Source of the DNA: Chloroflexota bacterium
GTDB lineage: Bacteria; Chloroflexota; Limnocylindria; Limnocylindrales; CSP1-4
Direction of reading: 5' to 3'
Assembly (NCBI GenBank): GCA_003141455.1
Contig: PLMA01000067.1
Span: forward strand, 85,850 to 149,849
DNA length: 64,000 nucleotides
Part shown: piece after piece, positions 1-64,000 of the stretch
Numbering within the stretch: position 1 is the first letter of the stretch
How the letters are laid out: the number at the start of each line of letters is the position of its first letter
Translations under genes and position numbers: made by a program
Notes under the pieces: model-generated
Database searches by the model: none
Told to the model about the DNA's origin: nothing
Seen by the model: only the letters and a program-made list of their open reading frames with translations

Positions 1-1
1 G

Positions 2-1825
2 CGCGGCGGCCGTTACGTCATTCCGATCCGGGCCGACGCGCGCGGCCGCGTCAAGGGGATCGTCCACGACGCCTCCGGCAGCGGCCAGACGCTATTCGTG
101 GAGCCGATCGTTGCGGTGGAGCTAGGCAACGCCTGGCGTGAAGCCCAGCTTGCCGAGGCCGCCGAGATCGAGCGCATCCTCGACGAGCTTTCGTCCGTTG
201 TGGCGGGCCAGGCCGGGCCTCTGCGCGAGACTCTGGATGCCCTGGCGCGCTTCGACTTCTGGGCGGCGAAGGCGCGCCTGGCCGAGGAGATGGATGCCGT
301 CCCCGCGGAGATCGCGGACCGGCCCGAGATCGTACTCCTGGGCGCCCGCCATCCCGGGCTCGCCGGAGGAGTCGTGCCGATCGACATCCGGCTCGGCGGC
401 GACTTCACGGCCCTGCTCGTAACCGGACCGAATACCGGCGGCAAGACGGTCGCGCTGCGCACGCTGGGCCTCCTGGAGTTGATGCACCAGTCCGGCCTGC
501 ACGTGCCGGCTGACGTCGGGACCAGGCTGCCCGTCCTTGCGGACGTCTATGCCGATATCGGCGACGAGCAGTCCGTGGCCCAGTCTCTCTCCACGTTCAG
601 CGGCCACATGCGCTCCATCGTGCGGATCGTCGAGGCGGCCGGGCCCAACAAGCTGATCCTCCTCGATGAGCTCGGTGCCGGGACCGATCCGACCGAAGGT
701 TCGGCATTGGCACAGGCCCTGCTCGACTACTTCATCCGATCCGGCGCTCTCGTGGCGGCGACGACCCACTACGCCGAGCTCAAGCTCTACGCCCACACCA
801 CGTCGGCGGCCCGCAACGCCTCCGTGGAGTTCGACGTGGAGACGCTGCGGCCCACGTTCAAGCTCACGATTGGGCTGCCGGGCCGCAGCCAGGCCTTTGC
901 GATCGCCGAGCGGCTCGGGCTGTCCGTACAGATCGTCGCCGATGCTCGCTCCCGTCTCACGCAGGAGCAGCAGGCGTTCGAGGAGACCCTCGCGTCGATC
1001 AACGCCACGCAGGCGGAAGTGGCCGAGTCTCTGACCCAGGCGCGGATCGCCGAGGAGCGTGCCAGGGCGTCACAGGCCGCAGCCGAGGATGAGCGCCGTC
1101 GAGCGCGGCGCGAGCGCGACGAGTCCGTCAAGACGGCGCGTGAGGAAGCCGAGCGGCTGGTCGACGAGATTCGGACCGAGGTGCGGGGGATCCGGCGCAA
1201 GCTCGAACGGGAAACAGTCACCCAGCGCAGCCTCGACGAGGACCTCGAGAGCGCCCGGAGCAAGCTGGAGCGCCTGCCGGCCCCGGAACGCAAACCGATC
1301 ACGACCGGGGCCGTTGTGCCGGTCTCCTGGCGAGTTGGGATGCGGGCCCGTAGCCAGACTACAGGCACCGAAGGGCGGATCGCGTCGCTCGACAAGAACG
1401 GGCGGCGGGCCACTCTGGAAGCGGGTGGAATGCGTCTCAGCCTGGCCGTGGAGGACCTGGAGCCGGCATCCGGCGGCGGCGGGGACGCGGTCCCACCTGC
1501 GGCGGCCTCAGGCTCGTCGGCGTCCTCCACCGCGGCGCAAACGCCGAGCTCGGCGTCGCGGTTGCAGCTGGAGAGGGCTCGGACCGTGGCATCCTCCCTC
1601 GACCTGCGCGGCGCCAAGGTTCAGGAGGCGCTCGAAGTGCTGGATCGTTATCTCGACGATGCTTTGCTGGCCGGTCTTGACCAGGTGACGATCATCCACG
1701 GCATGGGGACTGGCGCCCTCCGCGACTCGGTACGAGACCACGCGTCCGGACATCCGCTCGTCAGGTCGTGGCGGCCGGGCGATCGCGGCGAAGGCGGCGA
1801 CGGGGCCACGATCGTCTCGCTCTGA
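2..1825 (+). CDS. mutS2: Endonuclease MutS2, 5'-truncated by the window edge
   Basis: Frame is open from base 2 (RYVIPIR..GIVHDASGSGQTLFVEP). Walker A GPNTGGKT, QSLSTFSGH, LLDELGAGTDP, coiled coil, C-terminal Smr domain (LDLRG...IIHGMGTGALR). Confidence 0.96.
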   Translation, partial: RGGRYVIPIRADARGRVKGIVHDASGSGQTLFVEPIVAVELGNAWREAQLAEAAEIERILDELSSVVAGQAGPLRETLDALARFDFWAAKARLAEEMDAVPAEIADRPEIVLLGARHPGLAGGVVPIDIRLGGDFTALLVTGPNTGGKTVALRTLGLLELMHQSGLHVPADVGTRLPVLADVYADIGDEQSVAQSLSTFSGHMRSIVRIVEAAGPNKLILLDELGAGTDPTEGSALAQALLDYFIRSGALVAATTHYAELKLYAHTTSAARNASVEFDVETLRPTFKLTIGLPGRSQAFAIAERLGLSVQIVADARSRLTQEQQAFEETLASINATQAEVAESLTQARIAEERARASQAAAEDERRRARRERDESVKTAREEAERLVDEIRTEVRGIRRKLERETVTQRSLDEDLESARSKLERLPAPERKPITTGAVVPVSWRVGMRARSQTTGTEGRIASLDKNGRRATLEAGGMRLSLAVEDLEPASGGGGDAVPPAAASGSSASSTAAQTPSSASRLQLERARTVASSLDLRGAKVQEALEVLDRYLDDALLAGLDQVTIIHGMGTGALRDSVRDHASGHPLVRSWRPGDRGEGGDGATIVSL

Positions 1826-1910
1826 TCCGAATCGGCAGAACCGCGCGCCCGGGTGCGACAATCGCAGCCAATGGCAAGGCCCGGACGGCCGTCGCCACAC
1901 GGAGGAGGCA

Positions 1911-3029
1911 TTGATCTTGGCCATGATCCCGGCGGAGCCGGCCGACCTGGCGCGAGAAGTCAGGATCGTAGATGCGACCGAGACTGCGCCGGCAACCTGG
2001 GACGAGATGGCCGTGCGAAGCGCAATGGGCGAGGCCTTCCAATCTCATGCCTGGGGCGAGCTCAAACGCAGCCTGGGATGGACGCCACTCCGCTACGTGA
2101 TCGAGCTGTCCGGTCGACCGATCGGCGTGGTCTCCATCCAGGAACGCTCCCTGCTGGGACGACGGGCGGGGCCCCTGGGGCAGTTTCGGATCCACTACGC
2201 GCCCCGCGGCCCTGTTTTGCTCGACACGGACCCCACGGCTGCCATGGCGGCGCTCGTGGGGCTGCGGCTCGTCGCCAGGGCGCGCCACGCGCTTTCCCTA
2301 ACCATCGATCCGGCCTGGGAGGAGGGGAGCGACCTCGTGGGCGTCCTGGCCGGATCCGGCTTTCGACCGGCCGCACGAGAGATCCAGGTGTCGCGCACCT
2401 CGATGATCGTGCCCCTCGAGACGTCCGAGGTGGCTCAGCGCGCACTGCTGGGCCACACCACGTATGCAGACATCGATCGGGCCATCGGACTCGGCGTGAC
2501 GACAGAGAGGGTCGACCTGACCGACCAGGCTCTGCGTGAGGCAGCGCTGGCCGAGTTCTTCGACATGCACGCCGCAACAGGCAAGCGCGAAGGATTCCTG
2601 GTCAGGGACCGCGAGTACGAGCTGCGGCAGTGGCGGAGTCTGGGGGAATCTGGGGTCGCGAGCCTGTGGTTCGCCGGTCTGGGCGGCCGGGACACAGGCG
2701 CGCTGCTCCTCCATTCGGGCAAGCTTGTCGTCTACTTCGCCGCCGGCTCTCGAGAGGACGCCGACATGCGTCGAACGCGGGCGAACCATCTCTTGCAGTG
2801 GCGGATCATTCGCTGGGCGGCCGAGTCCGGCTACCGGGGCTACGACATGGGCGGCGTCGATACGCACGCGGCGCCCGGCGTGCCCCAGGACGAATCCCAC
2901 CCGCTCTGGAACCTCTATCTGTTCAAGCACCGCTTCGGTGGGCGGCCCGCGGTTCGAGTCCCGGCCCACGAATACGCGCCCAACGCGGTTGTCGCCGTGG
3001 CATGGCGCCTTGGCAGGCGGTTTCGTTGA
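1911..3029 (+). CDS. FemABX/MurM-like lipid II aminoacyl (peptidoglycan bridge) transferase
   Basis: FQSHAWGELK, YAPRGPVL, NHLLQWRIIRWA..GY..YDMGG, LYLFKHRFGG motifs; GGAGG upstream of a TTG start. Confidence 0.85.
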   Translation: MILAMIPAEPADLAREVRIVDATETAPATWDEMAVRSAMGEAFQSHAWGELKRSLGWTPLRYVIELSGRPIGVVSIQERSLLGRRAGPLGQFRIHYAPRGPVLLDTDPTAAMAALVGLRLVARARHALSLTIDPAWEEGSDLVGVLAGSGFRPAAREIQVSRTSMIVPLETSEVAQRALLGHTTYADIDRAIGLGVTTERVDLTDQALREAALAEFFDMHAATGKREGFLVRDREYELRQWRSLGESGVASLWFAGLGGRDTGALLLHSGKLVVYFAAGSREDADMRRTRANHLLQWRIIRWAAESGYRGYDMGGVDTHAAPGVPQDESHPLWNLYLFKHRFGGRPAVRVPAHEYAPNAVVAVAWRLGRRFR

Positions 3030-3295
3030 GCGGCGATCGACCCGAACCGGGCGAGTCGCCTCGAGGGCGGGGCTGGCGACCGCGCGACTGGTTTCCACGC
3101 CGGCCGCGGGACGGAGGCGAAACGTCTGAGGCGGCCGCGCGCAAGAAGCCCGGGCCGGATCGAATCCCGATCCGAGCGGTGCCGCCGGAAGCCCGCACTC
3201 CAATGGCCTCGGACCCGCGCCAGGCCCGCGCTTCCCGGCCGGCGAGGGAGGAATACACGCCCTTCGTACCTCGGGCGCGGCGGGAGATGGCGGCG

Positions 3296-4963
3296 ATGAT
3301 CGGTGCGGACGTCACCGGCGACGTGATCCTCGCAACTGACGAATCGTCCACAGACCTGGCGGCCATCTCCGCGGCACGGCTCGGCGGCCGCGCCATCGCC
3401 CTCTCGGGCCTGGTGGTAATCGTCGGGGTTGTGCTCTCCCGATTGCTGGGCGAGGTCCGATTGGCCGTCCTCGGCGCCGAGTTCGGTGCGGGCGCCAACC
3501 TCGACGCGTTCACGGCCGCCTTCCGCATCCCAGACACGCTCTTCCAGCTGGTGGCCGCCGGTGCAATCGGCTCCGCGGTGGTGCCCGTGGCATCCGAGCT
3601 GATTGCCCACGGCGACACCGAGGGGGCGCGCCGGCTCATCTCGACCATCACGAACCTGATGATCCTCGTGCTGGCGCCGCTCGCGGCCATCGCCTGGCTC
3701 GCGGCTCCGGCCCTGGTGCCGCTGATCGCACCGGGCTTTGAGCCCGCCAGGATGCAGACGACCATCGACCTGACTCGGCTGATGCTGCTCTCGCCCATTT
3801 TCCTGGCGGTGGGCGCCGTGATGGCCGCGGGCCTGAACTCGCTCGGGATATTCGGCCCGCCGGCGATGGCGCCGAACGTCTACAACGTGCTCATCATCGC
3901 CGCGGCCATCGTTCTGACGCCGTTCTTCGGAATCCAGGCTCTTGCCATCGGCGTGGTCCTGGGTGCGCTGGGTCATGTCCTGACTCAGGCCCGGCCCTTC
4001 GTCGACCACCAGCTCTACCGGCCCGTTATGAACCTCGGCGACCCGGCGGTTCGAGAGACCCTCCTTCTCATGGGTCCGCGGGCGCTGGGCCTCGGAGCGA
4101 CGCAGCTCGTCTTCCTGGTCTACACGGTCTTCCTGTCGACCCTACCTCAGGGCGACGTCACGATCTTCAACTACTCGTTCATGGCTCTGCAGATCCCCGT
4201 CGGCTTGCTCGGCGTGCCCCTGGGAATCGTGCTGCTGCCGCCGCTGTCGCGAGCCTATTCTCTGGGCCAGCAGGGTCAGTTTCGAGCGCTCGCCGACCAA
4301 TCGCTCCGGCTTCTCCTCTTCGTCACGATCCCGCTGACAGGTCTCATGCTGGCCCTGGCCGCCCCCACGATCGCCCTCCTGTACGGCTATGGGAAGCTCA
4401 CCGCTGCCCATCAGGCGGCCATGGTGCCGGTTTTCATCGTCTTCCTGGCCGGTCTGGTGGCGCACGTCATGATCTCCCTCCTGGCTCCGATCTTCTACGC
4501 CGGGAAGGACACCAGGACACCCGTGACGGCCGCGTTGGTGGCCGTGGCAGTTGACATCGGCGCTGCTCTCGTCCTCTTCCCCTGGTTCCACTTGCAGGGC
4601 CTGGCCCTGGCGATAGGGCTGGGGGCCTGGGTTGAGGTGGTGATGCTGGTAGCCCTCATGGAGCGCCGCATCGGGTTCGATCTGCGGCCCATGGCCCGCC
4701 ACGCGGTGGCTTTCGTGGGCGGGGGATTGGTGGCCGCCGCGGCTGCCTACCTGGCAGACCGGTTCATCGAGCAATACACGGGCGGGCCTACCTCGTTCTT
4801 TGCGCGGATCGCGGAGCTTGTCCCGTCGGGTCTCGTGGGCCTGGCGGTATACGTCGCCTGGGCCCGAGCCTGCCGTTTGCCCGAGCTCGACGCGGCTTTC
4901 GAGCTTGTCCGCACGGTACTCGGCCGGGGGAAGGGAACCAGCCCGAAGCCCTCCAAGGCCTGA
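3296..4963 (+). CDS. murJ: Lipid II flippase MurJ (MviN)
   Basis: SRLLGEVR..FGAG..LDAFTAAFRIPD, ALQIPVGLLGV, FYAGKDTRTP; many TM segments. Start uncertain (ATG at 3203, 3287 or 3296). Confidence 0.92.
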   Translation: MIGADVTGDVILATDESSTDLAAISAARLGGRAIALSGLVVIVGVVLSRLLGEVRLAVLGAEFGAGANLDAFTAAFRIPDTLFQLVAAGAIGSAVVPVASELIAHGDTEGARRLISTITNLMILVLAPLAAIAWLAAPALVPLIAPGFEPARMQTTIDLTRLMLLSPIFLAVGAVMAAGLNSLGIFGPPAMAPNVYNVLIIAAAIVLTPFFGIQALAIGVVLGALGHVLTQARPFVDHQLYRPVMNLGDPAVRETLLLMGPRALGLGATQLVFLVYTVFLSTLPQGDVTIFNYSFMALQIPVGLLGVPLGIVLLPPLSRAYSLGQQGQFRALADQSLRLLLFVTIPLTGLMLALAAPTIALLYGYGKLTAAHQAAMVPVFIVFLAGLVAHVMISLLAPIFYAGKDTRTPVTAALVAVAVDIGAALVLFPWFHLQGLALAIGLGAWVEVVMLVALMERRIGFDLRPMARHAVAFVGGGLVAAAAAYLADRFIEQYTGGPTSFFARIAELVPSGLVGLAVYVAWARACRLPELDAAFELVRTVLGRGKGTSPKPSKA

Positions 4964-5011
4964 CGGGCACCCTGGCCGGCGGCGCGGAAATGGCCAGCCA
5001 CCGCCGGGCTT

Positions 5012-7954
5012 CTAGCCGCGCCGGGGCCCTCGACGGAATCCGACCCCGCGTCGTAGCCGGGCGATCACAGAGGCCGACAACGGCACGAGCGGCACGAACA
5101 CCGGCGCAGAAGTCTGCGGGGCGGGCGTGGGCGTCGGGGTCGGGGTCGGGGTCGGAGTGGCGGTGGGAGTCGGGGTGGCGACGTGCTTCGGGGTAGGAGT
5201 CGGAGTGGCAACGTGCTTCGGGGTAGGAGTCGGCGTAGGAGTCGGCGTTTCGGTCGGAGTCGGCGTAGGAGTCGGCGTAGGAGTCGGCGTTTCGGTCGGG
5301 CTGGCCGACGGCGGCGGTGAGCCCGTGTTGGACGTACATGTGTTCGTCGGCGCGAACGGCGCGCCCCACGTCTTGCCGAACGGCGTCCAGAACCCCGTCT
5401 GGTAGAAGTACATCGTGGCCCCGTTGTTGGGGCCGCCGCGTATGCCGACGCCCTGCCTGGCTCTGGCAATCCAGATCTGATCGTATTTCTGGAAGTTGCT
5501 GTTGCCGGAGTCAACCTGACTCAGGTCCAGCAGCCCCTGGGTTGCCTTGACCCCCGGGCAATCCCACGTCCACAGAGTGTTGCTGACAGTGTCCACGTCG
5601 ACCGGCACCTTCGTGTTGTCGACTTGCTGCGGCACCGTGCCGTCGATGAAGACTTCCTTGACCGTCTGCGTCGTGTACGGGCCCGGGAGCATTCCGCTGT
5701 TGGCGTCCACCGTGGCCCACGTGACGCCGCTCGGCTGCTTGAAGTCGACGACGGGGGTCTTCGCCGTGGCGTCCTGCATGAACGCGTGCCAGATCGGCGC
5801 CGCCATCTCGAGCGACATCACGCTATGGCCGGGCGCGTGGTCGCTGTTGCCGGCCCAGACTCCCGCCACGATGGCCGGAGCATTTGGGTCTGAGGGCGGG
5901 GCCACATACCCGACGGCGAAGAGATCCTCGGTCTGGTCGCTCGTGCCGGTCTTCAACGTCGCCGGCCGCCGCGCCTTGCCCTCGACCAGCTGGTACTGGC
6001 TCCACCAGTTGTTCTGTGCCGGGTCGGTATTGCCGGCCAGGATGCTCGTCATCACGTAGCTCGCCTGAGGCGTGGACGGATGCGTGATCTTTGGGGTGAG
6101 GGCAGCTGCCGGCACGACTTCTTTCCCGCTGGCGTCCGCGATTGACATGATCATCCGCCGCTGGACGAGTGTTCCGGAGTCGGCGATCGCGCCGTAGGCG
6201 GATACGAGATCGGCCGGGTGGACCTCCAGGGTGCCGATGCCTACCGAGACGCCCGGGTTCGCGTTGGCCGGGAATTGCAGCCCGAAGTCCTGGGCCCGCT
6301 GCATGACGCGCGCAACCGTGGTAATTGAAGCGGCCTTCACCGCCGGGATGTTCAGCGAGTACTGGAGAGCCTCGCGCAGCCGGACGGGGCCGCGCTCGAA
6401 GCCGTCGGCGTCGTGCGGCGTATAGCCCCCGCCGAAGTCCGTGGCCACATCCATGAAGAGCGAGGCCGCAGTCAGGCCCTTGCCCTGGATGCCGATCAGA
6501 TAGTTGATCGGCTTGAAGGCGGAGCCGGGCTGGCGGCCCACTCCGGAAGACAGGGCGTCGTACTCCGGGTCGAAGTAGTTCTGGCCGGCTTTGGCCGGAT
6601 CCTTGACTGGTTTCTCGTAGAATCCGGCGCTGCCGGCATAGGCGAGCACCTGTCCGGTCCGGTAGTCGACCGCGATGAGCACGCCGTTGTGGATGTTCCC
6701 GGTACGGAGACCAACGCTGCTGGTGGAGCTTGGACCGATGATCCGGGTGTAGTTGTACGGATCGCTCTTGGCGGTGATACCGATCCCGGGTTGGGCGAGG
6801 TAGGCGACGTCCTCGGCGAGCGTGCCCTGATTGGGCCCGAAGACGTACGCCTTGAGCCACTTCTCGGCCGAGCGCTGCATGTTCACGTCCAGCGTCGTTA
6901 TCACCCTGAGACCACCCGTGTCCACCTTCTGGCATTCGGCGGGATCGATACCCGGGTTGCAGAGCAAGTCCGCCAGCTGCTGGCGCACCAGCAGGTCGAA
7001 CTGCGGCGCGATGTTCGGTGGGCGATACGTCGGGTGGAGGATCACCGGCTCCGACTCCGCCAGCAGGAGGGTTGCGTCGTCGTACTTGCCCTTCAGCAGG
7101 CCATCGCGGTTGTTCTGGCGCATGTCCTCGAGAATCACGTTGCGCCGGCCCACGATCACCGCCTCGGGGGGCACCACCCACGTCCCGTCATCCCTCTGCT
7201 CGGCGTTCGCCACGAGGTCGTACGCCGAGGGCGCCTGCAACAGGGCGGCGATGATGACGGCCTGCGCGACGGTCAGCTGGTTGAGGTCCGTGACGCCGAA
7301 GTAGCCCTGCGCGGCGGCCGCGATGCCATAGCTCTGGTTGCCGAAGTAGTTGAGGTTCAGGTAAGCGGTGATGATCGACTGTTTGCCCTGGTCGCCCGGG
7401 TACTCCTGCGTCAGCCGAATCGACTGGATGATCTCCTTGATCTTGCGGTCGATGGTGCTGGTCGTCGGCGGCAGCAGCTGCATTCGAACGAGCTGCTGCG
7501 TAATCGTCGACGCGCCTCGAGCGTGGCCTGACAAGGCATCACGGAGCGCGGAGAGAACGGCTGCCGGATCGAATCCCGTGTTGGACCAGAAGGTCTTGTC
7601 TTCAGCGCTGGTCGTGGCATCGAGGACGGCCGGTGGGATCTCCGCAAACCCGAGGACGCGCCGGTTCTCCGAGCCGAAGGCCGCAAGCTGGACAGTGCCG
7701 GTCCGGTCGAGCAGGACGGTCTGCTGGTTGTACGGGATGGCCAGGAGCTTCTGTTTCGGGTCCTCGAGGTCCGCGCTGTAAGAGTGGTACATCTGCACCG
7801 CGCCCACGAAAGCCACCGAGCTGAGAACGAAGAAGGTCGCGAGCAGGAATAGCGGAAGCACGAGGGCTACCCGGCTGCCGGAGCCACCGCCTGGGCGATG
7901 AGTGCCGGCGCCGTTGCGACGACGGCGTTCACGTTGGGCGATGCTGGTCTTCAT
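5012..7954 (-). CDS. Class A penicillin-binding protein (transglycosylase + transpeptidase) with Pro/Thr tail
   Basis: TM anchor; GT51 motifs [28 protein letters not shown]; transpeptidase SAFK, SLN, KTG. Start MKTSIAQ at 7954. Confidence 0.93.
5127..5299 (-). repeat. Coding low-complexity (Pro-Thr)n repeats in the PBP tail
   Basis: Repeated ggagtc/ggcgta hexamers, with duplicated [10 protein letters not shown] and PTETPTPTP units. Confidence 0.9.
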
Positions 7955-8089
7955 GGCGGCTCGCAAGATAGCATAGGTACAGAGGCGGCCATTCCACCCC
8001 CACCGCCGGGCTTCGGACGAGCAGGTCCATCGTGAAGTGACGAAGTGGAGCACACTCGGGCCATGACTCTGGCTGGCGAAACCGAAGGA

Positions 8090-9388
8090 ATGGGAACCTC
8101 GACGATCCCCGGTGGGTTGGCCGGACTGCTCGATGAGCTGCGCTGGCGGGGCATGCTCCACCAGTTCAGCAGCGGCCTTGCCGAACGCCTGGCGACCGGC
8201 ACGCCCATCCGGGGTTACGTCGGTTTCGACCCGACTGGCACGTCATTGCACATCGGCAGCCTGGTCCCGATCTTCGGGCTGATCCACTTGCAGCGGGCCG
8301 GCGGCACGCCCATCGCGGTCGTGGGCGGAGGAACCGCGATGATCGGGGATCCGTCCGGGCGGTCGGCCGAGCGACTGCTGCTGAGCCGGGCCACGGTGGA
8401 AGAGAACATCGTCGGCATTCAGGCCCAGCTGGGCAGGTTCCTGGACTTCGACGGCCCCAACGGCGCCGAGCTGGTGGACAACTACGAGTGGCTGAGCTCG
8501 TATTCGCTGCTCCGCTTCCTGCGCGACATCGGCAAGCACCTCACCATCCCGTACATGCTGGCCAAGGATTCGGTCCAGATTCGACTCAACGAGGGGCTGA
8601 GCTTCACGGAGTTCAGCTACATGCTGCTGCAGGCGGCCGACTTCCTGCACCTGTATCGCGCAGCCGGAGTCGAGCTACAGATGGGCGGGGCGGATCAGTG
8701 GGGCAACATCACCGCCGGCCTCGAGCTGATCCGGAAGGAGTTCGGCGCCGGTGAGGCGCAGGACCTCGCGTTCGCGATCAGCTATCCGCTCCTGACGAAC
8801 CCGAGCGGCTCGAAGTTCGGCAAGACGGCCGCCGGTACGAGCGTCTGGCTCGACCCTGCGAAGACGAGCCCGTTCCAGTTCTACCAGTACTGGCTCGACG
8901 CCGATGACCGCGACGTCGGCAAGTACCTGCGAACATTCACCCTCCTCGATCGTGCCCGTATCGAAGCGCTCGAAGCCGAGCAGGCGGCGCACCCGGAGAC
9001 GCGGGTCGCCCAGAGAGCCGTGGCCTACGACTTGACCGCGCGCGTTCACGGCAAGGACGAGGCGGCGCGGGCCGTTCGGGTCAGCGAGGCGGCCTTCTCG
9101 CGCGAGCCGATCCGCGACCCCGAGGTCCTCGCAACCTTGTTCGCCGCCGTGGACCATTTCGAGTTCACGGACCAGGACGTGGCCGGCGGCGCCATGGGGA
9201 TCGCCGTGATCAGCGGTCAGTACAGCTCCAACGGCGAGGCGCGGCGGGCCATCGCCCAGGGCGGCCTATCGATCAACGACGAGCGGGTCAAGGCGCCGGA
9301 AGACGCCGTCCCAGCGCCGATCGCCGACCGCTATCTGGTCTTGCGGTCCGGCAAGAAGAGCCTGCGAATCGGGCGCCTCAAGAGCTAG
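8090..9388 (+). CDS. tyrS: Tyrosine--tRNA ligase
   Basis: GFDPTG.SLHIGS (HIGH), [27 protein letters not shown]-terminal S4 domain; GAAGGA SD before ATG 8090. Confidence 0.97.
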
Positions 9389-9521
9389 GAGCCAGGGCCT
9401 CCGCCGCGTCCCGCGCGGGTCCCGAGACGGGTGCGGGGCCGGCACGGTTGCCGGCGTCGCCCGCGAGGTCGCTCGCGCGACTGGCTGGCGAGGGGCAGAC
9501 AGGGACCTGGGCTGGCCGGTT

Positions 9522-10283
9522 CTACGGCCTGTGGCGTTCGCGGAGCCTGGCGATCACCGCTGCCGGCGGCAGGTCGCGCTCGCGCAGCACGACCAGGGTG
9601 TGATACAGCAGATCCGCCACTTCGCCCGCCAGCGCCTCGCGGGTGGCCTGGCGCCGTTCGGGGGCCGCGGCGGCATCGTCCTTGGCGGCCATGAGCACTT
9701 CGGTGGCTTCCTCGGCGACCTTGCGGGCCGGGCCGTCCACGCCGGCCGCCAGCAGACGGGCGGTGTACGACGCAGCCGGATCGGCCCCGGCGCGCTGATC
9801 GATCGTTGTCCAGAGCGTTTCCAGCCACTCGAACCCTTGGCGGGAGCCGAGGTCTCCGGGCGCAGGGCCGGCGGACGCGTCGGTCTCGAGGGCTGTGCCG
9901 CTCGCAGACGCGGCGCGCTCGCTCGCGGTCGCATCCGAAGTCGCGGCCGACTCGGATCCCACCGGATCGAAGCAACTGCGCGTATTGCGGTGGCAGGCCG
10001 GACCGGCCGGGTCGACCTGCAGGAGCAGGGCATCGCCGTCGCAATCGATCGCGAGGTCCACGAGGCGCAAAACGTTGCCGCTCGTCTCGCCCTTCCGCCA
10101 GAGAGAGTCCCGGGAGCGCGAGTGGAAATGGACCTGGCCCGTGGCCAGCGTCGCGGCGAGTGCCTCCGCATCGACGTAGGCAACCATGAGGACGCGGCCA
10201 TCCGCGGCATCCTGGACCACGGCCGGGACAAGGCCGCTCGGTCCCCACGTCACCTCTTCCGGCAGCAGCTGCTTCGCGCTCAT
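9522..10283 (-). CDS. hisI: Bifunctional phosphoribosyl-AMP cyclohydrolase / phosphoribosyl-ATP pyrophosphatase (HisIE)
   Basis: [34 protein letters not shown], then [23 protein letters not shown]. Confidence 0.95.
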
Positions 10284-11071
10284 GCGACCGCCTCTCCGAC
10301 GGGTCGCACCGGCAGACCCGCCGCGGCCATCGCGGCCTTGACCGAGGCGATCGAATGCATGCGGCGATGGAAGATGGATGCCGCGAGGACGGCGTCCGCC
10401 TTTCCGTCGCGTACGGCGGTCACGAAGTCCTCGGGGCTGGAAGCTCCACCGGACGCGATCACCGGCACGCGTACCCGCGACGCAATGGACGCCAGCAGTT
10501 CCGTGTCGAAGCCGCTGCGGGTGCCGTCCCTGTCTATCGACGTGACCAGCAGCTCGCCCGCGCCCAGCTCCACGACTCGCAGCGCCCACGAGACCGCGTC
10601 AAGGTCCGTGGCGCGGCGCCCCCCGTGCGTGACCACTTCCCATGTCTGTCCGGCTCCGTCGGTCCGGGGCAGGCGGCGGGCATCGATGGCGCAGACGACG
10701 GCCTGACTGCCGAAACGTTCGGCGCAGGCGGTGAGCAACTCCGGCGCGGCCACGGCCGCGGTGTTGAACGAGACCTTGTCCGCGCCGGCTCGGAGAACGT
10801 CGTGCATCTCCTGGACGCTGCGCACGCCCCCGCCGACCGTAAGTGGCACGAACGCGCGGCTGGCAGTGCGACGCACGACGTCCAGCATCGTCGCACGCCC
10901 TTCATGAGCCGCGGTTATGTCCAGGAAGACGATCTCGTCCGCGCCCTCGCGGGCGTACCGCTCGGCCAGCTCGGCCGGGTCGCCTTCGTCGGTCAGATTC
11001 ACGAACTTGGTTCCCTTGACGACGCGTCCCTTGTCCACGTCCAGGCACGGGATCACTCTTCGGGCCAGCAT
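10280..11071 (-). CDS. hisF: Imidazole glycerol phosphate synthase cyclase subunit
   Basis: [42 protein letters not shown]. Confidence 0.97.
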
Positions 11072-11745
11072 CACGCCACCTCCGAGCCCAGGGCGGCCCC
11101 GGCTCGAGCGTTCGTCTCCGCGTTTGCCGCGACCAGGCGCAGGAAGTTGGAGAGCAGGCGCAGGCCTGCGTCGGACGACTTCTCGGGGTGGAACTGCAAC
11201 CCGTAGAGCGAGCCCCTGGCGACCGCGCTTACGAACGGACGCCCGTGGTCGGTGCGGGCCACGACGACACCCTCGTCCGCCGGCACCGGCGCGAACGAGT
11301 GGACGAAGTAGAAATACGAGCCATCGGGGATGCCATCGAACAGCGGGTGAGGCCGCACGGCCCGCACGACGTTCCAACCGATGTGGGGCAACGTCGGCGC
11401 GTCGCGCAACGCCACGGTCCGGCCCGCCAGGAAGCCCAGCGTTTCGGCGTCGCCTTCATCGCTGGCGTCGAACAAGAGCTCGAACCCAAGGCATATGCCG
11501 AGGCATGGCTTACCGGCACGGACCCAATTGCGCAATGGCTCAACCAGGCCGCGTTCGCGCAGGTGGGTCATGGCCGACGCTGCGGCCCCGACTCCCGGCA
11601 CGACCAGAGCGTCGGCACCCGCCAGCGCCGAGGGTTCGGCGGCAACGACCACGTCCGCGCCGACGGCCGCCAGACCGTGTGTGATGCTGACCAGGTTCGC
11701 CGCGCCGTAATCGAGGATGGCGATCCTGGGTTTCGATCCAGTCAT
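11071..11745 (-). CDS. hisH: Imidazole glycerol phosphate synthase amidotransferase subunit
   Basis: [35 protein letters not shown]. Confidence 0.96.
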
Positions 11746-12365
11746 CAGCCCAGCGTTCCCTTGGTGGAGGCGGGCCCGCTCCTTCGCGGGTCCACGGCAC
11801 AGGCATCGCCGAGCGCCCGCCCGAGTGCCTTGAAGGCGGCCTCGGCCAGGTGGTGGTCGTTGCGGCCACGGCCGCGGATATTGAGCGTCACGCCCCCGGC
11901 ACGAGCGAACGACTCGAGGACGTGCTCGATCAGTTGCAGCGGCAGCTTACCGGCACGCTTGCCTCTGAACGGTAGATCGACTACCGCGTAGGGCCGGCCG
12001 CCCACGTCCACGACGGCGGTGGCCACCGATTCGTCCATGGGTACCGCGGCATCGCCGAAGCGGGAGATGCCGGAGCGATCGCCCAGAGCCTCCGCCAGGG
12101 CCGCGCCCAAGACCAGCGCCGCGTCCTCGACCGTGTGGTGCTCGTCGATCTCCAGATCTCCGGCCGCCTCGATCTCGAGATCGAAGAGGGCGTGGTACGC
12201 CAGCGAGCTCATCAGGTGATCGAAGAAACCGACTCCGGTTGCGATCTTGGTCTCGCCGGTGCCGTCCAGGCGCAGGGTCACCGTGATCTCCGTCTCGCGA
12301 GTCTTTCGGGTTACGGTGGCGGAGCGCTTGCCGGACGCGACGACGGTACCGATCTGGCTGCTCAT
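11745..12365 (-). CDS. hisB: Imidazoleglycerol-phosphate dehydratase
   Basis: RKTRETEI, GFFDHL, DEHHTVED, PMDES, NDHHLAEAAFKA, STKG. Confidence 0.97.
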   Translation of the reverse strand: MSSQIGTVVASGKRSATVTRKTRETEITVTLRLDGTGETKIATGVGFFDHLMSSLAYHALFDLEIEAAGDLEIDEHHTVEDAALVLGAALAEALGDRSGISRFGDAAVPMDESVATAVVDVGGRPYAVVDLPFRGKRAGKLPLQLIEHVLESFARAGGVTLNIRGRGRNDHHLAEAAFKALGRALGDACAVDPRRSGPASTKGTLG

Positions 12366-13474
12366 GCTGGGAATCCTCTGGCTGCATCGATGAGACGGTC
12401 GTTCTCCTCGGCCGACCGCACGGTCAGCCGAAGGCAGTCCGCCAACGGATGATCGAGACCGAACGTGCGTGGCACGAGGCCCTTTCGGAGAAGAGCGTCG
12501 CCGGCCGAGGCCGCCGAGCCGGGCGACGTGAAGCGGACGAGGATGAAGTTGGCCTGCGAGGGATACGGGCGCCAGCCGATGGCCGACAGCTCGTCTGCCA
12601 GGCGTTTGCGTTGCGCCGTTATCCGCGCCACGTTGTCCGCCGCCAGTTCCGGGCGGGTCAGCGACGCCGTGGCAAGCGCCGCGGAAACGGTACCCACCGA
12701 GGCCGGAGCTCGGAACGAGAGGATCGGCGCCAGCGTCTCCGGCCGCGCGATGGCGAAGCCGACGCGAATCCCTGCCAGCGCATGGGCCTTACTCAACGTC
12801 CGGATGACCACCAGGCGCGAGTAGTCGCATCGAAGCGGCAGCACGGTGCGACCGACGAACTCCGAATAGGCCTCGTCCACGGCCACGATCGGGGCTTCCC
12901 GCCGGTCGCGCACCGCCCCGGACTCGAGGGCCGCCAGCAGCTCGCCGATCCGCTCGGGAGGCTCGAAGGCGCCGCTCGGATTGTTCGGCTCGCACAGCCA
13001 TACCAGCTGCGCGCCACGGGCGGCCTCGGCCAGCGCTCGAATGTCGAGCCTGAAGCCTGACTCGGGGCCGAGCCGCGGTACGGCTGCCACGCGCGCCCCG
13101 CGCTGCTCCGAGACGATCCGGTACATCGCGTAGGTCGGCGTCGCCACGACGGCCACGGAGCCTTCGCGCAGGTAGGCGCGAGCGGTGAGGTCCAACGCTT
13201 CGTCGGCGCCGGCTGTTGGTAGAACCTCCTCCGGAGTCACGTCGTACGAGGCGGCGGCCGCGGCCACGAGCGAGGCGTAGTCACTCGGCGGGTATTCGCA
13301 AAGCGGCGGATCGAACGACCCGGCCAGCACGTCGCGAAGATCCGGCGCCAGGGGCGAAGTATTCACGTCGAAGCGCACGATCGACTCGCGCGCCAGTCCG
13401 TAGTGAGCTGCGAGGAAGTCGGTCGTGGGCTCCCAGACGTAAGTGGGCAGCTTCTGGGTGGCCGCGGCGCTCAT
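12362..13474 (-). CDS. hisC: Histidinol-phosphate aminotransferase
   Basis: CEPNNPSG, VDEAYSEF, RTLSKAHALAGIRVG (PLP lysine), SQANF; start MSAAATQ at 13474. Confidence 0.93.
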   Translation of the reverse strand: MSAAATQKLPTYVWEPTTDFLAAHYGLARESIVRFDVNTSPLAPDLRDVLAGSFDPPLCEYPPSDYASLVAAAAASYDVTPEEVLPTAGADEALDLTARAYLREGSVAVVATPTYAMYRIVSEQRGARVAAVPRLGPESGFRLDIRALAEAARGAQLVWLCEPNNPSGAFEPPERIGELLAALESGAVRDRREAPIVAVDEAYSEFVGRTVLPLRCDYSRLVVIRTLSKAHALAGIRVGFAIARPETLAPILSFRAPASVGTVSAALATASLTRPELAADNVARITAQRKRLADELSAIGWRPYPSQANFILVRFTSPGSAASAGDALLRKGLVPRTFGLDHPLADCLRLTVRSAEENDRLIDAARGFPA

Positions 13475-14808
13475 CGGCCGGCCTCCTCGAACCGCACTTG
13501 CACCGCGCGCTTGTGGGCGATCAGGCCCTCTGCCTCGGCGACCGACTCGACGGCGTCGCGGATGGCCGCCAGCCCGTCGCGGTTGATGCGCTGGACCTGC
13601 ACGAACTTGCCGTAGCTCTCGGTCGACAGCGCACCGCAAGAGCGGGCCAGGCCGCCCGTAGGCAGGACGTGGTTCGCGCCCGAGGCGTAGTCGCCGGCCG
13701 ACTCCGGCGCATACGGGCCGACGAAGAGCGAGCCCGCGTTCCGCAGCCGCGCGACGGCCTCCTCGACATCGTCCACGACGACGGAGAGATGCTCCGGGGC
13801 GTAGCCGTTGACGAAATCCAGGGCTTCGGCGCGGGAGGGCGCCAGCACGACCAGGGCACAGCTCGCCAGGGAACGTTCGAGGATCTCGCGCCGGGCCGCG
13901 GTCTGCAGCTGGCGGGCAAGCTCCCGCTCCACGGCCGCCGCAACAGCCGGTTCCCAGGTGACGAGCAGGGCAGGGGAGTCGGGACCGTGCTCCGCCTGTG
14001 AGAGGAGGTCCGCGGCGACGTGAACCGGGTCGGCCGTGGCATCGGCCACGACCATGACCTCGGATGGACCGGCCGGCAGGTCGATACCGCACTCGCCGAA
14101 GACCTCGAGCTTTGCCGCCGTCACCCACGCGTTGCCGGGTCCCACGATCCGGTCGACCGGCTCCACACCCGCCTCCGGCAGGCCGTAGGCCAGCGCCCCG
14201 ACGGCCTGGGCCCCGCCGGCGACGACGAACACCTCGACGCCGACCAGCCCCGCCGCGCCGAGCATCGTCGCGTTCAGGCGGCCCTCCGAGTCGGCCGGGG
14301 AGGCGACCACGATCTGGCCCACGCCGGCGACCTGCGCCGGAACCACGCCCATCAGGAGCGAGCTGGGGTAGGCGGCCGAACCGCCCGGCGCATAGACGCC
14401 GACCCGAGAGAGGGGCACCCAGCGGCGCTCGATCTCCACCCCGGGGACGATCGTCGTGAAGCGCGTCTGGGGCAGCTCTGTCTCGGCGAAGCGGCGGATG
14501 TTGGCGATCATCTGCTCAAGGCCGGCCCGGATGCGCGGCGGCAGGCTGTCGCGGGCGGCCTCCATCTCGGCCCGGCCGACCAGCAGGGACCCGTCGGCCC
14601 GGCCGCCGCCGAAGCGGGCGTTGGCGTTACGGACCGCCGCGTCGCCACCGCTCTTGACGGCCGCGAGGATTGCCCTTGCGCCCTCGCGAACCTTGGGATC
14701 GGGTACGGCGCCACGGCGAAGCAAGGCCTTGATCTCGGCCGCGACAGCCGGTTCGGTGGCAGCGCGGGACAGCTCCAGGCGGCGCAGTTCAACAGACGTG
14801 GCGCTCAT
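13471..14808 (-). CDS. hisD: Histidinol dehydrogenase
   Basis: GVYAPGG..AYPSS, GGAQAVGALAYG, GPGNAWV..AK, AGPSE, SQAEH, APEHL, GDYASGANHVLPT. Confidence 0.97.
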   Translation of the reverse strand: MSATSVELRRLELSRAATEPAVAAEIKALLRRGAVPDPKVREGARAILAAVKSGGDAAVRNANARFGGGRADGSLLVGRAEMEAARDSLPPRIRAGLEQMIANIRRFAETELPQTRFTTIVPGVEIERRWVPLSRVGVYAPGGSAAYPSSLLMGVVPAQVAGVGQIVVASPADSEGRLNATMLGAAGLVGVEVFVVAGGAQAVGALAYGLPEAGVEPVDRIVGPGNAWVTAAKLEVFGECGIDLPAGPSEVMVVADATADPVHVAADLLSQAEHGPDSPALLVTWEPAVAAAVERELARQLQTAARREILERSLASCALVVLAPSRAEALDFVNGYAPEHLSVVVDDVEEAVARLRNAGSLFVGPYAPESAGDYASGANHVLPTGGLARSCGALSTESYGKFVQVQRINRDGLAAIRDAVESVAEAEGLIAHKRAVQVRFEEAGR

Positions 14809-15665
14809 GGGACCAGCTTCTCGATGGGCAGGATCAGAATGCCGGAGGCTCCGGCCGCCTTGAGTCTCGGGAGCAGCGACCACACCGCGTCCGCATCGAC
14901 GACGGCGTGGATCGCGATCATCCCTTCGTGGGCCAGCGGGATCACCGACGGCGACTCCAGCCCGGGCAGAAGATCCTCGAGCTCCGCGGCTTTGCCGACC
15001 GGGGCATTCATCATCAGATACTTGCGATCGCGCGCCGCGAGCGTGGCGCTGAGCATCGTCTGTATCGAGTCGAGCACGTCGGCGCGCTCGCCCAGGGCGG
15101 TCGAATTCGCCAGCAGCACCGCCTCGGACGAGAAGATCTCCTCGATCGGTCGCAGGCCGTTGACCACCATCGTCGAGCCGGTTGAGACGAGATCGACGAT
15201 CGCCTCGGCCAGGCCGAGTCGCGGCGCCACCTCGGCCGCGCCGGATACGGGGATCACGTCCACGGGAATCGAGCGGCTCTCGAAGAAGCGGCGGGTCAGG
15301 CTCATGTGGGACGTGGCTACGCGCAAGCCCGCCAGATCATCAACGGCGCGGAAGGCGGAGTCGTTCGGTACGGCGACTGTGAGTCGGCACCGTCCGAAGC
15401 CCAGCTTGCGAAGCTGGGGGACGTCGGACCCCGATTCGGCCACCAGATCCAGCCCGGTCACGCCCAGCTCCGCGACCCCGTCGGTCACGAATTCCACGAC
15501 GTCGTTGGTCCGAACGAAAAGAATGTCGAGGTCGTAGTTCTGGACGCGCGCCATCAGCGCTCGCTCGCCGGCTTCGAAGACCAGGCCGGCGTCGCGCAGC
15601 AGCTTGACCGTCGGTTCGACGAGGCGTCCTTTGTTCGGAATGGCCAGGCGCAGCCGGCGAGTCAT
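14805..15665 (-). CDS. hisG: ATP phosphoribosyltransferase, long form
   Basis: LAIPNKGRL, GVTGLD, GAAEVAP..GLAEAIVDLVSTGST, C-terminal regulatory domain. Confidence 0.96.
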   Translation of the reverse strand: MTRRLRLAIPNKGRLVEPTVKLLRDAGLVFEAGERALMARVQNYDLDILFVRTNDVVEFVTDGVAELGVTGLDLVAESGSDVPQLRKLGFGRCRLTVAVPNDSAFRAVDDLAGLRVATSHMSLTRRFFESRSIPVDVIPVSGAAEVAPRLGLAEAIVDLVSTGSTMVVNGLRPIEEIFSSEAVLLANSTALGERADVLDSIQTMLSATLAARDRKYLMMNAPVGKAAELEDLLPGLESPSVIPLAHEGMIAIHAVVDADAVWSLLPRLKAAGASGILILPIEKLVP

Positions 15666-15997
15666 CGAGTCGCTTCTCCAGTCGGGGTGGGGGATTGGCC
15701 GGCTGCCGCTCGCAACCGTTCCAGGGCCTTGAGATACCCGCCCTCGCCGTGATGCAGCCACTGGGCGATACGGGTGATCGTGGCCGTGCTTGCGCCGGTT
15801 CGATTCGAGATCTCGGCGTAGTGCATACCCTGGTCGAGCAGCCGGACCACGGCCCAACGCTGGGCTATGTCGTGCAGCTCACCTAGAGTGCAGAGGTCGC
15901 GGAAGAAGGCCGAGGCCTCGTCGGCCGTCTCCAGGCGCACAATCGCCTCGAACAGCTCGCTTGTGGCTTCATCGCGCCAGGCGTCCATAGCGCTCAT
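15662..15997 (-). CDS. YerC/YecD family TrpR-like regulator (probable HisR)
   Basis: FFRDLCT..EL..IAQRW.V..LL, Y.EI...TGASTATITRIA.WL..G..GY; first gene of the his operon. Confidence 0.9.
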   Translation of the reverse strand: MSAMDAWRDEATSELFEAIVRLETADEASAFFRDLCTLGELHDIAQRWAVVRLLDQGMHYAEISNRTGASTATITRIAQWLHHGEGGYLKALERLRAAAGQSPTPTGEATR

Positions 15998-16063
15998 GGG
16001 ATTCCTCGTCGATCCGTCTCGCCGGAAGTGGATGCCGCCATGGCTCCATCCGGACTGAGCTGA

Positions 16064-16088
16064 TGTAGTAGCATAGTAGCATGTTACA
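16064..16088. promoter_or_regulatory. Candidate TrpR-type operator overlapping divergent his promoters
   Basis: AT-rich TGTAGTAGCATAGTAGCATGTTACA: tandem TAGTAGCA x2 flanked by TGTA/TACA; contains TAGCAT (+) and TACTAT (-) -10-like hexamers. Confidence 0.55.
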
Positions 16089-16884
16089 ACGCAAGCAAGT
16101 CGGGTTGCCGGCCGTCTTCCAGCTCCTGCCCGCCATCGACCTGCGCAGCGGCCTGGTGGTTCGGCTGTCGGAGGGCGACTTTACGCGCGAGACCGTCTAC
16201 GGAACCGATCCCGAGGAGGTGGCGCGGGGGTTCGCGGCGGCCGGCGCCCGTTGGATCCATATCGTGGACCTGGATGGGGCCAGGGAAGGCGAGCGCCGCC
16301 AGACGGAGGTCGTGACCCGGATCGTGGCCGCGGCCGGACCCGGTGTGTCATGCGAAGTAGCGGGCGGCATTCGCGATCAGGCGGCCGTGGATGCCGCTCT
16401 CTCCGCCGGGGCGGCGCGAGCGGTCATCGGCACCGCGGCCCTGCGAGACCCCGGATTCGTGGAGCGATTGGTGACGCGCTTGGGCCCGGAGCGCATCGCG
16501 ATTGCCCTGGACGTGCGCGATGGGATGGCCGTCGGCCAGGGTTGGGCTCCGGGCAAGCCGGGAATGCCCGCGCATGAGGCGCTGACAGTGCTCGCCGATC
16601 GGGGCGCGCGCACCTTCATCGTCACGGCCATCGAGCGCGACGGCCTCCTCGGCGGTCCCAACCTGGAGTTGCTCGGCCGGATGGTCGCACTCGGGCGCGG
16701 CGAGGTAGTCGCCTCGGCCGGCCTTGCGTCGCTCGAGGACGTCGCCGCCGTCCGCGCCCTGGGTTGTGCCGGGGCGATCGTGGGCCGTGCCCTGTACGAG
16801 GGTCGCGTGGATCTGGCCGCCGCGGTGCGGCTGGTCTACGGGGAAGACCCGGCACCGCAGCCGGGGCCACGCGTCAGCAGGTAG
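16081..16884 (+). CDS. hisA: ProFAR isomerase
   Basis: LLPAIDLRSG.VVRL..GD, HIVDLDGA, VAGGIRD, VTAIERDG.L.GPN; start uncertain (16081 or TTG 16105). Confidence 0.95.
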   Translation: MLQRKQVGLPAVFQLLPAIDLRSGLVVRLSEGDFTRETVYGTDPEEVARGFAAAGARWIHIVDLDGAREGERRQTEVVTRIVAAAGPGVSCEVAGGIRDQAAVDAALSAGAARAVIGTAALRDPGFVERLVTRLGPERIAIALDVRDGMAVGQGWAPGKPGMPAHEALTVLADRGARTFIVTAIERDGLLGGPNLELLGRMVALGRGEVVASAGLASLEDVAAVRALGCAGAIVGRALYEGRVDLAAAVRLVYGEDPAPQPGPRVSR

Positions 16885-18169
16885 GCGCTTGCGTCTTCCC
16901 GTAGTAGCGGCTGTCCTGACCGAAGAGCTTGATCGAGAGCGGTGCCACCTTGTCCAGCATCAGGCAGCTGGTGGACGCGGTCGCGGTCGAACTCGAGACG
17001 CTGTAGGGAGGACCCAGCACGTACCGATCGATGTTCTCGGGCGGGATCTTCTGACCGGCAGCCACCATGTCGGCGACCTTCGATGCGGGGAAGTCGGTAC
17101 GAATGAGCGATCCGGCCTGCTGTGTCCAGCTCGGAAGATTCACCACCACGCTCGGCGTCGCCATCTTGTGTTCGAGGGCAACCAGGAGTTGCTGCTGCCG
17201 CCCGGCGCGGGCGTAGTCGCTGTTGCCGCTGCCGTGGCGAGATCTCGCATACGCGAGGGCGTGGCGTCCGTCCAGATGCTGCTGACCCGCCGCGAGCTTG
17301 AAGCCGTAGGGCGAACCATCCAGCCAGTCGTAGGTTGGATCGTTGATGGCCGCGGGATTGGCGATGTCGATCCCGCCCACCATGTCGATCATCGTCATGA
17401 AGTTAGCCAGGTTCACGACCCCGTAGTAGTTGATTGGAACGCCCACCAGATAGCTGATCTCCTTCACGAGCGTCGGGAAGGGCTGATCCGGAGAGCTGAT
17501 CCAGCCGTTCCTCACGTACGTGGGTACGGCGTTGATCTTGATCTTGGACGTGCCGCCCCAGTAGAACGGGAAGCCAGCCGTGTCCCTTGGGACGCTGACC
17601 ATGGCCACCCTGTTGGTGGCCGAGTCGAAGCTGACGACCATGATTGAGTCGTACAGCTGCTCGGAGCGCCCCGAGAACTGATCGAGGCCGGTCAGAAGAA
17701 TCGTGGTCCGTGTCCCGGTCACCGGTACGACCGCGGTTTCGTCGTTCGAGCTGCCACCACCGAAGGTATGAGTGCCGATGTCGTGGGCGGACCAGAGGTA
17801 GACGGCCCCCGCGGCATGGCTGGCCACCACGAGAAGGAGCAGCACCACCAGGACGAAGCGCTCGCCGGTCCGCGTCACCAGACGACGGTCACCCACGACG
17901 AACGCATGCAGGATGGAGAACAGGCGCCACAGCCCAAACGCCACGACCGCGACGAACGCGGCCCAGGCGAAGTCCGGGTCCAGGAACCGGGCGGCCAGGA
18001 CCGCCATTCCCTCTCGCGCTTCGTAGAAGATGACGGCTACGGCGACGACGGCGGGAATGGCGAAGACCACCGCAAGGAGGCGGCGACCGGCATACAGCTG
18101 GCCAAGCCCGGGCCACAGGAACGAGAGCAGCGCGCTGAAAGCCGGGGATCGCGACGTGCGTACGGGCAC
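16874..18169 (-). CDS. LCP (LytR-CpsA-Psr) family cell-wall ligase with N-terminal TM segments
   Basis: ILLTGLD, DSIMVV, VSVPRDT, KIN, LDGRHALAYARSRH..SDYARAGRQQ; start uncertain (18169-18229). Confidence 0.9.
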   Translation of the reverse strand: MPVRTSRSPAFSALLSFLWPGLGQLYAGRRLLAVVFAIPAVVAVAVIFYEAREGMAVLAARFLDPDFAWAAFVAVVAFGLWRLFSILHAFVVGDRRLVTRTGERFVLVVLLLLVVASHAAGAVYLWSAHDIGTHTFGGGSSNDETAVVPVTGTRTTILLTGLDQFSGRSEQLYDSIMVVSFDSATNRVAMVSVPRDTAGFPFYWGGTSKIKINAVPTYVRNGWISSPDQPFPTLVKEISYLVGVPINYYGVVNLANFMTMIDMVGGIDIANPAAINDPTYDWLDGSPYGFKLAAGQQHLDGRHALAYARSRHGSGNSDYARAGRQQQLLVALEHKMATPSVVVNLPSWTQQAGSLIRTDFPASKVADMVAAGQKIPPENIDRYVLGPPYSVSSSTATASTSCLMLDKVAPLSIKLFGQDSRYYGKTQAPTC

Positions 18170-18314
18170 GGAATTGGGGTCAGACACTACAAACCACTCT
18201 AGCATCGACTGGGGGGAAACACCCTTCACGACGGGGAGGGCCGCGGCGGCGTGACGGAAGGCAGGAGGTTCGGCGCGTTACAGGGCCGCCCATCGAGCCC
18301 TGGGAGACCGGTAT

Positions 18315-19370
18315 TCAGTCGTGCGTGGCCGTCTCGCCCGAGTCCGTGAACGAACTGCCGGCGACGGGAATGAACTGCCAGGCGTAGCTGCGATCAGTGA
18401 GCGTGAGCTTCAGGGCGCCGTACGTTCCGGCGCGGCGAACCTCGGAGTTGGCTCTGACCGTTAGGAAGGGCGCCGGTATCGCCCCGCCCGTGCCCACCAC
18501 GAACTCCCGGATGCCCCTGCTATCGGCAGCGCCGGTAGGGGACTGCGGCGCGAAGCGCTCGTACTCATGGTCGTGACCGTTGAGCACGATTTCGGCGTGG
18601 GCGTCGTAGAGATCCTGCCACCAGGTCTGATAGTCGGTCGAGCCACCATGAAGGCCCGAGCTGAACCGCGGGATGTGCCACATCGCTATAACGTGCTTGC
18701 CCGAATTGGCAGCCAGATCGGCGCGGAGCCAGGTCTCTTGAATTGAGCCGGCACCACAGCCGCCAACCTCCGCGCAGATAGCGTTGAGCACGATCACGTG
18801 CCAGTTGGCGGCGAGGTCGTAGCTGTAGTAGCCCTTGCCCGCTGGCCCGGCCGCGGAGCCGAAGTAGGCGTAGTACGGGGCGCCGTCGGAGGTCAGGTGG
18901 TCGTGGTTGCCGGCGGTCGGGCGCGTTCGGGACTTGAACGCGCCCCACGTGCTGCCGTAGCAGGTCGCGTACTGCGCGGCCGTTCCCGAATCGTTCGAGT
19001 TGTCCCCCAGGGTGAAGACTCCGGCCGATGGCAGGGCCTCCACGAGGGTCGCCGTATGCAGTGCATTGCCGCTGGCAAACACCTGGCAGATGTCGCCGGC
19101 GCCTACGAGGACGGCGCTCCCCGACGGTGCCGGGACGGCGGTCGGAGACGCGGTTGCCGCGGCCATCGCCGAAGAGGCCGTGGGGTTGGGGCTCTCCGGG
19201 AGGCCGGCCGTGGCGGTAGCGGCATCGGGAACGATCGCAACGGGCGTGGACGAGGAAGAGGGCGTAGACGACGCCGCAGGCGACCCACAGGCCGCGAGCG
19301 AAGTTGCCACGAGCAGGATCGAGGCGGCGGCGGCGGTCAGGAGACCGATTGGGTGGCGGTTCGGCTTCAC
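18315..19370 (-). CDS. Secreted/lipoprotein calcineurin-like metallophosphoesterase
   Basis: Lipobox SLAAC, S/T/A/P linker, GAGDI, LGDN, GNHD, WH.P, GHDH.YER; GTG 19370 lies 6 nt after CATAAT. Confidence 0.88.
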   Translation of the reverse strand: MKPNRHPIGLLTAAAASILLVATSLAACGSPAASSTPSSSSTPVAIVPDAATATAGLPESPNPTASSAMAAATASPTAVPAPSGSAVLVGAGDICQVFASGNALHTATLVEALPSAGVFTLGDNSNDSGTAAQYATCYGSTWGAFKSRTRPTAGNHDHLTSDGAPYYAYFGSAAGPAGKGYYSYDLAANWHVIVLNAICAEVGGCGAGSIQETWLRADLAANSGKHVIAMWHIPRFSSGLHGGSTDYQTWWQDLYDAHAEIVLNGHDHEYERFAPQSPTGAADSRGIREFVVGTGGAIPAPFLTVRANSEVRRAGTYGALKLTLTDRSYAWQFIPVAGSSFTDSGETATHD

Positions 19371-19482
19371 GGCTGAATTATGTCGGCCCCACGCCGGCTT
19401 GGCGCACGCCCGGGCGATCCGGGAAGCGGCTGCCATCGCACGGCGGACCGCCCTTCAGGAAGGCCGGAGTCCCACGCCCGGC

Positions 19483-21570
19483 TCAGTGCTCCTCGGCCTC
19501 CTGGGCCTTCCGATGCTCCCCGATCACCTTCTCTGCGATGTGCGACGGCACGTCCTGGTAGTGGTCCAGGGTTGCCGTGAAGGTGCCGCGACCAGCGGTG
19601 AGCGAGCGAAGTTCCGTGGCGTAGGTGAAGAGCTCGGCCTGCGGGACCTGAGCAGTGATGACCTGGTACCCGTCCTTGGTATCCATGCCCAGAACGTGCC
19701 CGCGGCGCCCGTTGAGGTCCCGGTTCACGTCGCCCATGTAGGCCTCCGGAATCCGGATCTCCACGGTCATGATCGGTTCCATGAGCGCCGGCTTGCACTC
19801 CAGGACGCCGCTCTTCAGTGCCAGCCGGGCCGCCAGCTTGAACGAGAGCTCATTCGAGTCGACCGCGTGGAAGCTGCCGTCGTAGAGAGTCGCCTTGAAG
19901 TCGCTGAGCGGATAGCCGGCGAGCACGCCCTCGGCTGCCGTCTCCCGAACCCCCTTCTCGACGCCCGGGAAGAAGTTCTTGGGCACGGTGCCACCGACGA
20001 CGTGCTCGGCGAAGACGACGCCGCCGCCCGGATTCGGCTCGATCTCGATCCAGACGTCGCCGAACATTCCGTGGCCGCCGGTCTGCTTCTTGTATCGGCC
20101 GTGGGACTGCGTCTTGCCGCGGATCGTCTCTTTGTAGGGCACCTTTGGGAGCGCGGTCACGATCGCGGCACCGAACTTGCGCTTGAGGCGCTCGCCCAGG
20201 ACGGCGATGTGGGCATCGCCCATCGCCACGAGCACCTGCTCGCCGGTCTCGCTGCGGATCACGCGAGCGGACGGCTCCTCCTCCAGCATTCGCTGGAGCG
20301 CCGAGCCCATCTTGTCCAGGTCCGCCTTGGTCTGCGGCTCGATCGCCACCTGCAGCGTGGGCACGGGGAAATCGAGCGGAGGGAGTGCGTAGGGGTTCTC
20401 GCGCGAAGACGTCAACGTGTCGCCGGTGCCCGTGACGGTCAGCTTCGCCACCGCTCCGATCTCGCCGGCGTGCAGTTGTCCGACCGTCTCCTGGTCCTTG
20501 CCGTGAAGCAGGAGGAGCTGGCCCAGACGTTCGTCCTCAGCGCGAGTGGAGTTCCAGGCATGAGCTTGGCCCTGGAGCGTCCCGGACAGCACGCGAATGT
20601 AGGTCAGGCGGCCGACGAACGGGTCGGCGGTGGTCTTGAAGACTCGCGCCACCAGCGGACCCGCCGCGTCGGGCACGATTCGCGTCTCTTTGCCGCTCTT
20701 GGGATCTGTGAGCACCATCTCGCCAAGATCCGCCGGCGACGGCAGATAGCGCACGATCGCGTCGGTCAATGCCCGGACGCCGATGTCCTTCGACGCGCTT
20801 CCGACCAGCACCGGCGCCACCATGCCGGCCCGAACGGCCTTCTTGACGCAAGCCGCGAGCTCGGGATCCGTGATCTCCTCGCCCTCGAGGTACTTGGCCA
20901 TCACGTCGTCGTCGGCTTCCGAAGCGGCCTCGATCAGCTGGTCGCGGCGGGTCGCGATCTCGTCCACCAGGCCGGCCGGAACCGGGACTTCGACTTCCTT
21001 GCCGCCTTGGACCTGGTAGGCCTTGCGGTGGATGACGTCGACGAAGCCGGTGAACGACTCGCCCGAGCCGATCGCCACGTGCAGCGGCGCGATCTTCTGT
21101 CCGAAGGAGGCCCTGAGCTTGTCGATCGTGCTGCTCGGATTCGCGTTCTCGCGATCGCACTTGTTGATGAAGAAGAGTGCCGGCCGGCCGGTCTTGCGAG
21201 CCAGCGACACGGTCGATTCCAGACCCGCCTCGACGTTGCCGGAGGCGTCCATCAGCAGGACCGCTGCGTCCGCGGCCGCGAAACCCTCCACGACCTCGGC
21301 CGCGAAGTCCGCGTATCCGGGGGTGTCGACCAGCTGGATCCGCGTGCCCTCGTGATCCAGCGAGGTGACGGCCAGGCTCAGCGACTGCCGTCTCTTCTGC
21401 TCTTCCGGTTCGTAGTCCAGGCTGGCCGACCCGTCGTCGACGCGGCCGAGCCGGGTGATCGCCCCGGCATCGAATAGGAGACGTTCGCACAGCGTCGTCT
21501 TGCCGGCACCGGCGTGCGCGGCTACGACGACGCTGCGGAAGTGGGGGAGGTCGACACTCTTGGTTGGCAT
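19483..21570 (-). CDS. Elongation factor G-like protein (EF-G2)
   Basis: AHAGAGKTT, DTPG, NKCD and all five EF-G domains; divergent switch I (KRRQSL instead of RGITI). Confidence 0.93.
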   Translation of the reverse strand: MPTKSVDLPHFRSVVVAAHAGAGKTTLCERLLFDAGAITRLGRVDDGSASLDYEPEEQKRRQSLSLAVTSLDHEGTRIQLVDTPGYADFAAEVVEGFAAADAAVLLMDASGNVEAGLESTVSLARKTGRPALFFINKCDRENANPSSTIDKLRASFGQKIAPLHVAIGSGESFTGFVDVIHRKAYQVQGGKEVEVPVPAGLVDEIATRRDQLIEAASEADDDVMAKYLEGEEITDPELAACVKKAVRAGMVAPVLVGSASKDIGVRALTDAIVRYLPSPADLGEMVLTDPKSGKETRIVPDAAGPLVARVFKTTADPFVGRLTYIRVLSGTLQGQAHAWNSTRAEDERLGQLLLLHGKDQETVGQLHAGEIGAVAKLTVTGTGDTLTSSRENPYALPPLDFPVPTLQVAIEPQTKADLDKMGSALQRMLEEEPSARVIRSETGEQVLVAMGDAHIAVLGERLKRKFGAAIVTALPKVPYKETIRGKTQSHGRYKKQTGGHGMFGDVWIEIEPNPGGGVVFAEHVVGGTVPKNFFPGVEKGVRETAAEGVLAGYPLSDFKATLYDGSFHAVDSNELSFKLAARLALKSGVLECKPALMEPIMTVEIRIPEAYMGDVNRDLNGRRGHVLGMDTKDGYQVITAQVPQAELFTYATELRSLTAGRGTFTATLDHYQDVPSHIAEKVIGEHRKAQEAEEH

Positions 21571-21748
21571 CTGCGCAATCGATCCTCTGGTGGCGCTGGA
21601 GAGCGCCGGATAGGTGGCGTGACGAGCGGAGGCCGCGGTCAGGCCATGATAGCGGGGACCGCTTGCGGGGACGAGCGGGCCACGACGCTCGCGGACCCGC
21701 CGACAGCCTCCCGGGCTACCGGACCCGTCCGGGAAACACCTCGGGCGC

Positions 21749-21754
21749 TATACT
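21749..21754 (+). promoter_or_regulatory. -10 element (TATACT) of a probably leaderless yebC-ruvC-ruvA transcript
   Basis: TATACT lies 7 nt before ATG 21762 with no SD in between. Confidence 0.6.
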
Positions 21755-21761
21755 CCGGCCG

Positions 21762-22508
21762 ATGTCAGGTCACTCGAAATGGTCCCAGATCAAGCGCCAG
21801 AAGGGCGTGAACGACGTCAAGCGCGGTGCCGTCTTCACCAAAATGGGCCGTGAGATCAGCGTTGCGGCACGAGCCGGCGGAGCCGACCAGGACGGCAACT
21901 TCCGTCTTCGCCTCGCTGTCGAACGAGCCCGCGCCATCAACATGCCGCTCGAAACGATCAAGCGCGCCATCGAGAAGGCGACCGGTGGCGGCGAGGGCGA
22001 GCAGTTTGAAGAGATCATGTACGAGGGCTACGGGCCCGGCGGCGTGGCCATGATCGTCGAGACTGCCACGGACAATAAGAACCGGACCGCGGCGGAGGTC
22101 CGATCCATTCTCACCAAGGCCGGCGGACAGCTGGCCGCGCCCGGCAGCGTCGCGTGGCAGTTCGAACAGCGCGGCGTCATCATCCTGGCCCCGGGCGGCA
22201 ATCAAGAAGAGCTGGAACTGGTGGCCATCGATGCCGGCGCCGACGACGTCGATGCCAGCGGCGACGAGGTCGAGGTCTACACCAAGCCCCACGAGCTGGA
22301 GGCCGTTCGCCGGTCGCTCGAGGCCGCCGGCGTGAAGATCGAATCGGCCGAACTGTCGATGAGCCCGAAGAACACGGTCGAGCTGGACGTCAGCAAGGCC
22401 CGGCAGGCGCTTCGGCTCGTCGAGATCCTCGAAGACCAGGACGACGTCCAGCGCGTTACCGCCAACTTCGAGATTCCGGAAGCGCTTCTGGCCGAGGTCG
22501 GCGCATGA
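21762..22508 (+). CDS. yebC: YebC/PmpR family protein
   Basis: MSGHSKWSQIK, YEGYGPGGVA, TDNKNRTAAEVR, EDQDDVQRVTAN. Confidence 0.96.
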   Translation: MSGHSKWSQIKRQKGVNDVKRGAVFTKMGREISVAARAGGADQDGNFRLRLAVERARAINMPLETIKRAIEKATGGGEGEQFEEIMYEGYGPGGVAMIVETATDNKNRTAAEVRSILTKAGGQLAAPGSVAWQFEQRGVIILAPGGNQEELELVAIDAGADDVDASGDEVEVYTKPHELEAVRRSLEAAGVKIESAELSMSPKNTVELDVSKARQALRLVEILEDQDDVQRVTANFEIPEALLAEVGA

Positions 22509-22566
22509 GATCTGCGCGAGGCATAGCCGAGCTCCGAGTCAACCTCAGCGACGCCGAGGTTGACTC

Positions 22567-23205
22567 GTGATCATCCTGGGGATAGACCCGGGGACGGCAA
22601 TGGTCGGCTACGGGCTCGTCGAGCGGACGGGGCCCAGACTGCGCGCCGTCGACTACGGCGTCATCACGACTTCGTCGCAGCTGCCACTGCCGGTGCGGCT
22701 CGAGGCCATCTACCTGGCCGTGACCGACCTGATAGAGCTGCACGCTCCCGCAATCGTGGGCGTCGAGCGGCTCTTCTTCACCAAGAACGTCCAGACGGCC
22801 TTCGCGGTCGGCCAGGCTCGCGGCGTGGTTCTGCTGGCTGCCGCAATGCACGATCTCGAGATCCGTGAGGCGACTCCGAACGAGGTCAAGGTTGCGACGG
22901 CGGGCCACGGCTCGGCCGCCAAGGAACAAGTGCAGCGGATGGTTCAGGCGATCCTGGGCCTGGCCGAGCTGCCCACCCCCGACGATGCCGCCGACGCACT
23001 GGCGATCGCCATCTGCGTCGCCAACCGCGAGCGCTCGGTCAGCCGCATCCCGACCGGCGCCCTGGACAGATCGGCAATCACCCCCGCCGCCACCGGAGTC
23101 ACCCCCTACGAGAAGGCCGTGCGCGAGGCTCTTCGTCGCGAGCGCCTGGGGATAGGGCCCAACGGGCATTCTTCGCGCGTTCCCAAGACCAAGACGGCCT
23201 CGTAG
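22567..23205 (+). CDS. ruvC: Holliday junction resolvase RuvC
   Basis: IILGIDPG, VERLFF..N, GQARGV, G.AAKEQV, DDAADALA. Confidence 0.96.
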   Translation: MIILGIDPGTAMVGYGLVERTGPRLRAVDYGVITTSSQLPLPVRLEAIYLAVTDLIELHAPAIVGVERLFFTKNVQTAFAVGQARGVVLLAAAMHDLEIREATPNEVKVATAGHGSAAKEQVQRMVQAILGLAELPTPDDAADALAIAICVANRERSVSRIPTGALDRSAITPAATGVTPYEKAVREALRRERLGIGPNGHSSRVPKTKTAS

Positions 23206-23226
23206 GCAGGCACGAGGGAGCCGGCC

Positions 23227-23823
23227 GTGATCGCATCGCTGGATGGCCTCGTCAGCGCCGTCTTCGCAGATTCGCTCATCCTCGAGGTCGGAGGCGTCGG
23301 CTACCGCGTCTTCTGCGCGCCCGCCGCGCTGTCGACGGTCAGGACGGGGGAGCGGGCGAAGCTCTTCACGCACCATCTCGTGCGGGAAGACGCCCAGGCC
23401 CTGTACGGCTTCCTCACGCCCGAGGAGCTGGGCTTCTTCGGCCTGCTGCTGACCGTGACCGGCGTCGGTCCCAAGGTGGCCCTTGCGATCATCGGGTCGC
23501 GGGCCATCGGCGATCTACAGCTGGCGATCCTCTCGGACGACCTGGCACTCCTCACGGCCGTGCCCGGAGTCGGCAGGAAACTGGCCGCTCGCACGGTCCT
23601 GGAACTCAAGGAGAAGGTCGCGTCGGCGGGTGTGGCCGCCGGGGCAGCGGCCGGTGGCGGGGCCGCCGGCGGAGAGTCGGAGGTGGTGGCCGCATTGCTG
23701 GCCCTGGGCTACTCGGCCGGTGAGGCGCGCCAGGCGTCCCGCGAGGCGCTGACGGACCTGACCGCGGGCTCGGGCCTGGAGGAGCGGGTCAAGGCGGCGC
23801 TGAGGACCCTCGTCAGGGGGTAG
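23227..23823 (+). CDS. ruvA: Holliday junction branch migration protein RuvA
   Basis: MIASLDG, GVGY, LYGF, VTGVGPKVAL, VPGVGRKLA, ALLALGY. Confidence 0.96.
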   Translation: MIASLDGLVSAVFADSLILEVGGVGYRVFCAPAALSTVRTGERAKLFTHHLVREDAQALYGFLTPEELGFFGLLLTVTGVGPKVALAIIGSRAIGDLQLAILSDDLALLTAVPGVGRKLAARTVLELKEKVASAGVAAGAAAGGGAAGGESEVVAALLALGYSAGEARQASREALTDLTAGSGLEERVKAALRTLVRG

Positions 23824-24311
23824 CGGAGCCCGCGGGGGGCCGGGAGTCGTTGGATTCTGTCGATCAGCTCGGCTAGTGGCATAGGGCCTTGGGCGGTCTG
23901 AACGACGTTGTCGGCGCCGACGAGCCATACATCCCAGAAGACCCGGGCGGACTCGGCCCCCACCGACTCCCCCAGGAAGAACACGTAACGCTTCCCGGTC
24001 TCGACGAGCGGCGCTTCGTTGACATGGACGGCATAGCAACCGACCGTGCCGCCTTCAACGGCGACCAGCATCCGACCGACGTGGGCGTCGCCGCGTATCA
24101 CTCGATCTACCTCGACCGAGAACGGCGTGTATACATCTCTGGTCCCGGCGAAGAAGGCGGCCTCTTGGGCGGTCACCATACCGATGACGACAACGGTACG
24201 AAGGGCCACATCGACCTTCTGGCCCCCATGTCCGGGAAGCCGTACCCCGAAACCTGCATTCCCGCTATCACGTAGGGCCCACGGTCGACCGACAAGTCGG
24301 CTCCGCCACAT
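23709..24311 (-). CDS. Hypothetical beta-rich protein antisense between ruvA and ruvB (possibly a remnant)
   Basis: Protein-like core VVIG.V...YT...VEVDRVIRG....V.VEGG.VG....APL...G.RYVFFL; ends uncertain; 3' end overlaps ruvA. Confidence 0.5.
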   Translation of the reverse strand: MWRSRLVGRPWALRDSGNAGFGVRLPGHGGQKVDVALRTVVVIGMVTAQEAAFFAGTRDVYTPFSVEVDRVIRGDAHVGRMLVAVEGGTVGCYAVHVNEAPLVETGKRYVFFLGESVGAESARVFWDVWLVGADNVVQTAQGPMPLAELIDRIQRLPAPRGLRYPLTRVLSAALTRSSRPEPAVRSVSASRDAWRASPAE

Positions 24312-24350
24312 GCAGCGGACGCGGTGGGGCCCGGCGCCGGAATCGTACTA

Positions 24351-24362
24351 GAACGCGCGTTC
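24351..24362. promoter_or_regulatory. LexA (SOS) box, Gram-positive/Chloroflexi type
   Basis: Perfect GAAC-N4-GTTC (GAACGCGCGTTC) just upstream of the ruvB -10. Confidence 0.75.
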
Positions 24363-24366
24363 CATC

Positions 24367-24375
24367 TGGTATGAT
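24367..24375 (+). promoter_or_regulatory. Extended -10 (TGgTATGAT) for ruvB, probably leaderless
   Basis: TATGAT 24370-24375 lies 6 nt before ATG 24382. Confidence 0.7.
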
Positions 24376-24381
24376 CCGCCA

Positions 24382-25485
24382 ATGACCGACGGCCCCGTGA
24401 CTGACATCTCGCGAATACTCGCCGCGGACGCGGAGGATGAGGTCGAGGTCGCCGTCGACCGCACGCTGCGGCCGCGAACCCTGGACGAGTACATCGGCCA
24501 GCGGGAGCTCAAGGCCAACCTGTCGATCCTCCTCGGCGCCGCCCGCCAGAGAGGGGACGCGGCGGATCACGTCCTGCTCCACGGGCCGCCCGGCCTCGGC
24601 AAGACGACGCTGGCCACCATCATCGCCCGCGAGCTCGGCGCCAACATCCGGTACGCCAGCGGTCCCGCCATCGAGCGGGCAGGGGACCTCGCCGCCATTC
24701 TGACTTCGCTGGACGAGGGCGACGTCCTATTCATAGACGAGATCCACCGTCTCAACCGCGCGGTCGAGGAGATTCTCTATCCGGCCATGGAGGACTTCGC
24801 CCTGGACGTGATGATCGGGAAAGGGCCGTCGGCGCGGAGTCTGCGGCTCAGCCTGAAGCCGTTCACTCTCGTCGGCGCCACTACGCGCGCGGGCCGGATC
24901 TCGAGCCCGTTGCGGGACCGCTTCGGAGCCACATACCGCCTGGACTTCTACGACGTGGCGGACCTGACGGCCATCGTGGAGCGGTCGGCGAGACTGCTGA
25001 GCGTGGAGGTGAGCCCGGACGGGGCCGTTGCCATCGCCCGGCGGGGGAGGGGCACGCCACGCGTCGTGAACCGCCTCCTGCGCCGTGTTCGCGACTACTC
25101 CCAGATCAACGGCGACGGCCATGTCGACGCCGCGACCGCGGACAAGGCTCTTGCCGCTCTCGAGATCGACGATCAGGGGCTGGACGGCACGGACCGGAAG
25201 CTCCTCGCCGCGATCGTCCAGAAGTTCGGCGGCGGGCCGGTCGGCGTGCAGGCCCTGGCGGCCGTCCTGGCCGAGGAGCCGGAGACGGTCGAGGACGTCT
25301 ACGAACCGTTCCTACTGCGCCTCGGCTTCCTCGATCGGACGCCGCAGGGGCGAATCGCCACGGAAGGCGCCCGCCAGCACCTGGTCCGGATGGGTTTCGA
25401 GGTCCCGCCGCAACGCCGGGCGGAGCAGGAGCAGCCCGCCCTCTGGGACGGCACCTCCGGCGAAGTCGAACCGCCCGCCCGTTGA
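24382..25485 (+). CDS. ruvB: Holliday junction helicase RuvB
   Basis: [46 protein letters not shown]. Confidence 0.98.
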
Positions 25486-26702
25486 TGGAGTCGACTCCCG
25501 ACGCGCCGAGCGCGCCTGGCGACGTGCCGAGCCCACGAGCGGACTCGCCGGCGCGGTATGAAGTGCTCGTACCTCCGCCGCCCGACGGCTCGACGAGGGC
25601 TCGCCTCGGTCGCCTGACACTGCCTCACGGCGTCGTTGAGACTCCACAGTTCATGCCCGTCGGGACCAACGCGACCGTCAAGGCGCTCGACCCGGGCGAC
25701 CTGCGCGAGGTCGGGGCCACGATCATCCTGTCGAACACGTATCACCTCTACCTGAGGCCCGGCCACGAGCGAATCGCGGCCCTCGGGGGCCTCCACCGGT
25801 TCATGGCCTGGGATCGACCGATCCTGACCGACTCGGGCGGCTTCCAGGTCGTTTCGCTCGGCGAGCTTCGCAAGATCGACGACGACGGGGTCACGTTCCA
25901 GAGCCACCTCGACGGCTCGCATCACCGTTTCACACCCGAGCATTCGATCGCCGTCCAGGAGGCGCTCGGAGCCGACATCGCCGTCGCCTTCGACCAACCG
26001 GTGCCGCCGGCCTCTTCGACGCGCGAGGCCGTCGCGGAGGCGACCGCCAGGACCAATCGCTGGGCGGAGCGATCCCTCAACGCACACACCAGGCCGGATC
26101 AGGCCCTCTTCGGGATCGTCCAGGGCGGCCTCGATCCAGACCTTCGGGCCGAGTCGACCGCGTTCACCTCGAGCCTGCCGTTCGACGGCATCTGCATCGG
26201 CGGCCTGGCCGGCGACGAGACGGCCGGCCAACGCGAGGCCACTCTGGACGTGGTCGTCGGACTGCTCCAGCGGGATCCCCGTCCGCGCTACCTGATGGGC
26301 CTTGGCTCACCCGCAGACCTGCTGGAGGCCGTCCATCGCGGCATCGACCTGTTCGACTCGGTACTGCCCGCGCGAGTCGCTCGCAACGGTCAGCTGTGGG
26401 TTCCCGAGGGCCGCCTGAACATGAGGAACGCCCAGTTCGTGGACGACCCGCGCCCGGTCCAGGAGGGGTGTCGCTGTCTCCTCTGCCGGCAGTTCTCGCG
26501 GGCCTATCTGGCCCATCTCTTCCGCTCGCAGGAGCTGCTGGCCTACCGCCTGGCAACTTGTCACAACCTGACCTTCACCCTAGACTTCATGGCCGGAATC
26601 CGCTCCGCTCTGCGCTCCGGCACGTTCTCCGCGCACCTGTCCGAGCTTCGAGGACGCGTCCAACCGTCGAGCTCACGTGCATTGGCAGTGCAGTCGGAGT
26701 GA
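25485..26702 (+). CDS. tgt: tRNA-guanine transglycosylase
   Basis: ETPQFMPVGT, NTYHL, LTDSGGFQV, GIVQGG, YLMG, DLFD, CRC..C zinc site, HNL. Confidence 0.96.
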   Translation: MESTPDAPSAPGDVPSPRADSPARYEVLVPPPPDGSTRARLGRLTLPHGVVETPQFMPVGTNATVKALDPGDLREVGATIILSNTYHLYLRPGHERIAALGGLHRFMAWDRPILTDSGGFQVVSLGELRKIDDDGVTFQSHLDGSHHRFTPEHSIAVQEALGADIAVAFDQPVPPASSTREAVAEATARTNRWAERSLNAHTRPDQALFGIVQGGLDPDLRAESTAFTSSLPFDGICIGGLAGDETAGQREATLDVVVGLLQRDPRPRYLMGLGSPADLLEAVHRGIDLFDSVLPARVARNGQLWVPEGRLNMRNAQFVDDPRPVQEGCRCLLCRQFSRAYLAHLFRSQELLAYRLATCHNLTFTLDFMAGIRSALRSGTFSAHLSELRGRVQPSSSRALAVQSE

Positions 26703-26742
26703 AGAGCCCGCCCGTAGTCTGTAGCACGCGGAGGCGCACCAG

Positions 26743-26895
26743 ATGGCCAGCCGAGACCGCCCCCACCGACAAGAGAAGAAGAAGCCCAAGGACGCGGCCG
26801 CAAAGACCAAGATCCAGCCCTTGCTGGAACCGCCGACCAACGTGGAGGTCTGGAAGCCCAAGCGAAAGCCGCGAACCGAAGAGGCGGAGAGCTAG
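26743..26895 (+). CDS. Small basic protein, 50 aa (absent from the ORF track)
   Basis: GGAGG at 26730-26734, ATG 26743, TAG 26893-26895; MASRDRPHRQEKKKPKDAAAKTKIQPLLEPPTNVEVWKPKRKPRTEEAES. Confidence 0.7.
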   Translation: MASRDRPHRQEKKKPKDAAAKTKIQPLLEPPTNVEVWKPKRKPRTEEAES

Positions 26896-26961
26896 CCCGC
26901 GGACGGACGCCATCCGGCGACCGCTCCGCCAATCCCGGAGAGGCGAGGAGCGACGAGCAAG

Positions 26962-28029
26962 ATGGCGATGATCGAGAGAGGAGCCGACGTTCGCACCAAC
27001 GGCGAGCGATCCGCCGAGCGCACCAAGGCCGTTGAAGCCGCGATCCTATCGATCGAGAAGCAATTCGGTCGCGGCTCGATCATGCGCCTGGGCTCGTCCG
27101 AGCGTCAGGCCGTCGACTTCATCCCCACCGGCTCGATCGCGCTGGATCTCGCCCTCGGCGTAGGTGGGATCCCGCGCGGCCGGATGTCGGAGATCTTCGG
27201 GCCCGAGTCTTCCGGCAAGACCACGCTCTGCCAGCACATCCTGGCGGAGGCCCAGCGCAGGGGTGGCGTGGTTGCGTTCATCGACGTCGAGCACGCCCTA
27301 GACCCGGGCTACGCACGCGCCTGCGGCGTCAACGTCGACGATCTCCTCGTCAGCCAGCCGGACACCGGCGAGGATGCGCTCCAGATCACCGAGACCCTTA
27401 TCCGGTCCGGAGGCGTGGATTGCGTGGTCCTGGACTCGGTCGCCGCTCTGGTGCCCAAGGCCGAGATCGAAGGCGAGATAGGCGACTCGTTCGTGGGCAT
27501 CCAGGCCCGCCTCATGAGCCAGGCCCTGCGGAAGCTCGCCGGCGCAGTCAGTCGATCGAACACCGCGCTCGTCTTCACCAACCAGCTGCGGGAGAAGATC
27601 GGAGTCATGTTCGGCAACCCCGAGGTCACGCCCGGCGGCCGCGCACTCAAGTTCTACGCCACCGTCCGGCTTGACATCCGGCGGATCGAAACGATCAAGG
27701 TGGGCACGGAGTCGGTCGGCAACCGGGTCCGGGTCAAGGTCGTGAAGAACAAGGTCGCGCCGCCGTTCCGCGTCGCCGAGTTCGACATCATGTTCGGCGA
27801 GGGCATATCGCGAGAAGGCGGCCTGCTGGACGTCGGTGTGGCCATGGGGATCGTCGGCAAGACCGGCGCCTGGTTCCAGTTCGGTGAGACCCGCCTGGGC
27901 CAGGGCCGCGAGGCCGCCAAGGAGTTCCTCAAGGGCAACCCGGAGATCTCGGCCGAGGTGGAGAAGCAGATCCGCGGCAAGATGTCCGAGGTTTCGCTCC
28001 CGGTCGAAGGGATAGAAGAGGCCCAATAG
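26962..28029 (+). CDS. recA: Recombinase RecA
   Basis: [56 protein letters not shown]. Confidence 0.99.
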
Positions 28030-28034
28030 CCGGC

Positions 28035-28664
28035 ATGCCACGGCCGACCGGACCGCAGCGGCTCGAAGCGCGGCGGCGGCGCTTCGAGCGCCATGCCGCG
28101 GTGGAAGACCCGGCTGTGGTTCTCAACGCGGCAGCGCGCTTCCTGGAGCTCCGATCGCGATCGGTGGACGAGATGCGCCAGCATCTGGCTGCCGCCCGCT
28201 ACCGGGCCGACCTGATCGAACGCGCCATCGTCCGCCTGCTGGAGCTGGGGATGCTGGACGACCGGGCCTTCGGCCGCGCCTGGGTCGAATCACGGGATCG
28301 TGCCAGGCCCCGGGGCGAGCAGGCCCTGAAGCGGGAGCTGGGCCTCAAGGGCCTGGATCGCGACCTGATCGCCGAGATCCTCGCCGAGCGGGCCGGGGAG
28401 GGTCAGCCGGACGACGACGTCTTCGGCTCGACACGGGTCGTCGAGCCGGGAGCAGACCGGCGGGCCGCGGAGAAGCTGCTTGCGCGGCGGGGCGCCGCCC
28501 TGACACGGGTCGTGGACCCCCGAGCCCGCCGCCAGCGAGCCTACGCGCTGCTGGCTCGCAACGGCTTCAACCCGGAGATCTGCCGCGAGGCGAGTGCCCG
28601 CTTCGTCGCCAAGGGCACATCGGACGACGGAGACGCCGATTCAGACACGGTGGACGAGCCCTGA
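28035..28664 (+). CDS. recX: Regulatory protein RecX
   Basis: Directly after recA; L..RSRS..E, LDDRAF, RG...LKREL..KG, L.R.GF. Confidence 0.9.
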   Translation: MPRPTGPQRLEARRRRFERHAAVEDPAVVLNAAARFLELRSRSVDEMRQHLAAARYRADLIERAIVRLLELGMLDDRAFGRAWVESRDRARPRGEQALKRELGLKGLDRDLIAEILAERAGEGQPDDDVFGSTRVVEPGADRRAAEKLLARRGAALTRVVDPRARRQRAYALLARNGFNPEICREASARFVAKGTSDDGDADSDTVDEP

Positions 28665-28750
28665 GGCCGCGCCCCCTCCAGGGCCGAATCGGTCTGTGGA
28701 ACGGAATCTCCCCGCGTGGCGGCCGCGTGACTCGATTCTCGCAGGCGCCG

Positions 28751-28939
28751 TAGACTACGCGACGAGACGAACAACGCGTCGCCGGCGCAGTGCCGTGGCA
28801 GCGACGCCAGCTCGAATCACTTTCAACGCGGCTTCAACGCGGCCTCCCCGGGAGCGGGATCGGTCCAGATCGGAGCCGCTTCAACTTACTTCGACGTACC
28901 TCCGGTCGCGCTATTCGACCGGGTGGGAGGCAAGTTCAT
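28751..28939 (+). promoter_or_regulatory. Candidate promoter and ~180-nt 5' leader of rny
   Basis: TAGACT at 28751-28756; TTCAACGCGGC tandem at 28822-28843 and a third TTCAAC at 28880-28885; GGAGG before ATG. Confidence 0.4.
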
Positions 28940-30469
28940 ATGGATATCGCCCTGGTGGCCGCGGCCGTCGTGGCCGCCGTTGTAGTGGGCGTGTTCGTTG
29001 GTCTCGTGGCTCGCGGCCAGGTGGCCAACATGGGCGTGAAGAGCGCGCAGGAGAAAGCCGCTCGGATCGTCGCCGAGGCTCGCGCCCAGCAGAAGGAATT
29101 CATCCTCGAGGCGAAAGACGAGAGGCTTCGGCTCGGTCGCGAGGCCGAGGACGAGGCCCGGGCCAAGCGAGCGGAGCTTGGGACACTGGAGACACGGCTG
29201 CTCGCCAGGGACGAGCAGCTCGATCTCCGCTCGGACATGCTCGAGCAACGGGACCGCAAGCTACTCGATCGTGAGCGGGAACTGGAGAACAGCCGCCAGG
29301 AGCTCCTCCGAGCCCAGCAGGACCACGTCGCGGCTCTCGAGCGCGTCAGCAGCATGAGCGCCGAGGAAGCCAAGGCCCAGCTGCTGGAGGCCGTCCGAGA
29401 GGAGGCCGACCGCGACGCCGTCCGCTTGACCAAGTCGATCGAGCGCCAGGCGCGCGACGAGGCGGAGGAGCGAGCCCGCGAGATCGTCATCACCACGATG
29501 CAGCGCATCGCAGCCGATCACACGGCCGAGCACACCGTCTCGACGGTCCACCTCCCCAACGACGAGATGAAGGGCCGCATCATCGGCCGCGAGGGCCGCA
29601 ACATCCGAGCCCTCGAGCAGGCCACCGGCGTCGACCTGATCATCGACGACACTCCCGAGACGGTGGTCATCAGCGCCTTCGACCCGGTCCGACGCGAGAT
29701 CGCCAGACTGGCCCTGACCAAGCTGATGGCAGACGGCCGGATCCACCCTGGCCGCATCGAGGAGGTCGTGGCCAAGGCCCGCGCCGAAGTCGATCTGACG
29801 ATGCGCCAGGCTGGGGAGCAGGCCATCTACGATGCCGGGATCCCCGCCCTGCCCTCGGAGATCGTCAAGCTGCTCGGCCGTCTCAAGTTCCGCACGAGCT
29901 ACGGCCAGAACGTCCTCGTCCACTCGGTCGAGACCAGCCGACTGGCCGCCATCATCGCCGCCGAGCTCGGCGCGGACGTCCAGGCCGCCAAGGTCGGTGG
30001 GCTGCTCCACGACCTGGGCAAGGCGATCGATCACGAGACTGAAGGGCCACACGCCCAGATCGGGGCCCAGATCGCGCAGCGCCACAACCTCTCTCCCAAG
30101 GTTGTGAACGCAATCGCCGCTCATCACCAGGAGGTCGACTTCGCCTCGCAGGAGGCCCCGATCGTCCAGGTCGCGGACGCCATCAGCGCCTCGCGACCGG
30201 GAGCCCGCGGCGAGTCCATGGAGACCTACGTCCGTCGCCTGGAGGATCTCCAGGCCATCGCCGAAAGCTTCGAGGGAGTGGAGAAGAGCTTCGCGGTCCA
30301 GGCCGGCCGCGAGGTCCGGGTCCTCGTGAAGCCGGAACAGATCGACGACGTCATGGCCGCCCACCTGGCTCGCGACGTGGTCAAGAAGATAGAAGCCAGC
30401 CTGACCTACCCGGGCCAGATCAAGGTGACGGTCATCCGCGAGACGCGGTCCGTCGAATACGCCAAGTAG
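28940..30469 (+). CDS. rny: Ribonuclease Y
   Basis: N-terminal TM, coiled coil, KH domain (MKGRIIGREGRNIR), HD domain (LLHDLGK), ADAISASRPGAR. Confidence 0.97.
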   Translation: MDIALVAAAVVAAVVVGVFVGLVARGQVANMGVKSAQEKAARIVAEARAQQKEFILEAKDERLRLGREAEDEARAKRAELGTLETRLLARDEQLDLRSDMLEQRDRKLLDRERELENSRQELLRAQQDHVAALERVSSMSAEEAKAQLLEAVREEADRDAVRLTKSIERQARDEAEERAREIVITTMQRIAADHTAEHTVSTVHLPNDEMKGRIIGREGRNIRALEQATGVDLIIDDTPETVVISAFDPVRREIARLALTKLMADGRIHPGRIEEVVAKARAEVDLTMRQAGEQAIYDAGIPALPSEIVKLLGRLKFRTSYGQNVLVHSVETSRLAAIIAAELGADVQAAKVGGLLHDLGKAIDHETEGPHAQIGAQIAQRHNLSPKVVNAIAAHHQEVDFASQEAPIVQVADAISASRPGARGESMETYVRRLEDLQAIAESFEGVEKSFAVQAGREVRVLVKPEQIDDVMAAHLARDVVKKIEASLTYPGQIKVTVIRETRSVEYAK

Positions 30470-30473
30470 CGGC

Positions 30474-31316
30474 GTGGCCACGACAGGGGGCTCGCCTCTC
30501 TCGGACGCCCCGGCGCGCGGGATCTGCCGGATCCTGATGATCGGCGACCTCATCGGCAAGCCGGGCCGCCTCGCCCTCGAGGCGATCCTTCCGGATTTCC
30601 GGCGCGAGCGCGACATCGCGTTCGTCACGGCCAACGGCGAGAACGTGGCAGGCGGCATGGGTCTCACCGCCTCCACGGCCGAGGCCATGTTCGCGGCGGG
30701 CGTAGACGTGATCACGTCCGGCAACCACATCTGGGACAAACGCGAGATGTACGCCCAGCTCGACCGTGACGAGCGCATCCTGCGTCCCCACAACTACGGC
30801 TCCGACGGGGTCCCCGGACGAGGCTGGGGCATCTACCAGGCCCACGACGGCACGGAGGTCGCGGTCCTGAACTTCCAGGGCCGGACATACATGATCCCGA
30901 TCGAGAACCCCTTCACGGAGTTCGATCGGCTCGTCGACCAGGCCTCCGAGCCGCTGCCGCCCGTTCGTATCGTCGACTTCCACTGCGAGTTGACCAGCGA
31001 GAAGTGCGCCTTCGGCATCTACCTGGACGGCCGGGCGAGCGCCGTCATGGGCACCCACACGCACGTACCGACGGCCGACGAGCGGATCATGCCCAAGGGG
31101 ACGGCCTATCAGTCCGACCTCGGCATGGTCGGCCCCATCCACAGCGTCATCGGCTTCGACCCCGCCACCGTCATTCCGCGTTTCACGAACGGCCTGCCCA
31201 CGCGCTTCGAGGTCGGGACCGGGCCGGTCGTCTTCAACGCCTGCCAGATCGACGTGGATGCGGCGACCGGCCGGGCCGTGGCGATTGAGCGAATCCAGCG
31301 CGTCGTCGAGGTCTGA
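30474..31316 (+). CDS. ymdB: TIGR00282/YmdB family metallophosphoesterase
   Basis: IGDLIGKPG, NGEN.AGG.G, TSGNHIWD, DFHCE.TSEK, GTHTHVPTAD; follows rny. Confidence 0.93.
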   Translation: MATTGGSPLSDAPARGICRILMIGDLIGKPGRLALEAILPDFRRERDIAFVTANGENVAGGMGLTASTAEAMFAAGVDVITSGNHIWDKREMYAQLDRDERILRPHNYGSDGVPGRGWGIYQAHDGTEVAVLNFQGRTYMIPIENPFTEFDRLVDQASEPLPPVRIVDFHCELTSEKCAFGIYLDGRASAVMGTHTHVPTADERIMPKGTAYQSDLGMVGPIHSVIGFDPATVIPRFTNGLPTRFEVGTGPVVFNACQIDVDAATGRAVAIERIQRVVEV

Positions 31317-31416
31317 GTTGACCGGCTCCGGGCCAGACGGAGAGGGCCGGCGCGGGGCCACCGGATCGTCCCGATACCGAGGCACCGCTTACCGGGCCAC
31401 TACCGGCGCACCGGTC

Positions 31417-32313
31417 GTGCCGCCCCATTCGTCGCGCGTGGACCTCCACACCCACAGCAGCCGCTCCGACGGTGTGCTGGAGCCTCCGGCGCTCGTGGAG
31501 GCCGCCGCCGCGGCCGGCGTGAAATGTCTCGCCCTGGCCGACCACGACACCCTAGCCGGGGTTCGCGAGCTATTCGCCGCGGGCGAGCGGCCGCTTGCCC
31601 TGGAGCTCCTGCCCGCCGTGGAGATCAACAGCGTCGCCACGGGGATCGACCGCCTCTGGGAGGGCGAATTGCACATCCTCGGGCTGGGTGTGGACCCCTT
31701 CGACGACGCCTTCGAGGCGACCCTCGAGCGCCAGCGCCAAGGCCGGGCTCACCGGTTCGAGGTGATGCTCGAACAGTTGCGCGCGCTCGGGCTCGGCGTC
31801 GACGCCTATCTGCCTGATGAGGGCACAGTGGTCGGAACAGCCTTGGGCCGCCCCAAGATAGCCCGCGCGCTGGTGGCCGCCGGGCACGCGGCCAGCGTGG
31901 ACGACGCCATGCGGCGCCTGCTGGCCCGGGGCCGGCCGGCCTACGTTCAGCGCCACGGGCTCGGACCGCGCGAGGCCATCGCGGCGATCGCGGCCGCCGG
32001 CGGGCTGCCGGTACTAGCTCATTTCCCCGACGCCCGCGATCGTATGGATCTCGTCCGTGAGCTGATGGGGGCCGGCCTCCGCGGACTCGAGGTCCACTAT
32101 CGCCGCTTCGACGCCGAGACGGTCGCGGAGATGGAGGCTCTCGCCACAGAGCTGCGCCTGGTCCCGACCGGGGGCAGTGACTACCATGGCGACGGCGAGA
32201 CCTATGCGCAGGCTCACGCCACGATCTTCGTACCCGAGGAGGACGCCACGCTCGTCTTCGCCTCGCTGGGCCGGTCCGCGGCTGGCCTCCCGTTCGACCA
32301 GCCCATGCCATGA
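31417..32313 (+). CDS. PHP domain phosphoesterase (TrpH/YciV-like)
   Basis: DLHTHSSRSDG, LADHD, ELHILG, GRPKIA, LAH, GLEV, TGGSDYHG; start approximate. Confidence 0.9.
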   Translation: MPPHSSRVDLHTHSSRSDGVLEPPALVEAAAAAGVKCLALADHDTLAGVRELFAAGERPLALELLPAVEINSVATGIDRLWEGELHILGLGVDPFDDAFEATLERQRQGRAHRFEVMLEQLRALGLGVDAYLPDEGTVVGTALGRPKIARALVAAGHAASVDDAMRRLLARGRPAYVQRHGLGPREAIAAIAAAGGLPVLAHFPDARDRMDLVRELMGAGLRGLEVHYRRFDAETVAEMEALATELRLVPTGGSDYHGDGETYAQAHATIFVPEEDATLVFASLGRSAAGLPFDQPMP

Positions 32314-33989
32314 CCCAACGACAACTCACGCCCCTGGCGACGCTGCCGCATCTCCAGGCCCCGCAGCCGGCCCTGGATCCGACCCTGGCGGAATTCCGTC
32401 CCGAGGCGCCGGCCCTGCCGAGCTTCTTCGTCTGGACCCTCGGCTGCCAGATGAACCAGAGCGACTCCGAGGAGATGGCCGGCCAGCTCCTCGGAGTCGG
32501 GTGCGAGCGCTCCGCCTCCATCGACGACGCCGATCTCGTCGTCATCAATACCTGCGCCGTGCGCGAGCACGCCGAGGCCAAAGTGATCGGACGGCAGGGC
32601 TTGCTCGCCGACCTCAAGCGGACCAAGCCCGGGATGCGCGTCGTGCTGGCCGGCTGTGGCGTCCGACAATCCGAACGGGCAGGTCTGGCCAAACGCTTCC
32701 CCGCCGTCGACCTCTTCCTGCGACCGGACGAGGAGCCCGAACTGGCGCTCCGACTGGGACTCGTCTCGGCTCAGGCTCCCGTGGGTCTCCGCACGGCGGA
32801 CACGGCCGCGACCACCGTTCTTGGAGGCCGAACAGTCGGCGCCGCCGACCGCCTGGCCGCCAGCCGCGCGAGCGCCGTGACCGAGGGCCGAGTGGCCCGT
32901 TCCTCGACGTTCTCGGCCTGGCTGCCGATCGTCTACGGCTGCGACAAGACGTGCACCTACTGCATCGTCCCATTCGCCCGCGGGCCCGAGCGCAGCCGGC
33001 CCTTCGACGAGATCGTGGCCGAGGCTCGCCAGATCGCCGCGGCCGGCTACGTGGAGCTGACCTTGCTCGGCCAGAACGTCAACAGCTACGGCCACGACTT
33101 GCCGGCCGAAGAGCGCTTCGGCCACATCGACACCCGCCGGTCCGCCGGCCGGCGCCTGGACCTGCGAGCCCGACCGGATCTCGCGGAGCTGATGCGTGCC
33201 GTCGACGCCATCCGTGGCGAGGACGGCGAGCCTGCGATTCCGCGCCTGCGCTTCATCACGTCGCACCCCTGGGACCTCTCGGACCGGCTCATCGAGGCGA
33301 TGGACGAATGCGATTCGGTTTGCGAGCACCTTCATCTGCCGATCCAGTCCGGCGACGACGAGATGCTCCGACGGATGGGTCGCCAGTACACGGTGGCTCA
33401 CTACCTCGAGCGCCTGGAACGGCTCCGCTCGGCGATCCCCGGGCTGGCCGTCTCCACCGACGTGATCGTCGGCTTCTGCGGCGAAACCAGGGCCCAGTTC
33501 GAAGCCACGCTGCGACTCCTCGAGGAAGTCCGCTACGACACGGTCTTCGCGGCGGCCTACTCACCGCGGCCCGGGACCGCGGCCCTGCAATTGGCCGACG
33601 ACGTGCCACCGGAGGAGAAGCGACGGCGCCTCAACGAGCTCCTACGGTGCCAGGAGGCGATCGGCCTGGAGCGCAACCGCGAATGGCTCGGCCGTGACGT
33701 CGAGGTCCTCGTCGAGCAGGTCACGCCCACCCGCCGCCGCCTGGACCCGACCGACGGCGATACCGACGACGCCGACCTTCCCGCCTCACCGGTCCCCGTT
33801 CTGGCGGGCACCGCAGGGGAGGGGAGCGTCGCCCTGGCGGGCCGCACGCGCCACAACAAACTGGTCCACCTGGCCGGCCATCCGGATCTCGTCGGCCAGC
33901 GGGTGAGGGTCCACATCGAGTACGCCGGGCCGTTCGCCCTGCGCGGCCACCTCGTGGAGGCGCAGGACCAGCCCGATGTCTTCGCCTGA
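32310..33989 (+). CDS. miaB: tRNA-2-methylthio-N6-dimethylallyladenosine synthase
   Basis: TLGCQMN, NTCAVRE, radical SAM GCDKTCTYC, LLGQNVNSYG, TSHP, HLPIQSG, TRAM domain. Confidence 0.96.
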   Translation: MTQRQLTPLATLPHLQAPQPALDPTLAEFRPEAPALPSFFVWTLGCQMNQSDSEEMAGQLLGVGCERSASIDDADLVVINTCAVREHAEAKVIGRQGLLADLKRTKPGMRVVLAGCGVRQSERAGLAKRFPAVDLFLRPDEEPELALRLGLVSAQAPVGLRTADTAATTVLGGRTVGAADRLAASRASAVTEGRVARSSTFSAWLPIVYGCDKTCTYCIVPFARGPERSRPFDEIVAEARQIAAAGYVELTLLGQNVNSYGHDLPAEERFGHIDTRRSAGRRLDLRARPDLAELMRAVDAIRGEDGEPAIPRLRFITSHPWDLSDRLIEAMDECDSVCEHLHLPIQSGDDEMLRRMGRQYTVAHYLERLERLRSAIPGLAVSTDVIVGFCGETRAQFEATLRLLEEVRYDTVFAAAYSPRPGTAALQLADDVPPEEKRRRLNELLRCQEAIGLERNREWLGRDVEVLVEQVTPTRRRLDPTDGDTDDADLPASPVPVLAGTAGEGSVALAGRTRHNKLVHLAGHPDLVGQRVRVHIEYAGPFALRGHLVEAQDQPDVFA

Positions 33990-34992
33990 GGGACACGCGT
34001 CTGAGGGTGGCACGCCGGGCGCGGGCACGCCGGACGCCGCTGTGCCGCACGCGGGCACGGCCGAAGGGCTCCCGCCGCTCGTGGTCGTGGCCGGGGCTAC
34101 CGGGACCGGCAAGACCGCGTTGTCGCTCGTCCTGGCCGAAGAGCTGGCGGCCCGCGGTGTCGCCGCTGAGATCGTCTCCGCCGATTCCCGACAGGTCTAT
34201 CGCGGCATGGACATCGGCACCGCAAAGGCGACGCCTGAGGAGCGGGCGCGGGTTCCCCACCACTGCCTCGACATCGTGGACCCAGATGCGGCCTTCAGCG
34301 TCGCCGACTACTCGCATCACGCGGCGCGGGCACTGGCGGGGATCGCCGAACGCGGCGCCGTGGCGTTGCTGGTCGGCGGGTCGGGCTTCTATCTTCGGGC
34401 CGTGGCCCGCGGCCTGGCCGTGGACGAGCTGCCGTGGGACGCGGACGTGCGCGCCCGGATCGAGGCCACCCTCGCGGACGAAGGCCTGTCCGCGCTCGTA
34501 GCGGAGCTGAGCCGCGTCGCCCCAACCCGAGCCGCGGAGGTGGACTTGCGTAACCCCCGCCGCGTCGTGAGAGCCCTGGAGATCGCCCGCCTCCGAGGAG
34601 ACGCGCCACTCCCCGCGCCTCGGGGCTACGGCCGGCCGGTTCTGTGGCTCGGTCTCCAGGTAGAGCCGGCCGTCCTGCGCGCGCGCATTCGCGCTCGCGC
34701 CCGGGCCCAATTCGACGCCGGCCTCATCGAGGAGACGCGAGCGCTCGCGGCTCGTTTCGACCCGTCGCTACCCAGCTTCTCCGGCATCGGCTACGCCGAG
34801 GCTCTGGCAGTCATCGGAGGCCGCCTGGACCTCGAGACCGCGATCGCCGTGGACGCCCGCCGCAACGTCCTGTTCGCCCGGCGCCAGGCGACCTGGTTCC
34901 GCGGCGAGCCGGACGTCCAGTGGCTCGACGCCACGCACGAGCTGCCGCTCGAGGAGGCGCTACGTGCAGGCGTCGATTATCTGTCCAGGTAG
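33976..34992 (+). CDS. miaA: tRNA dimethylallyltransferase
   Basis: GATGTGKT, SADSRQVYRGMDIGTAK, VGGSGFY, NPRRVVRALE, GIGY, FARRQ.TWF. Confidence 0.96.
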   Translation: MSSPEGHASEGGTPGAGTPDAAVPHAGTAEGLPPLVVVAGATGTGKTALSLVLAEELAARGVAAEIVSADSRQVYRGMDIGTAKATPEERARVPHHCLDIVDPDAAFSVADYSHHAARALAGIAERGAVALLVGGSGFYLRAVARGLAVDELPWDADVRARIEATLADEGLSALVAELSRVAPTRAAEVDLRNPRRVVRALEIARLRGDAPLPAPRGYGRPVLWLGLQVEPAVLRARIRARARAQFDAGLIEETRALAARFDPSLPSFSGIGYAEALAVIGGRLDLETAIAVDARRNVLFARRQATWFRGEPDVQWLDATHELPLEEALRAGVDYLSR

Positions 34993-35148
34993 CGACTCGC
35001 CTCCAGGTCATCGACGCCACACCAGCCATAACCGCATCATCCTCGCCGCGCTCCATTCGGGCCCGGAGCACGGCATTCGACAGTAGGGTCGTTGCCCTGG
35101 GCCTGGCGGCCCGGATGTCTCTTGCAGGCGGCGGGCCCCCGGCCCCGG

Positions 35149-35436
35149 TCAGTCGCCGAAAAGGTCGCGGAGCGTCTGCTCGCGTTGCTCCCCGCTCTCG
35201 CGTCGGAGGCGGGCGCGATCGCCGCGAACGGGCTTGGCATCGCCGGGTTCCTCCGAAGGCGGGGCGATGCGGCCCGACCAGCCGCCGCCTTCGGCGTCGA
35301 TCAGTCTCTCCAGCTCGCCGTAGTCGAGGAAGATGCCGCGGCATGCCTGGCACTGCTCGACGAGGATGCCAGTCCGCTCGTACCCGAGCATCCGTCCACC
35401 GCACTTGGGACAGACGAGGCCAGTCTGCGTCGCCAT
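35149..35436 (-). CDS. zf-TFIIB-like zinc-ribbon protein
   Basis: CPKC..M....GI.VEQC..CRGIFLD.GELERL...L.DLF; GGGAG SD. Confidence 0.85.
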   Translation of the reverse strand: MATQTGLVCPKCGGRMLGYERTGILVEQCQACRGIFLDYGELERLIDAEGGGWSGRIAPPSEEPGDAKPVRGDRARLRRESGEQREQTLRDLFGD

Positions 35437-35466
35437 CGGGATCTCCCTTTCTTGCGCAAGACCCAA

Positions 35467-35533
35467 GTATCGGTCGATTGGGGCCTGAGGGTTGATCCAC
35501 GGCTGAGCTTCGTTCGCTCGTATGTGATCGGGG
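35467..35533 (-). repeat. 67-bp dispersed repeat, copy A
   Basis: 54/67 identical, ungapped, to 36675-36741. Confidence 0.85.
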
Positions 35534-35609
35534 CGAAGGAGTCGGCCCTCCAGACGTGGTCGGACAGGAGGGCGGACGCTGTTGTACTTGGCCGGGGCCA
35601 ACCACGCTG

Positions 35610-36026
35610 CTACTGATTCCGCCTCACGTCCTCGCCCGGTATGCCCCTCTGCCGAAGCGCGGCCGCGAAGGCAGCGAGGTCGTCGGCGCCTACGTAGAGC
35701 GCGGGGACGTGGAAGATCGACCACCTAACCGGCTTGCGGAAGTCGATTCGTACGCCTCCGTGCGCGGCCCCGGCGAACGACACGTCGCCGCCGCGGATCG
35801 ATCGCCTTACGCCGATTGCCTTGACCCAGATGAATGGACCCTCGATGCGCCAGCTCGCGACGTTCGCGAGAGGCGTGGCGAAGCGGACGCGCCCGAAGCG
35901 CGCCTGCAACTCGCCGTCAGGCCCTTCGCCCAGCTCCGCGTAGGCAAGGCCCGGCTTGACGCCCCACAGCCGAAGGAGCGGCAACGACCGCGGCCCGAGC
36001 CGGATGTCAAATCGTTCGACCGACAT
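35610..36026 (-). CDS. Hypothetical protein
   Basis: MSVERFDIR..LRLWGV...ARFG..RF.TPLANV...KAIGVR.S..D..F; TATGCT lies 6 nt before the ATG. Confidence 0.75.
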   Translation of the reverse strand: MSVERFDIRLGPRSLPLLRLWGVKPGLAYAELGEGPDGELQARFGRVRFATPLANVASWRIEGPFIWVKAIGVRRSIRGGDVSFAGAAHGGVRIDFRKPVRWSIFHVPALYVGADDLAAFAAALRQRGIPGEDVRRNQ

Positions 36027-36249
36027 GCGGCCAGCATATGGCGGGCTCACGCCTCCGGGGCGGACTCGCCCTCCGGGCCCGCGGGATGCACCGCCAGACT
36101 CACGACAGAACCGGAATAGGCCGACCGGCCGAGCAGGTCCGGCCAGCGGTTCCGCTATCCTGCCTCGGTAGCCTAGAAGGCCCTGTAGTCGCGTGGCGAG
36201 CGAAGCATCACCCACTCGACGACGGCACCCCAAGCCGTGAGGAGCACGC

Positions 36250-36606
36250 ATGGATCCGAATGCGAACCCCAACCCACGAGCCGACGAGCCCATCGCCTGG
36301 CGCGCCGTCCCGGAAGACGTGGAGGTGCGCTCGGACGGCCAGCCGGTCGGGACGCTGTACGACCTCCTCGGTTCCCACGAGGAAGACATCTTCCACGGCA
36401 TCGTCGTGAAGCTCCGGTCGGGGTCTCGCAGAGTCTTTGTGCCGGCGGACGACGTCGTCCTCCTGACGGCCAGCCACGTGGATGTGTCCCTGAGCGCGGC
36501 TGAGATCGGCGCGTTGCCCGAGCACACGGAAGAACGAGGGTTCGGTCTGGGGATGGTCGGGCTCTTCCGCAAGCATGTCGGCTGGACCAGGGAGAAGGAC
36601 CGCTAA
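36250..36606 (+). CDS. PRC-barrel/DUF2171-like hypothetical protein
   Basis: IAWRA......V..DG..VG.L..LLG....DIFHG.VV......FVPADDV; GAGGAG SD. Confidence 0.7.
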   Translation: MDPNANPNPRADEPIAWRAVPEDVEVRSDGQPVGTLYDLLGSHEEDIFHGIVVKLRSGSRRVFVPADDVVLLTASHVDVSLSAAEIGALPEHTEERGFGLGMVGLFRKHVGWTREKDR

Positions 36607-36674
36607 GCTGCCGGCCTCACCCAGGCGCTCACGACGCAGCGGGCCGCCCTCCGGACGCAGCGGTCGCGCAGGGT

Positions 36675-36741
36675 TCGTCGGCCGATTGGGGCGAGAGGGT
36701 TGGGCGACGGCTGAGCTTCATTTGCCCGTATGTGTTCGGGG
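36675..36741 (-). repeat. 67-bp dispersed repeat, copy B
   Basis: Ungapped 54/67 match to 35467-35533. Confidence 0.85.
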
Positions 36742-36916
36742 TGGTCGAGAGCTACCTGGCGAGCCTTGGCCAGGGGTAGCTGCCCCACCCTGTTTGCTGA
36801 TCTTGGGAGTCCTTCGGTCATCCGATTGGACTACCATTCAGGGTAGGGGTCGGCGTCGCCACGTTGCGGCGGCCCGGCGACACTGGCTCGATGTCAACCG
36901 CGAAGACCACAACCGT

Positions 36917-37378
36917 CTCCTTTCGATCACCTTCGTGGCCCCGAGCAATGGACCATCGGCTCACGCCATCTTCGATGTGACCGGCTATTTCACCCCCGAT
37001 ATGAGCGGCGCCACCTACGTCCCGCTGACCCCGACCAGAGTCCTCGATACCCGCAACGGCACCGGCGGTCTCGGTGGTCCCTTCACCAACCATGCCGCCC
37101 GAACCTTCACCGTCGGCGGGGTTCCTGCAGGTGCCATCGCCGTCACCGGCAACCTGACCGTGACCGGGCAGACGAGCAGTGGCTACTTCTCCATCGGCCC
37201 GGTCGCTACGGACAACCCGGGCAGCTCGACTCTGAACTTCCCGGTCGGTGACGACCGGGCCAACGCGGTGACCGTCGCCCTCGGTGGCGGTGGCACCCTC
37301 TCGATCACCTTCGTGGCTCCGAGCAGCGGCCCCACGGCCCAGGGGATCTTCGACGTGACCGGCTACTTCGCGCCATAG
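36917..37378 (+). pseudogene. C-terminal remnant of a repeat-domain surface protein
   Basis: LSITFVAPS.GP.A..IFDVTGYF occurs twice around one PTRVLDTR...NLTV...TLNF unit; no credible start or signal peptide. Confidence 0.7.
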
Positions 37379-37466
37379 GGCAGGCTGCGAAGACGGAGAG
37401 ATCCGCGGGCCGCGCGAGCTGGGGCCCCCAGGGCCGCGCCCGACAGGTCGCGTATCCTTTGCCCGT

Positions 37467-38792
37467 ATGACCAAAGACATGATCGACCTCACCGCGCCCG
37501 TGGAGCGCGCCTTCCTCGTCGCCGTGGACACGGGCGACGACCCCGGCTGGACGGCCGAGGAGTCGATCGTGGAGCTGGCCAGTCTGGCCGACACCGCCGG
37601 CGCGGAAGTCGTCGGCGCGGAGTGGCAGAACCGCCGCCACGTGGACCCCAACACCTATGTCGGCAAGGGCAAGGTGGACGAGCTGGTCGCCGCCAAATCG
37701 GAGACCGGCTACACCCTTCTCGTCGCCGATGACGAGCTGTCGCCCGCCCAGCAGCGAACCCTGGAAGAGGCGGTCAAGACCAAGGTCATCGATCGGTCGC
37801 GTCTCATCCTGGACATCTTCGCCCTGCACGCCCAGACGCATGAGGGGCGCCTCCAGGTGGAGCTGGCCCAGCTCGAGTACCAGCTGCCGCGCCTCACTCG
37901 CCTCTGGACGCACCTCTCGCGCACCGGCGGCGGCATCGGCACCCGCGGTCCCGGCGAGTCTCAGCTCGAGACGGACCGGCGCATCGTTCGCGACCGAATC
38001 AAGAAGCTCAAGGAGCGTGTGGATCAGATCGGGGAACAGCGGCGCACCGCCGCTCGCGGCCGCGACCGTCGCCTGATCCCCACCGTGGCTATCGTCGGTT
38101 ACACGAACGCCGGCAAGTCGACGCTCCTCAACGCCCTCGTCGGCCAGGAGGTCGTGAAGGCGGAGGACAAGCTCTTCGCCACCCTCGATCCCACCTCGCG
38201 CCAGGTGAAGCTCGGCGACGGCCAGACGGCGATAGTCACCGACACGGTCGGTTTCATCCACAAGCTCCCGCACCAGCTGGTCGACGCGTTCCGCGCCACC
38301 CTCGAGGAGGTGACGCGCGCCGACGTCCTGCTCGAGATCGTGGACGCATCGGACCGTCATTTCGCCGAGCACCGGGCCACCGTCCAGACGGTTCTCGCGG
38401 ATCTTGGAGCCGGGGACAAGCCGCGCCTCGTGACCTTCAACAAGGCCGATCTCATCGAGCCCGCCGCGAAAGACGGCGAGACGCCAGGTCCCGCCATCGC
38501 GGGCACGGTCCTGATCTCGGCCGTGACCGGCTATGGGCTGGAGACCCTGAAGGCCGAGCTGTCCGCCCTGCTGGCGTCGCTGTGGGTGGATGTCGACGTC
38601 GCGGTTCCCTACAGCGCCGGCGAGCTCCTCGCACGGGTCCGGGAGCGGGGGACCGTAGAGCTCGACTACCGACCGTCCGACGTCCGGGTCCGCGGGCGAA
38701 TCAGCCCGCCTCTCGCGGGAGAGCTGGAGACGGTCGCGGCCAGGTGGCGCGAAGCCGGGCGCACCGACAACGGGGCGGCTCCGGACGCCTGA
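37467..38792 (+). CDS. hflX: GTPase HflX
   Basis: ELASLA.TAG, YVGKGK, LDIFA.HA...EG.LQVELAQL.Y, GIGTRGPGE, VGYTNAGKSTL, DTVGFI; TATCCT lies 8 nt upstream. Confidence 0.98.
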   Translation: MTKDMIDLTAPVERAFLVAVDTGDDPGWTAEESIVELASLADTAGAEVVGAEWQNRRHVDPNTYVGKGKVDELVAAKSETGYTLLVADDELSPAQQRTLEEAVKTKVIDRSRLILDIFALHAQTHEGRLQVELAQLEYQLPRLTRLWTHLSRTGGGIGTRGPGESQLETDRRIVRDRIKKLKERVDQIGEQRRTAARGRDRRLIPTVAIVGYTNAGKSTLLNALVGQEVVKAEDKLFATLDPTSRQVKLGDGQTAIVTDTVGFIHKLPHQLVDAFRATLEEVTRADVLLEIVDASDRHFAEHRATVQTVLADLGAGDKPRLVTFNKADLIEPAAKDGETPGPAIAGTVLISAVTGYGLETLKAELSALLASLWVDVDVAVPYSAGELLARVRERGTVELDYRPSDVRVRGRISPPLAGELETVAARWREAGRTDNGAAPDA

Positions 38793-38848
38793 CGCTGCCG
38801 GCCGCTCACGTCCAGCAGGCGCACCCCGGACGTGAGCGACTCGACGCC

Positions 38849-38992
38849 TTACAGCTGGTACAACTCGGCCGAAGGAGACCCGCCGCCGGCTATCAGGATC
38901 CGGCCGTCGCGCAGGAGCGTCGCGGTCTGGTCCATGCGAGCAGCGGCCATGGCGTGGGCCGGACTGAAGGTACCGGCGCTCGGGTCGTACAC
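38849..38992 (-). pseudogene. Last blade of a Kelch/galactose-oxidase-repeat protein
   Basis: VYDPSAGTFSPAHAMAAARMDQTATLLRDGRILIAGGGSPSAELYQL*, matching the final repeat of 62042-63613; no in-frame start. Confidence 0.8.
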
Positions 38993-39214
38993 CCCGCCTG
39001 CACCCCCATCAACAGGGCCGGGACGGGTGGCCCTTTGGCATTGTAGCCGTGGCCGAACCGTTCGATCCTCTACTCCCTGGGCCTTGGAGCAGTCCTTCGC
39101 GAGGCGGGCGGCGCCTCTCCACTAGTTGCTCCCGGCAGGGGAGGGCTGATCCAGAACGGACGTTCTCATGCAATCGCCGGAGATCGACCCTCGCGACCAC
39201 CCGTGTTGGCAGGC

Positions 39215-39298
39215 CGTGGATAAGTAGCGAAACAACCGTTTCCCCAACCCAAACTGGTGGATAAGCCACTATCGCGGCAGGGGCCAGAAGCCTAGATT
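39215..39298 (+). promoter_or_regulatory. Two DnaA-box-like 9-mers plus TAGATT -10 (module 1)
   Basis: CGTGGATAA 39215-39223 and GGTGGATAA 39256-39264 (one mismatch each from TGTGGATAA); TAGATT 39293-39298. Confidence 0.6.
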
Positions 39299-39305
39299 CT
39301 GTCTT

Positions 39306-39643
39306 GCCCGGAGGGGCCAGCGAGATCATCACCGACTCAGCGGTTTCGACGGAAACGGTGTAGCGATCTACCGGAAGGTCCAGGGACCCGCAAGGGTTTC
39401 TGAACCGGAAAGCAGATCGTGAACCGCGGAAGTCGGAATGTAGAGGGTCGGTGGCAGTCCCGGCAGTGGCCGGAGCGCGGTCCGCCGTTTGAGCGAGGAG
39501 TTTTCGGACCCCTTGTTCGCGGAGGTCGAAGCGGCCGGTACACGCGAGACCGCAGTCTGATCGAACAGGTTCCTTCGGGCGTTTTCGTGTGTCCGGCGAG
39601 GGCGTCTGCCGCCGTGGCGCCCGGGGCACCGTCAGCCCGGGCA
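39306..39643 (+). ncRNA. Candidate ~340-nt structured ncRNA, family unknown
   Basis: Nested stems CCGACT/AGTCGG, GCGGTT/AACCGC, CGATCT/AGATCG, CAGGGACCC-GCAA-GGGTTTCTG, ACC-GGAA-GGT, TGTTCG/CGAACA, CC-TTCG-GG; 5'/3' ends pair; no credible ORF. Confidence 0.6.
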
Positions 39644-39719
39644 TGCGAGACCCGCCGAGCAGGGTAGGGGACCCAGGAGGTATCCTCGGCCGCGACCCGC
39701 CCGTGCAGCAAGGAAGGCG

Positions 39720-40478
39720 ATGGCGCTCCCCGGCCCCACCATCTGGTTCATCGTCCCGACATACAACGAGCGCGAGAACGTCGGCCCCATCACCGACGCC
39801 ATCCTGGAGACCGTTCCAGAGGCTCACATCCTGATCGTGGACGACGGATCGCCCGACGGCACAGGCGATCTGGCCGACGAGATGGCCGGCCGTAACCCGG
39901 CGATCGCCGTGCTCCACCGCCAGGCCAAGCAGGGCCTCGGGCGCGCCTACGTGGCTGCGTTCAGAGAGCTGATCGGCCGCAACGCGGACATCGTGGTCCA
40001 GATCGACGCCGACTTCAGCCACCCCGTCCGGTATCTGCCCTCGCTCCTGGAGCCCCTGCGCACGGGCAAGGCGGACCTGGTTCTGGGTTCGCGCTACGTG
40101 AAGGGCGGCCACATTCCGCGCTGGAACATCCTGCGCCGCCTGGTCAGTCGGGGCGGGAGTGTCTTCGCCGGCGTCGTCCTCTTGCTCCCGTTCCGAGATC
40201 TCACGGGCGGCTACAAGGCCTGGTCCGCGAGCGCGCTCAAGGAGATCGATCTCGACCGGCTTCACGCAGGCGGCTACGCCTTCCAGATCGAGACCACTTT
40301 CCGCGCCCGCCAGGGCGGCGCCAGCATCGTCGAAGTCCCGATCACGTTCGAGGAACGCAGGGCGGGCCAGTCGAAGATGAGCATGAACATCTTCATGGAG
40401 GCGTTCCTGCTCGTCCTGGCCCTGCGAGTCACGAACCTCCGCCGCCGCAAGCGCACCCGACCGGGGTCCGCCGCCTGA
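39720..40478 (+). CDS. Polyprenol monophosphomannose synthase-like GT2 glycosyltransferase
   Basis: IVPTYNERENV, VDDGSPDGTG, KQGLG.AY, IDADFSH, GSRYV.GG, DLTGGYK, GYAFQIE, EVPI.F.ERRAG.SK. Confidence 0.93.
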   Translation: MALPGPTIWFIVPTYNERENVGPITDAILETVPEAHILIVDDGSPDGTGDLADEMAGRNPAIAVLHRQAKQGLGRAYVAAFRELIGRNADIVVQIDADFSHPVRYLPSLLEPLRTGKADLVLGSRYVKGGHIPRWNILRRLVSRGGSVFAGVVLLLPFRDLTGGYKAWSASALKEIDLDRLHAGGYAFQIETTFRARQGGASIVEVPITFEERRAGQSKMSMNIFMEAFLLVLALRVTNLRRRKRTRPGSAA

Positions 40479-40555
40479 CGTCGCAGGCCCCCGAGCACGC
40501 CCGTTCGACTCGCCTCGTGGTCCGCCGCGTGCCGGATGGCCACCTGTGCACGAGC

Positions 40556-40639
40556 CGTGGATACCACCCGTCACGAGGGCGACCAGTTTCCAAACAGGTG
40601 GATAAGGCGGTTGGCATCGGACGCCCGGCGGACTAGATT
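40556..40639 (+). promoter_or_regulatory. Two DnaA-box-like 9-mers plus TAGATT -10 (module 2)
   Basis: CGTGGATAC 40556-40564, GGTGGATAA 40597-40605, TAGATT 40634-40639; spacing identical to module 1. Confidence 0.6.
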
Positions 40640-40646
40640 CGTTCTT

Positions 40647-40778
40647 GCCCGGAGGGGCCACGGACACCCGAACGACTCGATCGATTCTAGGATCGGCCGA
40701 ACGATGCGGGGTCGCGGTTCCTTCGGGCGCTCCATGTCCGTTCCAGGGCGGCCCGCCGTAGCCCGCACGCCGGCGGGC
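40647..40778 (+). ncRNA. Candidate ~130-nt shorter paralogue of the 39306-39643 RNA
   Basis: Same 5' GCCCGGAGGGGCCA and GGTTCCTTCGGGCG; stems CGGACA/TGTCCG, CGACTC/GGGTCG, CGATC/GATCG, GCCCG/CGGGC. Confidence 0.5.
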
Positions 40779-40844
40779 CGCTTGCTGCGCGCCGGCCTCG
40801 TCCACTTCTTACATCACTGTTGCGCCCGGTGATATCATCCAAGC

Positions 40845-41090
40845 ATGATACGAACGCAGATCTCCCTGACCGAGAAGCAGATGAACCGCCTCCGCCGCGC
40901 GGCGAGCGCTAGGGGAGTGTCCATCGCGTCGGTGATACGCGAGGCCGTGGATCGTTCAGTGCCTGACGAAGGGGCTGACCGGCTGGCGCGGCAGCAGCGA
41001 GCCTTCAAGCTTGCCGGCACCTTCTCGTCCGGTCACAGCGACACCTCCGAGCGCCATGACGAGATTCTCGCGGAAAAGCCGCGCTGGTGA
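40845..41090 (+). CDS. vapB: CopG/RHH antitoxin (VapB-type)
   Basis: MIRTQISL......L...A...GVS.A.VIREAVD, G.F.SG..D.SERHD; overlaps the PIN gene by 4 nt; ATCAC/GTGAT inverted repeat at 40813-40833. Confidence 0.88.
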   Translation: MIRTQISLTEKQMNRLRRAASARGVSIASVIREAVDRSVPDEGADRLARQQRAFKLAGTFSSGHSDTSERHDEILAEKPRW

Positions 41091-41479
41091 GCGTATTCGT
41101 CGACACGAGCGCCCTCTACGCGCTGCTCGACGCTGCCGACGCCGGCCACGAGCGCGCGTTGCGCGGGAGTGAACTCATCCTGGGCGAGGAACTACTCACG
41201 CACAGCTACGTGATGGTCGAGGCGGTATCGCTTGTCCGGCGCCGACTCGGAGCCGAAGCGGCGGCCCGCCTCATCGACGACATGCTGCCCGCAATCAAGA
41301 TAGTCGACGTGGACGAGGCTCTCAGAGGACGCGCGGTCGCAGCGTTTCGCGCGGCCGTCTCCTCGAGCATCTCTCTCGTTGACCGGACGAGCTTCGAATT
41401 CATGCGCACGCTCGGCATCTCGCGCGCCTACGCCCTTGACCCGGACTTCGAGGCAGAGGGCTTCGAGCTAGTCAGCTGA
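41087..41479 (+). CDS. vapC: PIN-domain toxin
   Basis: VFVDTSALYA, E, SLVDRTSF..M, ALDPDF. Confidence 0.92.
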   Translation: MSVFVDTSALYALLDAADAGHERALRGSELILGEELLTHSYVMVEAVSLVRRRLGAEAAARLIDDMLPAIKIVDVDEALRGRAVAAFRAAVSSSISLVDRTSFEFMRTLGISRAYALDPDFEAEGFELVS

Positions 41480-41557
41480 GAGAACGAAGCCCAAGGGCCC
41501 TTCCACGCAAGCCTAGCGCCCTTGCCACACGGCGCCTAGTGTAGTAGGCTTGGCGAC

Positions 41558-41728
41558 GTGAAGCGCCACGAGCTCCTGTGGGGGATCGCAAGAGCGGCCC
41601 GGGCGCAGGGCGTTGTGTGGCAACTCCACCGACAAGGCGCCAGCCACGAGATCTGGCGGTGTGACGGCCTGAAGGTGATCTCTAGGAAGCTCGAAGGGGT
41701 GCTTGGGAAGGACTGGTGGCGACGGTGA
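41558..41728 (+). CDS. hicA: HicA-like toxin, 56 aa, apparently internally deleted (absent from the ORF track)
   Basis: MKRHELL..IARAA...GV.W.L.RQGASHEIWRCDG..V|ISRKLEGVLGKDWW; GTGA overlap with hicB; TAGGCT lies 7 nt upstream. Confidence 0.75.
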   Translation: MKRHELLWGIARAARAQGVVWQLHRQGASHEIWRCDGLKVISRKLEGVLGKDWWRR

Positions 41729-42138
41729 AGCCGGTCTACACAGCCACGGCAGTTCGGAGCGGTCGATGGTGGGCCATCGAAGTACCGGACGTGTCCGGCG
41801 TGTACTCACAGGCGCGACGGCTGGATCAAGTGGGGGCGATGGCCCGAGAGGCGATCGCACTCATACAAGATGTCCCCGAGGACTCCTTTGATGTCATCGT
41901 TGAGCCGCAGATCGGGGCCCTTGGCGACCTCGGCCGCGCGATTGAGGACGCGCTACGAGCCCGCCAGGCGGCCGAGCAAGCTCAAGAGGTATCGTCTACA
42001 GCCATGCGCCACGCGGTCAGCGAGATCCGCAGCTCGGGCTACACGGCGCGCGATGCCGGCATGCTCCTCGGCGTCAGCAACCAGCGCATCAGCCAGATCG
42101 AGCGAAGCGGGGGCAGGAAGCGGACTCCAACTCCATAG
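41725..42138 (+). CDS. hicB: HicB-like antitoxin with C-terminal HTH
   Basis: YTATAVRSGRWWAIEVP.V.G.YSQARRLDQV..MAREAI; RDAG.LLGVS.QRISQ. Confidence 0.88.
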   Translation: MKPVYTATAVRSGRWWAIEVPDVSGVYSQARRLDQVGAMAREAIALIQDVPEDSFDVIVEPQIGALGDLGRAIEDALRARQAAEQAQEVSSTAMRHAVSEIRSSGYTARDAGMLLGVSNQRISQIERSGGRKRTPTP

Positions 42139-42222
42139 TCCCGACTGAGCGTCAGGCAACAGTCGAGGTCTCTAGGCCTCCCATTGTGCTGCCGATAAGA
42201 TAGGTTATGTCCGTTACTTGAA

Positions 42223-43053
42223 CTACAGGACCTCTTTGCCAAAGACGCGGTCGATGGGCAGATATCGGACGGGATCGGTCAGGCGGGGACCTGCTTGCCT
42301 TAGCCACGAGTCGAACCACACGTACCACGCCAACAAGGCGTTCTCGCCGAGGTCGTACGTCTCAGCTGGTTTGGGCATAAGAGCCTCGAGGCTTGGCCCG
42401 TGAGTGGCGTGGAGACGCGCTCTTTGCGGGCTGCCTGGTTGACCGAGCTTGGCGAGCTCGAGGTAGGTGCCTGCTCGCGCCACCACTCGATCAGGCACAA
42501 CAAGAAGATCAGGCTGTTCCGATCTGGGACATTCCTTGAGGGCTTGCGTGTAGTTCGCCTGGAAAGTCGCCGAAGCGGGACAATCGAATCCCCAAATCAC
42601 GAACAGGGATTCCGCGAGGGGCTGCAACTGGGCTGGCGCGAGGCAAAATCGCCGTTGTAGTCTTTTGAACGCACGTCCCTTCTTGATGGCATCCGCCATC
42701 TCCTGAGGCGACAGCATCGTCTTGACCTCCACAAGGCCGTACACAGCCTCAACGGGCCACAGCTCGTTTCGACTGCCGCCGTACAGCGGTGCGTTGTTGA
42801 GGACGTCCACGACGAGTAGATCGGCTTGACTAGAGAACTCCCCTTCAGAAGAGATCACCATTCCTGATCGAACGCCAAACTTCCGCGGCAGGTGCTGCTC
42901 AAGGAACCGGCCCACGATGTCCTGGCGGTTTTCACCGGCCGACAGATGGTGAGAAGCAAAGTCGCGACGGATCGCAGCAGACTGGTTGCGCATCTCTGCG
43001 GCGACCCCGGCCAGGTACTCCGGCAGGATTGCTGACTTAGGGGCACTGTTCAT
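42223..43053 (-). CDS. DUF6602-like PD-(D/E)XK nuclease-fold protein
   Basis: GE.RQ.IV.RFL..HLP..FGV.SG.VI...G..S.QAD..V.D, PVEAVYGLVEVK; visibly more AT-rich than the core genes. Confidence 0.75.
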   Translation of the reverse strand: MNSAPKSAILPEYLAGVAAEMRNQSAAIRRDFASHHLSAGENRQDIVGRFLEQHLPRKFGVRSGMVISSEGEFSSQADLLVVDVLNNAPLYGGSRNELWPVEAVYGLVEVKTMLSPQEMADAIKKGRAFKRLQRRFCLAPAQLQPLAESLFVIWGFDCPASATFQANYTQALKECPRSEQPDLLVVPDRVVARAGTYLELAKLGQPGSPQRARLHATHGPSLEALMPKPAETYDLGENALLAWYVWFDSWLRQAGPRLTDPVRYLPIDRVFGKEVL

Positions 43054-43604
43054 ACCCCGTACACCTTCAGGATGTCGTCGCCGTAGTGGTTGATCACTTT
43101 GATGGCGATGCAGCCGGAATCCGGGACTCGGAACGGGCGCGAAACCGTTGAGTTCAGCGAGGACCAGGCGGCCTCGTCGATGTCGGCACGGAGGGCGCGG
43201 CGGAGCTTGTCGTATGGGTCGTCATCGCCGAGGAAATATGCGTGGCGGACGAAGAACTGGCGGTTGTCGTAGGCGGTATCTATGAACCAGCAGGCGATGT
43301 CGGCGGTGGATTGGGGGACTATCTCGCCGTTGGTGGGCTTGTAGGTGTCGAGGCCGCGGATTTCGACCTGGAGCTGGCCCTCCCCTACCCTGCGGATGTC
43401 GACGTCGGGCTGGCCGAAGATGGAGAACAGGTTGCCGATGCGCGTCTTCTTGAGCAGGTCTTCGCCCATGCTGAGGTCCGGGTTCATTCGAACGGCCAGG
43501 ACGGTCAGGTTGCCGAAGCGCATCGCCTTGCCGGTCTCCTCGTCCGCACGGGCGTCGAACGCGAAGCCGCAGACATGACGGCCGATACCCTGTGCATCGC
43601 TCAA
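43050..43604 (-). pseudogene. C-terminal domain only of a type III-like site-specific DNA methyltransferase (Mod)
   Basis: CGFAFDA, RMNPDL.M.EDLLKKT..GNLF..FGQPD, DIACWFIDT.YD...FFVRHAYF, IAIKVINHYGDD; catalytic half absent; TTG 43604 comes from the repeated leader. Confidence 0.8.
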
Positions 43605-43619
43605 GGCCTTCCCCCGCTT

Positions 43620-43645
43620 GCGTGACGGTGCTCCCCTACTGTAGC
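43620..43645 (-). repeat. 26-bp promoter/leader repeat, copy 1
   Basis: GCGTGACGGTGCTCCCCTACTGTAGC (+ strand). Confidence 0.9.
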
Positions 43646-43690
43646 CCCTCGGCGCGGCCCCGGAGAGACCCGACCTGCGGTCGGCCGCGC

Positions 43691-44635
43691 TTACGGCCGG
43701 AACCTGGCCTCGCCGTGCCAGCTGAGCATGTCGCGCGAAGGCTGCTCGAATGCGGCTTGCGGCAATCGGATTGGGCAACCATCGAGTTCGTAGTACTCCC
43801 GTCCGTTCTCGAACTCCTCGTGGATCCGCCGACTGACACGAACCCGCAGGTCATCGGGCGTCACCGTCATGTAGCCGAGATCGAAGAGGGTATGCAGGTC
43901 GGATCGGAGCAGGAGCCCGTTCGAGACCTCGTGGCGGCCGACGAGGTTGTAGGGCTTGATGTGCGCGGCCTCCAGCACCGGCAGCGTCCGCTCTCCCGTC
44001 ACGACGCATCGACGGTCATAGGCATCCGTGACCATGACGCGAAATGCGCCCTGGCCAAGCCGGGGGCGAACGAGGAGTGGGCTACCGTACGATGCCGCCG
44101 GGCCGTCACTGGTCGCATGCGCGAGATCCGCGATTGGCTGCGCGGAACTGACTACCGCCAGCGCCTCCAAGACGCGCAGCCAGAGGCGCTGGCCCTCGCC
44201 GATCTCGGTGTCGTATGTCTTGCCGCGCGTGAGATTCGAGGACCAGTCGGCGGGCGGCTCGATCCACATCTCCCTTGGCAGGAAGAATGGCTCGACGAGG
44301 ATCGAGGCGCCAATCTGCGTGCTGAGCGGATCCACAGCCCTTTCGCTATGCCTGCGAACCAGTTGGAGGAATGCGTCGTAGGAGGCAGCACCGTTGGACT
44401 TACCAAAGGCGTCCCAAGCGAGCTGCGGTGTCAAGGTCGAGTAGTGCGCAAACCGCGCGCCGCCGACGATGTATCCGCCGTTGCGGACGTGGAGCTTGAA
44501 GAGCCACGGTGCGCCTTCGGGCAGAGTGACCGGGCGCACATTGTTGGGCTGCCAGAAGTTCACCTCGTCGATAGGTGCGACCGAAGTGAGGTAGCTGACC
44601 CAGGAAGAGTCTGTGTTCGCGACCCAGTACCGCAC
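43691..44635 (-). CDS. HNH endonuclease with N-terminal putative DNA-reader domain (type IV restriction-like)
   Basis: YWVANTD..W..YL...DEVNFWQP; RLGQGAFR..V..AY...C.VTG...LEAAHI.P...H.V.NGLLLRSDLH.LFD. Confidence 0.88.
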   Translation of the reverse strand: MRYWVANTDSSWVSYLTSVAPIDEVNFWQPNNVRPVTLPEGAPWLFKLHVRNGGYIVGGARFAHYSTLTPQLAWDAFGKSNGAASYDAFLQLVRRHSERAVDPLSTQIGASILVEPFFLPREMWIEPPADWSSNLTRGKTYDTEIGEGQRLWLRVLEALAVVSSAQPIADLAHATSDGPAASYGSPLLVRPRLGQGAFRVMVTDAYDRRCVVTGERTLPVLEAAHIKPYNLVGRHEVSNGLLLRSDLHTLFDLGYMTVTPDDLRVRVSRRIHEEFENGREYYELDGCPIRLPQAAFEQPSRDMLSWHGEARFRP

Positions 44636-44762
44636 TCGTGGAGTCTACGAGGGCGCGGACTCTCGCGGAATACCCACTTGTGCCTGGCCCGCGAAGGCGC
44701 TCCATCGATGTGCCGCCCACTACTCACCCAGCTTCGGCGTGCTCGGAGCGATGAAGCCGCCT

Positions 44763-44787
44763 GGGGTCCACGTAGATCATTCTGGAC
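44763..44787 (-). pseudogene. Possible eroded Mod catalytic motif (VQ-MIYVDP)
   Basis: GTCCAG-A-ATGATCTACGTGGACCCC resembles KVQMIYIDPPY with a 1-nt insertion; very short. Confidence 0.3.
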
Positions 44788-44872
44788 CTGGATGTGGATC
44801 GGGATCGCCGGCACGACGAGCGCCCCCGACGGAGGTCGGCGCGGCCGGCTTGCCAATTCTCCTGGCCAACGC

Positions 44873-45283
44873 TTACTTCCCGCTTACCTTCGCTGCCGTC
44901 GCATCCATGATCGTTTGGGCGCCTGCCACTGCTTCCTCGGCTTCCGTCCACGTTGGCTCGTCCGGATCACCCAGCTCGGTTACGTATCGCACGCCTCGAG
45001 CCATCGCGCTGAGCGACGCCAGCGTCTTCATCGACACGCCGAGGTTCAGATCCGCAGGCAGCATCGACTTGAGGGCAACCAGGTTGTGATCGCGCGGAGG
45101 TTCGATCCCCTCGGCCACTGGCACCGCCTTCATCGACTTCTCGGCAGCCTGCTGAGCGTGGAAACCAGCTGCCCAAGGCTCCATGTCGGGCCCCCTCTTC
45201 AGGATGACCCTGGCCAGCGCGAGGTCCGTCTTGGCCTTGGCAAGCCAGAGTTCCGCGACCGCAAGCTGCTCAGCTGCGCGCAT
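44873..45283 (-). CDS. HEPN domain protein
   Basis: WLAKA..DL..A....FHAQQAAEKSMKA...PPRDHNL..L; coupled to the MNT gene. Confidence 0.88.
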   Translation of the reverse strand: MRAAEQLAVAELWLAKAKTDLALARVILKRGPDMEPWAAGFHAQQAAEKSMKAVPVAEGIEPPRDHNLVALKSMLPADLNLGVSMKTLASLSAMARGVRYVTELGDPDEPTWTEAEEAVAGAQTIMDATAAKVSGK

Positions 45284-45815
45284 AGATGGTGACCCCCTCC
45301 CGAAGGGCCGGGCGCAGCGTGGATCCAGCGAGATTGGCGCCTCGCGCAAGCTGCTCCGGCGTGGCAACGATCACGTCAGTGGACAGCGGGATACCCTGGA
45401 GCGCCTGGTAGATGGCTACCTCGATGTCTCGTCCTCGCTGCACGCCGGACACAACGATCAGCAGGTCCGCGTCGCTGTCGGGACGAGCCTCCCCCCGGGC
45501 CTGGGAACCGAAGAGGATGATCTTCTCCGGCTTGAAGCCACGGACGATGCGGCGCTTGATCAAGGGCAGCCACTCGATTGCTTGTTGCGACAGACGCAGC
45601 TTCTGCTTCTTCGCTCCCCTCTTTGGCCCGGAGCTCGCCCGGTAGTCTTCCACCTCAGCGCGTCTCCAGATTCGGCCGTTGGCGACGATGGCCGCCGGCG
45701 CGGGAAAATCAGGCCTGGAGGCCCAGTCGCGGATGAAGTTGGGCACGTTGACGCCGTAGATCTCGGCAGCCTCCTTGGTGCCCAGGAGCTCCATTGGAGT
45801 CTCGCGCTCGCTCAT
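45270..45815 (-). CDS. AlpA/excisionase-like HTH fused to a minimal nucleotidyltransferase (MNT)
   Basis: N-terminal LLGTKEAAE..GV......RPDFPAP......GRIW...EV; C-terminal IILFGSQARG.ARPDSDADLL. Confidence 0.85.
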   Translation of the reverse strand: MSERETPMELLGTKEAAEIYGVNVPNFIRDWASRPDFPAPAAIVANGRIWRRAEVEDYRASSGPKRGAKKQKLRLSQQAIEWLPLIKRRIVRGFKPEKIILFGSQARGEARPDSDADLLIVVSGVQRGRDIEVAIYQALQGIPLSTDVIVATPEQLARGANLAGSTLRPALREGVTIYARS

Positions 45816-45821
45816 GTCGTT

Positions 45822-45840
45822 ATGATAGCATCACTATCAT
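45822..45840. promoter_or_regulatory. Inverted-repeat operator over the HTH-MNT promoter
   Basis: ATGATAG-CATCA-CTATCAT; the minus-strand TATCAT lies 6 nt before ATG 45815. Confidence 0.65.
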
Positions 45841-45950
45841 TAGATACACGCCCCCCTCTGCAGCGAGCTCACGTGCGCGCGGACGAGGTTGGCCGCGTCC
45901 CAGGGATCGGTGACTTCCAAGAAGGACCACCGGCCCAGGCCGCCGCGCTC
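45840..45950 (-). pseudogene. Extreme C-terminal remnant of a type III-like restriction subunit (BPTD_3080-like)
   Basis: ERGGLGRWSFLEVTDPWDAANLVRA resembles the GGFGRWAFLEI.DPWD terminus recalled for this family. Confidence 0.6.
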
Positions 45951-46029
45951 TGATAGGAGCAGGTCCCAGCGACCCGGATACCTCTCCAACCAGGCCCGTC
46001 TTGGTTCAGTCGATGCTCGCGCTTGTGCG

Positions 46030-46476
46030 TCAGTGCGGCGAGGGAATCGCCGGCGAATGAGTGGGAATCCCTCGCATTATCACGTCGGTGAGGTACTGGC
46101 TGACGAGTCCCGAGATGGGCACTAGGAAGGTCAGCATGAGCGTGGTGAAGACGATGAAGCAAGCGATCTTGAACGACGCGCTTCTCGCGTAGCCGCGCGG
46201 AAGCCAGGGCGAAAGCAGCACCGGGAGAGCCATAGGGAAGAGATCGGCTGCCCCGATCGCCGCATAGATACCGGGTCCCGAAGTCAGCCCGCCGACGATG
46301 AACCCAAGCCCGATCACAAGCCCGACAGCGCCGCACGCGAGGACCAACCGGTCGAGATGAATACCTCGGGTCCGAGCGGGCTTGCTCTGGACTTCGCGCA
46401 CGGCCGCCAGCCCGAGATCGGATGCGCCGCCGACCATCTCGCGCGTGCCGCGGCAATCCGGGAACTGGGGAATGCA
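46030..46476 (-). CDS. Membrane protein or remnant with a partial topoisomerase-type C4 zinc-finger motif
   Basis: C..QFPDCRGTR lies upstream of the ORF-track start, followed by 3 TM segments; start unclear. Confidence 0.45.
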   Translation of the reverse strand, partial: CIPQFPDCRGTREMVGGASDLGLAAVREVQSKPARTRGIHLDRLVLACGAVGLVIGLGFIVGGLTSGPGIYAAIGAADLFPMALPVLLSPWLPRGYARSASFKIACFIVFTTLMLTFLVPISGLVSQYLTDVIMRGIPTHSPAIPSPH

Positions 46477-46492
46477 GGTGATGCTGAGTAGC

Positions 46493-46807
46493 TCACCGGC
46501 GTTCCTCGGTCAACCAAGTGAGGATCACCAGGGGGATGATGATGACGATCCACGGGATGAAGTAGACCTGGCTCGTGAAATAGGCGGCGAAGTCGCTCAA
46601 GCCCTTCGGCGCCGTCAGCGCGGCCCACAGGCAGAGAACCGGCAACGTCAGCGCCCATATCCCAAGCGCGAGCCGAAGGAACTCGTGCAGGAAGCTGCCG
46701 CTTGGTCGGATGACCGCGTCGAAGGACGCGCCGCAATGGCGACAGGCCTTGTCGCTCGCGGCCACCAGGCCGCCGCAGTTGGAACAGACCCGATCTGCCA
46801 CCCTCAC
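46493..46807 (-). CDS. Zinc-ribbon membrane protein
   Basis: CSNCG......ACRHCG followed by two TM helices. Confidence 0.7.
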   Translation of the reverse strand: MRVADRVCSNCGGLVAASDKACRHCGASFDAVIRPSGSFLHEFLRLALGIWALTLPVLCLWAALTAPKGLSDFAAYFTSQVYFIPWIVIIIPLVILTWLTEERR

Positions 46808-46832
46808 CCCGCTCCTTGTTCGAGACGCGGGT

Positions 46833-47223
46833 TCAATGTACTCCTCCCCTCGCCTGCGGCGTCTCGTCGTGCGTGTCGGCGTCGAAGGCGGCGATCGAGG
46901 CGCGCAGGTTGCCGGCGACCTGCCTGGGGTCCGCCAGGATAGCCCGCAGGTTCAGTCGCGAGGTGTAGTAGGCCTCGATGCCGGTCACGGTCTTACAAGA
47001 CGGGGCCGACGGTCTGCACGGTCAGGGTCTTGCCGCGGGCGAGGACCTGGGCTTTGGTGGGCTCGAGGACGCAGTCGAGCCGGCGGAGCAGGACGAGCGG
47101 CAGGATGACCCGGCCGTACTCGGACTGCTTGTGATCGCCGCGCAGCAGATCGGCGATGGCCCAGATGAGGCCGGCGTGGTTGGTGGGCGCGGCGTGATTC
47201 GTGGCGGCGCTGCCCTCGGCCAA
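46833..47223 (-). pseudogene. hsdM: Type I R-M methyltransferase HsdM, N-terminal fragment with frameshift
   Basis: [36 protein letters not shown], a +1 shift at ~46995, then TGIEAYYTS.LNL..ILADP..VA.NL; truncated after ~120 codons. Confidence 0.85.
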
Positions 47224-47240
47224 CTGATACCCCCGGGAAC

Positions 47241-47266
47241 GCGTGACGGTGCTCCCCTACTCTAGC
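47241..47266 (-). repeat. 26-bp promoter/leader repeat, copy 2
   Basis: GCGTGACGGTGCTCCCCTACTCTAGC. Confidence 0.9.
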
Positions 47267-47310
47267 CAGTTGCGGCACGGTTCGAACTGCCCAGCCGGCG
47301 AGCGACAGTC

Positions 47311-47349
47311 TTGACACGCCATCGTCGACGTGTAGCATATGCGCTACAC
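47311..47349 (+). promoter_or_regulatory. Sigma70-type promoter with palindromic operator
   Basis: TTGACA 47311-47316, TAGCAT 47333-47338, GTGTAGC-N6-GCTACAC 47330-47349; AGGAG SD follows. Confidence 0.75.
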
Positions 47350-47361
47350 CAGGAGACAGGC

Positions 47362-47724
47362 GTGAAGACTGAATTCGATCGCGACTTCGATGGCTGGATG
47401 CAAGATCCGGAGTTCGCAGACGGTTACGCCCTGGAGCGCAGGCGGATCGATGCTATCGACCGGATCGTTCACGCTCTGGACGCGGCCCGGCAGGAGCGCG
47501 GCATGACGAAAGCCGACGTGGCGCGTGCTGCCGGTCTCCCCGCGCAATCGGTTCGCCGCTTCTTCACGCAGAGCCCGCAGAATCCCACGCTGTCGGTGAC
47601 TGTTGCCATAGCCTCTGCTGTCGGTCAGCCTTTGATCACGACCGAAGCTGCCGCACCCGTGGAGCGTCGAAGTCCGGCAGCACCGACGAGGGCTACAGCG
47701 CCACGGACCGCGGTCGCCGGCTGA
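47362..47724 (+). CDS. XRE-family HTH antitoxin-like protein
   Basis: FD..M.DPEF...Y..ER.RID.ID.I..ALD.AR...GMTKADVAR......VRR.FT...NPTL. Confidence 0.8.
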   Translation: MKTEFDRDFDGWMQDPEFADGYALERRRIDAIDRIVHALDAARQERGMTKADVARAAGLPAQSVRRFFTQSPQNPTLSVTVAIASAVGQPLITTEAAAPVERRSPAAPTRATAPRTAVAG

Positions 47725-47881
47725 GGTATTCGTCTCCAAGGGCTCGGATCCGCGCGTAGTCGGCCGTGGTGAAGACCGTCAGGTATGGCTTGGTCATGCC
47801 TCCCAGGATGATCAGGGACGGGCCCGGCAGGCCGTTCGCCGCCGTTTGACGCTCCAGAAGGCAGAAGAGCCGGTAGTGGAG
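47693..47881 (-). pseudogene. C-terminal half of a RelE/HigB-like toxin
   Basis: LHYRLFCLLERQ...GL.GPSLIILGGMTKP..TVF...DYARIRALGDEY; in-frame stop upstream, no start. Confidence 0.6.
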
Positions 47882-47940
47882 CCGCCGGCCGCCTCGGGCC
47901 GTAGGTCACGACGCCCCATAGCGTTCACTCAGCCTTGACG

Positions 47941-47960
47941 GGTTATCAGAAGTGATAACC
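47941..47960. promoter_or_regulatory. Palindromic operator upstream of an orphan HTH gene
   Basis: GGTTATCA-GAAG-TGATAACC, directly after TTGACG. Confidence 0.65.
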
Positions 47961-47980
47961 TGCCCCGAGAAAGGGAGCGA

Positions 47981-48328
47981 ATGAACAAGCAGGCCGTGTC
48001 GACCCCGTTCAATCCCATTGGCAGCGAGTTCGCCGCGTCTCGCGAGTTGAGGCGGCGCGACCCTGCGTATGCGGCAGCCGAGGCCGAGTTGGCTCCGATG
48101 GAGGCGCTGGCCAGGCTCTTGATCGCCTACCGCATTGAGCAGGGGCTGACCCAAATGGCTCTCGCCGAGCGCGTGGGCACGAGTAAGACCGCCATCTGCC
48201 GGCTCGAGAGTGGCCAGCACAAGCCTTCGGTGGAGACGCTCGTGAAGATAGGGCGTGCGCTCGGGCAGAAGCTGGTCATTGGCTTTGAGGATGCGTCCGG
48301 CCGGAGGGACGTCGCGACCATTTCTTAG
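47981..48328 (+). CDS. Orphan XRE-family HTH antitoxin (HigA-like)
   Basis: RDP.Y.AAE.EL...LA.LLI.YR...GLTQ..LAERVGTSK.AI.RLESG.H.PS..TL.KI..ALG. Confidence 0.85.
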   Translation: MNKQAVSTPFNPIGSEFAASRELRRRDPAYAAAEAELAPMEALARLLIAYRIEQGLTQMALAERVGTSKTAICRLESGQHKPSVETLVKIGRALGQKLVIGFEDASGRRDVATIS

Positions 48329-48509
48329 TTCGCCGTGGGCCTGAGCAACGCTACGGTGAAGCTGGCCCGGGGCGGGAAGCAGGGCGATCCCTGTGGTCCC
48401 GGCGCGGCGACTCCAATGGTCTGCCTTCGACTGCAGGCTGGCGCGCAGGCAGACGTCCACCGGCAGTCTCCCGCCCATTCGGCCGAAGGCCAACTGGTTC
48501 CCCCGGAGT

Positions 48510-48535
48510 GCGTGGCGGTGCTCCCCTACTCTAGC
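48510..48535 (-). repeat. 26-bp promoter/leader repeat, copy 3
   Basis: GCGTGGCGGTGCTCCCCTACTCTAGC. Confidence 0.9.
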
Positions 48536-48562
48536 GAGACGGGGCAAGCCGAGATGGTTGCG

Positions 48563-48856
48563 TCAACAGTCCTGCGCGTATTCCTCGAGCAGCTGGCGCA
48601 CCACCGCGCTGACGCTCTTGCCCTCGCTCGCTGCGCGCGCCGACACGCGACGATGGAGCGCGTCGGGAACCCGGGCTTCGATCCGGGGGGAATGGCCGCC
48701 AGCGGCTGCGCTCAAGGAGGGCCGCCCTCGGCGAGGCTTCCAGGTCGAAAGATCGAAGCCTTCTTCGGCCCTCTCGGCCAAGCGGTCGAGATCGGTCTCG
48801 GACAGGGCTCGTCGGCTCTTGGCGATGACCTTCCCGGTCGTCACTGTTCTCGCCAT
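48563..48856 (-). CDS. RHH/CopG antitoxin
   Basis: ERAEEGFD.....RRGRPSL......SP.I.ARV...L...V..RA..EGKSVS.VVR. Confidence 0.85.
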   Translation of the reverse strand: MARTVTTGKVIAKSRRALSETDLDRLAERAEEGFDLSTWKPRRGRPSLSAAAGGHSPRIEARVPDALHRRVSARAASEGKSVSAVVRQLLEEYAQDC

Positions 48857-49124
48857 CGCATCTCCCTGACGTAGGTCTCGGTGTACTTCGGGCGCATTTG
48901 CATGATGTGGATCACCAGGAGATCCCCATTCGCCTGCTCGACAGCAACGACTTCCAACGGAACGCCGTTCTGGTCGGGACCTAGGAACAGGACGAGATCG
49001 GACTCGCCTGCTTCTGGATTGGGCTGGTACAGCGGGCACAGGCAGTGGCGCACGACATAGCGCGCCCGGTCCGAGCCGATCCCGTGTTTCGAGGCCGAGC
49101 GATGAAAGCGGATCGTCTTCCCAC
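48841..49124 (-). CDS. RelE/BrnT-fold toxin with a defective or non-canonical 5' end
   Basis: IRFHRSASKHGI...L.LGPD.NG..LEV......LLVIH.M.MR.KY; GTG 49124 (6 nt after CATAAT) is one base out of frame. Confidence 0.7.
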
Positions 49125-49308
49125 CTCGTAATTATGTCGGACACAATGCAGTCGTCAAGGGCCGCCTGGCTGCCGTGAGTCTGCTGGCGATTGTGAGCAC
49201 GGGCGCTTATCTCCCGGTTGTGGGGCGGTTAGGCACGCGAGCGGCCGGTCCCACACTGAGGCCGGCGCGTATACAGACTGAGGGAACACGCCGGAGGGAG
49301 GGACGGAC

Positions 49309-49569
49309 ATGAGCGGGAGGCCGCGGCGGTTGGAGGCGCCCAAGCATGCCGGCGGGTCGTGCGGAGCCGACTACACGGCCCGGGCAGTCGAATCCACGAC
49401 GGCGGTGGTCGTGATCGTGACCGAGTATCCCGGCTTCGGTATCTCGCTAGGGTGTACCGCCGAAGCCGAGTTTCGCACCGCCGACGCGACGCTATCGGCC
49501 CCTCTCGGCAATCGCGCCGTGCTCGAAGTCACGCAGGGTATGCCGGTGTCGGTGACGTTGACGCCGTAA
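49309..49569 (+). pseudogene. Probable C-terminal remnant of a secreted protein
   Basis: CGADY.A.AVES..AVVVIV.E....C.AEAEFRTA...L..PLGNRAVL; the N-terminus is not protein-like. Confidence 0.4.
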
Positions 49570-49608
49570 CGCGGCGCAGCCGCCACGGTGGGCGTAGGCA
49601 CCCGTCCG

Positions 49609-49899
49609 TCAACGCGCCGACGTGGCTGAGGCGGCGGAACGAGCGTCCTGGATCGTGACGATAGCGACTCGATCTGTCGCGTCATCGAAGACGTAGACGA
49701 CCAGCATCCAGCGCCAGGGCCCGAGGACGAAGCGAAGGTCAGACCAGCGGCCTTCCAGGGGAGCGCCCAGGCGCGGAAACCGAGCCAATGGGCGAAGCGA
49801 TCGCTTCAGCCGGTCGCGCGTATCGGGCGGCAGACTCAATGTTCGGATCAGGTTGTCTAGATCGGCCAATGCCGTGGGGGTGACGACGACGGTCGCCAC
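49609..49899 (-). CDS. ParE/RelE-like toxin
   Basis: VVVTPTALADL...L.RFP.LG......R.......LVVY.......V.IV.I.DAR. Confidence 0.85.
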   Translation of the reverse strand: MATVVVTPTALADLDNLIRTLSLPPDTRDRLKRSLRPLARFPRLGAPLEGRWSDLRFVLGPWRWMLVVYVFDDATDRVAIVTIQDARSAASATSAR

Positions 49900-49902
49900 C
49901 GT

Positions 49903-50157
49903 CTAGAGATCCTCCAGCGGGGTGCCCTGGCCGGCCCGCGCCTCCCCTACCCCACGCTGGGCGCGGTCGAACGCACCCGGGATCCGATCCAGCAGGTCCG
50001 CGATGTTCTGAGGATCCGGGTCGGCCTCCTCGAGAGCTGTCGACAGCATGGAACGAGCAATTGTCCCGGGGTTGGTGTGCGTTCGGTCGGCCAGACGACG
50101 GAGCTTAGCCGCGTGCTCTTCGTCAAGGACCACGTTCAAGCGAGATGTCTTGCTCAT
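49903..50157 (-). CDS. Antitoxin (RHH-like) cognate to the ParE-like toxin
   Basis: RLNVVLD....KL..LA.RT....T.ARS.L..A; C-terminal GTPLEDL; 3 nt upstream of the toxin. Confidence 0.8.
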   Translation of the reverse strand: MSKTSRLNVVLDEEHAAKLRRLADRTHTNPGTIARSMLSTALEEADPDPQNIADLLDRIPGAFDRAQRGVGEARAGQGTPLEDL

Positions 50158-50196
50158 GTTCGCTGAGCATACACGAGAGCACACACGCTGTGCATG

Positions 50197-50211
50197 ATTG
50201 AGGGACTCAAT
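50197..50211. promoter_or_regulatory. Palindrome between the divergent TA pair and esterase gene
   Basis: ATTGAG-GGA-CTCAAT. Confidence 0.4.
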
Positions 50212-50242
50212 GTCGGCGGCCCTCGCGCGCTAGGATAGAGAA

Positions 50243-51715
50243 ATGGAAGCGACACGACTCCTGAAGGTATTTGTGGGGCTCTCGTTCCTGGTCGGCGTGG
50301 CGGCGTGCTCCGGCGCGACCAGCACGGTCCCCGTCAGTGCCGGCAGCTCTGGGACGGCCACTGCCGTCCAGTCGTCGGGCACCGCCGCCCCCAGCGCCGC
50401 CGGCCCGGCCAGCGTCGTCTCCATCAACAGCGGCGGCCCGCAGACGGGCGGCTTCGCGGCCGATCAGTTCTTCACCGGCGGCGCCACCTACGGCAACAAC
50501 GCGACCAGCGACATGTCGCAGATCACGTCCACCCCGCCGCCCGCGGCGATCTTCAACACCGAGCGGTACGGAGCGATGACGTACACCATCCCCGACCGCT
50601 CGGGCGCGCAGGCCGTCACCCTCTACTTCGCCGAGACATACCTGTCGGGCCCGGGCCAGCGGCTGTTCGACGTGACCATCAACGGCACGACGGTCCTCTC
50701 GAAGTTCGACATCTACGCCGGCGCCGGAGGCCCGAACCGCGCCATCGCCAAGACGTTCACCACCACCGCCAACTCAAGCGGCCAGGTGGTGATCCAGTTC
50801 ATATCCGGCACCGAGAACCCCAAGATCAACGGCATCACGGTCAGCGGCAGCGGTAGCACCCCCACGCCCCCGCCCCCGACTCCGACCCCAACGCCCGCCG
50901 CACCGCCCACCAACAGCGCCGACGTCAAGCCCAGCGCCGGCTGCGGCAAGACCCCCGCGCTGGCGAACGGGTCGATCACCATCCAGAGCAACGGCACGCG
51001 CTCGTACATCCTCCGCGCCCCGGACAACTACGACAGCAACCATCCGTACCGGCTCGTCCTCGCCTACCACTGGATGGGCGGAACGGCGCAGCAAGTGGCC
51101 GACGGCACCGGGGCCACGGAGGCCCCGTTCTACGGCCTCTGGAACCCGGCCAACAACAGCACCATCTTCGTGGCGCCGGTGGGCCTGGGTTCGGGCACGA
51201 ACACCGGCTGGCCGAACACCAACGGCCAGGACGTCGCATTCACCGACGCAATGCTCGCCCAGCTCGAGGCCGGGCTCTGCATCGACACGGGCCGGATCTT
51301 CGCCACCGGGTTCAGCTACGGCGCCGGCATGTCCTACGAGCTCGCGTGCGCCAGGCCCGACGTGTTCCGGGGAGTCGCGCTCTATTCGGGCGGAGCGCTC
51401 AGCGGCTCCTGCGGCGGCACAACGCCCATCGCCTTCTACGCATCGCACGGCCTGAGCGACAGCGTCCTCGACATCTCGAACGGGCGGGCCCTACGCGGCC
51501 ACTTCGTGCAGGTCAACGGCGTAACACCACAGGACCCACCCGAGCCTGCGGTCGGCAGCGGGACGCACATCTGCACGACGTACAAGGGGGGCTCCGCCCA
51601 GCACCCGGTCGAATGGTGCGCCTTCGACGGTGACCACAACCCGAATCCGCACGACAGCGGCCAGAGCACCAGCTGGAACCCCCCGCAGGTGTGGGCTTTC
51701 ATCAGTCAGTTCTGA
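50243..51715 (+). CDS. Lipoprotein: malectin domain + Pro/Thr linker + CE1-like (feruloyl) esterase
   Basis: VAAC lipobox; INSGG..FAADQFF...IFNTER...V.LYFAE.....RLFDV.ING..FDI; GFSYGAG nucleophile elbow; C-terminal HNP. Confidence 0.85.
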   Translation: MEATRLLKVFVGLSFLVGVAACSGATSTVPVSAGSSGTATAVQSSGTAAPSAAGPASVVSINSGGPQTGGFAADQFFTGGATYGNNATSDMSQITSTPPPAAIFNTERYGAMTYTIPDRSGAQAVTLYFAETYLSGPGQRLFDVTINGTTVLSKFDIYAGAGGPNRAIAKTFTTTANSSGQVVIQFISGTENPKINGITVSGSGSTPTPPPPTPTPTPAAPPTNSADVKPSAGCGKTPALANGSITIQSNGTRSYILRAPDNYDSNHPYRLVLAYHWMGGTAQQVADGTGATEAPFYGLWNPANNSTIFVAPVGLGSGTNTGWPNTNGQDVAFTDAMLAQLEAGLCIDTGRIFATGFSYGAGMSYELACARPDVFRGVALYSGGALSGSCGGTTPIAFYASHGLSDSVLDISNGRALRGHFVQVNGVTPQDPPEPAVGSGTHICTTYKGGSAQHPVEWCAFDGDHNPNPHDSGQSTSWNPPQVWAFISQF

Positions 51716-51776
51716 TACTCCGCGGAGACTCCGCTCGACGACTGGCCGCGCTCAAGAACGCCCCGGAGCCGGAGGT

Positions 51777-52865
51777 TCAGTACCAGCCGTGCTCGGTCCG
51801 GAATGCCAGGGCGGCACACGGCGATCCATAACGCTCGGTCATGTAGTCGACGCCCCACTCAGCCTGCACTACCGGGTTATCCCGCCACGCCCGGTACAGC
51901 CGTGCGGCCTCGGGATCGCCGGCCTTTGCCGCTGCCGCGGCCTTGGCCTCTGCCCACTTTCCCAGCTTGCTCGCCGGGTAGGCCTGAGGCAAGCCGTACG
52001 CGCCCGACCTCTTGTTGGTGGCATGCGGATCCCAGCGAGCTTCGTACTCGAATATCAGGCTGGCGCACTGAGACTGAGACCGGCCCCAGTGCCGATCCAC
52101 GCCGGCGCCCAATCGGGCGCCCAGATAGTTCCTCGCGTCCTGGACCGTTGGCAGAGCGACCGACGCTACCTGGAGTGGCCGCGCCTCGACGACGGCGGGC
52201 GCCGGAGTGTTCGGTACCGGCTTGACTGGTTCCGCGTTCGAGGTCGGGGCCGGCGTCGGTCCAGGCGTCGGGTTGGAGGTCGCACCGAGCGTCGGTCCGG
52301 GTGTCGGGTTCCAGGTCGGGCCCGGCGTCGGCACGGCTGTCGGGCTCGAGGTCGCCGGCGGCTGCTCGGTGATCGATGGAAGACTCGCTATCTGAGCCGA
52401 GTCGGCGACAACGACGAGAACCGGCGCATTGCGAGTCGGCAGGGCATCGGCCGAGGCAGTCGAAGGGACGGCGGAGGCACTGCCGGCGACCAGAACCGCC
52501 ACGACGGTAGCGTATGCACCGAACGTGGAGATGCCACGCAGGCGGCCGGCCAGGATGGCCGACGTTCGAGCCTGACTACGTCCGCCCCGGCAGTTCGCGC
52601 CGAATGCCACCAGTTCGTCGTAGGTAATCGGGAATTCGATGCCCCATTGATCGAGCGCGGTGCCATGCCTCGGCAGCAACGTCGGGATCGAAAGGCGCCA
52701 GGAGGAAATGGCCTGGGCGAAGCTCGATGGGGTCGGCTGTACGAGCCCAGCAAGATCCTCGGGGAGCAGCGGAAACTGGATACCCCATTGACCCAGGGCA
52801 TCGAGGGACGACCGCGGGGCCGCAGTTTGGCGCATACATGGACTGTCGGGCAAACGCCGCCGCAT
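51777..52865 (-). CDS. Membrane-anchored lysozyme-like/lytic transglycosylase domain protein
   Basis: C...E..W.P.A....SGAYGLPQA.P..K...NP..Q.EWG..Y...RYG.PC.A......GWY, Pro/Thr stalk, TM; start uncertain. Confidence 0.8.
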   Translation of the reverse strand: MRRRLPDSPCMRQTAAPRSSLDALGQWGIQFPLLPEDLAGLVQPTPSSFAQAISSWRLSIPTLLPRHGTALDQWGIEFPITYDELVAFGANCRGGRSQARTSAILAGRLRGISTFGAYATVVAVLVAGSASAVPSTASADALPTRNAPVLVVVADSAQIASLPSITEQPPATSSPTAVPTPGPTWNPTPGPTLGATSNPTPGPTPAPTSNAEPVKPVPNTPAPAVVEARPLQVASVALPTVQDARNYLGARLGAGVDRHWGRSQSQCASLIFEYEARWDPHATNKRSGAYGLPQAYPASKLGKWAEAKAAAAAKAGDPEAARLYRAWRDNPVVQAEWGVDYMTERYGSPCAALAFRTEHGWY

Positions 52866-52942
52866 TCAAACCGTACGAGCGGAGAATCCTCAATCGCCGG
52901 ATGTACTGCCGCCACCTGACTGTCGGCGTGTGGCCGAGCGCC

Positions 52943-54037
52943 CTACGGCAGCGAGAAGTGGAGCGTCCAGTTCCCCTGGAACCGGACTTCGTGCCCCCAT
53001 GGGCTCCCCTCGGTCGGCGCGTTGCCAATCAGCTCGCTGGCAGTCACGGTCCAGTCGCCGGTTGGGTCCTCGACACCCGCCGTGTATACGGTCGTCAGCG
53101 ATCCGCCGGTGGCTGTCGTCGACATCAGACCGTCAAGGCTCCGGCCGGCGTGGCTGACGTATACGTTCGGCATCCAACTGTTCCCGCTTGACGGGGCTCC
53201 GGCCAAGCGAAGTTCCAGCCGGACCGCCGATGGTGAGGTGATTATCCGTTCGAGGGTGATCGTGACGCCGTTGCTCTGGGCGGAGACGAGTGGCGTCGCC
53301 TGCGAACCACCACCCACAGTCAGCTCGAAGGAGAACGTCGCGTTTACGGCAACCTCATGCCCGGTCGCCCACGACGGGTCGTTGGTGGGAGGCGGGGTCC
53401 GCCCATCGTCACCGACGACCGAAGACACGGTCACTGAGAACTCCCGTCGACCGGGGGGAGCGAGCCCAGGCGTGTGCTCGAACAAGAAGATATTGGCGGT
53501 CGTCGTGGCGTTGACCGGATTCGAAGCTCCCGTGGACTCGCTCCATTCGCCCCCAGCGGTGTCGGCCACGGACACGCGGCCGATGTTGATCAGATCCCAC
53601 CTGTTCTGTGTGTCCACGACGGTGACGCCGACCATCATCCGGTTGGCGTCGGCGTAGGCCCGCTCCAGGGTGATCTGGTAGCCATCTACGGTCTTGGTCA
53701 GGCCCAGCACCTGGGCGTGATCCCACATATAGCCGCCGTCGGCGTTGTAGAACGCAGCGGGACCGCCGGATGCGGACGTGCTCATCAGCACAGCCGCCGT
53801 AAGGAGGACCGCTACCAGCACCGGGACGATGGCCAGGCTGCGCCGGCGTGTAAGTCTCAGGCGCGGAAGAGCCAGGCGCGGGAACCGGGGAGTCTGCGGG
53901 TGCCATTGCATCGCGGCTGCCGATCGCTTCTCGAGCGCGGCCGCAAGGTCGGCCGGAATCTCCGCGGCATAGGCCTCAGCGAGGAGCGACTCGAGATCCT
54001 CGGGCTTGCCTCCGGTGAAGGATCTATGCATCGTCAC
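52943..54037 (-). CDS. DUF4179-like transmembrane anti-sigma factor
   Basis: Short cytoplasmic N-terminus, one TM, two beta-sandwich repeats (DGYQITLER / NGVTITLER); coupled to an ECF sigma. Confidence 0.75.
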   Translation of the reverse strand: MTMHRSFTGGKPEDLESLLAEAYAAEIPADLAAALEKRSAAAMQWHPQTPRFPRLALPRLRLTRRRSLAIVPVLVAVLLTAAVLMSTSASGGPAAFYNADGGYMWDHAQVLGLTKTVDGYQITLERAYADANRMMVGVTVVDTQNRWDLINIGRVSVADTAGGEWSESTGASNPVNATTTANIFLFEHTPGLAPPGRREFSVTVSSVVGDDGRTPPPTNDPSWATGHEVAVNATFSFELTVGGGSQATPLVSAQSNGVTITLERIITSPSAVRLELRLAGAPSSGNSWMPNVYVSHAGRSLDGLMSTTATGGSLTTVYTAGVEDPTGDWTVTASELIGNAPTEGSPWGHEVRFQGNWTLHFSLP

Positions 54038-54635
54038 GGTAGGACTCCCTCAAGACTGCGAGCGCACGGCTCAGGAGCTTCTGGGTTGCAGCCTCACTCT
54101 TGCCGATCACCCCGGCGATCTCGCGAGCGGTGAGGCCGCCGGCGTAGCGAAGGACGGTAGCGTCTCGCTGGACGGCAGAGAGGCGGTCAACTCGGGCTCG
54201 AAGGTCCGCCATCTGTTCGCGCTTCATGACGGCATCCTCGAGCCCGATCGGCTCACGCGGTTCGGTCTCCGAGTCCGACCCTGCAGCCGGCTCGACGACC
54301 AGCCGATGCCGACGTTTGGACCGCCCGGCGTCCAGGGCTGCGTTTCGGGCAATCGTGAACAACCAGGCGATGACGCCTCCGCCCATGGGCCGATAGCGCC
54401 CCATCGCCGCGAACGCCCGCTCGAAGACGACCGCCGTGAGCTCCGCCGCCTCGTCGTCCGACGCGGTTCTGGCACGGAGGAAGCGAAAGACGCTCAGGTG
54501 ATGGCGCCGGTAGAGCAGGGCAAAGGCATCCGAAGGTCGGACAGCCGTGGCCAGGTCCTCTTCCGGCTCCTCCGCCGCCCCCGAGCCATCGAGTTCCGCC
54601 GCTTCGATCCCGGTCACGCTTCCCTCCTGCGGCAT
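54024..54635 (-). CDS. ECF RNA polymerase sigma factor
   Basis: AFALLYRRH...V.RF, AAELTA.VF, WLF.IARN..D, region 4 L...QR....LRY..GLT.REIA.V.G.S. Confidence 0.93.
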   Translation of the reverse strand: MPQEGSVTGIEAAELDGSGAAEEPEEDLATAVRPSDAFALLYRRHHLSVFRFLRARTASDDEAAELTAVVFERAFAAMGRYRPMGGGVIAWLFTIARNAALDAGRSKRRHRLVVEPAAGSDSETEPREPIGLEDAVMKREQMADLRARVDRLSAVQRDATVLRYAGGLTAREIAGVIGKSEAATQKLLSRALAVLRESYRDDA

Positions 54636-54851
54636 TGTCGCCTACATGTACAACGCGCAACCTGGACAAACCGGACAAGCGCGGCCGTCTCGAGGATGGC
54701 GGCGCTCCCATACGCCACATCCCCTACCCCGGTTGCGTGACGGTCGAAACAGGCCCTGGCGGCCGCCAGCCCCGCCAGCAGACTCGCACCGTCGGGCGGC
54801 GCTATGGCCGCGCCGTTGGTGACCGGGCCGCAGATCTGCGAGAGTTGCCCC

Positions 54852-56303
54852 ATGAGCGGAGACGATCCGATGCGCATCTTCACCGGTGTCGCGGCGGCGT
54901 ACGACCGTGTTGCGACGATTCTGTCGCTAGGACAGGATCCGCGATGGCGGCGGGCGCTCGTGGACGCAATCGAAGCTACGCCGGCTGACCGCGTCCTGGA
55001 CGTCGCAACCGGGACCGGAATGGTCGCCGCGGCGGTGCACGCTCGATACGGCTGCACCGTGGTGGGGCTCGACCAGAGCTCGGACATGCTGGCGGTGGCA
55101 CGGACGCGAGCCGGCGTCTACGAGACCGTCGTCGAAGGGCGCGCGGAGAAGCTGCCGTTTCCGGACGCGGCATTCGACCACCTCACCTTCACGTATCTCC
55201 TGCGCTACGTCGACGATCCCGCGGCCGTGATGCGGGAGCTGGCCCGAGTCGTGAAGCCCGGAGGTCGGGTGGCGATGGTCGAGTTCGGCCTGCCGGGTGG
55301 CGTGTGGCGTCCGTTGTGGTGGCTCTACACGCGCATCGGGCTTCCGGTGGCGGGCCGCTTGTTCTCCGCAAAGTGGTCCGCGGTGGGCGCCTTCCTGGGT
55401 CCAAGTATCGAGCGCTTCTACGCCCGCAATTCGCTTCCCGCCGTCGAGGGATACTGGCGCGAGGCCGGACTCGGCGACGTGCGCACACAGCGACTGAGCG
55501 TCGGTGGCGGTGTCGTCATAAGCGCGACGAAGCGCGAGGCGCCGCGGGCGCCTACCCGGGTCGAGCCACCGCGCTCCCCCACCCCGGCGTCTCTCGCGCC
55601 GGCGTTCTATGCGCGGCCAGGCGGCGGATGGCGCGACTACTGGACGCTCATCCATCCGCCCTACACCGTGTGGCATCTGTCGTACGTGCTCCTCGGGGCG
55701 GCCCTGGCACCCTCGCCCGACCCCAAGATCGTCGCGGGCGCGCTCGTGGCGTTCGGGCTCGCCGTGGGCGTCGGCGCGCATGCGTTCGACGAGCTGAACG
55801 GCCGGCCTCTGCGCACGCGGATTCCATCCCCGGTGCTCGTCGGCCTCGGCACTGTGGCGCTCATTCTCGCGGTGGCGATCGGCCTCGCCGGGGCGACGAC
55901 GGTAGGACCGCTGTTCCTTCTCTTTGTGATCGGTGGTGCCGCGGTCGTGCTGCTTTATGCGTTCGAGGCGCCCCTCGTGCACACGGACGTCGGATTCGCG
56001 ATCGCATGGGGCGCGTTCCCCGTCGCGGCGACCGCGTACGCGACAGGCGCTCATCCGGTGCCGACCGCGCTCGCGGCCCTCGCGGCCGCGCTGCTGAGCC
56101 TCGCGCAGCGGCGGCTCTCAACTCGCGCGCGCTCGATCCGGCGTCGCGCCGTGACGGTTAGCGGCGAGATCGTCTATTCGGACGGGTCGAAGGAATCTAT
56201 CGACGCGCGCGGACTCATCGGCGCGGCCGAAGGAGCGCTCTCCATCTTGTGGCTCTCGATCTTCGCGGTCTCGCTAGCGGTGCTGCTCGTCCACTGGCTC
56301 TGA
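54852..56303 (+). CDS. Fusion of a UbiE/MenG-like methyltransferase and a UbiA-like membrane domain
   Basis: YDRV..ILSLGQD.RWRR, VLDVATGTG, AEKLPF, RVVKPGG; then HPPYT.WHLSYV, AHAFDE..GRPL and ~8 TM segments, in one frame. Confidence 0.8.
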   Translation: MSGDDPMRIFTGVAAAYDRVATILSLGQDPRWRRALVDAIEATPADRVLDVATGTGMVAAAVHARYGCTVVGLDQSSDMLAVARTRAGVYETVVEGRAEKLPFPDAAFDHLTFTYLLRYVDDPAAVMRELARVVKPGGRVAMVEFGLPGGVWRPLWWLYTRIGLPVAGRLFSAKWSAVGAFLGPSIERFYARNSLPAVEGYWREAGLGDVRTQRLSVGGGVVISATKREAPRAPTRVEPPRSPTPASLAPAFYARPGGGWRDYWTLIHPPYTVWHLSYVLLGAALAPSPDPKIVAGALVAFGLAVGVGAHAFDELNGRPLRTRIPSPVLVGLGTVALILAVAIGLAGATTVGPLFLLFVIGGAAVVLLYAFEAPLVHTDVGFAIAWGAFPVAATAYATGAHPVPTALAALAAALLSLAQRRLSTRARSIRRRAVTVSGEIVYSDGSKESIDARGLIGAAEGALSILWLSIFAVSLAVLLVHWL

Positions 56304-56324
56304 CGGGCGGGAGTCGCCCGCCCG
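56304..56324. terminator. GC hairpin between convergent genes
   Basis: CGGGCGGG-AGTCG-CCCGCCCG; no U-tract. Confidence 0.45.
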
Positions 56325-56381
56325 CCCCGCCGAACCCGCCGCGGCCGCTGAGGCGCGAGCCCTCCCCCACCCTGCGTCACT

Positions 56382-57833
56382 TCACGGCTGCGGGCCGGAG
56401 GTGCCGTACGGCGTCGTGTCGACGATCTCGCGGATTCCATCGCCATCGGTATCGGTCCAGCCGAACATCACGTACGGAATCCAGTCGTCCATGAGGTTGC
56501 CATCCGGTCCGGCCACCCCCGTCTGATATGGCCAGTCGTCCATCATCCCGAACATGTGGCTGAGCTCGTGGTTGAAGTCCATCACCAGCCCGCCCTGCAG
56601 TTCGCGGGCACCCGTCACGCCGGACCAGATGTTGATCGCCCCGAACTTGCCGGTCCCGCAGGCCTCCAGGGCCAAGCCGCCGCCCGGTTCGATCAGCCCT
56701 GGGAAATTGCGGGACCCGTATGTGCCGTTGGCGTCCAGATCGATCTGCATGATGAAGTCGTACGCGGACGCGTCTTTGCCGGTCAGTGTTCGGATCTGCT
56801 GAGCGGTCAACAACTGGCCGGGCACAGGGGGCGACCCAAGATATGCCGCATCGGCTTCGATTCGCATCGGCGCGGAGGAGGACCCGTGACTGGTGGCGAA
56901 GCTCGCATACAGACCGTTCAGCCAGGCCACCACGACTGGAACGTTTGCCAGGGCGTCTTGCTTGACCGTCCCGGTGTTGCCGTAGTCCACGAACACGACA
57001 AGCACCCGGTATGTGCCCGCAGGGCGGCAGTACGTGTATGCGCCTGTCGTCGAACGGTGAGCCGGATCGGCGTACGGCCCGTTGCTCCACTCCACGTGTC
57101 CGTCATCGAATACCTGAACGTAGTAGCGCGTCCCTTTGTAGTAAGCCGCGCCGATCCAGCGCGAGCGAGTCGGGTTAGTAGGAAACTCGAAACGCTGCAG
57201 CGAGGGTGCCGGAATGTTCACCTTGTAGGTGTCCTGGAGCAGCTGCCTCACCCGGCTCAAAGCCTGCTCGCGGGTGAGTGCCGGCGGCAGTGTGAAGGCC
57301 GGGACACCAGTAACGGTGATGTGGATGGTCGCTTCCGCCATGTTCTTGTCGCTGTCCATCGCCGTCGCAGTCAGGGTGTAGGCCCCGCCGCCGTTGGGCG
57401 GCGACCAGGCGATCTCCCCCATATACGGAACGACGCGACCGGCGTTCTGCGCCGCGAGAGCATGGCCCCCTTCGTCCACCGCAGGCAGGCCGTTGGCGGT
57501 CAAGTCGATCATCAAGGGAGCCTTGCCGGTCACCTCGATCTGGACGACGACCAGCGGACGGCCCTTCGCGTTGAGAGTGCCCGCCGCGGTGCCTCCCTCT
57601 GTCAGGCTGACGAAGCGCACCTGCATTCCCCCCGCGGACGGAACACTGGCCGACGGAACGCTCGTGGACGGAACGCTCGCCGAGACCGCCGGGGATTGAG
57701 TGAGCGGCGCCGTCGCGAGTCCGGTGGTTGACGGCGAAGCAGAGCCGCAGCCGGCCAGAATCACCGCAAGGAAGAGCAACAGCCCGGGTCTCTTCGAACA
57801 CCACCTGGAGAACGTGGCCAATCCTCCTGGCAA
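56382..57833 (-). CDS. Lipoprotein with Ig-like domain and zinc metallopeptidase motif
   Basis: LAGC lipobox, S/P linker, YTLTATA.D...(Big-like), VLVVFVDY, HELSHMFGMMD; start uncertain. Confidence 0.75.
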   Translation of the reverse strand: MPGGLATFSRWCSKRPGLLLFLAVILAGCGSASPSTTGLATAPLTQSPAVSASVPSTSVPSASVPSAGGMQVRFVSLTEGGTAAGTLNAKGRPLVVVQIEVTGKAPLMIDLTANGLPAVDEGGHALAAQNAGRVVPYMGEIAWSPPNGGGAYTLTATAMDSDKNMAEATIHITVTGVPAFTLPPALTREQALSRVRQLLQDTYKVNIPAPSLQRFEFPTNPTRSRWIGAAYYKGTRYYVQVFDDGHVEWSNGPYADPAHRSTTGAYTYCRPAGTYRVLVVFVDYGNTGTVKQDALANVPVVVAWLNGLYASFATSHGSSSAPMRIEADAAYLGSPPVPGQLLTAQQIRTLTGKDASAYDFIMQIDLDANGTYGSRNFPGLIEPGGGLALEACGTGKFGAINIWSGVTGARELQGGLVMDFNHELSHMFGMMDDWPYQTGVAGPDGNLMDDWIPYVMFGWTDTDGDGIREIVDTTPYGTSGPQP

Positions 57834-58040
57834 AGGTGTACCGGATTACTGCATGTACATTCTAGCGATGAGTTCCGCCTCCGAAGCGTCTCCATCCGGT
57901 CGAAATGGACCCCTCGGCCGCGAGCGCCCGCAAGGCCGGGCCTTCTGCCAGGCGGTCTTGCGCGGAGTTCGAGCGCGGCAGCGGTCGAAGGATCGCTAGA
58001 GTCTAGGTGCGAACGGATCGGTCCCGTCTTCAGATTCCAG

Positions 58041-58769
58041 ATGGCCGTTCCGTCAATCGCCGATGGAGCGAACGTGAACGATCGACGCCACAAGATCGAT
58101 TGCGATCGCGACGCCGATCAGTGCGCCTGCGATCCCGGGCGCTCGGTCGGAAGCCGCATCGGCGACCATTTCGACTCGAAGGTCGAGCGTGCCGGACCGG
58201 GCGCGGGATCGTCCCTGCACAAGACCTCTGTGGCGCTCCTTGGGCTCATGGGCGACCCGACCGAACGGACGATCCTCGAGCTTGGATGCGGCCGAGGCGG
58301 CCTGCTGCTGGAGTTGCTGCGCTCAGGCGCGGCCGGCGTGAGGGGGCTGGACCTCTCCAGCGCGAGCGTCGATCAGGCTCGCCACAGGTTTGCCACCGCC
58401 GGGCTGGCCGATCGCGTGACCCTGGAGGTTGGCGACGGAGCGAAGATGCCTCTCGAGCCCTCCGACTGGGTCGTGCTGGACCGGGTCATCTGCTGCTACC
58501 CGGACGCCGACGGGCTCGTCGCCAATTCCGTCCCGGCCGCCCGCCGGCTCTTCGCCTTCTCGGTCCCGAACTCGCGCGGCTGGCGCGGACTGGCTGCGCG
58601 CGTAGGACGACAGCTCGACAACGGCTGGAACGGCCTTTGCAGGCGCTCGTGCAAGACCTTCGTTCACGACCTGGACCGGCTCGACCGAACGCTCACCGCC
58701 TCGGGCTTCTCGCTTCGCGGTCACGAAACGCGCGGGCTCTGGTACGTCGCTGTCTACGAGCGCGCCTGA
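58041..58769 (+). CDS. Class I SAM methyltransferase (BchM-like fold)
   Basis: ILELGCGRG, GLDLS, GDG, VVLDRVICCYPD, FVHD; start may be GTG 58074. Confidence 0.85.
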   Translation: MAVPSIADGANVNDRRHKIDCDRDADQCACDPGRSVGSRIGDHFDSKVERAGPGAGSSLHKTSVALLGLMGDPTERTILELGCGRGGLLLELLRSGAAGVRGLDLSSASVDQARHRFATAGLADRVTLEVGDGAKMPLEPSDWVVLDRVICCYPDADGLVANSVPAARRLFAFSVPNSRGWRGLAARVGRQLDNGWNGLCRRSCKTFVHDLDRLDRTLTASGFSLRGHETRGLWYVAVYERA

Positions 58770-58782
58770 ACGTCGTGCGGGC

Positions 58783-59142
58783 CTACGAGCGCAGAGCCGG
58801 CCGCGTGGCGCGCCGCCCCGACACGACAGGCAGTCCTTCCGCGGCCCACGCCTCGAAGCCGCCGGCGATGTCCGTCGCGCGCGCGAAGCCCATGTCTCGG
58901 AGCGTGGCCGCGGCGATGCTCGACGAATAGCCGCGGGCGCAGCAGAGGACGACCTGGCGGTCCGGATCTGTCAGCTCCGGATCCGCGTAGCCAGATGTGG
59001 GATCGAGTCGCCAGTACAGCACCGACAGCGGCACGTGGACCGATCCGGGGATCACGCCGTCTTCGCGACGGAGCTCGGCGCACCGAGTATCGACGATCAG
59101 CGCACCGGCGGCCTGAGCGCGAAATGCGGCCTGCGGCTCCAT
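58783..59142 (-). CDS. Rhodanese-like protein
   Basis: LIVDTR....R..G.IPGS....L.WRLDP.S, LCCARGYSS..AA..L..MG..ATD..GGF.AW. Confidence 0.85.
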   Translation of the reverse strand: MEPQAAFRAQAAGALIVDTRCAELRREDGVIPGSVHVPLSVLYWRLDPTSGYADPELTDPDRQVVLCCARGYSSSIAAATLRDMGFARATDIAGGFEAWAAEGLPVVSGRRATRPALRS

Positions 59143-59208
59143 TCGCTCGAACCGCGAGCGGGCGGCGTCGAGCAGCTCGCCGAAACGACGGATTGAGCCG
59201 GGCTCGAC

Positions 59209-59466
59209 CTAGTACCTGGTGCGGCGCGTCTCTTCTTTCTTCGGCGGGCGCGGCTCGTGGCCAGGGCGCGGAGGGCGCGGAGCCGTCCCGGGGGCCATGT
59301 CCGGCGGGGGCGGCAGCGGCCCACGAGCGCGGGCCGCTTCTACCTGGGCCGCGAAGGCTGCCGCGCGCTCAGGTGGAATGGCGCGCTCCCAATCGGCAGT
59401 GATCTGCTTGACCCGCACATTCTCCGCCGCTCGCTGCTCGCGTTCGTGTCTCGACCTCTTCGTCAT
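59209..59466 (-). CDS. Small Pro/Arg-rich hypothetical protein (85 aa)
   Basis: MTKRSRHEREQRAAE... helical N-terminus and a Pro-rich tail. Confidence 0.55.
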   Translation of the reverse strand: MTKRSRHEREQRAAENVRVKQITADWERAIPPERAAAFAAQVEAARARGPLPPPPDMAPGTAPRPPRPGHEPRPPKKEETRRTRY

Positions 59467-59667
59467 TTGGTCCTCGTCTGGGTACCAGGGATCTCCGTCG
59501 ACTGGAGCGACCATTTTGCGCTCATTGCCGGCGCCTGTCCCGCAACTCGTCGCACTACGCCGGCAGCGGCGCTCCCGCATCCCGATGCTACCGCGCCCGC
59601 AGCCTGGCAGAGAAGGAGCTGGGCGATGAGTCACAGGGATGCAGAGGAGGCGGCTGACAGGTGAGGC

Positions 59668-60477
59668 CTAACTCGTTGGTGCCGTGATCGTCACGCCCCA
59701 CAACGTGTCGATGCTGATGTCCAGCGTCACCGTCTCATGGGACGGCGTGCTGACGATCTTCTGATCGAACGACGCCCGAATAGTCAGGCCGGCCGGGGTC
59801 CCTTCGTCCTCCGCCCAGAAGGACAGACTGCTGACGCTGAGGTTCTCCTGACCGGAACCGGCGCTGATGCCGAACGCAGACAGGTCTACGCCCGCCATGT
59901 TCGCGACGGTGAGCTGATGAAGCTGTTTGCCGAACTTGGCCCCCACGCCCGCATCAAAGAAGAGGATGCCGCTGCCTACGAAGCCTTGGAGCGTCTTGCC
60001 TGAGGCAGGCGTCTTGGTCCATTCACCTCCGTTCGTCCGCAAATACGACGAGTCGCCTACGACGATGTTGTCGTTCGTGGCCGTGATTCCCAGGACCTTG
60101 GAGGTGATCGAGAAGTCGCTGTCTGCGCCTTTGACCTTGAACGTTCCCGAGACCGAGCCTGAGGTTGAGCCGAGGACCGTAGTCACCGCAATTGAACCGA
60201 CCACGGGTCCTTGGGCCTGGAAGTCGCTGCTGGCGACCTTGGCCTTGAAACTGTCCAGCGTCGACATCGGTGTCGGTGTCGGAGTTGGGGTAGGGGTCGG
60301 CGTCGGAGTGGGTGTCGGAGTCGGTGTGGGGGTGGGCGCTAAGGTGGGCGGCGGGATGAGGGTGGGCCAACCGTGGCTGCCGCTACAAGCCGCTACGGCC
60401 CCCAAGAGCGCCAACGCCAGGATGAGCGGACGAGCTCTTTGCCTACCCGGTCGCAACGCAGTCCAGGGTGTATTCAT
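59668..60477 (-). CDS. Lipoprotein with (PT)n linker and LolA/LppX-like fold
   Basis: AVAAC lipobox, PT repeats, D.I.VG..SY.R..GG.W, FWA.D.GTP, V.I.AP. Confidence 0.75.
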   Translation of the reverse strand: MNTPWTALRPGRQRARPLILALALLGAVAACSGSHGWPTLIPPPTLAPTPTPTPTPTPTPTPTPTPTPTPMSTLDSFKAKVASSDFQAQGPVVGSIAVTTVLGSTSGSVSGTFKVKGADSDFSITSKVLGITATNDNIVVGDSSYLRTNGGEWTKTPASGKTLQGFVGSGILFFDAGVGAKFGKQLHQLTVANMAGVDLSAFGISAGSGQENLSVSSLSFWAEDEGTPAGLTIRASFDQKIVSTPSHETVTLDISIDTLWGVTITAPTS

Positions 60478-61023
60478 AGGGCACGCTCTGATGATTGGCC
60501 CTGTCCGTGAATGTGACCTCGAGAGGTATCGAGTAGCCACCATTTCCACATATCCACTCTGCTGTAGCGACCGCTCCGGCCTTCTGGAACGCACTAGGAA
60601 TGTTCAGCTCCCCACCTTGTGACTGCGCGCCGGGGATTGTGGATCCAGCTATCCGGAAATCCCAACGGTATACATCGCCGTCGCGATCCGAGAAGTGCGC
60701 GTCTTGCTAGACCACCAGAAGTCCAGTCGACGTGTCCGGCCTCAGGTCGCAAGAGTTCGTCTGTCGACCGCCGGTCCCTCGGTCTCCTCGCACAGACAAG
60801 CAGCATCCTAGCGCACGCGGTTTCGCTCAATTCGTCCGAGACGCCGGTTCTCCGCGCCGTGGTCCCGCCGTCCCTTGAAACGCGAGGCGCCGCGACCTAT
60901 CCTTCACCGGCCATGATCGTCTAGCTTCGGCTTCAGTCGCGTTGCGCGCCCCCTGAGTGGCACCATCCGCCTGCTCAGGCCGCGGCCGCGCTCCCCCACC
61001 CCGCTGACCCTGGAGAGACGATC

Positions 61024-61884
61024 ATGTTCGACGAGCTTCAGCGAATCAACGAGCGGCCGGCCGTCTTCTCGCGTCTCACGACCCCCGCCCTGTGGACGGA
61101 CCCGCACACCTCGGAGCAGATGCTGCGGTTCCACCTCGATGGATCGGTCGACGTCTCGTCCCGGCGGACCGAATTCATCGACGCCTCCGTGGCCTGGATC
61201 GCGGAGGCCTTCCATCTGACCGACCAGTCGCGGGTCCTCGATCTCGGCTGTGGGCCGGGACTCTACACGAATCGCCTGGCGCGGATCGGCGCCGACGTGA
61301 CGGGGATCGATTTCTCGTCCCGATCCATCGCGTATGCACGCCAGGCGGCCACACGGGATGGCCTGCAAGTGACATACGTGAACGAGGACTACGTGGCCTG
61401 GGAGTCGAGCCGGCGCTTCAACCTGATCACGATGATCTACTGCGACTACTGCGCCCTGGCGCCCGTCCAGCGACGCGCTCTCCTCGGCAAGATCGCGCGG
61501 CTCCTCGAGCCGGAGGGGGCGTTCCTCTTCGACGTCTGCTCCCTCACCGCGTTCGACGCTTGGGTCGAGTCGGCTTCATACGCGGCGTCAGCCACCGGCG
61601 GGTTCTGGTCACCGGGCCCGTACTTCGAGTTCCGCAACAAGCTCGCATACCCCGAGGACCGAGTCACCCTCGACAAGTACGAGATCGTCGAGTCCGACCG
61701 AACGAGGACCATCTACAACTGGCTCCAGTACTTCGACCGGGAGGCTCTGGCTGCGGAACTCCACGGGGCCGGCCTGGAAGTCGCGTCCGTACTCGGTGAC
61801 GTCGCCGGGCGCCCGTTCGAGCCGTCGTCGTCCGAGTTCGCGGTCATCGCCCGCCGAAGCGATCGAGGCGGACGACCGGCTTAG
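61024..61884 (+). CDS. Class I SAM methyltransferase
   Basis: LWTDPH.S.QML..HL, RVLDLGCGPGLY, GIDFS.RSI.YA, IYCDYCAL, L.P.G.FLFDV. Confidence 0.9.
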   Translation: MFDELQRINERPAVFSRLTTPALWTDPHTSEQMLRFHLDGSVDVSSRRTEFIDASVAWIAEAFHLTDQSRVLDLGCGPGLYTNRLARIGADVTGIDFSSRSIAYARQAATRDGLQVTYVNEDYVAWESSRRFNLITMIYCDYCALAPVQRRALLGKIARLLEPEGAFLFDVCSLTAFDAWVESASYAASATGGFWSPGPYFEFRNKLAYPEDRVTLDKYEIVESDRTRTIYNWLQYFDREALAAELHGAGLEVASVLGDVAGRPFEPSSSEFAVIARRSDRGGRPA

Positions 61885-62041
61885 CCGGAATCAGGCTGGG
61901 GCGGAGACCGACGCATGCGTGGCCGGCATGCCCCGGCCTTCCGCGATAGCTAGACTCGACGGCAGGCGGCGTCCCCTTGTGCCGCACGTGTTGCCGGAGT
62001 GGATTCGGACCCGAGGTGGTCCGTCATAGAGGTGGTGCCTT

Positions 62042-63613
62042 GTGACTGGGAATTCGAGCCAGGGCACGATACGGTGCCTCAACTGCGGCACCCAATCTCC
62101 CGTCGGTGCCAGGTTCTGCCCGGTTTGCGGCCGGGGACTTGACGCGACGCAACCTGGATGGGCAGCGCCCGCCGCACCGGCAGGGGTCCCTGCGCCCCCA
62201 ACCCCGGCAGCCGTGCCGCCGCTGGCGCCCGGCTACGGGCAGCCACCGACGTACTCGCAGCCCCAGGCGTATGGCCAGCCTCCGGCCTACCCTCAACCGC
62301 CGGCATACCCGCAGCCACAGGGGTACGGTGCGCCTCCCGGATATCCGCCGGGAGCGAGCTACCCACCGGCTCCCGCCAGCCGCAGTTCCATGCCCCTTCT
62401 TCTGGGCCTGGGCGTCGTCGGGATCGTGGTTGTCGGCGCCTTCTTCGTCGCGTCCGGCGGTGGTACTCATGGCTCGCCTGCCCCCTCCGGGCTTGCTGTC
62501 GGCACGCGGACTTCCGCGCCGGCTTCGCCCACCCCCGCGCCGACTGTGAAGCCGACCGTCAAGCCGACCGTCAAGCCCTCCCCCACTCCGACCAAGCCGC
62601 CCGCCGGCTTCACCGCGACCGGCTCGATGATCGCCGAGCGCGATAGCCACACGGCCACGCTCCTTGCCGACGGTCGCGTCCTCATCGCCGCCGGCGAGAA
62701 CATCGATGGCGCAAAGGACGTGGTCTCGGCCGAGTTGTACGACCCGAACACCGGCAAGTTCACCGCCACCGGCTCCATGTCCACCGGACGCTACTACGCA
62801 ACTGCCACTCTGCTCAAAGACGGCCGGATCCTCATCGCCGGAGGCGACGACGACACTACGGTTCTCACCTCGGCCGAGCTATATGACCCCGCGACCGGCA
62901 AGTTCACACTGACGGGCTCGATGACCAATGGACGGGACGACCACACCGCCACTTTGCTCCCAGACGGCCGCGTCCTCATCGTGGGTGGCTGGAGCGGTGA
63001 CGCACAGGTGCCTTCAGCTGAGCTGTATGACCCCGCGACCGGCAAGTTCACACTGACGGGCTCGTCGGTCCGCGCTCGAAACTTCCACACCGCCACGCTG
63101 CTCCAAGACGGCCGCGTCCTCATCGCCGGCGGATACGGCGGCTCGACACAGCTTGCCTCCGCCGAGCTGTATGACCCAGCGACCGGCAAGTTCAGCGCCA
63201 CCGGCTCGCTCGTTACCGCTCGGGACTTCCACACCGCCACGCTTCTTCCAGACGGCCGCGTTCTGCTGGCCGGAGGCTGGAACAGCAAGTCGGCTTTCTC
63301 GTCGGCTGAGTTGTACGACCCCAAGAGCGGCAATTTCAGCTCCACCGGCTCGCTGGCTACCGCTCGCGACACACACACCGCCACGCTTCTCCCGGATGGC
63401 CACGTGCTCGTCACCGGAGGCTCCGACGGCCCTACCTTCACCGCCTCAGCTGAGCTGTACGACCCCGCGACCGGCAAGTTCAGTCCGGCAGGCTCCCTGG
63501 CCAGCGCTCGCGACCGCCAGAGCGCCACGCTTCTCCAGGATGGCCGCGTCCTCATCGCCGGAGGCTGGGACGGCGACAAGGTCTTCGCCCTGGCCGAGCT
63601 CTACCAGCCGTAG
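62042..63613 (+). CDS. Zinc ribbon + Pro-rich + TM + seven Kelch/galactose-oxidase repeats
   Basis: C..CG.......FC..CG; PxYxQP repeats; TM; 7x F..TGS...R..HTATLL.DGRVL..GG....SAELYDP. Confidence 0.9.
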   Translation: MTGNSSQGTIRCLNCGTQSPVGARFCPVCGRGLDATQPGWAAPAAPAGVPAPPTPAAVPPLAPGYGQPPTYSQPQAYGQPPAYPQPPAYPQPQGYGAPPGYPPGASYPPAPASRSSMPLLLGLGVVGIVVVGAFFVASGGGTHGSPAPSGLAVGTRTSAPASPTPAPTVKPTVKPTVKPSPTPTKPPAGFTATGSMIAERDSHTATLLADGRVLIAAGENIDGAKDVVSAELYDPNTGKFTATGSMSTGRYYATATLLKDGRILIAGGDDDTTVLTSAELYDPATGKFTLTGSMTNGRDDHTATLLPDGRVLIVGGWSGDAQVPSAELYDPATGKFTLTGSSVRARNFHTATLLQDGRVLIAGGYGGSTQLASAELYDPATGKFSATGSLVTARDFHTATLLPDGRVLLAGGWNSKSAFSSAELYDPKSGNFSSTGSLATARDTHTATLLPDGHVLVTGGSDGPTFTASAELYDPATGKFSPAGSLASARDRQSATLLQDGRVLIAGGWDGDKVFALAELYQP

Positions 63614-63662
63614 GGCCGCGCAGCCGGGATCGTCAGTTGAACGCCTTCTAGAAGGAACGGCC

Positions 63663-64000
63663 ATGCTGGATATCTCGGGCAAGTGGGTGCTTCTGACGGG
63701 TGCCAGCCGCGGCATCGGCCGGCAGGTCGCCGGCGCGTTGGCGGACAGGGGTTGCCGTCTCATCCTGCACAGCCGCACGCGCGAGCACACGGCCGACCTG
63801 GTGGCGCAGTTCCGGGCCCGAGGCTTGACCGTGCACCCGCTGGAAGCGGAGCTCTCCGACCAGAGCCAGGTCATCGCCCTGAGCGAAGAAGCCCTCCGCA
63901 TCTCGGGCGGCATCGACATCCTGTACAACAACGCCGCCATCCAGTCGGGCTGGCACGACGACATGTTCGCCACGGAGCTGGACGAGTACACGCTGAGCTT
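63663..64000 (+). CDS. SDR oxidoreductase, 3'-truncated by the window edge
   Basis: MLDISGK.VLLTGASRGIG ... GGIDILYNNAA; not in the ORF track because it has no stop in the window. Confidence 0.9.
   Translation, partial: MLDISGKWVLLTGASRGIGRQVAGALADRGCRLILHSRTREHTADLVAQFRARGLTVHPLEAELSDQSQVIALSEEALRISGGIDILYNNAAIQSGWHDDMFATELDEYTLS

What the first reader, a model, noticed from the sequence alone, without database searches (positions are those of the whole stretch)
39213..40660. Duplicated promoter module with two DnaA-box-like sites at fixed spacing
In both copies the boxes start 41 nt apart (39215/39256 and 40556/40597), and CTAGATTC starts 77 nt after box 1 (39292 and 40633), although the intervening bases have diverged. 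Conserved spacing without conserved spacer sequence implies a protein-bound architecture. It could be DnaA (cell-cycle) control of the two RNAs or a bipartite origin-like element away from dnaA.
Basis: partly seen in the sequence, partly recalled or inferred. Interest (0 to 1): 0.7.

Follow-up and report, generated by a model that had tools for sequence, protein, structure and literature searches.

The report
DnaA-box promoter of two abundant RNAs
The duplicated module is the conserved promoter of two small non-coding RNA genes in an uncultured soil and peat Chloroflexota class, and its repeated boxes match, in sequence and in 41-nt spacing, the DnaA boxes of that clade's own replication origin, so the replication initiator probably controls these RNAs; it is not an origin.

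Summary
GTGGATA boxes lie 41 nt apart in both copies, and CTAGATTC starts 77 nt after box 1.

CTAGATTC holds the -10 element (TAGATT). Each module is the promoter of a non-coding RNA whose ends pair in the same 13-bp stem:
- RNA1 (39306-39580) is extremely abundant in peat and soil metatranscriptomes. Rfam has no match.
- RNA2 (40647-40728) is short and weakly detected.

The order hflX-RNA1-glycosyltransferase-RNA2 and both promoters are conserved in 17 Chloroflexota (Ca. Limnocylindria) genomes. Box spacing is fixed at 41-42 nt in 41 modules, while the spacer sequence is free.

Three results favour DnaA:
- Distant relatives carry perfect 9-mers (TGTGGATAA or TGTGGACAA) at box 1.
- A third, weaker box sits exactly 11 nt upstream.
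- The clade's own origin, between dnaA and dnaN, uses the same words in a triplet at 0, +21 and +41.

The origin reading is refuted. The modules lack reverse boxes, a DnaA-trio run and an unwinding element, and they are not near dnaA.

DnaA binding and the direction of regulation are inferred, not shown. A LexA-type palindrome lies about 150 nt upstream of the RNA1 start.

The parts
37467..38792 (+). hflX GTPase gene, the conserved upstream neighbour of module 1
   Evidence: Pfam GTP-bdg_N, GTP-bdg_M and MMR_HSR1. It lies upstream of RNA1 in 17 of 17 related loci.
39154..39165 (.). LexA (Cheo-box) type palindrome GAACGGACGTTC, 61 nt upstream of box 1 and about -150 from the RNA1 start
   Evidence: One of only 3 perfect GAAC-N4-GTTC sites in the window (expected 0.69). 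Perfect at this position in 15 of 19 RNA1 promoters. The same word sits on the ruvB promoter at 24351.
39204..39212 (+). Box 0 of module 1, TGTTGGCAG: a degenerate DnaA-box-like 9-mer exactly 11 nt upstream of box 1, in the same orientation
   Evidence: The mean match to TGTGGAnAA at offset -11 is 4.66 of 8, against a background of about 1.7, over 41 modules.
39215..39223 (+). Box 1 of module 1, CGTGGATAA (8 of 9 to TGTGGATAA), about -91 to -83
   Evidence: Orthologues have GTGGACAA here, and distant relatives have the full TGTGGATAA or TGTGGACAA.
39256..39264 (+). Box 2 of module 1, GGTGGATAA(G), about -50 to -42, ending 5 nt upstream of the -35 position
   Evidence: GTGGATAA is invariant in all 17 promoter-blind orthologues. 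The -10 hexamer follows 27 nt after GTGGATAAG.
39270..39275 (+). -35 position of promoter 1, TATCGC: a poor match to the consensus
   Evidence: It is in the same register as TTGGCA in module 2. Orthologues read TTCCnn.
   Evidence: RNA coverage begins at 39304-39306, which is 6-8 nt downstream.
39306..39580 (+). RNA1: a structured non-coding RNA of about 275 nt with a 13-bp closing stem (GCCCGGAGGGGCC / GGUUCCUUCGGGC), followed by a U-rich tract
   Evidence: Summed contig word depth is 1e5-2.5e6 in metatranscriptomes, against 0-16 on the flanking genes. RNAalifold predicts 78 pairs, 11 with compensatory changes. There is no Rfam, tRNA or tmRNA hit.
39720..40478 (+). Family-2 glycosyltransferase gene lying between the two RNA genes
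   Evidence: Pfam Glycos_transf_2. It is conserved between RNA1 and RNA2 in 15 loci.
40495..40506 (.). Degenerate copy of the palindrome, GCACGCCCGTTC, 61 nt upstream of box 1'
   Evidence: One mismatch. It holds the same position in most RNA2 promoters.
40545..40553 (+). Box 0' of module 2, TGTGCACGA, 11 nt upstream of box 1'
40556..40564 (+). Box 1' of module 2, CGTGGATAC (7 of 9)
   Evidence: Orthologues have GTGGA[C/A/T]A[G/C].
40597..40605 (+). Box 2' of module 2, GGTGGATAA(G)
40611..40639 (+). Core promoter 2: TTGGCA, 17 nt, TAGATT
   Evidence: It is the only consensus promoter match in 38800-41200, and it is conserved in orthologues.
40647..40728 (+). RNA2: an 82-nt hairpin RNA with the same closing stem as RNA1
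   Evidence: It is conserved in 13 loci. Metatranscriptome depth is only in the tens, and some contigs run across the promoter, so its start is not verified.
40747..40786 (+). G+C-rich terminator-like hairpin after RNA2
   Evidence: Fold prediction and inverted repeat I1.

Best explanation
Each copy is the upstream regulatory region, about 150 bp long, of a non-coding RNA gene. The two genes, RNA1 and RNA2, are paralogues that flank a glycosyltransferase gene downstream of hflX. The arrangement is conserved across Candidatus Limnocylindria (Chloroflexota).

Shown:
- TAGATT is the -10 element, and RNA1 starts 6-8 nt after it.
- Three same-orientation 9-mers of the DnaA-box family lie at fixed positions. 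Box 0 and box 1 are 11 nt apart, at about -100 and -89. Box 2 is 41-42 nt further on, at about -48, and ends 5 nt upstream of the -35 position.
- The clade's own origin, between dnaA and dnaN, uses the same words with outer boxes 41 nt apart.

Inferred:
- DnaA binds these boxes and acts as a transcription factor.
- DnaA on box 2 contacts RNA polymerase and activates the promoter. This fits the RNA1 promoter, which has a poor -35 element yet yields a very abundant RNA.
- The upstream pair stabilises binding through DnaA-DnaA contacts on one face of the helix.
- Box 0, the weak site, makes the response sensitive to DnaA-ATP level, so that high occupancy could turn activation into repression, as at E. 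coli nrdAB.

A LexA-type palindrome about 150 nt upstream of the RNA1 start may add DNA-damage input. The element is not a replication origin.
For: Promoter and transcript:
- The -10 and -35 elements were found by the consensus scan.
- RNA coverage starts at 39304-39306 and ends near 39580, with nothing upstream.

Conservation:
- A promoter-blind genome scan gave 17 Limnocylindria loci, all with both boxes in register.
- The RNA2 promoter is conserved in the same way.
- Spacing is 41 or 42 nt in 41 modules, and box 2 lies 48-52 nt from the RNA stem.

Identity of the boxes:
- In more distant modules (L068, L069, L091, L092, L104, L110), box 1 is a perfect TGTGGATAA or TGTGGACAA. Extra boxes sit at exactly +/-11 nt.
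- Only the seventh base varies (T, C or A), which is the known variable position of DnaA boxes.

The clade's real origin:
- L123 DnaA is 85-89% identical to NCBI Candidatus Limnocylindrales DnaA.
- Nine independent dnaA-dnaN spacers were examined. Eight carry three same-orientation boxes, (T/C/G)GTGGA(T/C/A/G)AA(G/A/C), at 0, +21 and +41. They include CGTGGACAAC and CGTGGATAAGG, which are identical to module boxes.

Against: - No binding data exist, and the organism is uncultured.
- The base 5' of GTGGA in box 2 is never T (0 of 41). It is T in 78 of 108 boxes of origin-like control loci, so box 2 always departs from the full 9-mer.
- The module has no middle box at +21.
- Conservation around box 2 extends beyond a 9-mer (AAAC-n2-3-GTGGATAAG), which could reflect another protein or an alpha-CTD contact.
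- The direction of regulation is a guess based on position.
- RNA2, whose core promoter is the better one, is barely detected. RNA1 abundance may therefore owe more to RNA stability than to promoter strength.
- Depths come from assembled contigs, which measure expression poorly.
Confidence: 0.6

Rival explanations
1. The boxes bind another clade-specific transcription factor, for example a winged-helix response regulator that recognises direct repeats at 11-bp phasing. The likeness to DnaA boxes would then be a coincidence.
For: Direct repeats 11 nt apart (box 0 and box 1) also suit tandem response-regulator dimers. Box 2 never has the T of the full DnaA 9-mer (0 of 41). The conserved A-tract and the trailing G extend the site beyond nine bases.
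Against: Box 1 is a perfect canonical DnaA 9-mer in 8 of 9 distant modules. The same 10-11-mers, including forms with a non-T first base, occur in the clade's origin triplet. The 41-nt spacing equals the outer spacing of that triplet in 8 of 9 origins.
Confidence: 0.2
2. The boxes do bind DnaA, but their main role is on DnaA itself, by titration or nucleotide-state control in the manner of datA, DARS or the B. subtilis DnaA-box clusters. The strong promoters alongside would then modulate occupancy rather than be regulated by it.
For: The module has origin-like box words and spacing away from the origin. E. coli DARS1 lies in the uvrB promoter region, which also has LexA sites (my own knowledge; see also PMC6015884, listed). 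Here a LexA-type palindrome accompanies the boxes.
Against: Each module has only two or three boxes. Box 2 keeps a rigid 27-nt distance to the -10 hexamer in 41 modules, and the modules are linked exclusively to this RNA family. Both facts point to promoter function.
Confidence: 0.1
3. The two modules form a second or bipartite replication origin away from dnaA.
For: Only the presence of DnaA-box-like words in two places 1.3 kb apart.
Against: The clade has a canonical origin between dnaA and dnaN, with forward and reverse boxes, a GATGATGAT trio-like run and an AT-rich patch. The modules have none of these features. The lowest local G+C is 50% over 60 nt. The cumulative GC skew shows no turn at 39-41 kb. 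No dnaA or dnaN gene is in the window. Each module is locked to a -10 element and a transcript.
Confidence: 0.02
4. No dedicated protein binds. The boxes would be UP-element-like contacts for the RNA polymerase alpha subunit, or DNA-shape elements of a strong stable-RNA promoter.
For: The A/T-rich parts of the A-tract and box 2 lie near -54 and -43, which are the usual alpha-CTD positions (my own knowledge; layout).
Against: The invariant G+C-containing core GTGGA, the repeat of that core at about -89 and -100, and its identity with the origin boxes cannot be explained by alpha-CTD or shape readout.
Confidence: 0.05

Closest known systems
E. coli nrdAB promoter (DnaA boxes in the promoter region; DnaA activates at low occupancy and represses at high DnaA-ATP)
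   Same: DnaA-family 9-mers lie in the promoter region. A mix of strong and weak sites could give a two-way, level-dependent response (PMC8203912).
   Different: Here the targets are two non-coding RNAs. The boxes lie in one orientation at +11 and +41-42 nt. The layout copies the clade's origin triplet and is conserved across a class. Binding and effect are untested.
B. subtilis DnaA-box clusters and DnaA-regulated promoters outside oriC (sda, ywlC, yydA, trmE and others)
   Same: Conserved groups of DnaA boxes lie away from the origin, in intergenic regions next to promoters (PMC8203912).
   Different: Those sites control protein-coding genes or replication itself. None is known to drive an abundant structured RNA, and none has this fixed 41-nt geometry.
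E. coli uvrB promoter region with DARS1 (DnaA plus LexA sites)
   Same: DnaA-type boxes and a LexA-type palindrome occur together in one regulatory region (PMC6015884, listed; DARS1 from my own knowledge).
   Different: DARS has three boxes, two of them in opposite orientation, and acts on DnaA-ADP. Here all boxes point one way, and the palindrome lies about 150 nt upstream of the transcript start.
Chromosomal origin (oriC) of Candidatus Limnocylindrales, in the dnaA-dnaN spacer
   Same: The box words are the same, (T/C/G)GTGGA(T/C/A)AA(G/C), and the outer spacing is the same 41 nt in the same orientation.
   Different: The origin also has a middle box at +21, reverse boxes, a trio-like GAT run and an AT-rich patch. 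The modules have none of these, and instead carry -35 and -10 elements and a transcript.
6S RNA and Ms1 RNA (very abundant RNAs that bind RNA polymerase)
   Same: RNA1 is a very abundant RNA of about 275 nt with paired ends, found in organisms that probably grow slowly.
   Different: RNA1 does not match the Rfam 6S model even at E<=10. It has no sequence likeness to S. coelicolor Ms1 and none of the Ms1 gene neighbours (HAD-IB hydrolase, oxidoreductase). The predicted fold is a multi-helix junction, not a rod with a central bubble.

Membership tests
DnaA box / DnaA-regulated promoter | 9-mers matching the TTATCCACA family (read here as TGTGGAYAA) with at most one or two mismatches | tested here: met
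   In the window: 39215 CGTGGATAA, 39256 GGTGGATAA and 40597 GGTGGATAA (8 of 9 each), and 40556 CGTGGATAC (7 of 9). Box 1 is perfect (9 of 9) in 8 of 9 distant modules.
DnaA box / DnaA-regulated promoter | The same words are used as DnaA boxes in the organism's own origin | tested here: met
   Nine Limnocylindrales dnaA-dnaN spacers carry (T/C/G)GTGGA(T/C/A/G)AA(G/A/C) boxes, including CGTGGACAAC and CGTGGATAAGG.
DnaA box / DnaA-regulated promoter | Position fixed relative to the core promoter and conserved across species | tested here: met
   41 modules have box 1 to box 2 at 41-42 nt and 27 nt between box 2 and the -10 hexamer.
DnaA box / DnaA-regulated promoter | DnaA binds the site, and transcription changes with DnaA level or nucleotide state | not testable with these tools
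   This needs EMSA or footprinting and in vitro transcription or reporters. The organism is uncultured.
Replication origin (oriC) | A cluster of boxes in both orientations next to an AT-rich unwinding element or DnaA-trios | tested here: not met
   The modules have only 2-3 boxes, all in one orientation. The minimum local G+C is 50% and there is no GAT-repeat run. The real origin of the clade has all of these features.
Replication origin (oriC) | Linkage to dnaA/dnaN, or a GC-skew switch | tested here: not met
   No dnaA or dnaN gene is in the window. The cumulative skew shows no turn at 39-41 kb. A 64-kb window tests skew only weakly.
Sigma-70-type promoter | A -10 hexamer TAnnnT 6-8 nt upstream of the transcript start, and a -35 hexamer 16-18 nt upstream of the -10 | tested here: met
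   P2 reads TTGGCA-17-TAGATT. P1 has TAGATT with a weak -35 (TATCGC). The RNA1 5' boundary is at 39304-39306. The RNA2 start is not verified.
datA / DARS-type DnaA-regulatory DNA | A box cluster with a defined mixed orientation plus IHF or Fis sites, acting on the DnaA nucleotide state | tested here: inconclusive
   All boxes point one way, unlike the DARS core (my own knowledge).
LexA (SOS) box, Gram-positive/Chloroflexi type | The palindrome GAAC-N4-GTTC overlapping a promoter | tested here: inconclusive
   The palindrome is perfect at 39154 and in 15 of 19 RNA1 promoters. The same word overlaps the ruvB promoter at 24351. Here, however, it lies about 150 nt upstream of the RNA1 start and no promoter is evident on it.
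Ms1 / 6S RNA (for RNA1) | A match to the family model or sequence, the characteristic synteny, and a rod fold with a central bubble | tested here: not met
   No Rfam hit. None of six words from RNA1 and its promoter occurs in the Ms1 paper's sequence supplement. The neighbours are hflX and a glycosyltransferase, not a HAD-IB hydrolase and an oxidoreductase. The predicted fold is branched.

The most novel reading that the evidence does not exclude
Limnocylindria couple two structured RNAs to the state of the chromosome. One of them is among the most abundant transcripts in peat and soil metatranscriptomes and belongs to no described family. The promoters reuse the outer-box geometry of the origin (two DnaA boxes 41 nt apart, plus a phased weak site) together with a LexA-type site. 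DnaA, and possibly LexA, would then set the level of a new class of global regulatory or ribonucleoprotein RNA. This would be the first case of DnaA-controlled abundant non-coding RNAs.
Probability: 0.3. Interest if true: 0.85.

Novelty: new variant of a known kind. Interest (0 to 1): 0.7.

Why it matters
DnaA is known as a transcription factor for a few protein-coding genes in model bacteria. Here DnaA-type boxes appear to govern two non-coding RNAs across a whole class of uncultured bacteria that are widespread in soil and peat. One of these RNAs is extraordinarily abundant in situ and has no known family.

If confirmed, three things follow:
- Replication-initiator status would be linked to an RNA-based response in slow-growing environmental bacteria.
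- There would be a concrete case of origin box geometry being reused for transcription control.
- RNA1 would become a measurable in situ read-out of the physiology of this clade.

The work also locates and describes the chromosomal origin of Limnocylindrales.

Tried and rejected
1. Actinobacterial Ms1 or 6S RNA. I considered this because of the high G+C content and the very abundant RNA of about 275 nt. I rejected it because the organism is a Chloroflexota member, the sequence shows no likeness to Ms1, the synteny is wrong and Rfam gives no hit.

2. tmRNA, tRNA, RNase P or SRP. ARAGORN found nothing. Rfam found nothing at gathering thresholds and only chance-level hits at E<=10 (sucA 0.7, CC1840 5.8).

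3. The argument 'never T before GTGGA, so not DnaA'. This held for the first 17 genomes. It was then weakened by distant modules with perfect 9-mers and by genuine origin boxes of the clade that also begin with C or G. It still holds for box 2, and I report it as evidence against.

4. A middle box at +21, as in the origin triplet. There is no enrichment at that offset.

5. L073 as a further member of the regulon. Its neighbouring ORFs looked actinobacterial to me from their translations (no search was run), so I dropped it.

6. RNA2 expression. Depth is only in the tens, and some contigs span the promoter, so neither its start nor its level could be established.

7. A regulator gene next to the modules. 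No conserved DNA-binding gene neighbour was found.

8. Literature searches for an abundant Chloroflexi or Limnocylindria RNA, or for a small RNA under DnaA-box control, found nothing relevant.
Full report
**Observation.** The coordinates are right.
- GTGGATA occurs five times in the window. Four of these are the reported boxes at 39216, 39257, 40557 and 40598.
- CTAGATTC occurs only at 39292 and 40633.
- All three anchors share one copy-to-copy offset of 1341 nt. Box 1 to box 2 is therefore 41 nt and box 1 to CTAGATTC is 77 nt in both copies, while the spacers differ.
- The whole-window count of GTGGATA is not significant on its own (expected 2.2). The case rests on the comparative evidence below.

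**What the module is.** CTAGATTC contains a -10 hexamer, TAGATT.
- Copy 2 reads TTGGCA-17-TAGATT, the only consensus promoter match in 38800-41200.
- The sequence just downstream, CTTGCCCGGAGGGGCCA, is shared by both copies. It is the 5' end of an RNA and pairs with a second shared block, GGUUCCUUCGGGC, to form a 13-bp closing stem.
- Metatranscriptome contigs from peat, soil, wetland, ice and bioreactor samples cover 39304/39306 to about 39580. Their summed word depths reach 1e5-2.5e6. Nothing lies upstream of 39292, and the flanking genes reach only 0-16.
- Two contigs carry sequencing-adapter sequence directly at 39313 and at 39580, so those fragments end there.
- The strand is inferred from the promoter, the fold and the U-rich tract after the stem, because contigs carry no direction.
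- RNA1 therefore spans 39306-39580 and starts 6-8 nt after the -10 hexamer.
- RNA2 (40647-40728, followed by a hairpin at 40747-40786) is seen only at depths in the tens. Some contigs run across its promoter, so its start is not verified.
- Neither RNA matches Rfam, a tRNA or a tmRNA.

**Conservation.**
- I scanned species-representative genomes for a word inside RNA1, which makes the scan blind to the promoter. It returned 17 Chloroflexota MAGs labelled Candidatus Limnocylindria or Limnocylindrales, or unclassified Chloroflexi, plus four chance hits.
- All 17 have hflX upstream of RNA1. Fifteen have the glycosyltransferase downstream of it. Fourteen loci, the window included, carry a second module with an RNA2.
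- The duplication is therefore old and has been maintained.
- RNA1 is a structured RNA: 78 consensus pairs, 11 of them with compensatory changes.
- RNA2 is an 82-nt hairpin with the same closing stem.

**Anatomy of the promoters** (41 modules). Positions are relative to the RNA1 start at 39306.
- A palindrome, tAGAAC-N4-GTTCt, lies at about -150.
- Box 0 lies at -102 to -94. It reads TGTTGGCrG in RNA1 promoters and TGTGCAnGr in RNA2 promoters.
- Box 1 follows after two bases, at -91 to -83. It reads GTGGACAA in most RNA1 promoters, GTGGATAA in this window, and GTGGA[C/A/T]A[G/C] in RNA2 promoters.
- A spacer of free sequence and fixed length comes next. Box 1 to box 2 is 41 nt in 30 modules and 42 nt in 11.
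- A short A-tract precedes box 2.
- Box 2, GTGGATAAG, lies at -50 to -42.
- The -35 position reads TTCCnn or TATCGC in RNA1 promoters and TTGGCA in RNA2 promoters.
- The -10 hexamer follows 27 nt after box 2.

**Are the boxes DnaA boxes?** Four lines of evidence bear on this.
   - Most hits are origin-like clusters from many kinds of bacteria. Many carry a dnaA gene.
   - Seven high-G+C hits are the same module with related RNAs downstream. Three of these lie next to hflX homologues that are 77-88% identical to the window's hflX.
   - Six of these loci hold the distant modules. Box 1 is a perfect TGTGGATAA or TGTGGACAA in 8 of the 9 such modules scored.
   - L069, L091 and L092 carry an extra box at exactly 11 nt.
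2. Scoring all modules against TGTGGAnAA shows a third peak exactly 11 nt upstream of box 1. The mean is 4.66 of 8, against a background of about 1.7. Same-orientation 9-mers separated by 2 bp are how weak DnaA sites are arrayed in E. coli oriC (my own knowledge).
3. Only the seventh base of the box varies (T, C or A). This is the known variable position of DnaA boxes.
4. The clade's own origin uses the same boxes. This is the strongest line.
   - One metagenome hit, L123, encodes a DnaA that is 85-89% identical to NCBI proteins named Candidatus Limnocylindrales DnaA.
   - I fetched seven further independent dnaA loci. Their gene order is jag-yidC-yidD-rnpA-rpmH, then dnaA, then dnaN-recF-dciA-gyrB.
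   - With L123 and L079, this gives nine independent dnaA-dnaN spacers. Eight carry three same-orientation boxes at 0, +21 and +41.
   - The boxes read (T/C/G)GTGGA(T/C/A/G)AA(G/A/C). Examples are TGTGGAAAAGG, CGTGGACAACG and TGTGGATAAGG in L149, and TGTGGATAAGG, CGTGGATAAGG and CGTGGATAAGG in L079.
   - About 200 nt further on come reverse boxes, then in seven of the nine spacers a GATGATGAT(GAC) run; an AT-rich patch follows it in the three spacers I read in full.
   - The module boxes are therefore the same 10-11-mers as genuine origin boxes of this clade. This includes a first base that is not T and the trailing G.
   - The 41-nt box 1 to box 2 spacing equals the outer spacing of the origin triplet.

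**Evidence against DnaA.**
- Box 2 never has the T of the full 9-mer (0 of 41). The figure is 78 of 108 in origin-like controls.
- No middle box is present at +21.
- Conservation around box 2 extends beyond nine bases.
- There are no binding data.
- I put the DnaA reading at about 0.6-0.7 and another transcription factor at about 0.2.

**Not an origin.**
- The modules have two or three boxes, all in one orientation.
- They have no trio-like run and no AT-rich element. The lowest G+C over 60 nt is 50%.
- There is no skew turn at the site.
- No dnaA or dnaN gene lies in the window. Its gene order is ruvB-tgt-recA-recX-rny-ymdB-PHP-miaB-miaA, a stretch of about 2.5 kb with no family match, then hflX-RNA1-GT2-RNA2-vapBC.
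- Each module is locked to a -10 hexamer and a transcript.
- The clade's origin is where it would be expected, beside dnaA.

**Likely mechanism (inferred).**
- DnaA on box 2, centred near -46, sits where activators touch RNA polymerase.
- The RNA1 promoter has a poor -35 element yet gives a very abundant RNA. This fits activation, as described for high-affinity boxes at E. coli nrdAB (PMC8203912).
- Box 1, four helical turns upstream, and its phased weak neighbour box 0 would add cooperative binding that depends on DnaA-ATP. High occupancy might then repress.
- The direction of regulation is not established, and RNA stability may explain much of RNA1's abundance.
- The upstream palindrome is of the LexA type. 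The same word overlaps the ruvB promoter at 24351. At -150 its role here is unclear.

**The RNAs.**
- RNA1 and RNA2 belong to no described family.
- I considered the Ms1 and 6S readings and rejected them.
- Some RNA1 homologues lack an 85-nt sub-domain (39360-39446).
- The closing stem shows compensatory changes in distant members. L104 has C-G changed to U-A and G-U changed to A-U.
- In most members a U-rich tract follows the stem directly, so the whole RNA lies inside a terminator-like hairpin.
- Their function is unknown.

**Verdict.** The DnaA-control reading is the best-supported explanation but is untested. The origin reading is refuted.

Noticed in passing
window 39306-39580 (+): RNA1 is a structured RNA of about 275 nt with no Rfam family. 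It reaches summed contig depths of 1e5-2.5e6 in peat, soil, wetland, ice and bioreactor metatranscriptomes, and thousands of variant contigs map to it. It is probably a new and very abundant RNA class of Limnocylindria.
   Followed up: partly
window 39360-39446: Some metatranscriptome contigs join 39360/39361/39369 directly to 39445-39449, skipping 79-87 nt. Some RNA1 homologues therefore lack the distal part of the long arm.
   Followed up: no
window 24351-24362, 36532-36543, 39154-39165: These are the only three perfect GAAC-N4-GTTC palindromes in the window (expected 0.69). One overlaps the ruvB promoter (TAGAACGCGCGTTC, then TATGAT, then the ATG). One lies 32 nt upstream of ORF 36575-37378, which has no Pfam match. 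One lies in the RNA1 promoter. They look like the LexA boxes of this organism.
   Followed up: partly
window 38849-38992 (-): A short ORF with a weak Kelch-repeat match (E 0.007) fills about 300 nt of extra DNA between hflX and module 1. The 17 related loci lack this stretch, so it is probably a gene fragment or an insertion specific to this lineage.
   Followed up: no
window 40845-41479 (+): A vapBC-type toxin-antitoxin pair (a ribbon-helix-helix antitoxin and a PIN toxin with overlapping stop and start) follows RNA2 directly. It has its own promoter-like TTACAT-17-GATATC just before the ATG.
   Followed up: no
window 42200-48400: An island of lower G+C (62-65%) carries genes of the defence or mobile-element type: DUF6602, an HNH endonuclease, a nucleotidyltransferase, an HsdM N-terminal fragment and an XRE-type HTH protein.
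   Followed up: no
L142:5350-5775, L143:5347-5755, L149:5347-5782, L150-L153, L123, L079: This is the chromosomal origin of Candidatus Limnocylindrales, in the dnaA-dnaN spacer. It has a forward box triplet at 0, +21 and +41, then reverse boxes, and in most of the spacers a GATGATGAT(GAC) run like DnaA-trios with an AT-rich patch beside it. A dciA gene follows recF.
   Followed up: partly
window 39583-39655 (+): A long G+C-rich hairpin lies between the 3' end of RNA1 and the glycosyltransferase start codon. It may block read-through or regulate the gene downstream.
   Followed up: no
window 40672-40680 and 40697-40705 (RNA2): RNA2 carries the same word, CCGAACGA, on both sides of its central internal loop, forming a symmetric loop. 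This could be a binding site for a dimeric protein.
   Followed up: no
window 39292-39310 versus L001-L021: In this window, and in L012, the -10 region of the RNA1 promoter reads CTAGATTCTGTC, like the RNA2 promoters. Most orthologues read cCTATTGTTC. This may reflect gene conversion between the two promoters.
   Followed up: no

Follow-up and report, generated by a model that had tools for sequence, protein, structure and literature searches.

Several orphan large noncoding RNAs of bacteria were found by comparative genomics, such as the raiA motif RNA, OLE, ROOL and HEARO, and others are described in the Weinberg/Breaker collections (e.g. PMC2864571). Here we describe an RNA gene, named RNA1, in a 64,000-nt stretch of DNA (the window; positions are counted from its first letter) from an uncultured Chloroflexota lineage of the class Limnocylindria with a G+C content of about 68%. 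With moderate confidence, we consider RNA1 to be a stand-alone gene for a stable and highly structured noncoding RNA of about 280-290 nt, which belongs to an undescribed family of end-clamped RNAs in the Limnocylindria. As the sequences compared below show, this new family is genuine. RNA1 resembles the orphan RNAs in its predicted stand-alone promoter, complex multi-helix fold, many conserved unpaired nucleotides and narrow phylogenetic range, and in having no known function. The raiA RNA adjoins raiA or hpf, and RNA1 is likewise located beside the gene of a ribosome-associated factor, hflX. However, RNA1 has no sequence or structure match to raiA, OLE, ROOL or HEARO, and it differs from the orphan families in its terminal clamp followed by a U-tract and in its short siblings that share the clamp.

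RNA1 is also similar to the Y RNAs (Yrn/YrlA with Ro/Rsr), which are modular, have a conserved stem formed by the two ends around a variable interior, occur as several paralogues per genome and carry a U-rich 3' end. Unlike in the Y RNAs, the stem sequence of RNA1 is unrelated and ARAGORN detected no tRNA-like module. The YrlA/Y RNA models of Rfam gave no match. Y RNA genes sit only a few kb from an rsr gene, but in a scan of ORFs up to about 5 kb away from RNA1 or its shorter sibling RNA2 (33976-48328), none had a Ro/TROVE domain.

The 6S and Ms1 RNAs are stable RNAs of 180-300 nt with paired ends, and paralogues of differing size are possible, as in the pair 6S-1 and 6S-2, which the two sizes of the present family recall. 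6S associates with the sigma-70 holoenzyme and serves as a template for product RNA. RNA1 might likewise bind RNA polymerase and regulate it, as a 6S- or Ms1-like RNA, since it is near Ms1 in size with its 280 nt or so, its 5' and 3' ends are joined by a terminal helix, and its stand-alone promoter is predicted to be strong. Such a role is highly improbable, because 6S is a rod, about 180 nt long, that opens into a large bubble at its centre, whereas RNA1 forms a five-way junction supported by covariation, because the short siblings are 80-nt rods and fall below 6S size, and because the Rfam 6S model (RF00013) remained unmatched even at E <= 10.

In the lysine riboswitch, as in RNA1, P1 closes a five-way junction, the internal loops of the helices are rich in purines, and a gene follows on the same strand. 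RNA1 differs from this riboswitch in the lack of a model match, in a long and invariant P1, in the lack of a conserved expression platform, and in that the downstream gene was lost once and the siblings are tied to no gene. The sRNA sets Qrr1-5, RsmX/Y/Z and PrrF1/2 have two to three paralogues per genome whose promoters carry a common upstream box at constant spacing, as in the present family. The siblings here, however, share only the terminal helix and no seed or loop motif, and one member, RNA1, has a structured interior of 250 nt.

A search of the whole window against Rfam 15 at gathering thresholds gave zero matches, in agreement with the original prediction that the RNA is novel. Permissive scans of RNA1, RNA2 and a distant sibling returned only sub-threshold noise, namely 20.9 bits for sucA (threshold 40), 21.1 bits for CC1840 (50) and 12.6 bits for flavi_FSE (43). 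In the literature consulted we found nothing on RNAs of Limnocylindria.

Genomic context and conservation of RNA1

The genes in this part of the window are ordered recA, recX, rny, ymdB, a PHP-domain gene, miaB, miaA, an unannotated 2.4 kb and hflX (37467-38792), followed by a 930-nt gap, a GT2 gene (39720-40478), vapBC and a low-GC island. The GT2 gene has a GT2 Pfam match and encodes a glycosyltransferase of the polyprenyl-phosphate hexose transferase type. Its best protein relatives, with up to 93% identity, all came from metagenome-assembled genomes named as Chloroflexi/Chloroflexota, Chloroflexia or Candidatus Limnocylindria/Limnocylindrales. The domains matched in the ORFs of 33976-48328 were IPPT, HflX, GT2, RHH, PIN, DUF6602, HNH_2, NTP_transf_2, Zn_ribbon_3, HsdM_N and HTH, and other ORFs had no match.

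RNA1 lies in the gap between hflX and the GT2 gene. Within 39200-39600, GC skew becomes positive and G+C falls to 0.59-0.63. A coding reading of the gap was rejected, as the core alignment contains indels of 1-2 nt and the ORFs in the gap gave zero Pfam matches. An ORF of 598 amino acids on the minus strand (39009-40805), antisense to GT2 in high-GC DNA, was judged to be spurious. ARAGORN found no tRNA or tmRNA in the window.

Homologues of RNA1 were collected by blastn against 80 loci that had been fetched via the GT2 protein. In 43 species-level genomes, positions 39251-39720 were conserved with 71-95% identity directly 5' of the GT2 orthologue. All 43 loci that had this orthologue contained RNA1, and hflX was located upstream of it in each case. 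When the core was compared over 39302-39600, it was 74-98% identical and constant in length among these loci. In the more distant GT2 loci (L043-L080), neither an adjoining hflX nor the RNA was found; RNA1 was found only in the clade in which the GT2 gene adjoins hflX.

Metagenomes were scanned with the near-invariant first 23 nt of RNA1, which returned 91 stretches. About 86 of them contained real RNA1 and 5 were chance matches in coding DNA. The order hflX-RNA1-GT2 was seen in every one of the ~86 contigs that reached far enough. One contig, L207, had an intact RNA1 and no GT2 gene, and the second RNA gene (RNA2) followed about 330 nt further on. The phage and plasmid collections contained no match to the RNA. 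Viral contigs with the 14-nt clamp strand gave 120 matches, all of which were dismissed as random, with the partner strand in none.

RNA1 folds into ten helices closed by an end clamp

The stretch 39306-39643 folded on the + strand with -168.4 kcal/mol (z = -4.0), and none of 100 shuffles was as good, versus z = -2.05 on the - strand. This bears out the strand that had been proposed for the structure. In the single-sequence fold, the 5' end GCCCGGAGGGGCC paired with GGTTCCTTCGGGC at 39568-39580, not with 39617-39643. RNAalifold of 44 sequences gave 71 pairs, 21 of which showed compensatory changes. The refined model consists of the following elements.

39305-39581, + strand: RNA1 core, about 277 nt, ten helices closed by the clamp P1, with a five-way junction inside P1/P2
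39305-39318 / 39568-39581, + strand: P1, the closing clamp, 13-14 bp, GC-rich
39305-39318, + strand: 5' strand of P1, UGCCCGGAGGGGCC, Shine-Dalgarno-like (GGAGG)
39568-39581, + strand: 3' strand of P1, GGUUCCUUCGGGCG (GGTTCCTTCGGGCG), anti-Shine-Dalgarno-like (CCUYC)
39324-39327 (GAUC) / 39559-39562, + strand: P2, 99.7% paired
39330-39338 / 39445-39453, + strand: P3, 5 pairs changed on both sides
39343-39349 / 39433-39439, + strand: P4, 5 pairs changed on both sides
39356-39359 / 39423-39426, + strand: P5, part of the ten-helix model
39364-39369 / 39414-39419, + strand: P6, 5 pairs changed on both sides
39378-39388 / 39395-39405, + strand: P7, GCAA loop at 39390-39393, 9 pairs changed on both sides
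39454-39455 / 39477-39478 and 39460-39463 / 39470-39473, + strand: P8 hairpin (39454-39478), 98.6-100% paired, near-invariant CAGUGG loop
39493-39502 / 39507-39516, + strand: P9 hairpin, UUCG loop at 39503-39506, 6 of 10 pairs changed on both sides
39519-39533 / 39543-39553, + strand: P10, interrupted hairpin with a 9-nt loop, 93-98% paired

This ten-helix model (78 pairs) was tested on 93 sequences, 92 of them distinct. It was paired in 93.0% of cells, versus 30-46% in controls with the partners slid by 1-3 columns. Changes on both sides were seen in 35 pairs (344 cells), versus 9-19 pairs (47-94 cells) in the slid controls, and 0 of 500 shuffles reached any of the measures. RNA1 is thus a structured and conserved element of the + strand with abundant compensatory changes, and the covariation among homologues that had been suggested as a check of the fold is strong.

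RNA1 is closed by the invariant helix P1 of 13-14 bp, formed from its first and last nucleotides. In 8 distinct sequences, the G:C of P1 pair 7 is replaced by A:U, and two G.U pairs are invariant in 92/92 sequences. Read on the opposite strand, these invariant G.U pairs would turn into A.C mismatches, so they also place RNA1 on the + strand. P2, together with P1, closes a five-way junction whose arms are P3-P7, P8, P9 and P10. An invariant AGCGA (39319-39323) precedes the 5' strand of P2 and GAA follows its 3' strand; the two might form a tandem G.A motif. P3-P7 make one long 5' arm (39330-39453), with conserved, purine-rich internal loops (CGGAAA/CGGAAG, GUAGAG). P8 is almost invariant, so covariation is barely informative for or against it. 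One P9 pair, for example, is G:C in 47 sequences but A:U in 28 others. P10 shows mainly one-sided changes and is the weakest supported element. The invariant unpaired nucleotides are the AGCGA after P1, CGGAAA/CGGAAG, GUAGAG and the CAGUGG loop. Other pairings for the unpaired 39484-39492 and a loop-loop contact between P8 and P10 were considered and set aside, as consistent covariation was found for neither.

The stems of the original prediction were tested singly against 43 distinct sequences, and most of them, as well as the 3' boundary, turned out to be wrong. The GCAA-capped hairpin (39378-39405) and CGATCT/AGATCG (39364-39369 with 39414-39419) survived the comparative test and are P7 and P6 of the present model. 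CCGACT/AGTCGG was canonical in only 47-74% of the sequences; TGTTCG/CGAACA was canonical in 9-95% per position, with 4/6 positions below 60%; and ACC-GGAA-GGT was not conserved. GCGGTT/AACCGC remained ambiguous, as it clashes with the covarying P4 and is broken in two sequences (L012 and L019). A C(UUCG)G hairpin proposed at 39572-39579 is really the 3' strand of P1. The 5' end had been thought to close with TGGCGCCC..CCGGGCA (39617-39643); this stretch lies inside an unconserved spacer and is missing in L002 and L003 despite 97% identical cores, and the true partner is the 3' strand of P1 at 39568-39581. The conserved RNA measures about 277 nt and carries a U-rich tail of 15 nt, and is shorter than the proposed length of about 340 nt.

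Upstream boxes and predicted promoter and 3' end of RNA1

The features at the two ends of RNA1 are as follows.

39216-39224, + strand: distal box GTGGATAAG, at about -90 from G+1
39257-39265, + strand: proximal box GTGGATAAG, at about -49, adjoining the weak -35 region
39293-39298, + strand: -10 hexamer TAGATT of the RNA1 promoter, 7 nt ahead of G+1
39582-39596, + strand: U-rich tail UUUUCGUGUGUCCGG, 15 nt, putative 3' end region

The start site of RNA1 is predicted at 39305/39306; G39306 sits 7 nt after TAGATT, which is the start that had been claimed for the element. A hexamer of the TAnnnT type (TAGATT, TACATT, TATTGT, CATTAT) was present at equal distance in nearly all loci. A generic scan for sigma-70 promoters and terminators called nothing at RNA1; TAGATT escaped it because the -35 region is weak.

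GTGGAYA boxes were found at -49 +/- 1 and -90 +/- 1 in 98 of the 100 distinct RNA1 upstream regions. The exact sequence GTGGATAAG occurs in three copies in the window (39216, 39257 and 40598), all of them in the RNA promoters, while 0.10 copies are expected. On the opposite strand the box reads TTATCCAC, which we take, as a lead, to resemble the core of the DnaA box. The 9-mer consensus of the DnaA box is TT(A/T)TNCACA. In the clade of the window, the 8-mer core TTATCCAC is kept at -49 and -90 and the ninth base varies.

These boxes raise the alternative that the feature works mainly at the DNA level, as a cluster of DnaA boxes that is origin-like or titrates DnaA, with incidental hairpins. 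In the window, the TTATCCAC boxes are confined to the flanks of both RNA genes; in one locus (L292), 300 bp contain five boxes, four of them perfect 9-mers by the consensus above; and a shallow minimum of the cumulative GC skew falls near 40 kb. However, the skew signal is within noise, neither dnaA/dnaN nor an AT-rich unwinding element is nearby, the boxes keep fixed positions relative to the promoter (-49 and -90), and the extensive compensatory changes and the invariant G.U pairs speak against it. We regard this alternative as scarcely credible.

T makes up 55% of the 12 nt after P1 in RNA1 and 46% in the short siblings, compared with 16% in the window background. The transcript would therefore end at the clamp and U-tract. 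The terminator consensus scan takes loops of 3-8 nt, and the 'loop' of P1, with 250 nt, is beyond its reach. A closing helix around 250 nt is unusual for an intrinsic terminator, which counts against reading P1 as a terminator stem.

Shorter siblings share the clamp and the promoter layout

A second RNA gene, RNA2 (40647-~40790), is located downstream of GT2. Its start TCTTGCCCGGAGGGGCC and its end GGTTCCTTCGGGC are common to RNA1. RNA2 (40647-40790) and the GTGGATAA boxes upstream had both been missed by the original prediction. The features of RNA2 are as follows.

40557-40639, + strand: RNA2 promoter, with boxes GTGGATAC (40557-40564) and GTGGATAAG (40598-40606)
40611-40616 and 40634-40639, + strand: -35 TTGGCA and -10 TAGATT, 17 nt apart, with the box 4 nt before TTGGCA
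40647-40728, + strand: RNA2 core, P1 clamp (40647-40659 / 40716-40728) around a rod-like interior of 56 nt
40729-40790, + strand: RNA2 tail and linker, with a GC-rich terminator hairpin (40748-40758 / 40771-40781)

The boxes at -49 and -90 were also seen ahead of RNA2, less completely. RNA2 was kept in the same loci as RNA1, and the genes beyond it differed and were sometimes on the opposite strand. The rod-like fold of RNA2 was 97.5% paired among 63 sequences, and 10 of its pairs changed on both sides, versus 2-6 in slid controls. A covariance model of the short siblings (R1) scored 103.7 bits at RNA2 and, when run on the whole window with filters off, found no third copy.

In other lineages of Limnocylindria with HflX about 80-83% identical, neither RNA1 nor GT2 adjoins hflX. 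These lineages do carry a short sibling, or two, at 0.2-1.6 kb beyond hflX; the boxes and the clamp are as in RNA1, the tail is U-rich, and P1 of the sibling in L292 shows a compensatory change from C:G to A:U. RNA1 and the shorter siblings thus have in common the clamp and a promoter organization in which GTGGAYAA boxes lie at -49 and -90. Since short siblings occur in lineages without RNA1, the short form is the more widespread, and RNA1 is an unusually elaborate member that is specific to one clade, with an interior expanded to about 250 nt.

Sibling sRNAs that share the binding site of a regulator are a known pattern, and RNA1 and its siblings could be base-pairing sRNAs of this kind. The clamp strand, once opened (CCUCC/CCUUC), or a CCGUCAC motif would pair with ribosome-binding sites or mRNAs, or the GGAGG strand would titrate the anti-Shine-Dalgarno sequence of 16S rRNA. 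This would fit with the resemblance of the P1 strands to Shine-Dalgarno and anti-Shine-Dalgarno sequences, and with the one to three copies of CCGUCAC that RNA2 orthologues carry in the unpaired linker before the terminator. The candidate seed is, however, locked inside a very stable helix, CCGUCAC is absent from RNA1, the covarying interior of RNA1 (~250 nt) far exceeds what a seed carrier needs, and the reading comes without an identified conserved target. We consider it quite unlikely that the family works by base pairing.

Possible role of RNA1

As a stand-alone, end-clamped RNA, RNA1 would be transcribed from TAGATT starting at 39305/39306, with a factor on the two boxes being needed for transcription or tuning it, and transcription would end in the U-rich tract after P1. 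P1 may have two roles, as the stem of the terminator and as a clamp shielding both ends from exonucleases. The five-way junction, with its purine-rich loops and its GNRA and UUCG caps, is expected to fold compactly. RNA1 is probably trans-acting and protein-binding, and could be a scaffold or a sequestering RNA. The invariant clamp may be a recognition or processing site common to all siblings.

A more speculative reading is that RNA1 is a component of an RNP, or a new functional class of RNA, tied to the ribosome and HflX, with the clamp mimicking the Shine-Dalgarno:anti-Shine-Dalgarno duplex for a dedicated factor and DnaA switching the siblings through the boxes at -49 and -90. We see this as a long shot; if it were true, translation or the recycling of ribosomes would be coupled to replication status.

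Few large bacterial RNAs have many conserved, covarying helices but no known function, and earlier examples led to new biochemistry. The phylogenetic range of the RNA1 family is narrow, and the host class Limnocylindria is abundant and uncultured, occurring in soil, peat and freshwater. The predicted anatomy is unusually clear, as the DNA sequence shows where the promoter, the regulator boxes, the clamp and the terminator would lie. Direct experimental handles are offered by the comparison of RNA1 with the short siblings that share its clamp and by L207, which lacks GT2. The clamp could be used as bait for a binding protein and the boxes as bait for a regulator. Two new families could enter Rfam.

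Relation of RNA1 to the GT2 gene

Between RNA1 and the GT2 start codon (ATG at 39720), two further features were delimited.

39597-39653, + strand: variable spacer, unconserved and outside the RNA family
39662-39716, + strand: conserved GT2 block, with GGGTAGGGGA (39662-39671), TATCCT (39681-39686) and the ribosome-binding site AGGAAG (39711-39716)

The conserved block ahead of GT2 is presumably a promoter. Its TATCCT, which had been pointed out as GT2's own, was kept in 44/44 aligned loci. An unconserved spacer of 0-100 nt separates RNA1 from the TATCCT block and ribosome-binding site of GT2, and the stretch from the core to the conserved GT2 motif was 96-207 nt and not alignable. In L002 and L003 there is almost nothing between the tail and the upstream block of GT2, and this near-zero separation may allow co-transcription or control by read-through.

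The near-perfect co-occurrence of RNA1 with the GT2 orthologue on the same strand counts against a stand-alone RNA, and brings up the alternative that RNA1 is a cis leader, a riboswitch-like sensor or attenuator, of the polyprenyl-phosphate glycosyltransferase gene. P1 and the U-tract would terminate transcription, and upon read-through the 3' strand of P1 would be locked in a tail hairpin and GT2 expressed. RNA1 always lies 140-250 nt 5' of the same GT2 orthologue and is limited to the clade with GT2 beside hflX, as expected for a leader, and the five-way junction with its conserved junction and loop nucleotides looks aptamer-like. However, P1 is GC-rich, invariant in sequence and 13-14 bp long, unlike a marginal ligand-gated helix; at 14 bp it would be too stable to be gated by a ligand. 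The spacer to GT2 is unconserved and variable in length, GT2 has its own conserved TATCCT block, L207 retains RNA1 without GT2, and the siblings, which share the clamp and the tail, are followed by unrelated genes. A cis leader is therefore unlikely in our judgement. The same contig and siblings, together with the TAnnnT hexamer of RNA1, agree with the original proposal of a stand-alone RNA that is separate from GT2 and has its own promoter.

A stand-alone RNA with a plain terminator leaves one feature unexplained. The distal tail of RNA1 can pair with the 3' strand of P1 in an alternative hairpin, which is far stabler than with shuffled tails (-10.7 versus -4.7 kcal/mol) and was seen in RNA1 only, a point in favor of the leader. 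The 3' strand of this hairpin sits past the U-tract, and it would therefore be unable to prevent termination. Among homologues, the canonical fractions of the alternative hairpin were 0.91-1.0, and its changes were one-sided only.

A second RNA gene with the same closing helix and promoter boxes

Besides RNA1, the structured RNA gene between hflX and the GT2 glycosyltransferase gene, the window contained a shorter RNA gene, RNA2 (40647-40790), which had the invariant closing helix (the pairing of the RNA 5' and 3' ends) and the promoter boxes in common with RNA1. In its orthologues, the linker 5' of the terminator carried one to three copies of CCGUCAC. RNA2 was not mentioned in the original prediction.

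The promoter boxes, GTGGAYAA, occupied the same fixed positions, -49 and -90, ahead of both RNA genes.

GTGGAYAA boxes in the window
39216-39224, 39257-39265: RNA1 promoter
40557-40564, 40598-40606: RNA2 promoter

Read in reverse, the box is TT(A/G)TCCAC, which we take, from its sequence, to be similar to DnaA boxes. At L292, the locus of an HflX relative, five boxes were found within 300 bp (6868-7160), four of them perfect 9-mers.

A repeat of ~30 nt was common to the promoters and clamps (closing helices) of RNA1 and RNA2. Many metagenome contigs ended inside it (the L202, L222, L223, L226, L247, L249, L266, L269 group), and L269 was an inverted duplication at this repeat. It appears that short-read assemblies were broken by it.

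Sequences flanking hflX

In other loci, hflX was followed within ~100 nt by the conserved RNA1 upstream region; in the window, the ~350 nt immediately 3' of the hflX stop codon (38793-39150) had no counterpart in those loci. On the other side, hflX directly adjoined miaA in L293 and L297, and the miaA-hflX interval of the window was 2.4 kb (34992-37467), with two ORFs that had no match in Pfam or NCBIfam.

ORFs in the miaA-hflX interval
35610-36572, minus strand
36575-37378, plus strand

In lineages without RNA1, the gene for a conserved hypothetical protein (156-190 aa) lay between hflX and the gene of the short sibling RNA. Pairwise identity was 37-45%, no Pfam match was on record for the three proteins, and the protein was missing from the window.

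Conserved hypothetical protein
L292, 6330-6845
L295, 6425-6895
L296, 6341-6913

Variable sequences 3' of the RNA genes

Directly past the RNA2 terminator began a variable island of low GC content (0.635-0.65; 40845-48328), containing vapB/vapC, a DUF6602 gene, an HNH endonuclease, a nucleotidyltransferase, a truncated HsdM N-terminal fragment and an HTH regulator. No integrase was seen. The sequence 3' of RNA2 varied from genome to genome, and in this it resembles integration hot spots beside stable RNA genes.

The RNA1-GT2 spacer was also variable, and a ~27-nt repeat (GCAAGCTGGCGCCCCGCGGCA...) occurred in tandem within it, with five copies in L241 (2032-2317 region) and two in L252.

Follow-up and report, generated by a model that had tools for sequence, protein, structure and literature searches.

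In the window (the whole 64,000-nt stretch of DNA that was analysed), two 14-mers occur twice on the + strand, in the same order, on either side of a glycosyltransferase gene. The earlier note had taken them for the ends of a long and a short copy of one RNA. The locus raises the questions of whether these intervals are RNA genes, whether the two RNAs are the same RNA, and what their common ends may be for.

Both 14-mers were found exactly as described: GCCCGGAGGGGCCA at 39306-39319 and 40647-40660, and GGTTCCTTCGGGCG at 39568-39581 and 40716-40729. Identity on the 5' side reaches 18 nt (TCTTGCCCGGAGGGGCCA). At 68% GC, chance alone would give the window loose matches to a 14-mer (up to 2 mismatches); chance is excluded here because the exact pair is ordered, mutually complementary and syntenically kept in ~44 genomes (long) and 40 genomes (short). 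The features of the locus are as follows.

39205-39224, + strand: distal block of the long gene, GTTGGCA and then DnaA-box-like GTGGATAAG (39216-39224), at about -92
39257-39265, + strand: proximal DnaA-box-like GTGGATAAG of the long gene (reverse complement CTTATCCAC), at about -50, abutting a weak -35
39293-39298, + strand: -10-like TAGATT of the long gene, ending 7 nt before the first G
39306-39580, + strand: long RNA, 275 nt between predicted ends, the hflX-proximal 'A' member, from 44 homologues, covariation and covariance model (CM)
39581-39596, + strand: U-rich tail of the long RNA, GTTTTCGTGTGTCCGG, directly after the closing helix
39720-40478, + strand: GT2-family glycosyltransferase gene, between the two RNA genes and outside the RNA family
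40557-40565, + strand: distal DnaA-box-like GTGGATACC of the short gene (in relatives, GTGGA[AC]A), 41 bp above its proximal box
40598-40639, + strand: promoter of the short gene, with GTGGATAAG at 40598-40606, -35 TTGGCA at 40611-40616, a 17-nt spacer and -10 TAGATT at 40634-40639
40647-40728, + strand: short RNA, 82 nt between predicted ends, the 'B' member, from conservation in 40 genomes, fold and CM
40729-40781, + strand: 3' extension of the short RNA, with a pyrimidine-rich tail, a degenerate CCGUCAC motif and a GC hairpin

Structures of the long and short RNAs

In each RNA, GCCCGGAGGGGCC pairs with GGUUCCUUCGGGC to form a closing helix of 13 bp that includes two invariant tandem G·U pairs. 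Of its 12-13 pairs, 10 do not vary in either RNA, and the helix is also kept across the classes of the wider family described below. Such invariance of sequence, tandem G·U included, suggests recognition by a shared protein or processing enzyme.

In the long RNA, the closing helix surrounds a multi-branched structure with GCAA and UUCG tetraloops and the invariant junction strands GGAAACGG, CGCGGAAG, GAAUGUAGAGG and CCGGCAGUGGCCGGAGCGC. Its folding energy was -138.7 kcal/mol (z -5.4), better than 200 of 200 dinucleotide shuffles. A MAFFT alignment of 44 homologues gave 70 consensus pairs with 96.2% of cells paired; slid controls were 31-50% paired. Both sides had changed in 21 pairs, a number reached by none of 500 shuffles. 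The CM of the long RNA (R2) scored 205-308 bits on the + strand at 44 loci and much lower on the - strand. An all-against-all covariation scan, in which the clade signal was dominant, lengthened helix 3 by one pair (columns 30/148) and revealed no further helices or pseudoknots.

The short RNA is an unbranched rod. From the closing helix inwards, it consists of CGG/UCG, CCG/CGG, an internal loop of which both strands read CGAACGA, UCG/CGA and an apical hairpin. Its folding energy was -46.5 kcal/mol (z -4.4), and it likewise beat 200 of 200 dinucleotide shuffles. Mean identity over 40 genomes was 92%, although nearby intergenic DNA has diverged past alignment. There were 3 compensated pairs, with 98.9% of cells paired; covariation is scarce because the sequence is so highly conserved. 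The CM of the short RNA (R1) scored 74-109 bits on the + strand versus 30-52 bits on the - strand. For both models, preference for the + strand, in round figures ~100-300 bits versus up to ~45 bits on the - strand, is as expected from G·U pairs. R1 also matched 80-84-nt hflX-linked family members at 45-53 bits, so the rod design extends to RNAs more distantly related to the short RNA.

Duplicated internal-loop strands were observed in the short RNA (40669-40706, CGAACGA twice) and in an 83-nt class of the family (e.g., L188:1505-1587, AUCUAGUGA twice). The duplication makes the helix, with its A·A or G·A mismatches, pseudo-two-fold symmetric, which hints at a binding site for a dimer. Not all members have it; L148 and L019 are exceptions.

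Protein coding by the two RNAs was rejected. No 3-nt periodicity was found, lengths vary by 1-2 nt and by non-multiples of 3, and just 30% of the long copies have a stop-free + frame of any kind. Covariation in the long RNA, the strand bias of the CMs and the lack of coding signal thus uphold the earlier view of a long/short pair of + strand non-coding RNAs with selection on structure. A 598-aa minus-strand ORF (39009-40805) was also rejected as a gene; it is a high-GC shadow of GT2.

The earlier note went further and described the short RNA as the long RNA minus ~200 nt of peripheral arms, i.e., as a short paralogue with the same core helices, from which the same function would follow. The two genes do have promoter, 13-bp closing helix and U-rich tail in common, with paralogy extending ~130 bp upstream and ~12 nt downstream. 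R2 matches the short copies at 21-31 bits, and the named helix CGATCT/AGATCG of the long RNA was roughly right (82% paired). However, the R2 score is about what the closing helix alone contributes, R1 fails to match the long RNA, and a rod stands against a multi-branched fold. The interiors have no detectable homology: nhmmer gave E >=0.2 one way and no match the other, and the Smith-Waterman score was below the shuffle mean. As to the 'equivalent helices', the strings exist, but three of the four named internal helices lose to alternatives better supported by covariation. In the long RNA, CCGACT/AGTCGG was paired in 58.9% of cells, not above shuffles, and AGUCGG is used in the covarying helix GUUUCGA/UCGGAAU. 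In the short RNA, CGATC/GATCG is a register of the window only, with one pair broken in 38 of 40 sequences versus 98% paired in the alternative register. For CGACTC/GGGTCG the paired fraction was 92.9%, but column 67, on its 3' side, covaries with a column of a competing helix (17) and not with column 29. The parts common to both RNAs also occur in more than 100 other RNAs, and dozens of quite different inserts carry the same ends. We consider derivation of one RNA from the other by loss of arms quite unlikely. There was also no sign of the long and short RNAs pairing with each other; RNAduplex on the interiors of 40 genome pairs gave a mean z of -0.45.

With slightly more confidence than doubt, and judging from sequence, we read the locus as two adjacent, independently transcribed sRNA genes of a lineage-specific, end-clamped family in Candidatus Limnocylindria, which are probably co-regulated via DnaA boxes.

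Gene order and synteny

The gene order at the locus is miaA–hflX–long RNA–GT2–short RNA. Relatives of the intervening GT2 in the genome collection place the host in Chloroflexota, Candidatus Limnocylindria, and among the matches listed the named homologues nearest to neighbouring proteins of the family (including PNP and HflX) are from Limnocylindrales MAGs. Limnocylindria (formerly Ellin6529) are abundant uncultured bacteria of soil, peat and freshwater. No paper on RNA regulators in Limnocylindria was found in the literature searched.

In 43 genomes and in the window, the orthologous GT2 is preceded by a long RNA of 269-277 nt. An 81-82-nt homologue of the short RNA lies downstream of GT2 in 40 genomes, so the short copy, whose absence from relatives would have spoken against it, is present at the syntenic place. 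Loci around paralogous GT2 genes (63-69% identity) had neither RNA. Genomes whose HflX is at least 84% identical to that of the window carry long RNA, GT2 and short RNA. Those whose HflX is 76-81% identical carry two shorter tandem members (84+84, 114+112, 117+113 or 159+112 nt) without GT2, and for this reason the tandem pair at hflX appears to be ancestral. The long RNA arose from the hflX-proximal member by lineage-specific expansion. In one locus (L105), long and short RNA are 385 nt apart and GT2 is missing.

GT2 looks like a passenger at the RNA locus, with a conserved upstream element of its own (39662-39698). In most orthologous loci, a block GGGTAGGGGA-N8-10-GGTATCCTCGGCCGCGACCC, at 39662-39698 in the window, lies 20-60 nt 5' of the GT2 start codon. 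This block may be GT2's own promoter (TATCCT as -10), of which the -35 is not sigma-70-like, or a 5'-UTR element.

The two RNAs could instead be cis-elements of the GT2 mRNA, the long RNA serving as a riboswitch or attenuator leader that works by read-through of the helix-plus-U-tail and the short RNA as a 3'-UTR element. GT2 starts 139 nt after the long RNA, in the same orientation, and the long RNA has a terminator-like U-rich tract after its closing helix. A 72-78-nt class of the wider family is likewise upstream of, and co-oriented with, a gene for purine-nucleoside-phosphorylase (PNP). However, the spacer between long RNA and GT2 varies in length and sequence, and the element upstream of GT2 is conserved. 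L105 and all relatives whose HflX is 76-81% identical have an RNA pair but no GT2. A separate promoter serves the short RNA, and the genes 3' of the short RNA differ among relatives. No Rfam riboswitch matched, and the combination of a constant 5'-UTR position with an adjoining expression platform, as in riboswitches and cis-leaders, was not found. We therefore regard a role as GT2 cis-elements as unlikely and keep to two independently transcribed genes. For annotation, this means that the 'empty' gaps of roughly 500 nt and 370 nt flanking GT2 are RNA genes.

Several other features of the surroundings were observed. The arrangement miaA-hfq-hflX is common elsewhere; in L001-L042, the miaA-hflX interval has no hfq, and the sRNA pair directly follows hflX. 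In the window, ~2.4 kb between miaA and hflX (~34993-37466) contain ORFs without Pfam match and are otherwise shared by L001 only; this segment is probably an insertion, because hflX directly adjoins miaA in most relatives. A vapB (ribbon-helix-helix)/vapC (PIN) toxin-antitoxin pair (40845-41479) lies between the short RNA and a HicB-like ORF (41716-42138). It also looks inserted, since a HicB-like gene is often directly 3' of the short RNA in relatives. At ~40000-48000, GC content falls to 0.635-0.65, and genes for DUF6602, an HNH_2 endonuclease, a nucleotidyltransferase, an HsdM N-terminal fragment and an HTH_3 protein occur, which suggests that the RNA pair is followed by a defence or mobile island.

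A family of RNAs with common ends

A scan of metagenomes with the pattern GTGGATAAG-N36-44-GCCCGRAGGGGC gave at least 120 stretches. Among the matches listed, only about a fifth are long or short RNAs. In the remainder (more than 100 genes), promoter, both end strands and tail are the same, but they surround unrelated inserts of 72-191 nt. Metagenome and genome loci together comprise at least 204 instances and at least 183 unique RNAs of 72-277 nt, in at least about 38 sequence classes. The predicted transcript of the family begins GCCCGRAGGGGC and ends GGUUCCUYYGGGC.

Two further classes were folded; both retain the closing helix and have compensated pairs. In the 72-78-nt class, the apical loop is invariant (GAGAUCRCAUCAA). 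Subsets of classes have recurrent modules: a hairpin GGUG-CUUG-CAUC (1-3 copies), the loop GAGAUCRCAUCAA (1-2 copies) and GGAGCGAUCC. As to a common single-stranded seed or motif, no module was present in all classes or in the two RNAs of the window.

Each class occupies its own fixed locus: downstream of hflX, in the moaA–PNP interval, beside MFS or AAA_33 genes, and others. The moaA–RNA–PNP class was seen in an ENA 2.1-Mb contig and in GCA_010104075.1. In L201 and L202 (~2850-3000), a conserved block of ~150 nt without Rfam match lies between a 76-nt family RNA and the PNP start; it may be a separate leader element. Single contigs contained two members at most, and the best 120 HflX homologues included none from the 2.1-Mb contig of the PNP locus. 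From distinct syntenic classes in the same order, we infer that a genome has more than two members. Clustering of ORFs within 2.5 kb gave class-specific synteny only and no recurrent partner protein gene.

Many copies with conserved ends and variable interiors would also be expected of a small non-autonomous mobile element (MITE- or SINE-like) that has the two conserved 13-mers as its ends. However, each class keeps one syntenic site in genomes whose flanking proteins are 76-93% identical. The complementarity of the arms needs G·U, pointing to RNA rather than DNA, and the conserved unit takes in ~130 bp of promoter. No transposase gene was found nearby, and a viral collection had no matches to the family. 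A mobile element is thus very improbable, and we return to a family of sRNA genes.

No model of Rfam 15 (4227 models) matched the window or 20 other family loci at the gathering threshold, and L201 and L202 gave no match either. With E up to 10, matches around both RNAs were at chance level only (sucA, 20.9 bits versus 40; CC1840, 21.1 versus 50). ARAGORN found no tRNA or tmRNA genes in the 64-kb window. No description of this RNA family was found in Rfam 15 or in the literature searched by sequence string and keyword. No Rfam family has the design of shared promoter, end-to-end helix and interchangeable insert.

Promoters, tails and a possible mechanism

A promoter scan of 38900-41100 gave a single sigma-70-like call, versus 0.1 expected. 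This was the promoter of the short gene, which is conserved in 40 loci. In the long gene, the position of TAGATT predicts an RNA start at or beside G39306. Both genes have a second GTGGA[CT]A box 41-42 bp above the proximal box; the distal box of the long gene reads GTGGACAAC in most relatives. Exact GTGGATAA occurs at 3 sites in the 64-kb window, all of them inside these two promoters.

The same architecture was found throughout the family. Among the matches listed, 94% of the 186 unique family promoters have a TANNNT that begins at -13 (+/-1), versus 0.4% of background. Boxes were scored as 9-mers within 1 mismatch of TT[AG]TCCACA. The metagenome set had been selected on the proximal box and the 5' strand, so that finding both throughout this set is in part circular; no selection on the promoter was applied to the genome loci. 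In these promoter-unbiased loci, the proximal box (-50) was present in 95%, and the -92 box in 58% versus 4% of control windows. Overall, 58-71% of loci versus 2-4% of controls had the distal box, with positions and orientations fixed. Many metagenome classes have further boxes at about -108 and -120 in the opposite orientation, and there are 2-5 phased DnaA-box-like sites per locus.

CTTATCCAC, TTGTCCACA and TTATCCACA agree with the established DnaA-box consensus at 8-9 of 9 positions, and the loci have at least two clustered 9-mers within 1 mismatch of TTATCCACA/TTGTCCACA, as in DnaA-box clusters. DnaA is the simplest candidate binder and is offered as a lead only; another factor with a similar site is possible. 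In the long gene, the position of the proximal box against a weak -35 suggests activation. A replication origin at this locus was rejected; GC skew has no turning point in the window, and only five GTGGAYAA sites occur in its 64 kb.

Clusters of DnaA boxes outside the origin are known from E. coli (datA, DARS1/2), B. subtilis and DnaA-regulated promoters (dnaA, nrdAB, sda). They resemble the present sites in having 2-5 9-mers near TTATCCACA/TTGTCCACA within ~100 bp, fixed orientation, helical phasing (here 41-42 bp) and a position outside an origin-like region. However, the clusters known so far either lie beside protein-coding genes or work as DNA alone. To our knowledge, none has been reported to drive a family of structured RNAs. 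Nor do we know of any sRNA family with a DnaA-box-like upstream site; the literature searched gave none.

The clusters might be the functional part of the locus, titrating or recycling DnaA, with transcription merely modulating their occupancy and the RNA itself having no function. The phased sites, their fixed orientations and their presence at several intergenic loci are consistent with this. However, helices show compensatory changes, G·U pairs work on the sense strand only, and loops and junctions stay unchanged between genomes in which no similarity is left in the adjacent intergenic DNA. These findings indicate selection on the RNA itself, and a purely DNA-level role is improbable.

Downstream of the closing helix, the family has a tail with the consensus R-Y-U-U-Y-N-K-U-G-Y. 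Its T content was 52-55%, versus 15.7% in background, and among the matches listed 97% of the promoter-anchored set had at least 4 T in 10 nt. The U-rich tail presumably is a termination signal. As in intrinsic terminators, a GC-rich helix (-25 kcal/mol for the 13 bp of the closing helix alone) directly precedes a U-rich tract. Unlike in intrinsic terminators, the entire RNA of 55-250 nt forms the 'loop', the transcript's first 13 nt make up the 5' arm, and the stem sequence is conserved across paralogues. A terminator scan around the RNAs gave no call, the reason being this RNA-sized 'loop'.

The tail of the short RNA in the window is U-poor (3 T in 10 nt), and this RNA would rely on a second hairpin. 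A GC hairpin GCGGCCCGCCG...CGGCGGGCCGC at 40748-40781, with conserved stem sequence and variable loop (L001-L042), is likely a back-up terminator. The CCGUCAC motif before it has 1-3 intact copies in relatives and is degenerate in the window (CCGTTCC, 40738-40744). Motif and hairpin are conserved in 33 of 38 short-RNA loci and absent from the features shared with the long gene. They were rejected as a genome-wide REP-like repeat; GCGGCCCGCCG and CCGTCAC are not enriched away from the locus.

The genes, their conservation, their structures, their promoter architecture and the family are established here. The mechanism that we propose for them starts from a cassette of phased DnaA-box-like cluster, sigma-70-type -10, end-pairing transcript and U-rich tail. 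Occupancy of the boxes, most simply by DnaA, would set transcription of the whole family. Closing helix and tail would end transcription and could also shield both RNA ends from exonucleases, and the closing helix may be a common protein handle. The variable insert would then be the effector. The inserts consist almost wholly of helix, and their conservation is strongest in internal loops, in junctions and in the hairpin modules of 1-3 copies; for this reason we propose that they bind or titrate proteins rather than pair as antisense RNAs.

In design, the family is closest to Y RNAs and to sibling-sRNA regulons (Rsm, Qrr, GlmY/Z), and it is a member of neither. Y RNAs and YrlA/YrlB, the partners of Ro60/Rsr, are also several small RNAs per genome, often in tandem; their ends pair in a sequence-conserved stem, where the protein handle lies, and the internal module varies between paralogues. 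A closing stem conserved in sequence among paralogues was likewise found here, and Y RNAs are the nearest analogue for how the family might work. However, there was no Y_RNA or YrlA match in Rfam and no tRNA-like module, the stem sequence is unrelated, and the promoters here are DnaA-box-like. No TROVE/Rsr or RtcB was found among the scanned neighbours (MiaA, HflX, GT2, VapBC, MoaA, PNP, MFS and others).

Sibling regulons such as RsmX/Y/Z with the GacA box, Qrr1-5 with LuxO/sigma-54, GlmY/GlmZ and CsrB/CsrC have paralogues with their own promoter and terminator, a factor site at fixed upstream distance, variable counts of a repeated hairpin module and differences in length. At the level of sequence, the paralogues here likewise have individual promoters, putative terminators and a conserved site for a factor upstream. 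However, sibling regulons are defined by a single-stranded motif (GGA or a seed) and have unpaired ends, whereas the shared part here is an end-to-end helix and inserts are unrelated between classes. 6S RNA and Ms1-type RNAs differ in being a long rod with a large central bubble; here, the long RNA is multi-branched, the short RNA has small internal loops, and no Rfam match was obtained.

If the sites are true DnaA boxes, the replication initiator would be tied to post-transcriptional or RNA-protein regulation at an undescribed scale. A more far-reaching idea, conceivable although we doubt it, is that the closing helix is the handle of a new ribonucleoprotein and that the family is a DnaA-controlled regulon broadcasting replication-initiation status via interchangeable RNA 'cartridges'. 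If true, this would be a new bacterial RNA class, organised more like eukaryotic snRNA and Y-RNA families than like known bacterial sRNAs. The locus exposes at least 180 distinct small RNAs on one cassette of common promoter, end-to-end helix and interchangeable inserts, and the promoter box together with the 5' strand is a simple sequence handle for finding all members in a genome.

Follow-up and report, generated by a model that had tools for sequence, protein, structure and literature searches.

A promoter-like leader element reused before type I and type III restriction-modification operons in uncultured Chloroflexota

The window analysed here is a stretch of 64,000 nt (64 kb) of DNA from a Chloroflexota bacterium. 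It holds a decayed island of toxin-antitoxin and restriction-modification genes near hflX, in which the 5' ends of three operons have survived. Three copies of a single short leader element, E1 to E3, lie within it; their positions are collected in Table 1 with those of the genes, gene relics and repeat around them, and loci in related contigs are given L numbers below.

Table 1. The three leader copies in the window and their surroundings
Feature	Position	Strand	Remarks
DUF6602 gene	42223..43053	-	4-nt overlap with Mod fragment; Pfam, gene calls
184-aa ORF behind E1	43050..43604	-	TTG and about 9 codons, followed by 174 codons from the C-terminal end of type III Mod
Leader copy E1	43602..43647	-	class B, type III res type; 26-mer (plus-strand match) 43620-43645, with TACAGT; GGGGG 43611-43615; TTGAGC 43604-43599
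HNH_2 endonuclease gene	43691..44635	-	between mod 5' fragment and E1; Pfam; 89% nt identity to L018 1379-2368
Type III mod 5' fragment	44781..44889	-	88-92% nt identity to L002 2148-2417
MNT (nucleotidyltransferase)/HEPN pair	44873..45815	-	Pfam; between res and mod in intact relatives L043 and L044
Type III res 3' end fragment	45871..45945	-	83% nt identity to L002 3591-3665; tblastn, Res aa 945-976
135-aa putative membrane protein gene	46030-46437	-	no Pfam match
Zn-ribbon membrane protein gene	46493-46807	-	Pfam, gene call
hsdM 5' pseudogene, codons 1 to ~118	46865..47223	-	follows E2; alignment, blast
Leader copy E2	47221..47268	-	class A; 26-mer (plus-strand match) 47241-47266; GGGGG 47230-47234; TTG 47223-47221
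Second HTH (Xre-type) gene	47362..47724	+	divergent from E2; Pfam, gene call
HTH_3 (HigA-like) antitoxin-type gene	47981..48328	+	convergent with E3; Pfam
rep150, ~150-nt non-coding repeat family	48345..48493	+	abuts E3; 3' of HigA-like gene
Leader copy E3	48491..48537	-	class A, hsdM type; 26-mer (plus-strand match) 48510-48535; GGGGG 48500-48504; TTG 48493-48491

The element was recognised by a 26-mer, GCGTGRCGGTGCTCCCCTACTSTAGC, whose three plus-strand matches are the only ones in the window at up to three mismatches, against none expected from 100 dinucleotide shuffles. An 18-nt minus-strand core finds the same three sites (0.06 expected by chance), and an nhmmer leader profile run over the 64 kb revealed no weaker copies. 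Read on the minus strand, each copy passes from TA(G/C)AGT through AGGGGAGCACCGYCACGC to GGGGG-N6-TTG, and the 26-mer proves to be the core of a unit of about 45 nt: the -10-like hexamer TAGAGT, a 16-nt block immediately after it (AGGGGAGCACCGYCAC), 4-8 variable nt, GGGGG, 6-9 nt and TTG. A class B consensus, ..GGGGGA..TTGAGCCAGGGCAGC.., was found in L002, L012, L020, L023 and L044. Orientation and start-codon spacing are constant in every copy, with 36-38 nt between TAGAGT/TACAGT and TTG in all three window copies and 30-41 nt in related ones. The spacer between core and TTG varies in length by non-multiples of three, so a coding role was rejected and the leader is taken as untranslated. No self-complementary word in the 26-mer is longer than CTAG, there is neither dyad symmetry nor a hairpin, and the ~47-nt units fold more weakly than their shuffled versions, as expected of what may be an open translation-initiation region. 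A structured RNA was likewise rejected, with no Rfam 15 match at gathering score in the window or at E<=5 in 43400-48800.

E2 and E3 are both 5' ends of one gene, hsdM, whereas E1 is that of a type III res operon. At E1, a res leader is fused to the last 174 codons of mod; from 43574 onward this fragment is 94% identical in nucleotides to L002 1-273, and its product is 79-93% identical in amino acids to the C-terminus of 866-896-aa N6_N4_Mtase genes (93% to the L043 mod). The DUF6602 gene is probably co-transcribed with it from E1. Behind E2, where a 76-aa gene call gives an HsdM_N Pfam match, the hsdM pseudogene has a one-base insertion near 46995 and its homology stops at about 46865; the Zn-ribbon and 135-aa membrane genes (46030..46807) stand in place of the remaining hsdM and could be read from E2. 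Homology of these genes to a DUF4328 fusion gene in L040 was considered and dropped, the match being a generic zinc-ribbon one alone. At E3, only TTGGCC is left of hsdM, joined to rep150 at a shared GGCCAA/TTGGCC. No real ORF follows for E3 to express: the frame there is antisense to the ~150-nt repeat and to the HTH_3 antitoxin-like gene, into which the leader points. That gene's product is 84-89% identical in amino acids to homologues paired with Gp49/HigB-like toxin genes (L005, L018, L004, L015, L009). The preliminary description of this DNA had reported three same-strand copies of the 26-mer, the minus-strand layout with TTG starts at 43604, 47223 and 48493, and a Mod fragment, an hsdM fragment and an unrecognisable frame as the sequences downstream, all of which is borne out here.

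The window copies form a repeat family (D2) of about 47 nt with 72-83% identity, too short for the copies to have been duplicated together with long flanks. In copy 3 the repeat stops about 6 nt past the start codon, and in copy 1 about 6-25 nt past it, so neither of these arose by duplication with its flanks.

The leader occurs in a clade of uncultured Chloroflexota from peat and soil, for which two genome records bear the name Candidatus Limnocylindrales. Within each Chloroflexota MAG scanned, the matches are confined to one ~8-kb stretch, so the leader is island-specific. Four matches outside the phylum (in Geobacteraceae, a cyanobacterium and, twice, one Actinomycetota MAG) share the 20-22-mer alone and were taken as chance, about four being expected for a 19-base pattern in 596 Gb. 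Leader copies are direct in every locus, with no reverse-strand matches, and number three per island in the window and L023 and two each in L009, L013, L015, L018 and L040. In related contigs the leader heads an intact type I operon, hsdM-hsdS-(RHH/PIN)-hsdR, about 7 kb long (intact hsdM follows it in L009b and L011), and an intact type III operon, res-MNT/HEPN-mod, of about 6 kb. Other genes found behind it are Imm5-like, a 97-aa ORF, a GH84-like (NAGidase-like) glycosidase, HNH, and a Mod fragment with DUF6602, and its upstream neighbours vary among HigBA-like and other toxin-antitoxin pairs, Fic and an ECF sigma factor. A literature search for the exact motif sequence returned no paper containing it.

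Most copies came from an exact-pattern search, which inflates the apparent invariance within the pattern; L038-L042 were picked by HsdM protein homology, not by motif. The core, TAGAGTAGGGGAGCACCGYCAC, is exact before the intact operons of L038, L039 and L040 (HsdM 88, 87 and 85% identical in amino acids) and before an HsdM_N::DUF4328 fusion gene in L040; the hsdM homologues L041 (82%) and L042 (79%) are without it. Among loci picked by Res homology, L044 has 21/22 of the core before an intact res-MNT-HEPN-mod operon, and L043 and L045 are without it. The core is exact in the four copies before intact hsdM operons and 21/22 in one before an intact type III operon; in the protein-picked loci that carry it, 21-22 of its 22 nt are identical and the upstream DNA is unrelated. 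Intact class A loci show 98% identity in the core, compared with roughly 40% (that is, unrelated sequence) for the 40 nt upstream and 83-92% at third positions of the coding sequence, a conservation of modest depth given that the lineages compared have diverged by just 8-17% at third codon positions. Copies before relic genes are sometimes mutated (L015, L018, L023). An NJ tree of truncated hsdM copies (296 nt), drawn for the question of a single clade, gave no resolution.

The leader also marks the sites at which these islands have been rearranged. Each of two upstream flank types has been found joined to either kind of operon (U1-E-hsdM, U1-E-res, U5-E-hsdM and U5-E-res all exist), and the homology switches within the leader, which is thus a recombination joint. 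On its left side the homology breaks off sharply at GCTAGAGT, in more than six different contexts. Junctions with foreign sequence lie at -8, -3, 0, +6, +8, about +25 and +51 relative to TTG, often at microhomologies (for example TTGGCC). In relic copies, five or six independent junctions fall no more than about 10 nt from TTG, and selection for promoter capture would account for just some of them. Contigs from independent samples carry the window array unchanged. No integrase, transposase or recombinase Pfam family was found in the gene calls within 10 kb on either side (32-53 kb of the window) or in 10 further window ORFs, and an informal look over the aligned flanks showed no evident target-site duplications. 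An att site derived from a tRNA or tmRNA was rejected: a tRNA search of the window found none, and inspection showed no tRNA-like 3' end.

The rep150 repeat recurs in related loci just past a recurrent hsdM break at about aa 166, and often borders units on their 3' side. It has no Rfam match, and a role as structured RNA or attC was rejected on fold z-scores of +0.2 and -1.3 and a covariation term near 0; its indels are not multiples of three, which argues against coding.

Taken together, the 26-mer is probably the conserved core of a lineage-specific promoter/leader module that has been reused and recombined. The module would consist of a -10-like TAGAGT, the 16-nt block, a short variable spacer, a Shine-Dalgarno-like GGGGG run and a TTG start, and would serve as putative promoter and 5' UTR of type I and type III restriction-modification operons, reused before other genes. 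A sigma-70-type -10 hexamer (TAnnnT) is present at a suitable distance, as a consensus match alone; there is no conserved -35 hexamer 16-18 nt before it, the upstream DNA being unrelated between copies, and a sigma-70 consensus scan was blank at the leader. ECF, sigma-54 and reverse-strand promoters were rejected by eye, their candidate -35/-24 positions falling in non-conserved sequence. Because it is repeated in direct orientation, the leader could act as a homology patch for recombination or deletion of upstream and downstream modules, through exchanges that we infer to be general rather than site-specific. In the window, hsdM has been cut down to TTGGCC at E3 by a deletion at a microhomology with rep150, and the res-type leader of E1 now runs into the 3' part of mod, with DUF6602 behind it.

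Several known systems resemble this leader in part. Promoter reuse by putative mobile promoters has been described in prokaryotes, where near-identical upstream sequences precede non-homologous genes within a genome and its relatives (Mob Genet Elements 2012, PMC3575422). The Chloroflexota core is likewise nearly identical before non-homologous genes and separate from the gene downstream, but its unit spans a -10-like hexamer through the start codon with putative promoter activity, is confined to one toxin-antitoxin/restriction-modification island per genome, heads two restriction-modification operon classes and demonstrably marks recombination joints. C-boxes are the dyad-symmetric operators of controller (C) proteins, found before the C gene in restriction-modification systems; the leader too is conserved, putatively regulatory and placed ahead of restriction-modification genes in the vicinity of HTH genes, yet it has no dyad and the HTH genes beside it are members of toxin-antitoxin pairs that differ between copies. 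JUMPStart/ops elements are RfaH-dependent leader elements of long, horizontally acquired operons, and like them the Chloroflexota sequence is short, asymmetric, highly conserved and non-coding, and forms part of the 5' leaders of several long operons that are unrelated to one another. That said, it has no similarity on the sense strand and no linked NusG paralogue, and it includes a -10-like hexamer and lies about 20 nt from the start codon. An integron platform comprises intI, attI and Pc with cassettes bounded by attC, and IntI, a tyrosine recombinase encoded beside the array, is by definition absent in CALINs; attC sites are hairpin-forming imperfect inverted repeats (R''-L''...L'-R'). Here too an expression signal is followed by variable cargo, often toxin-antitoxin or defence genes, that differs among relatives, and the repeats form a direct array. 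Unlike an integron, however, the leader has no integrase in the ORFs searched around it, no attC-like imperfect palindrome and no fixed junction base, its "cassettes" are ordinary operon fragments, and each unit has a promoter-like element of its own where an integron shares one Pc. Boxes resembling RYYYAAC/GTTRRRY (CAACTG...CAGTTG and GTTGGCC) in copies 2 and 3 were rejected as attC-like, being absent or different in other copies.

The -10 hexamer by itself does not account for conservation of the next 16 nt. The block might instead be the cis-site of a dedicated trans-acting factor co-ordinating long, horizontally acquired restriction-modification operons (a repressor/operator protein, an RNA-binding regulator or a NusG-type antiterminator with an ops/JUMPStart-like signal are candidates), in which case the promoter may lie in TAGAGT or upstream. 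The block is as conserved as the hexamer and common to two unrelated operon types, both of them long, and being asymmetric and unstructured it would be read as linear sequence. We nevertheless consider this reading unlikely, as no candidate factor gene consistently adjoins the leader, whose upstream neighbours vary, and our own inspection found no resemblance to ops on the sense strand. Still less likely is a purpose-built boundary element of the Chloroflexota defence/toxin-antitoxin island, made up of the leader and perhaps rep150, at which a lineage-specific protein on the 16-nt block would both control the type I and type III operons and promote breakage or exchange by the start codon; if true, modules would be swapped at a promoter anchor by a mechanism with no relation to that of integrons.

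An integron-like, site-specific system that swaps or inserts defence cassettes with a recombinase encoded elsewhere would fit the multiple direct copies per island in many contigs, the varied cargo, the sharp left edge, the re-pairing of flanks with operons, the clustering of junctions near TTG and the rep150 boundary. We regard it as very improbable, because the junctions move between -8 and +51 at microhomologies, no inverted repeat, hairpin or R''/R'-type box is kept across copies, no integrase or transposase was found nearby, most copies are simply hsdM or res 5' ends, and the array does not change across independent samples. There is equally little to recommend debris as the explanation, in which the copies would have no function and be 5' ends left by genes duplicated or transferred too recently to have diverged. 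In its favour, each of the three window copies does stand on a broken gene, mutations are seen in some relic copies at other loci and the lineages compared are close kin. Against it, the core is 21-22/22 before intact operons that have unrelated non-coding DNA around them, and it is common to operons otherwise without similarity. Least credible of all is the terminus of a small transposable element, MITE or IS, whose promoter faces outward. Such an origin would suit a short, multi-copy sequence with a sharp left boundary and varied neighbours; it is opposed by the lack of an inverted partner copy in the window or loci, of a transposase and of evident target-site duplications, by the restriction to one island per genome, and by a right side that runs on into hsdM or res coding sequence.

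The preliminary description had suggested a fixed expression/recombination site, better conserved than the genes it drives, at which cassettes are inserted as in an integron. The superior conservation of the leader over what follows it is upheld, and related genomes do show non-homologous cargo behind it. A discrete, orientation-fixed, expression-type module where neighbouring modules re-assort can also be retained; a fixed crossover base cannot, and the integron comparison is not supported, one reason being that the window copies are relics of ordinary operons, intact elsewhere. The opposite possibility raised there, one gene family duplicated with long flanks and showing no junctions and no other cargo, does not describe these loci either. 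The window pattern is best read as a combination of promoter reuse, decay of genes and reshuffling at the repeat rather than as an integron.

For annotation, the three "genes" behind the window repeats are remnants of operons, two of type I and one of type III, and the 22-nt tag would offer a handle for locating such islands in metagenomes. The islands provide a natural example of one short expression leader, a putative promoter, common to two unrelated restriction-modification operon classes and several other genes. The leader is kept while its surroundings are replaced, and it marks the sites of module re-assortment. If the 16-nt block is a regulator binding site, this would hint at several defence systems being co-ordinately controlled in an uncultured phylum-level lineage.

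The preliminary description recorded three copies of a 26-mer, and a renewed search confirms them (see table), all on the plus strand, with no further match in the window at up to three mismatches and none expected by chance. Read on the minus strand, each copy runs GC-TA(G/C)AGT-AGGGGAGCACCGYCACGC, 4-5 variable nt, GGGGG, 6 nt and TTG, and the repeat shared by the copies is only ~47 nt long. A profile search of the whole window (G+C ~68%) added no degenerate copies, and no tRNA or Rfam family was found there.

Gene calls and Pfam hits place the copies in a toxin-antitoxin and defence island of ~9 kb (about 41-50 kb), bordered on one side by a glycosyltransferase gene and hflX-miaA-miaB and on the other by a malectin-domain gene; 20.8 kb of the window recurs at 0-1 mismatches in contigs from independent samples. 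The minus-strand order is: small ORF and RHH gene, leader copy E3, the non-coding repeat rep150, a HigA-like HTH gene (convergent with E3), a toxin remnant, a second HTH gene (divergent from E2), leader copy E2, an hsdM 5' fragment, Zn-ribbon and membrane genes, a res 3' fragment, MNT/HEPN, a mod 5' fragment, HNH, leader copy E1, a Mod C-terminal fragment, DUF6602 and a PIN toxin-antitoxin pair. A 28-nt direct repeat (93% identity, CTAGATTC..TCTTGCCCGGAGGGGCCA), each copy preceded by a shared CCAAACNGGTGGATAAG, flanks the glycosyltransferase gene and resembles a further reused leader of the -10/Shine-Dalgarno type. Three and a half tandem 36-nt units (73-79% identity) probably sit inside a coding region, either an ORF or its antisense.

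All three window leaders are remains of ordinary operons. E2 stands before a 5' fragment of hsdM (~89% identity to intact genes), which carries a one-base insertion and then loses homology. E3 retains TTGGCC only, with rep150 beginning at the next base; since the rep150 end at this junction also contains ACTTGGCC, the junction is one of microhomology deletion or recombination. E1 is the class B leader described below (TTGAGC), followed ~25 nt later by the last 174 codons of mod (94% nucleotide identity to L002, 93% protein identity to the mod gene of L043, both related loci). Upstream of E1, the res 3' fragment, the mod 5' fragment and, between them, an intact MNT/HEPN pair keep the order of the complete operons in L043 and L044, so that HNH and E1 replace ~1.9 kb in mid-mod.

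Coordinates of leader copies and other features in the window and in related loci (L numbers)
Feature	Sequence	Position
E1, 26-mer start	window (+)	43620
E2, 26-mer start	window (+)	47241
E3, 26-mer start	window (+)	48510
One-base insertion in hsdM fragment	window	near 46995
End of hsdM homology	window	about 46865
rep150	window (+)	48345-48493
28-nt direct repeat	window	39292-39319, 40633-40660
Tandem 36-nt units	window	52228-52355
ORF at tandem units	window	51630-52919
rep150	L023	1062-1203, 2409-2516, 3913-4058, 5579-5720
hsdM truncation	L004, L018, L023, L024	5898, 3828, 5538, 3686
hsdM truncation	L028, L032, L013, L015	1373, 784, 964, 3664
ATPase gene	L018	10581-12323
Low-GC insert	L003	~4606-4700
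HsdM_N::DUF4328 fusion gene	L040	2252-3655
Operon with MNT/HEPN between res and mod	L043	6001-12539
Operon with MNT/HEPN between res and mod	L044	620-7225
Operon with RHH/PIN between hsdS and hsdR	L038	4001-10028
Operon with RHH/PIN between hsdS and hsdR	L039	4001-10031
GCTACAGTAGGGGAGCACCGCC	L006	3130-3153
GCTACAGTAGGGGAGCACCGCC	L008	1192-1215

The rep150 family (~150 nt, 72-82% identity, with conserved blocks) has one copy in the window and 25 in related loci, where islands hold up to five per 7 kb in a single orientation, usually 3' of HigA-like, Imm5-like or truncated hsdM genes. Its ends show weak terminal inverted similarity (GGGACGGTGAAGCTGGCC ... GGCCAAGTCGTCC), and no Rfam match, fold z-score signal or covariation was detected for it; a MITE-like element, a terminator region and a protein-binding site are candidates. 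In at least 10 contigs hsdM breaks off inside one common 13-nt stretch (codon ~166, after ...NVEMGYLYE) and rep150 follows. This common break could be one old, widely inherited insertion or a preferred target; in a short NJ tree the truncated copies did not group apart from the intact ones. Downstream of the truncated hsdM of L018, in a lower-GC3 stretch, lies a gene for a 580-aa AAA_15/AAA_21 (OLD/AbiEii-type) ATPase, so the island gathers further defence genes as well.

When one genome per species was scanned for the exact pattern, the core turned up in six Chloroflexota MAGs, two titled Candidatus Limnocylindrales, each with its matches confined to a single ~8-kb stretch; four other genome matches, a number predicted by chance, have only a 20-22-mer in common. 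Metagenomes from peat and soil added 23 contigs. In the aligned copies homology begins sharply at GCTAGAGT and extends to the start codon. The majority (class A) continue TTGGCCGAGGCC... as hsdM; class B continues TTGAGCCAGGGCAGC..., through an 18-codon upstream ORF to the ATG of a type III Res of 980 aa; class C runs on to the ATG of a 97-aa ORF (c97) that precedes res. Single cases lead into an Imm5-like gene, a GH84/NAGidase-like gene, an HNH gene (degenerate copy) or Mod 3' fragments. In the MAG represented by L003, low-GC sequence (ATTATTTGGCCAATTGCCTATAT...) interrupts hsdM and may represent the end of another mobile element. One Actinomycetota MAG has GCTACAGTAGGGGAGCACCGCC twice, with 22 nt identical to the leader core, a common 110-nt upstream flank and one copy ~17 nt before a tRNA gene; this was judged a chance similarity to a -10 region.

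Because pattern searches force identity within the pattern, protein homology served as a second way of sampling loci. Homologues of HsdM at 88, 87 and 85% identity all lie in intact hsdM-hsdS-(RHH/PIN)-hsdR operons with an exact TAGAGTAGGGGAGCACCGYCAC 30-35 nt before TTG; no trace of the element was seen at homologues of 82% and 79%. The intact res-MNT-HEPN-mod operon of L044 (Res 83%) has 21/22 of the core, and the element is absent at L043 (Res 86%), where a ~110-nt leader is missing between a c97-like gene and res, and at L045 (Res 77%). L040 has a second leader copy before a 467-aa gene in which the N-terminal domain of HsdM is fused with DUF4328 and a zinc ribbon; this gene lies immediately upstream of an intact hsdM operon. 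Toxin-antitoxin pairs recur inside these restriction-modification operons, with an HTH/PIN pair replacing MNT/HEPN between res and mod in L002. Intact class A loci agree at 98% of core positions and 83-92% of third codon positions, and over the 40 nt upstream at ~40%, as unrelated sequence would; some second copies on relic genes carry mutations. On these grounds, and at a modest depth of comparison, the element is lineage-specific, tied to functional operons and more constrained than its surroundings.

The preliminary description had envisaged an integron-like site at which different cargo is exchanged. That exchange is partly borne out: flanks and operons do re-assort at the element, but at no fixed junction base. 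Upstream flanks include a divergent HigB/HigA-like pair, same-strand toxin genes, an RHH pair, ParE, Fic and the c97 gene, and combine freely with the downstream classes; two flank types, U1 and U5, occur in all four combinations with hsdM (U1 in L011 and L038, U5 in L028) and res (L002 and L012, respectively). Homology in these mosaics switches between ...CACCGTCA and GGGGGA, junctions of relic copies fall near TTG (-8 to +51) at differing bases, and hsdM has an additional deletion hotspot in its GCC-rich, low-complexity start. In an array of the L023 type (leader, hsdM fragment, rep150, c97, leader, res), recombination between the direct leader copies would leave flank, leader and res. The leader lacks a dyad and forms less structure than its shuffled versions, and no recombinase was found in the gene calls of window 32-53 kb or in 10 further ORFs. 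Given the varied junction bases as well, the exchanges are read, from sequence comparison, as general or illegitimate rather than site-specific recombination, acting on a leader that is repeated and kept by selection. An integron-like mechanism finds no support, failing on recombinase, site structure and fixed crossover alike; among described phenomena, promoter reuse, or mobile promoters (PMC3575422), comes closest.

The leader would fit a promoter/5' UTR/initiation module, as its fixed orientation, TAnnnT hexamer, G-run at Shine-Dalgarno distance, start codon, lack of structure and tighter conservation before intact operons all suggest. No conserved -35 was seen at the element, which would be compatible with the -10-only promoters of high-GC bacteria. 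A promoter alone leaves the 16-nt block conserved behind the hexamer unexplained, and this block may be an operator or leader signal for a putative factor.
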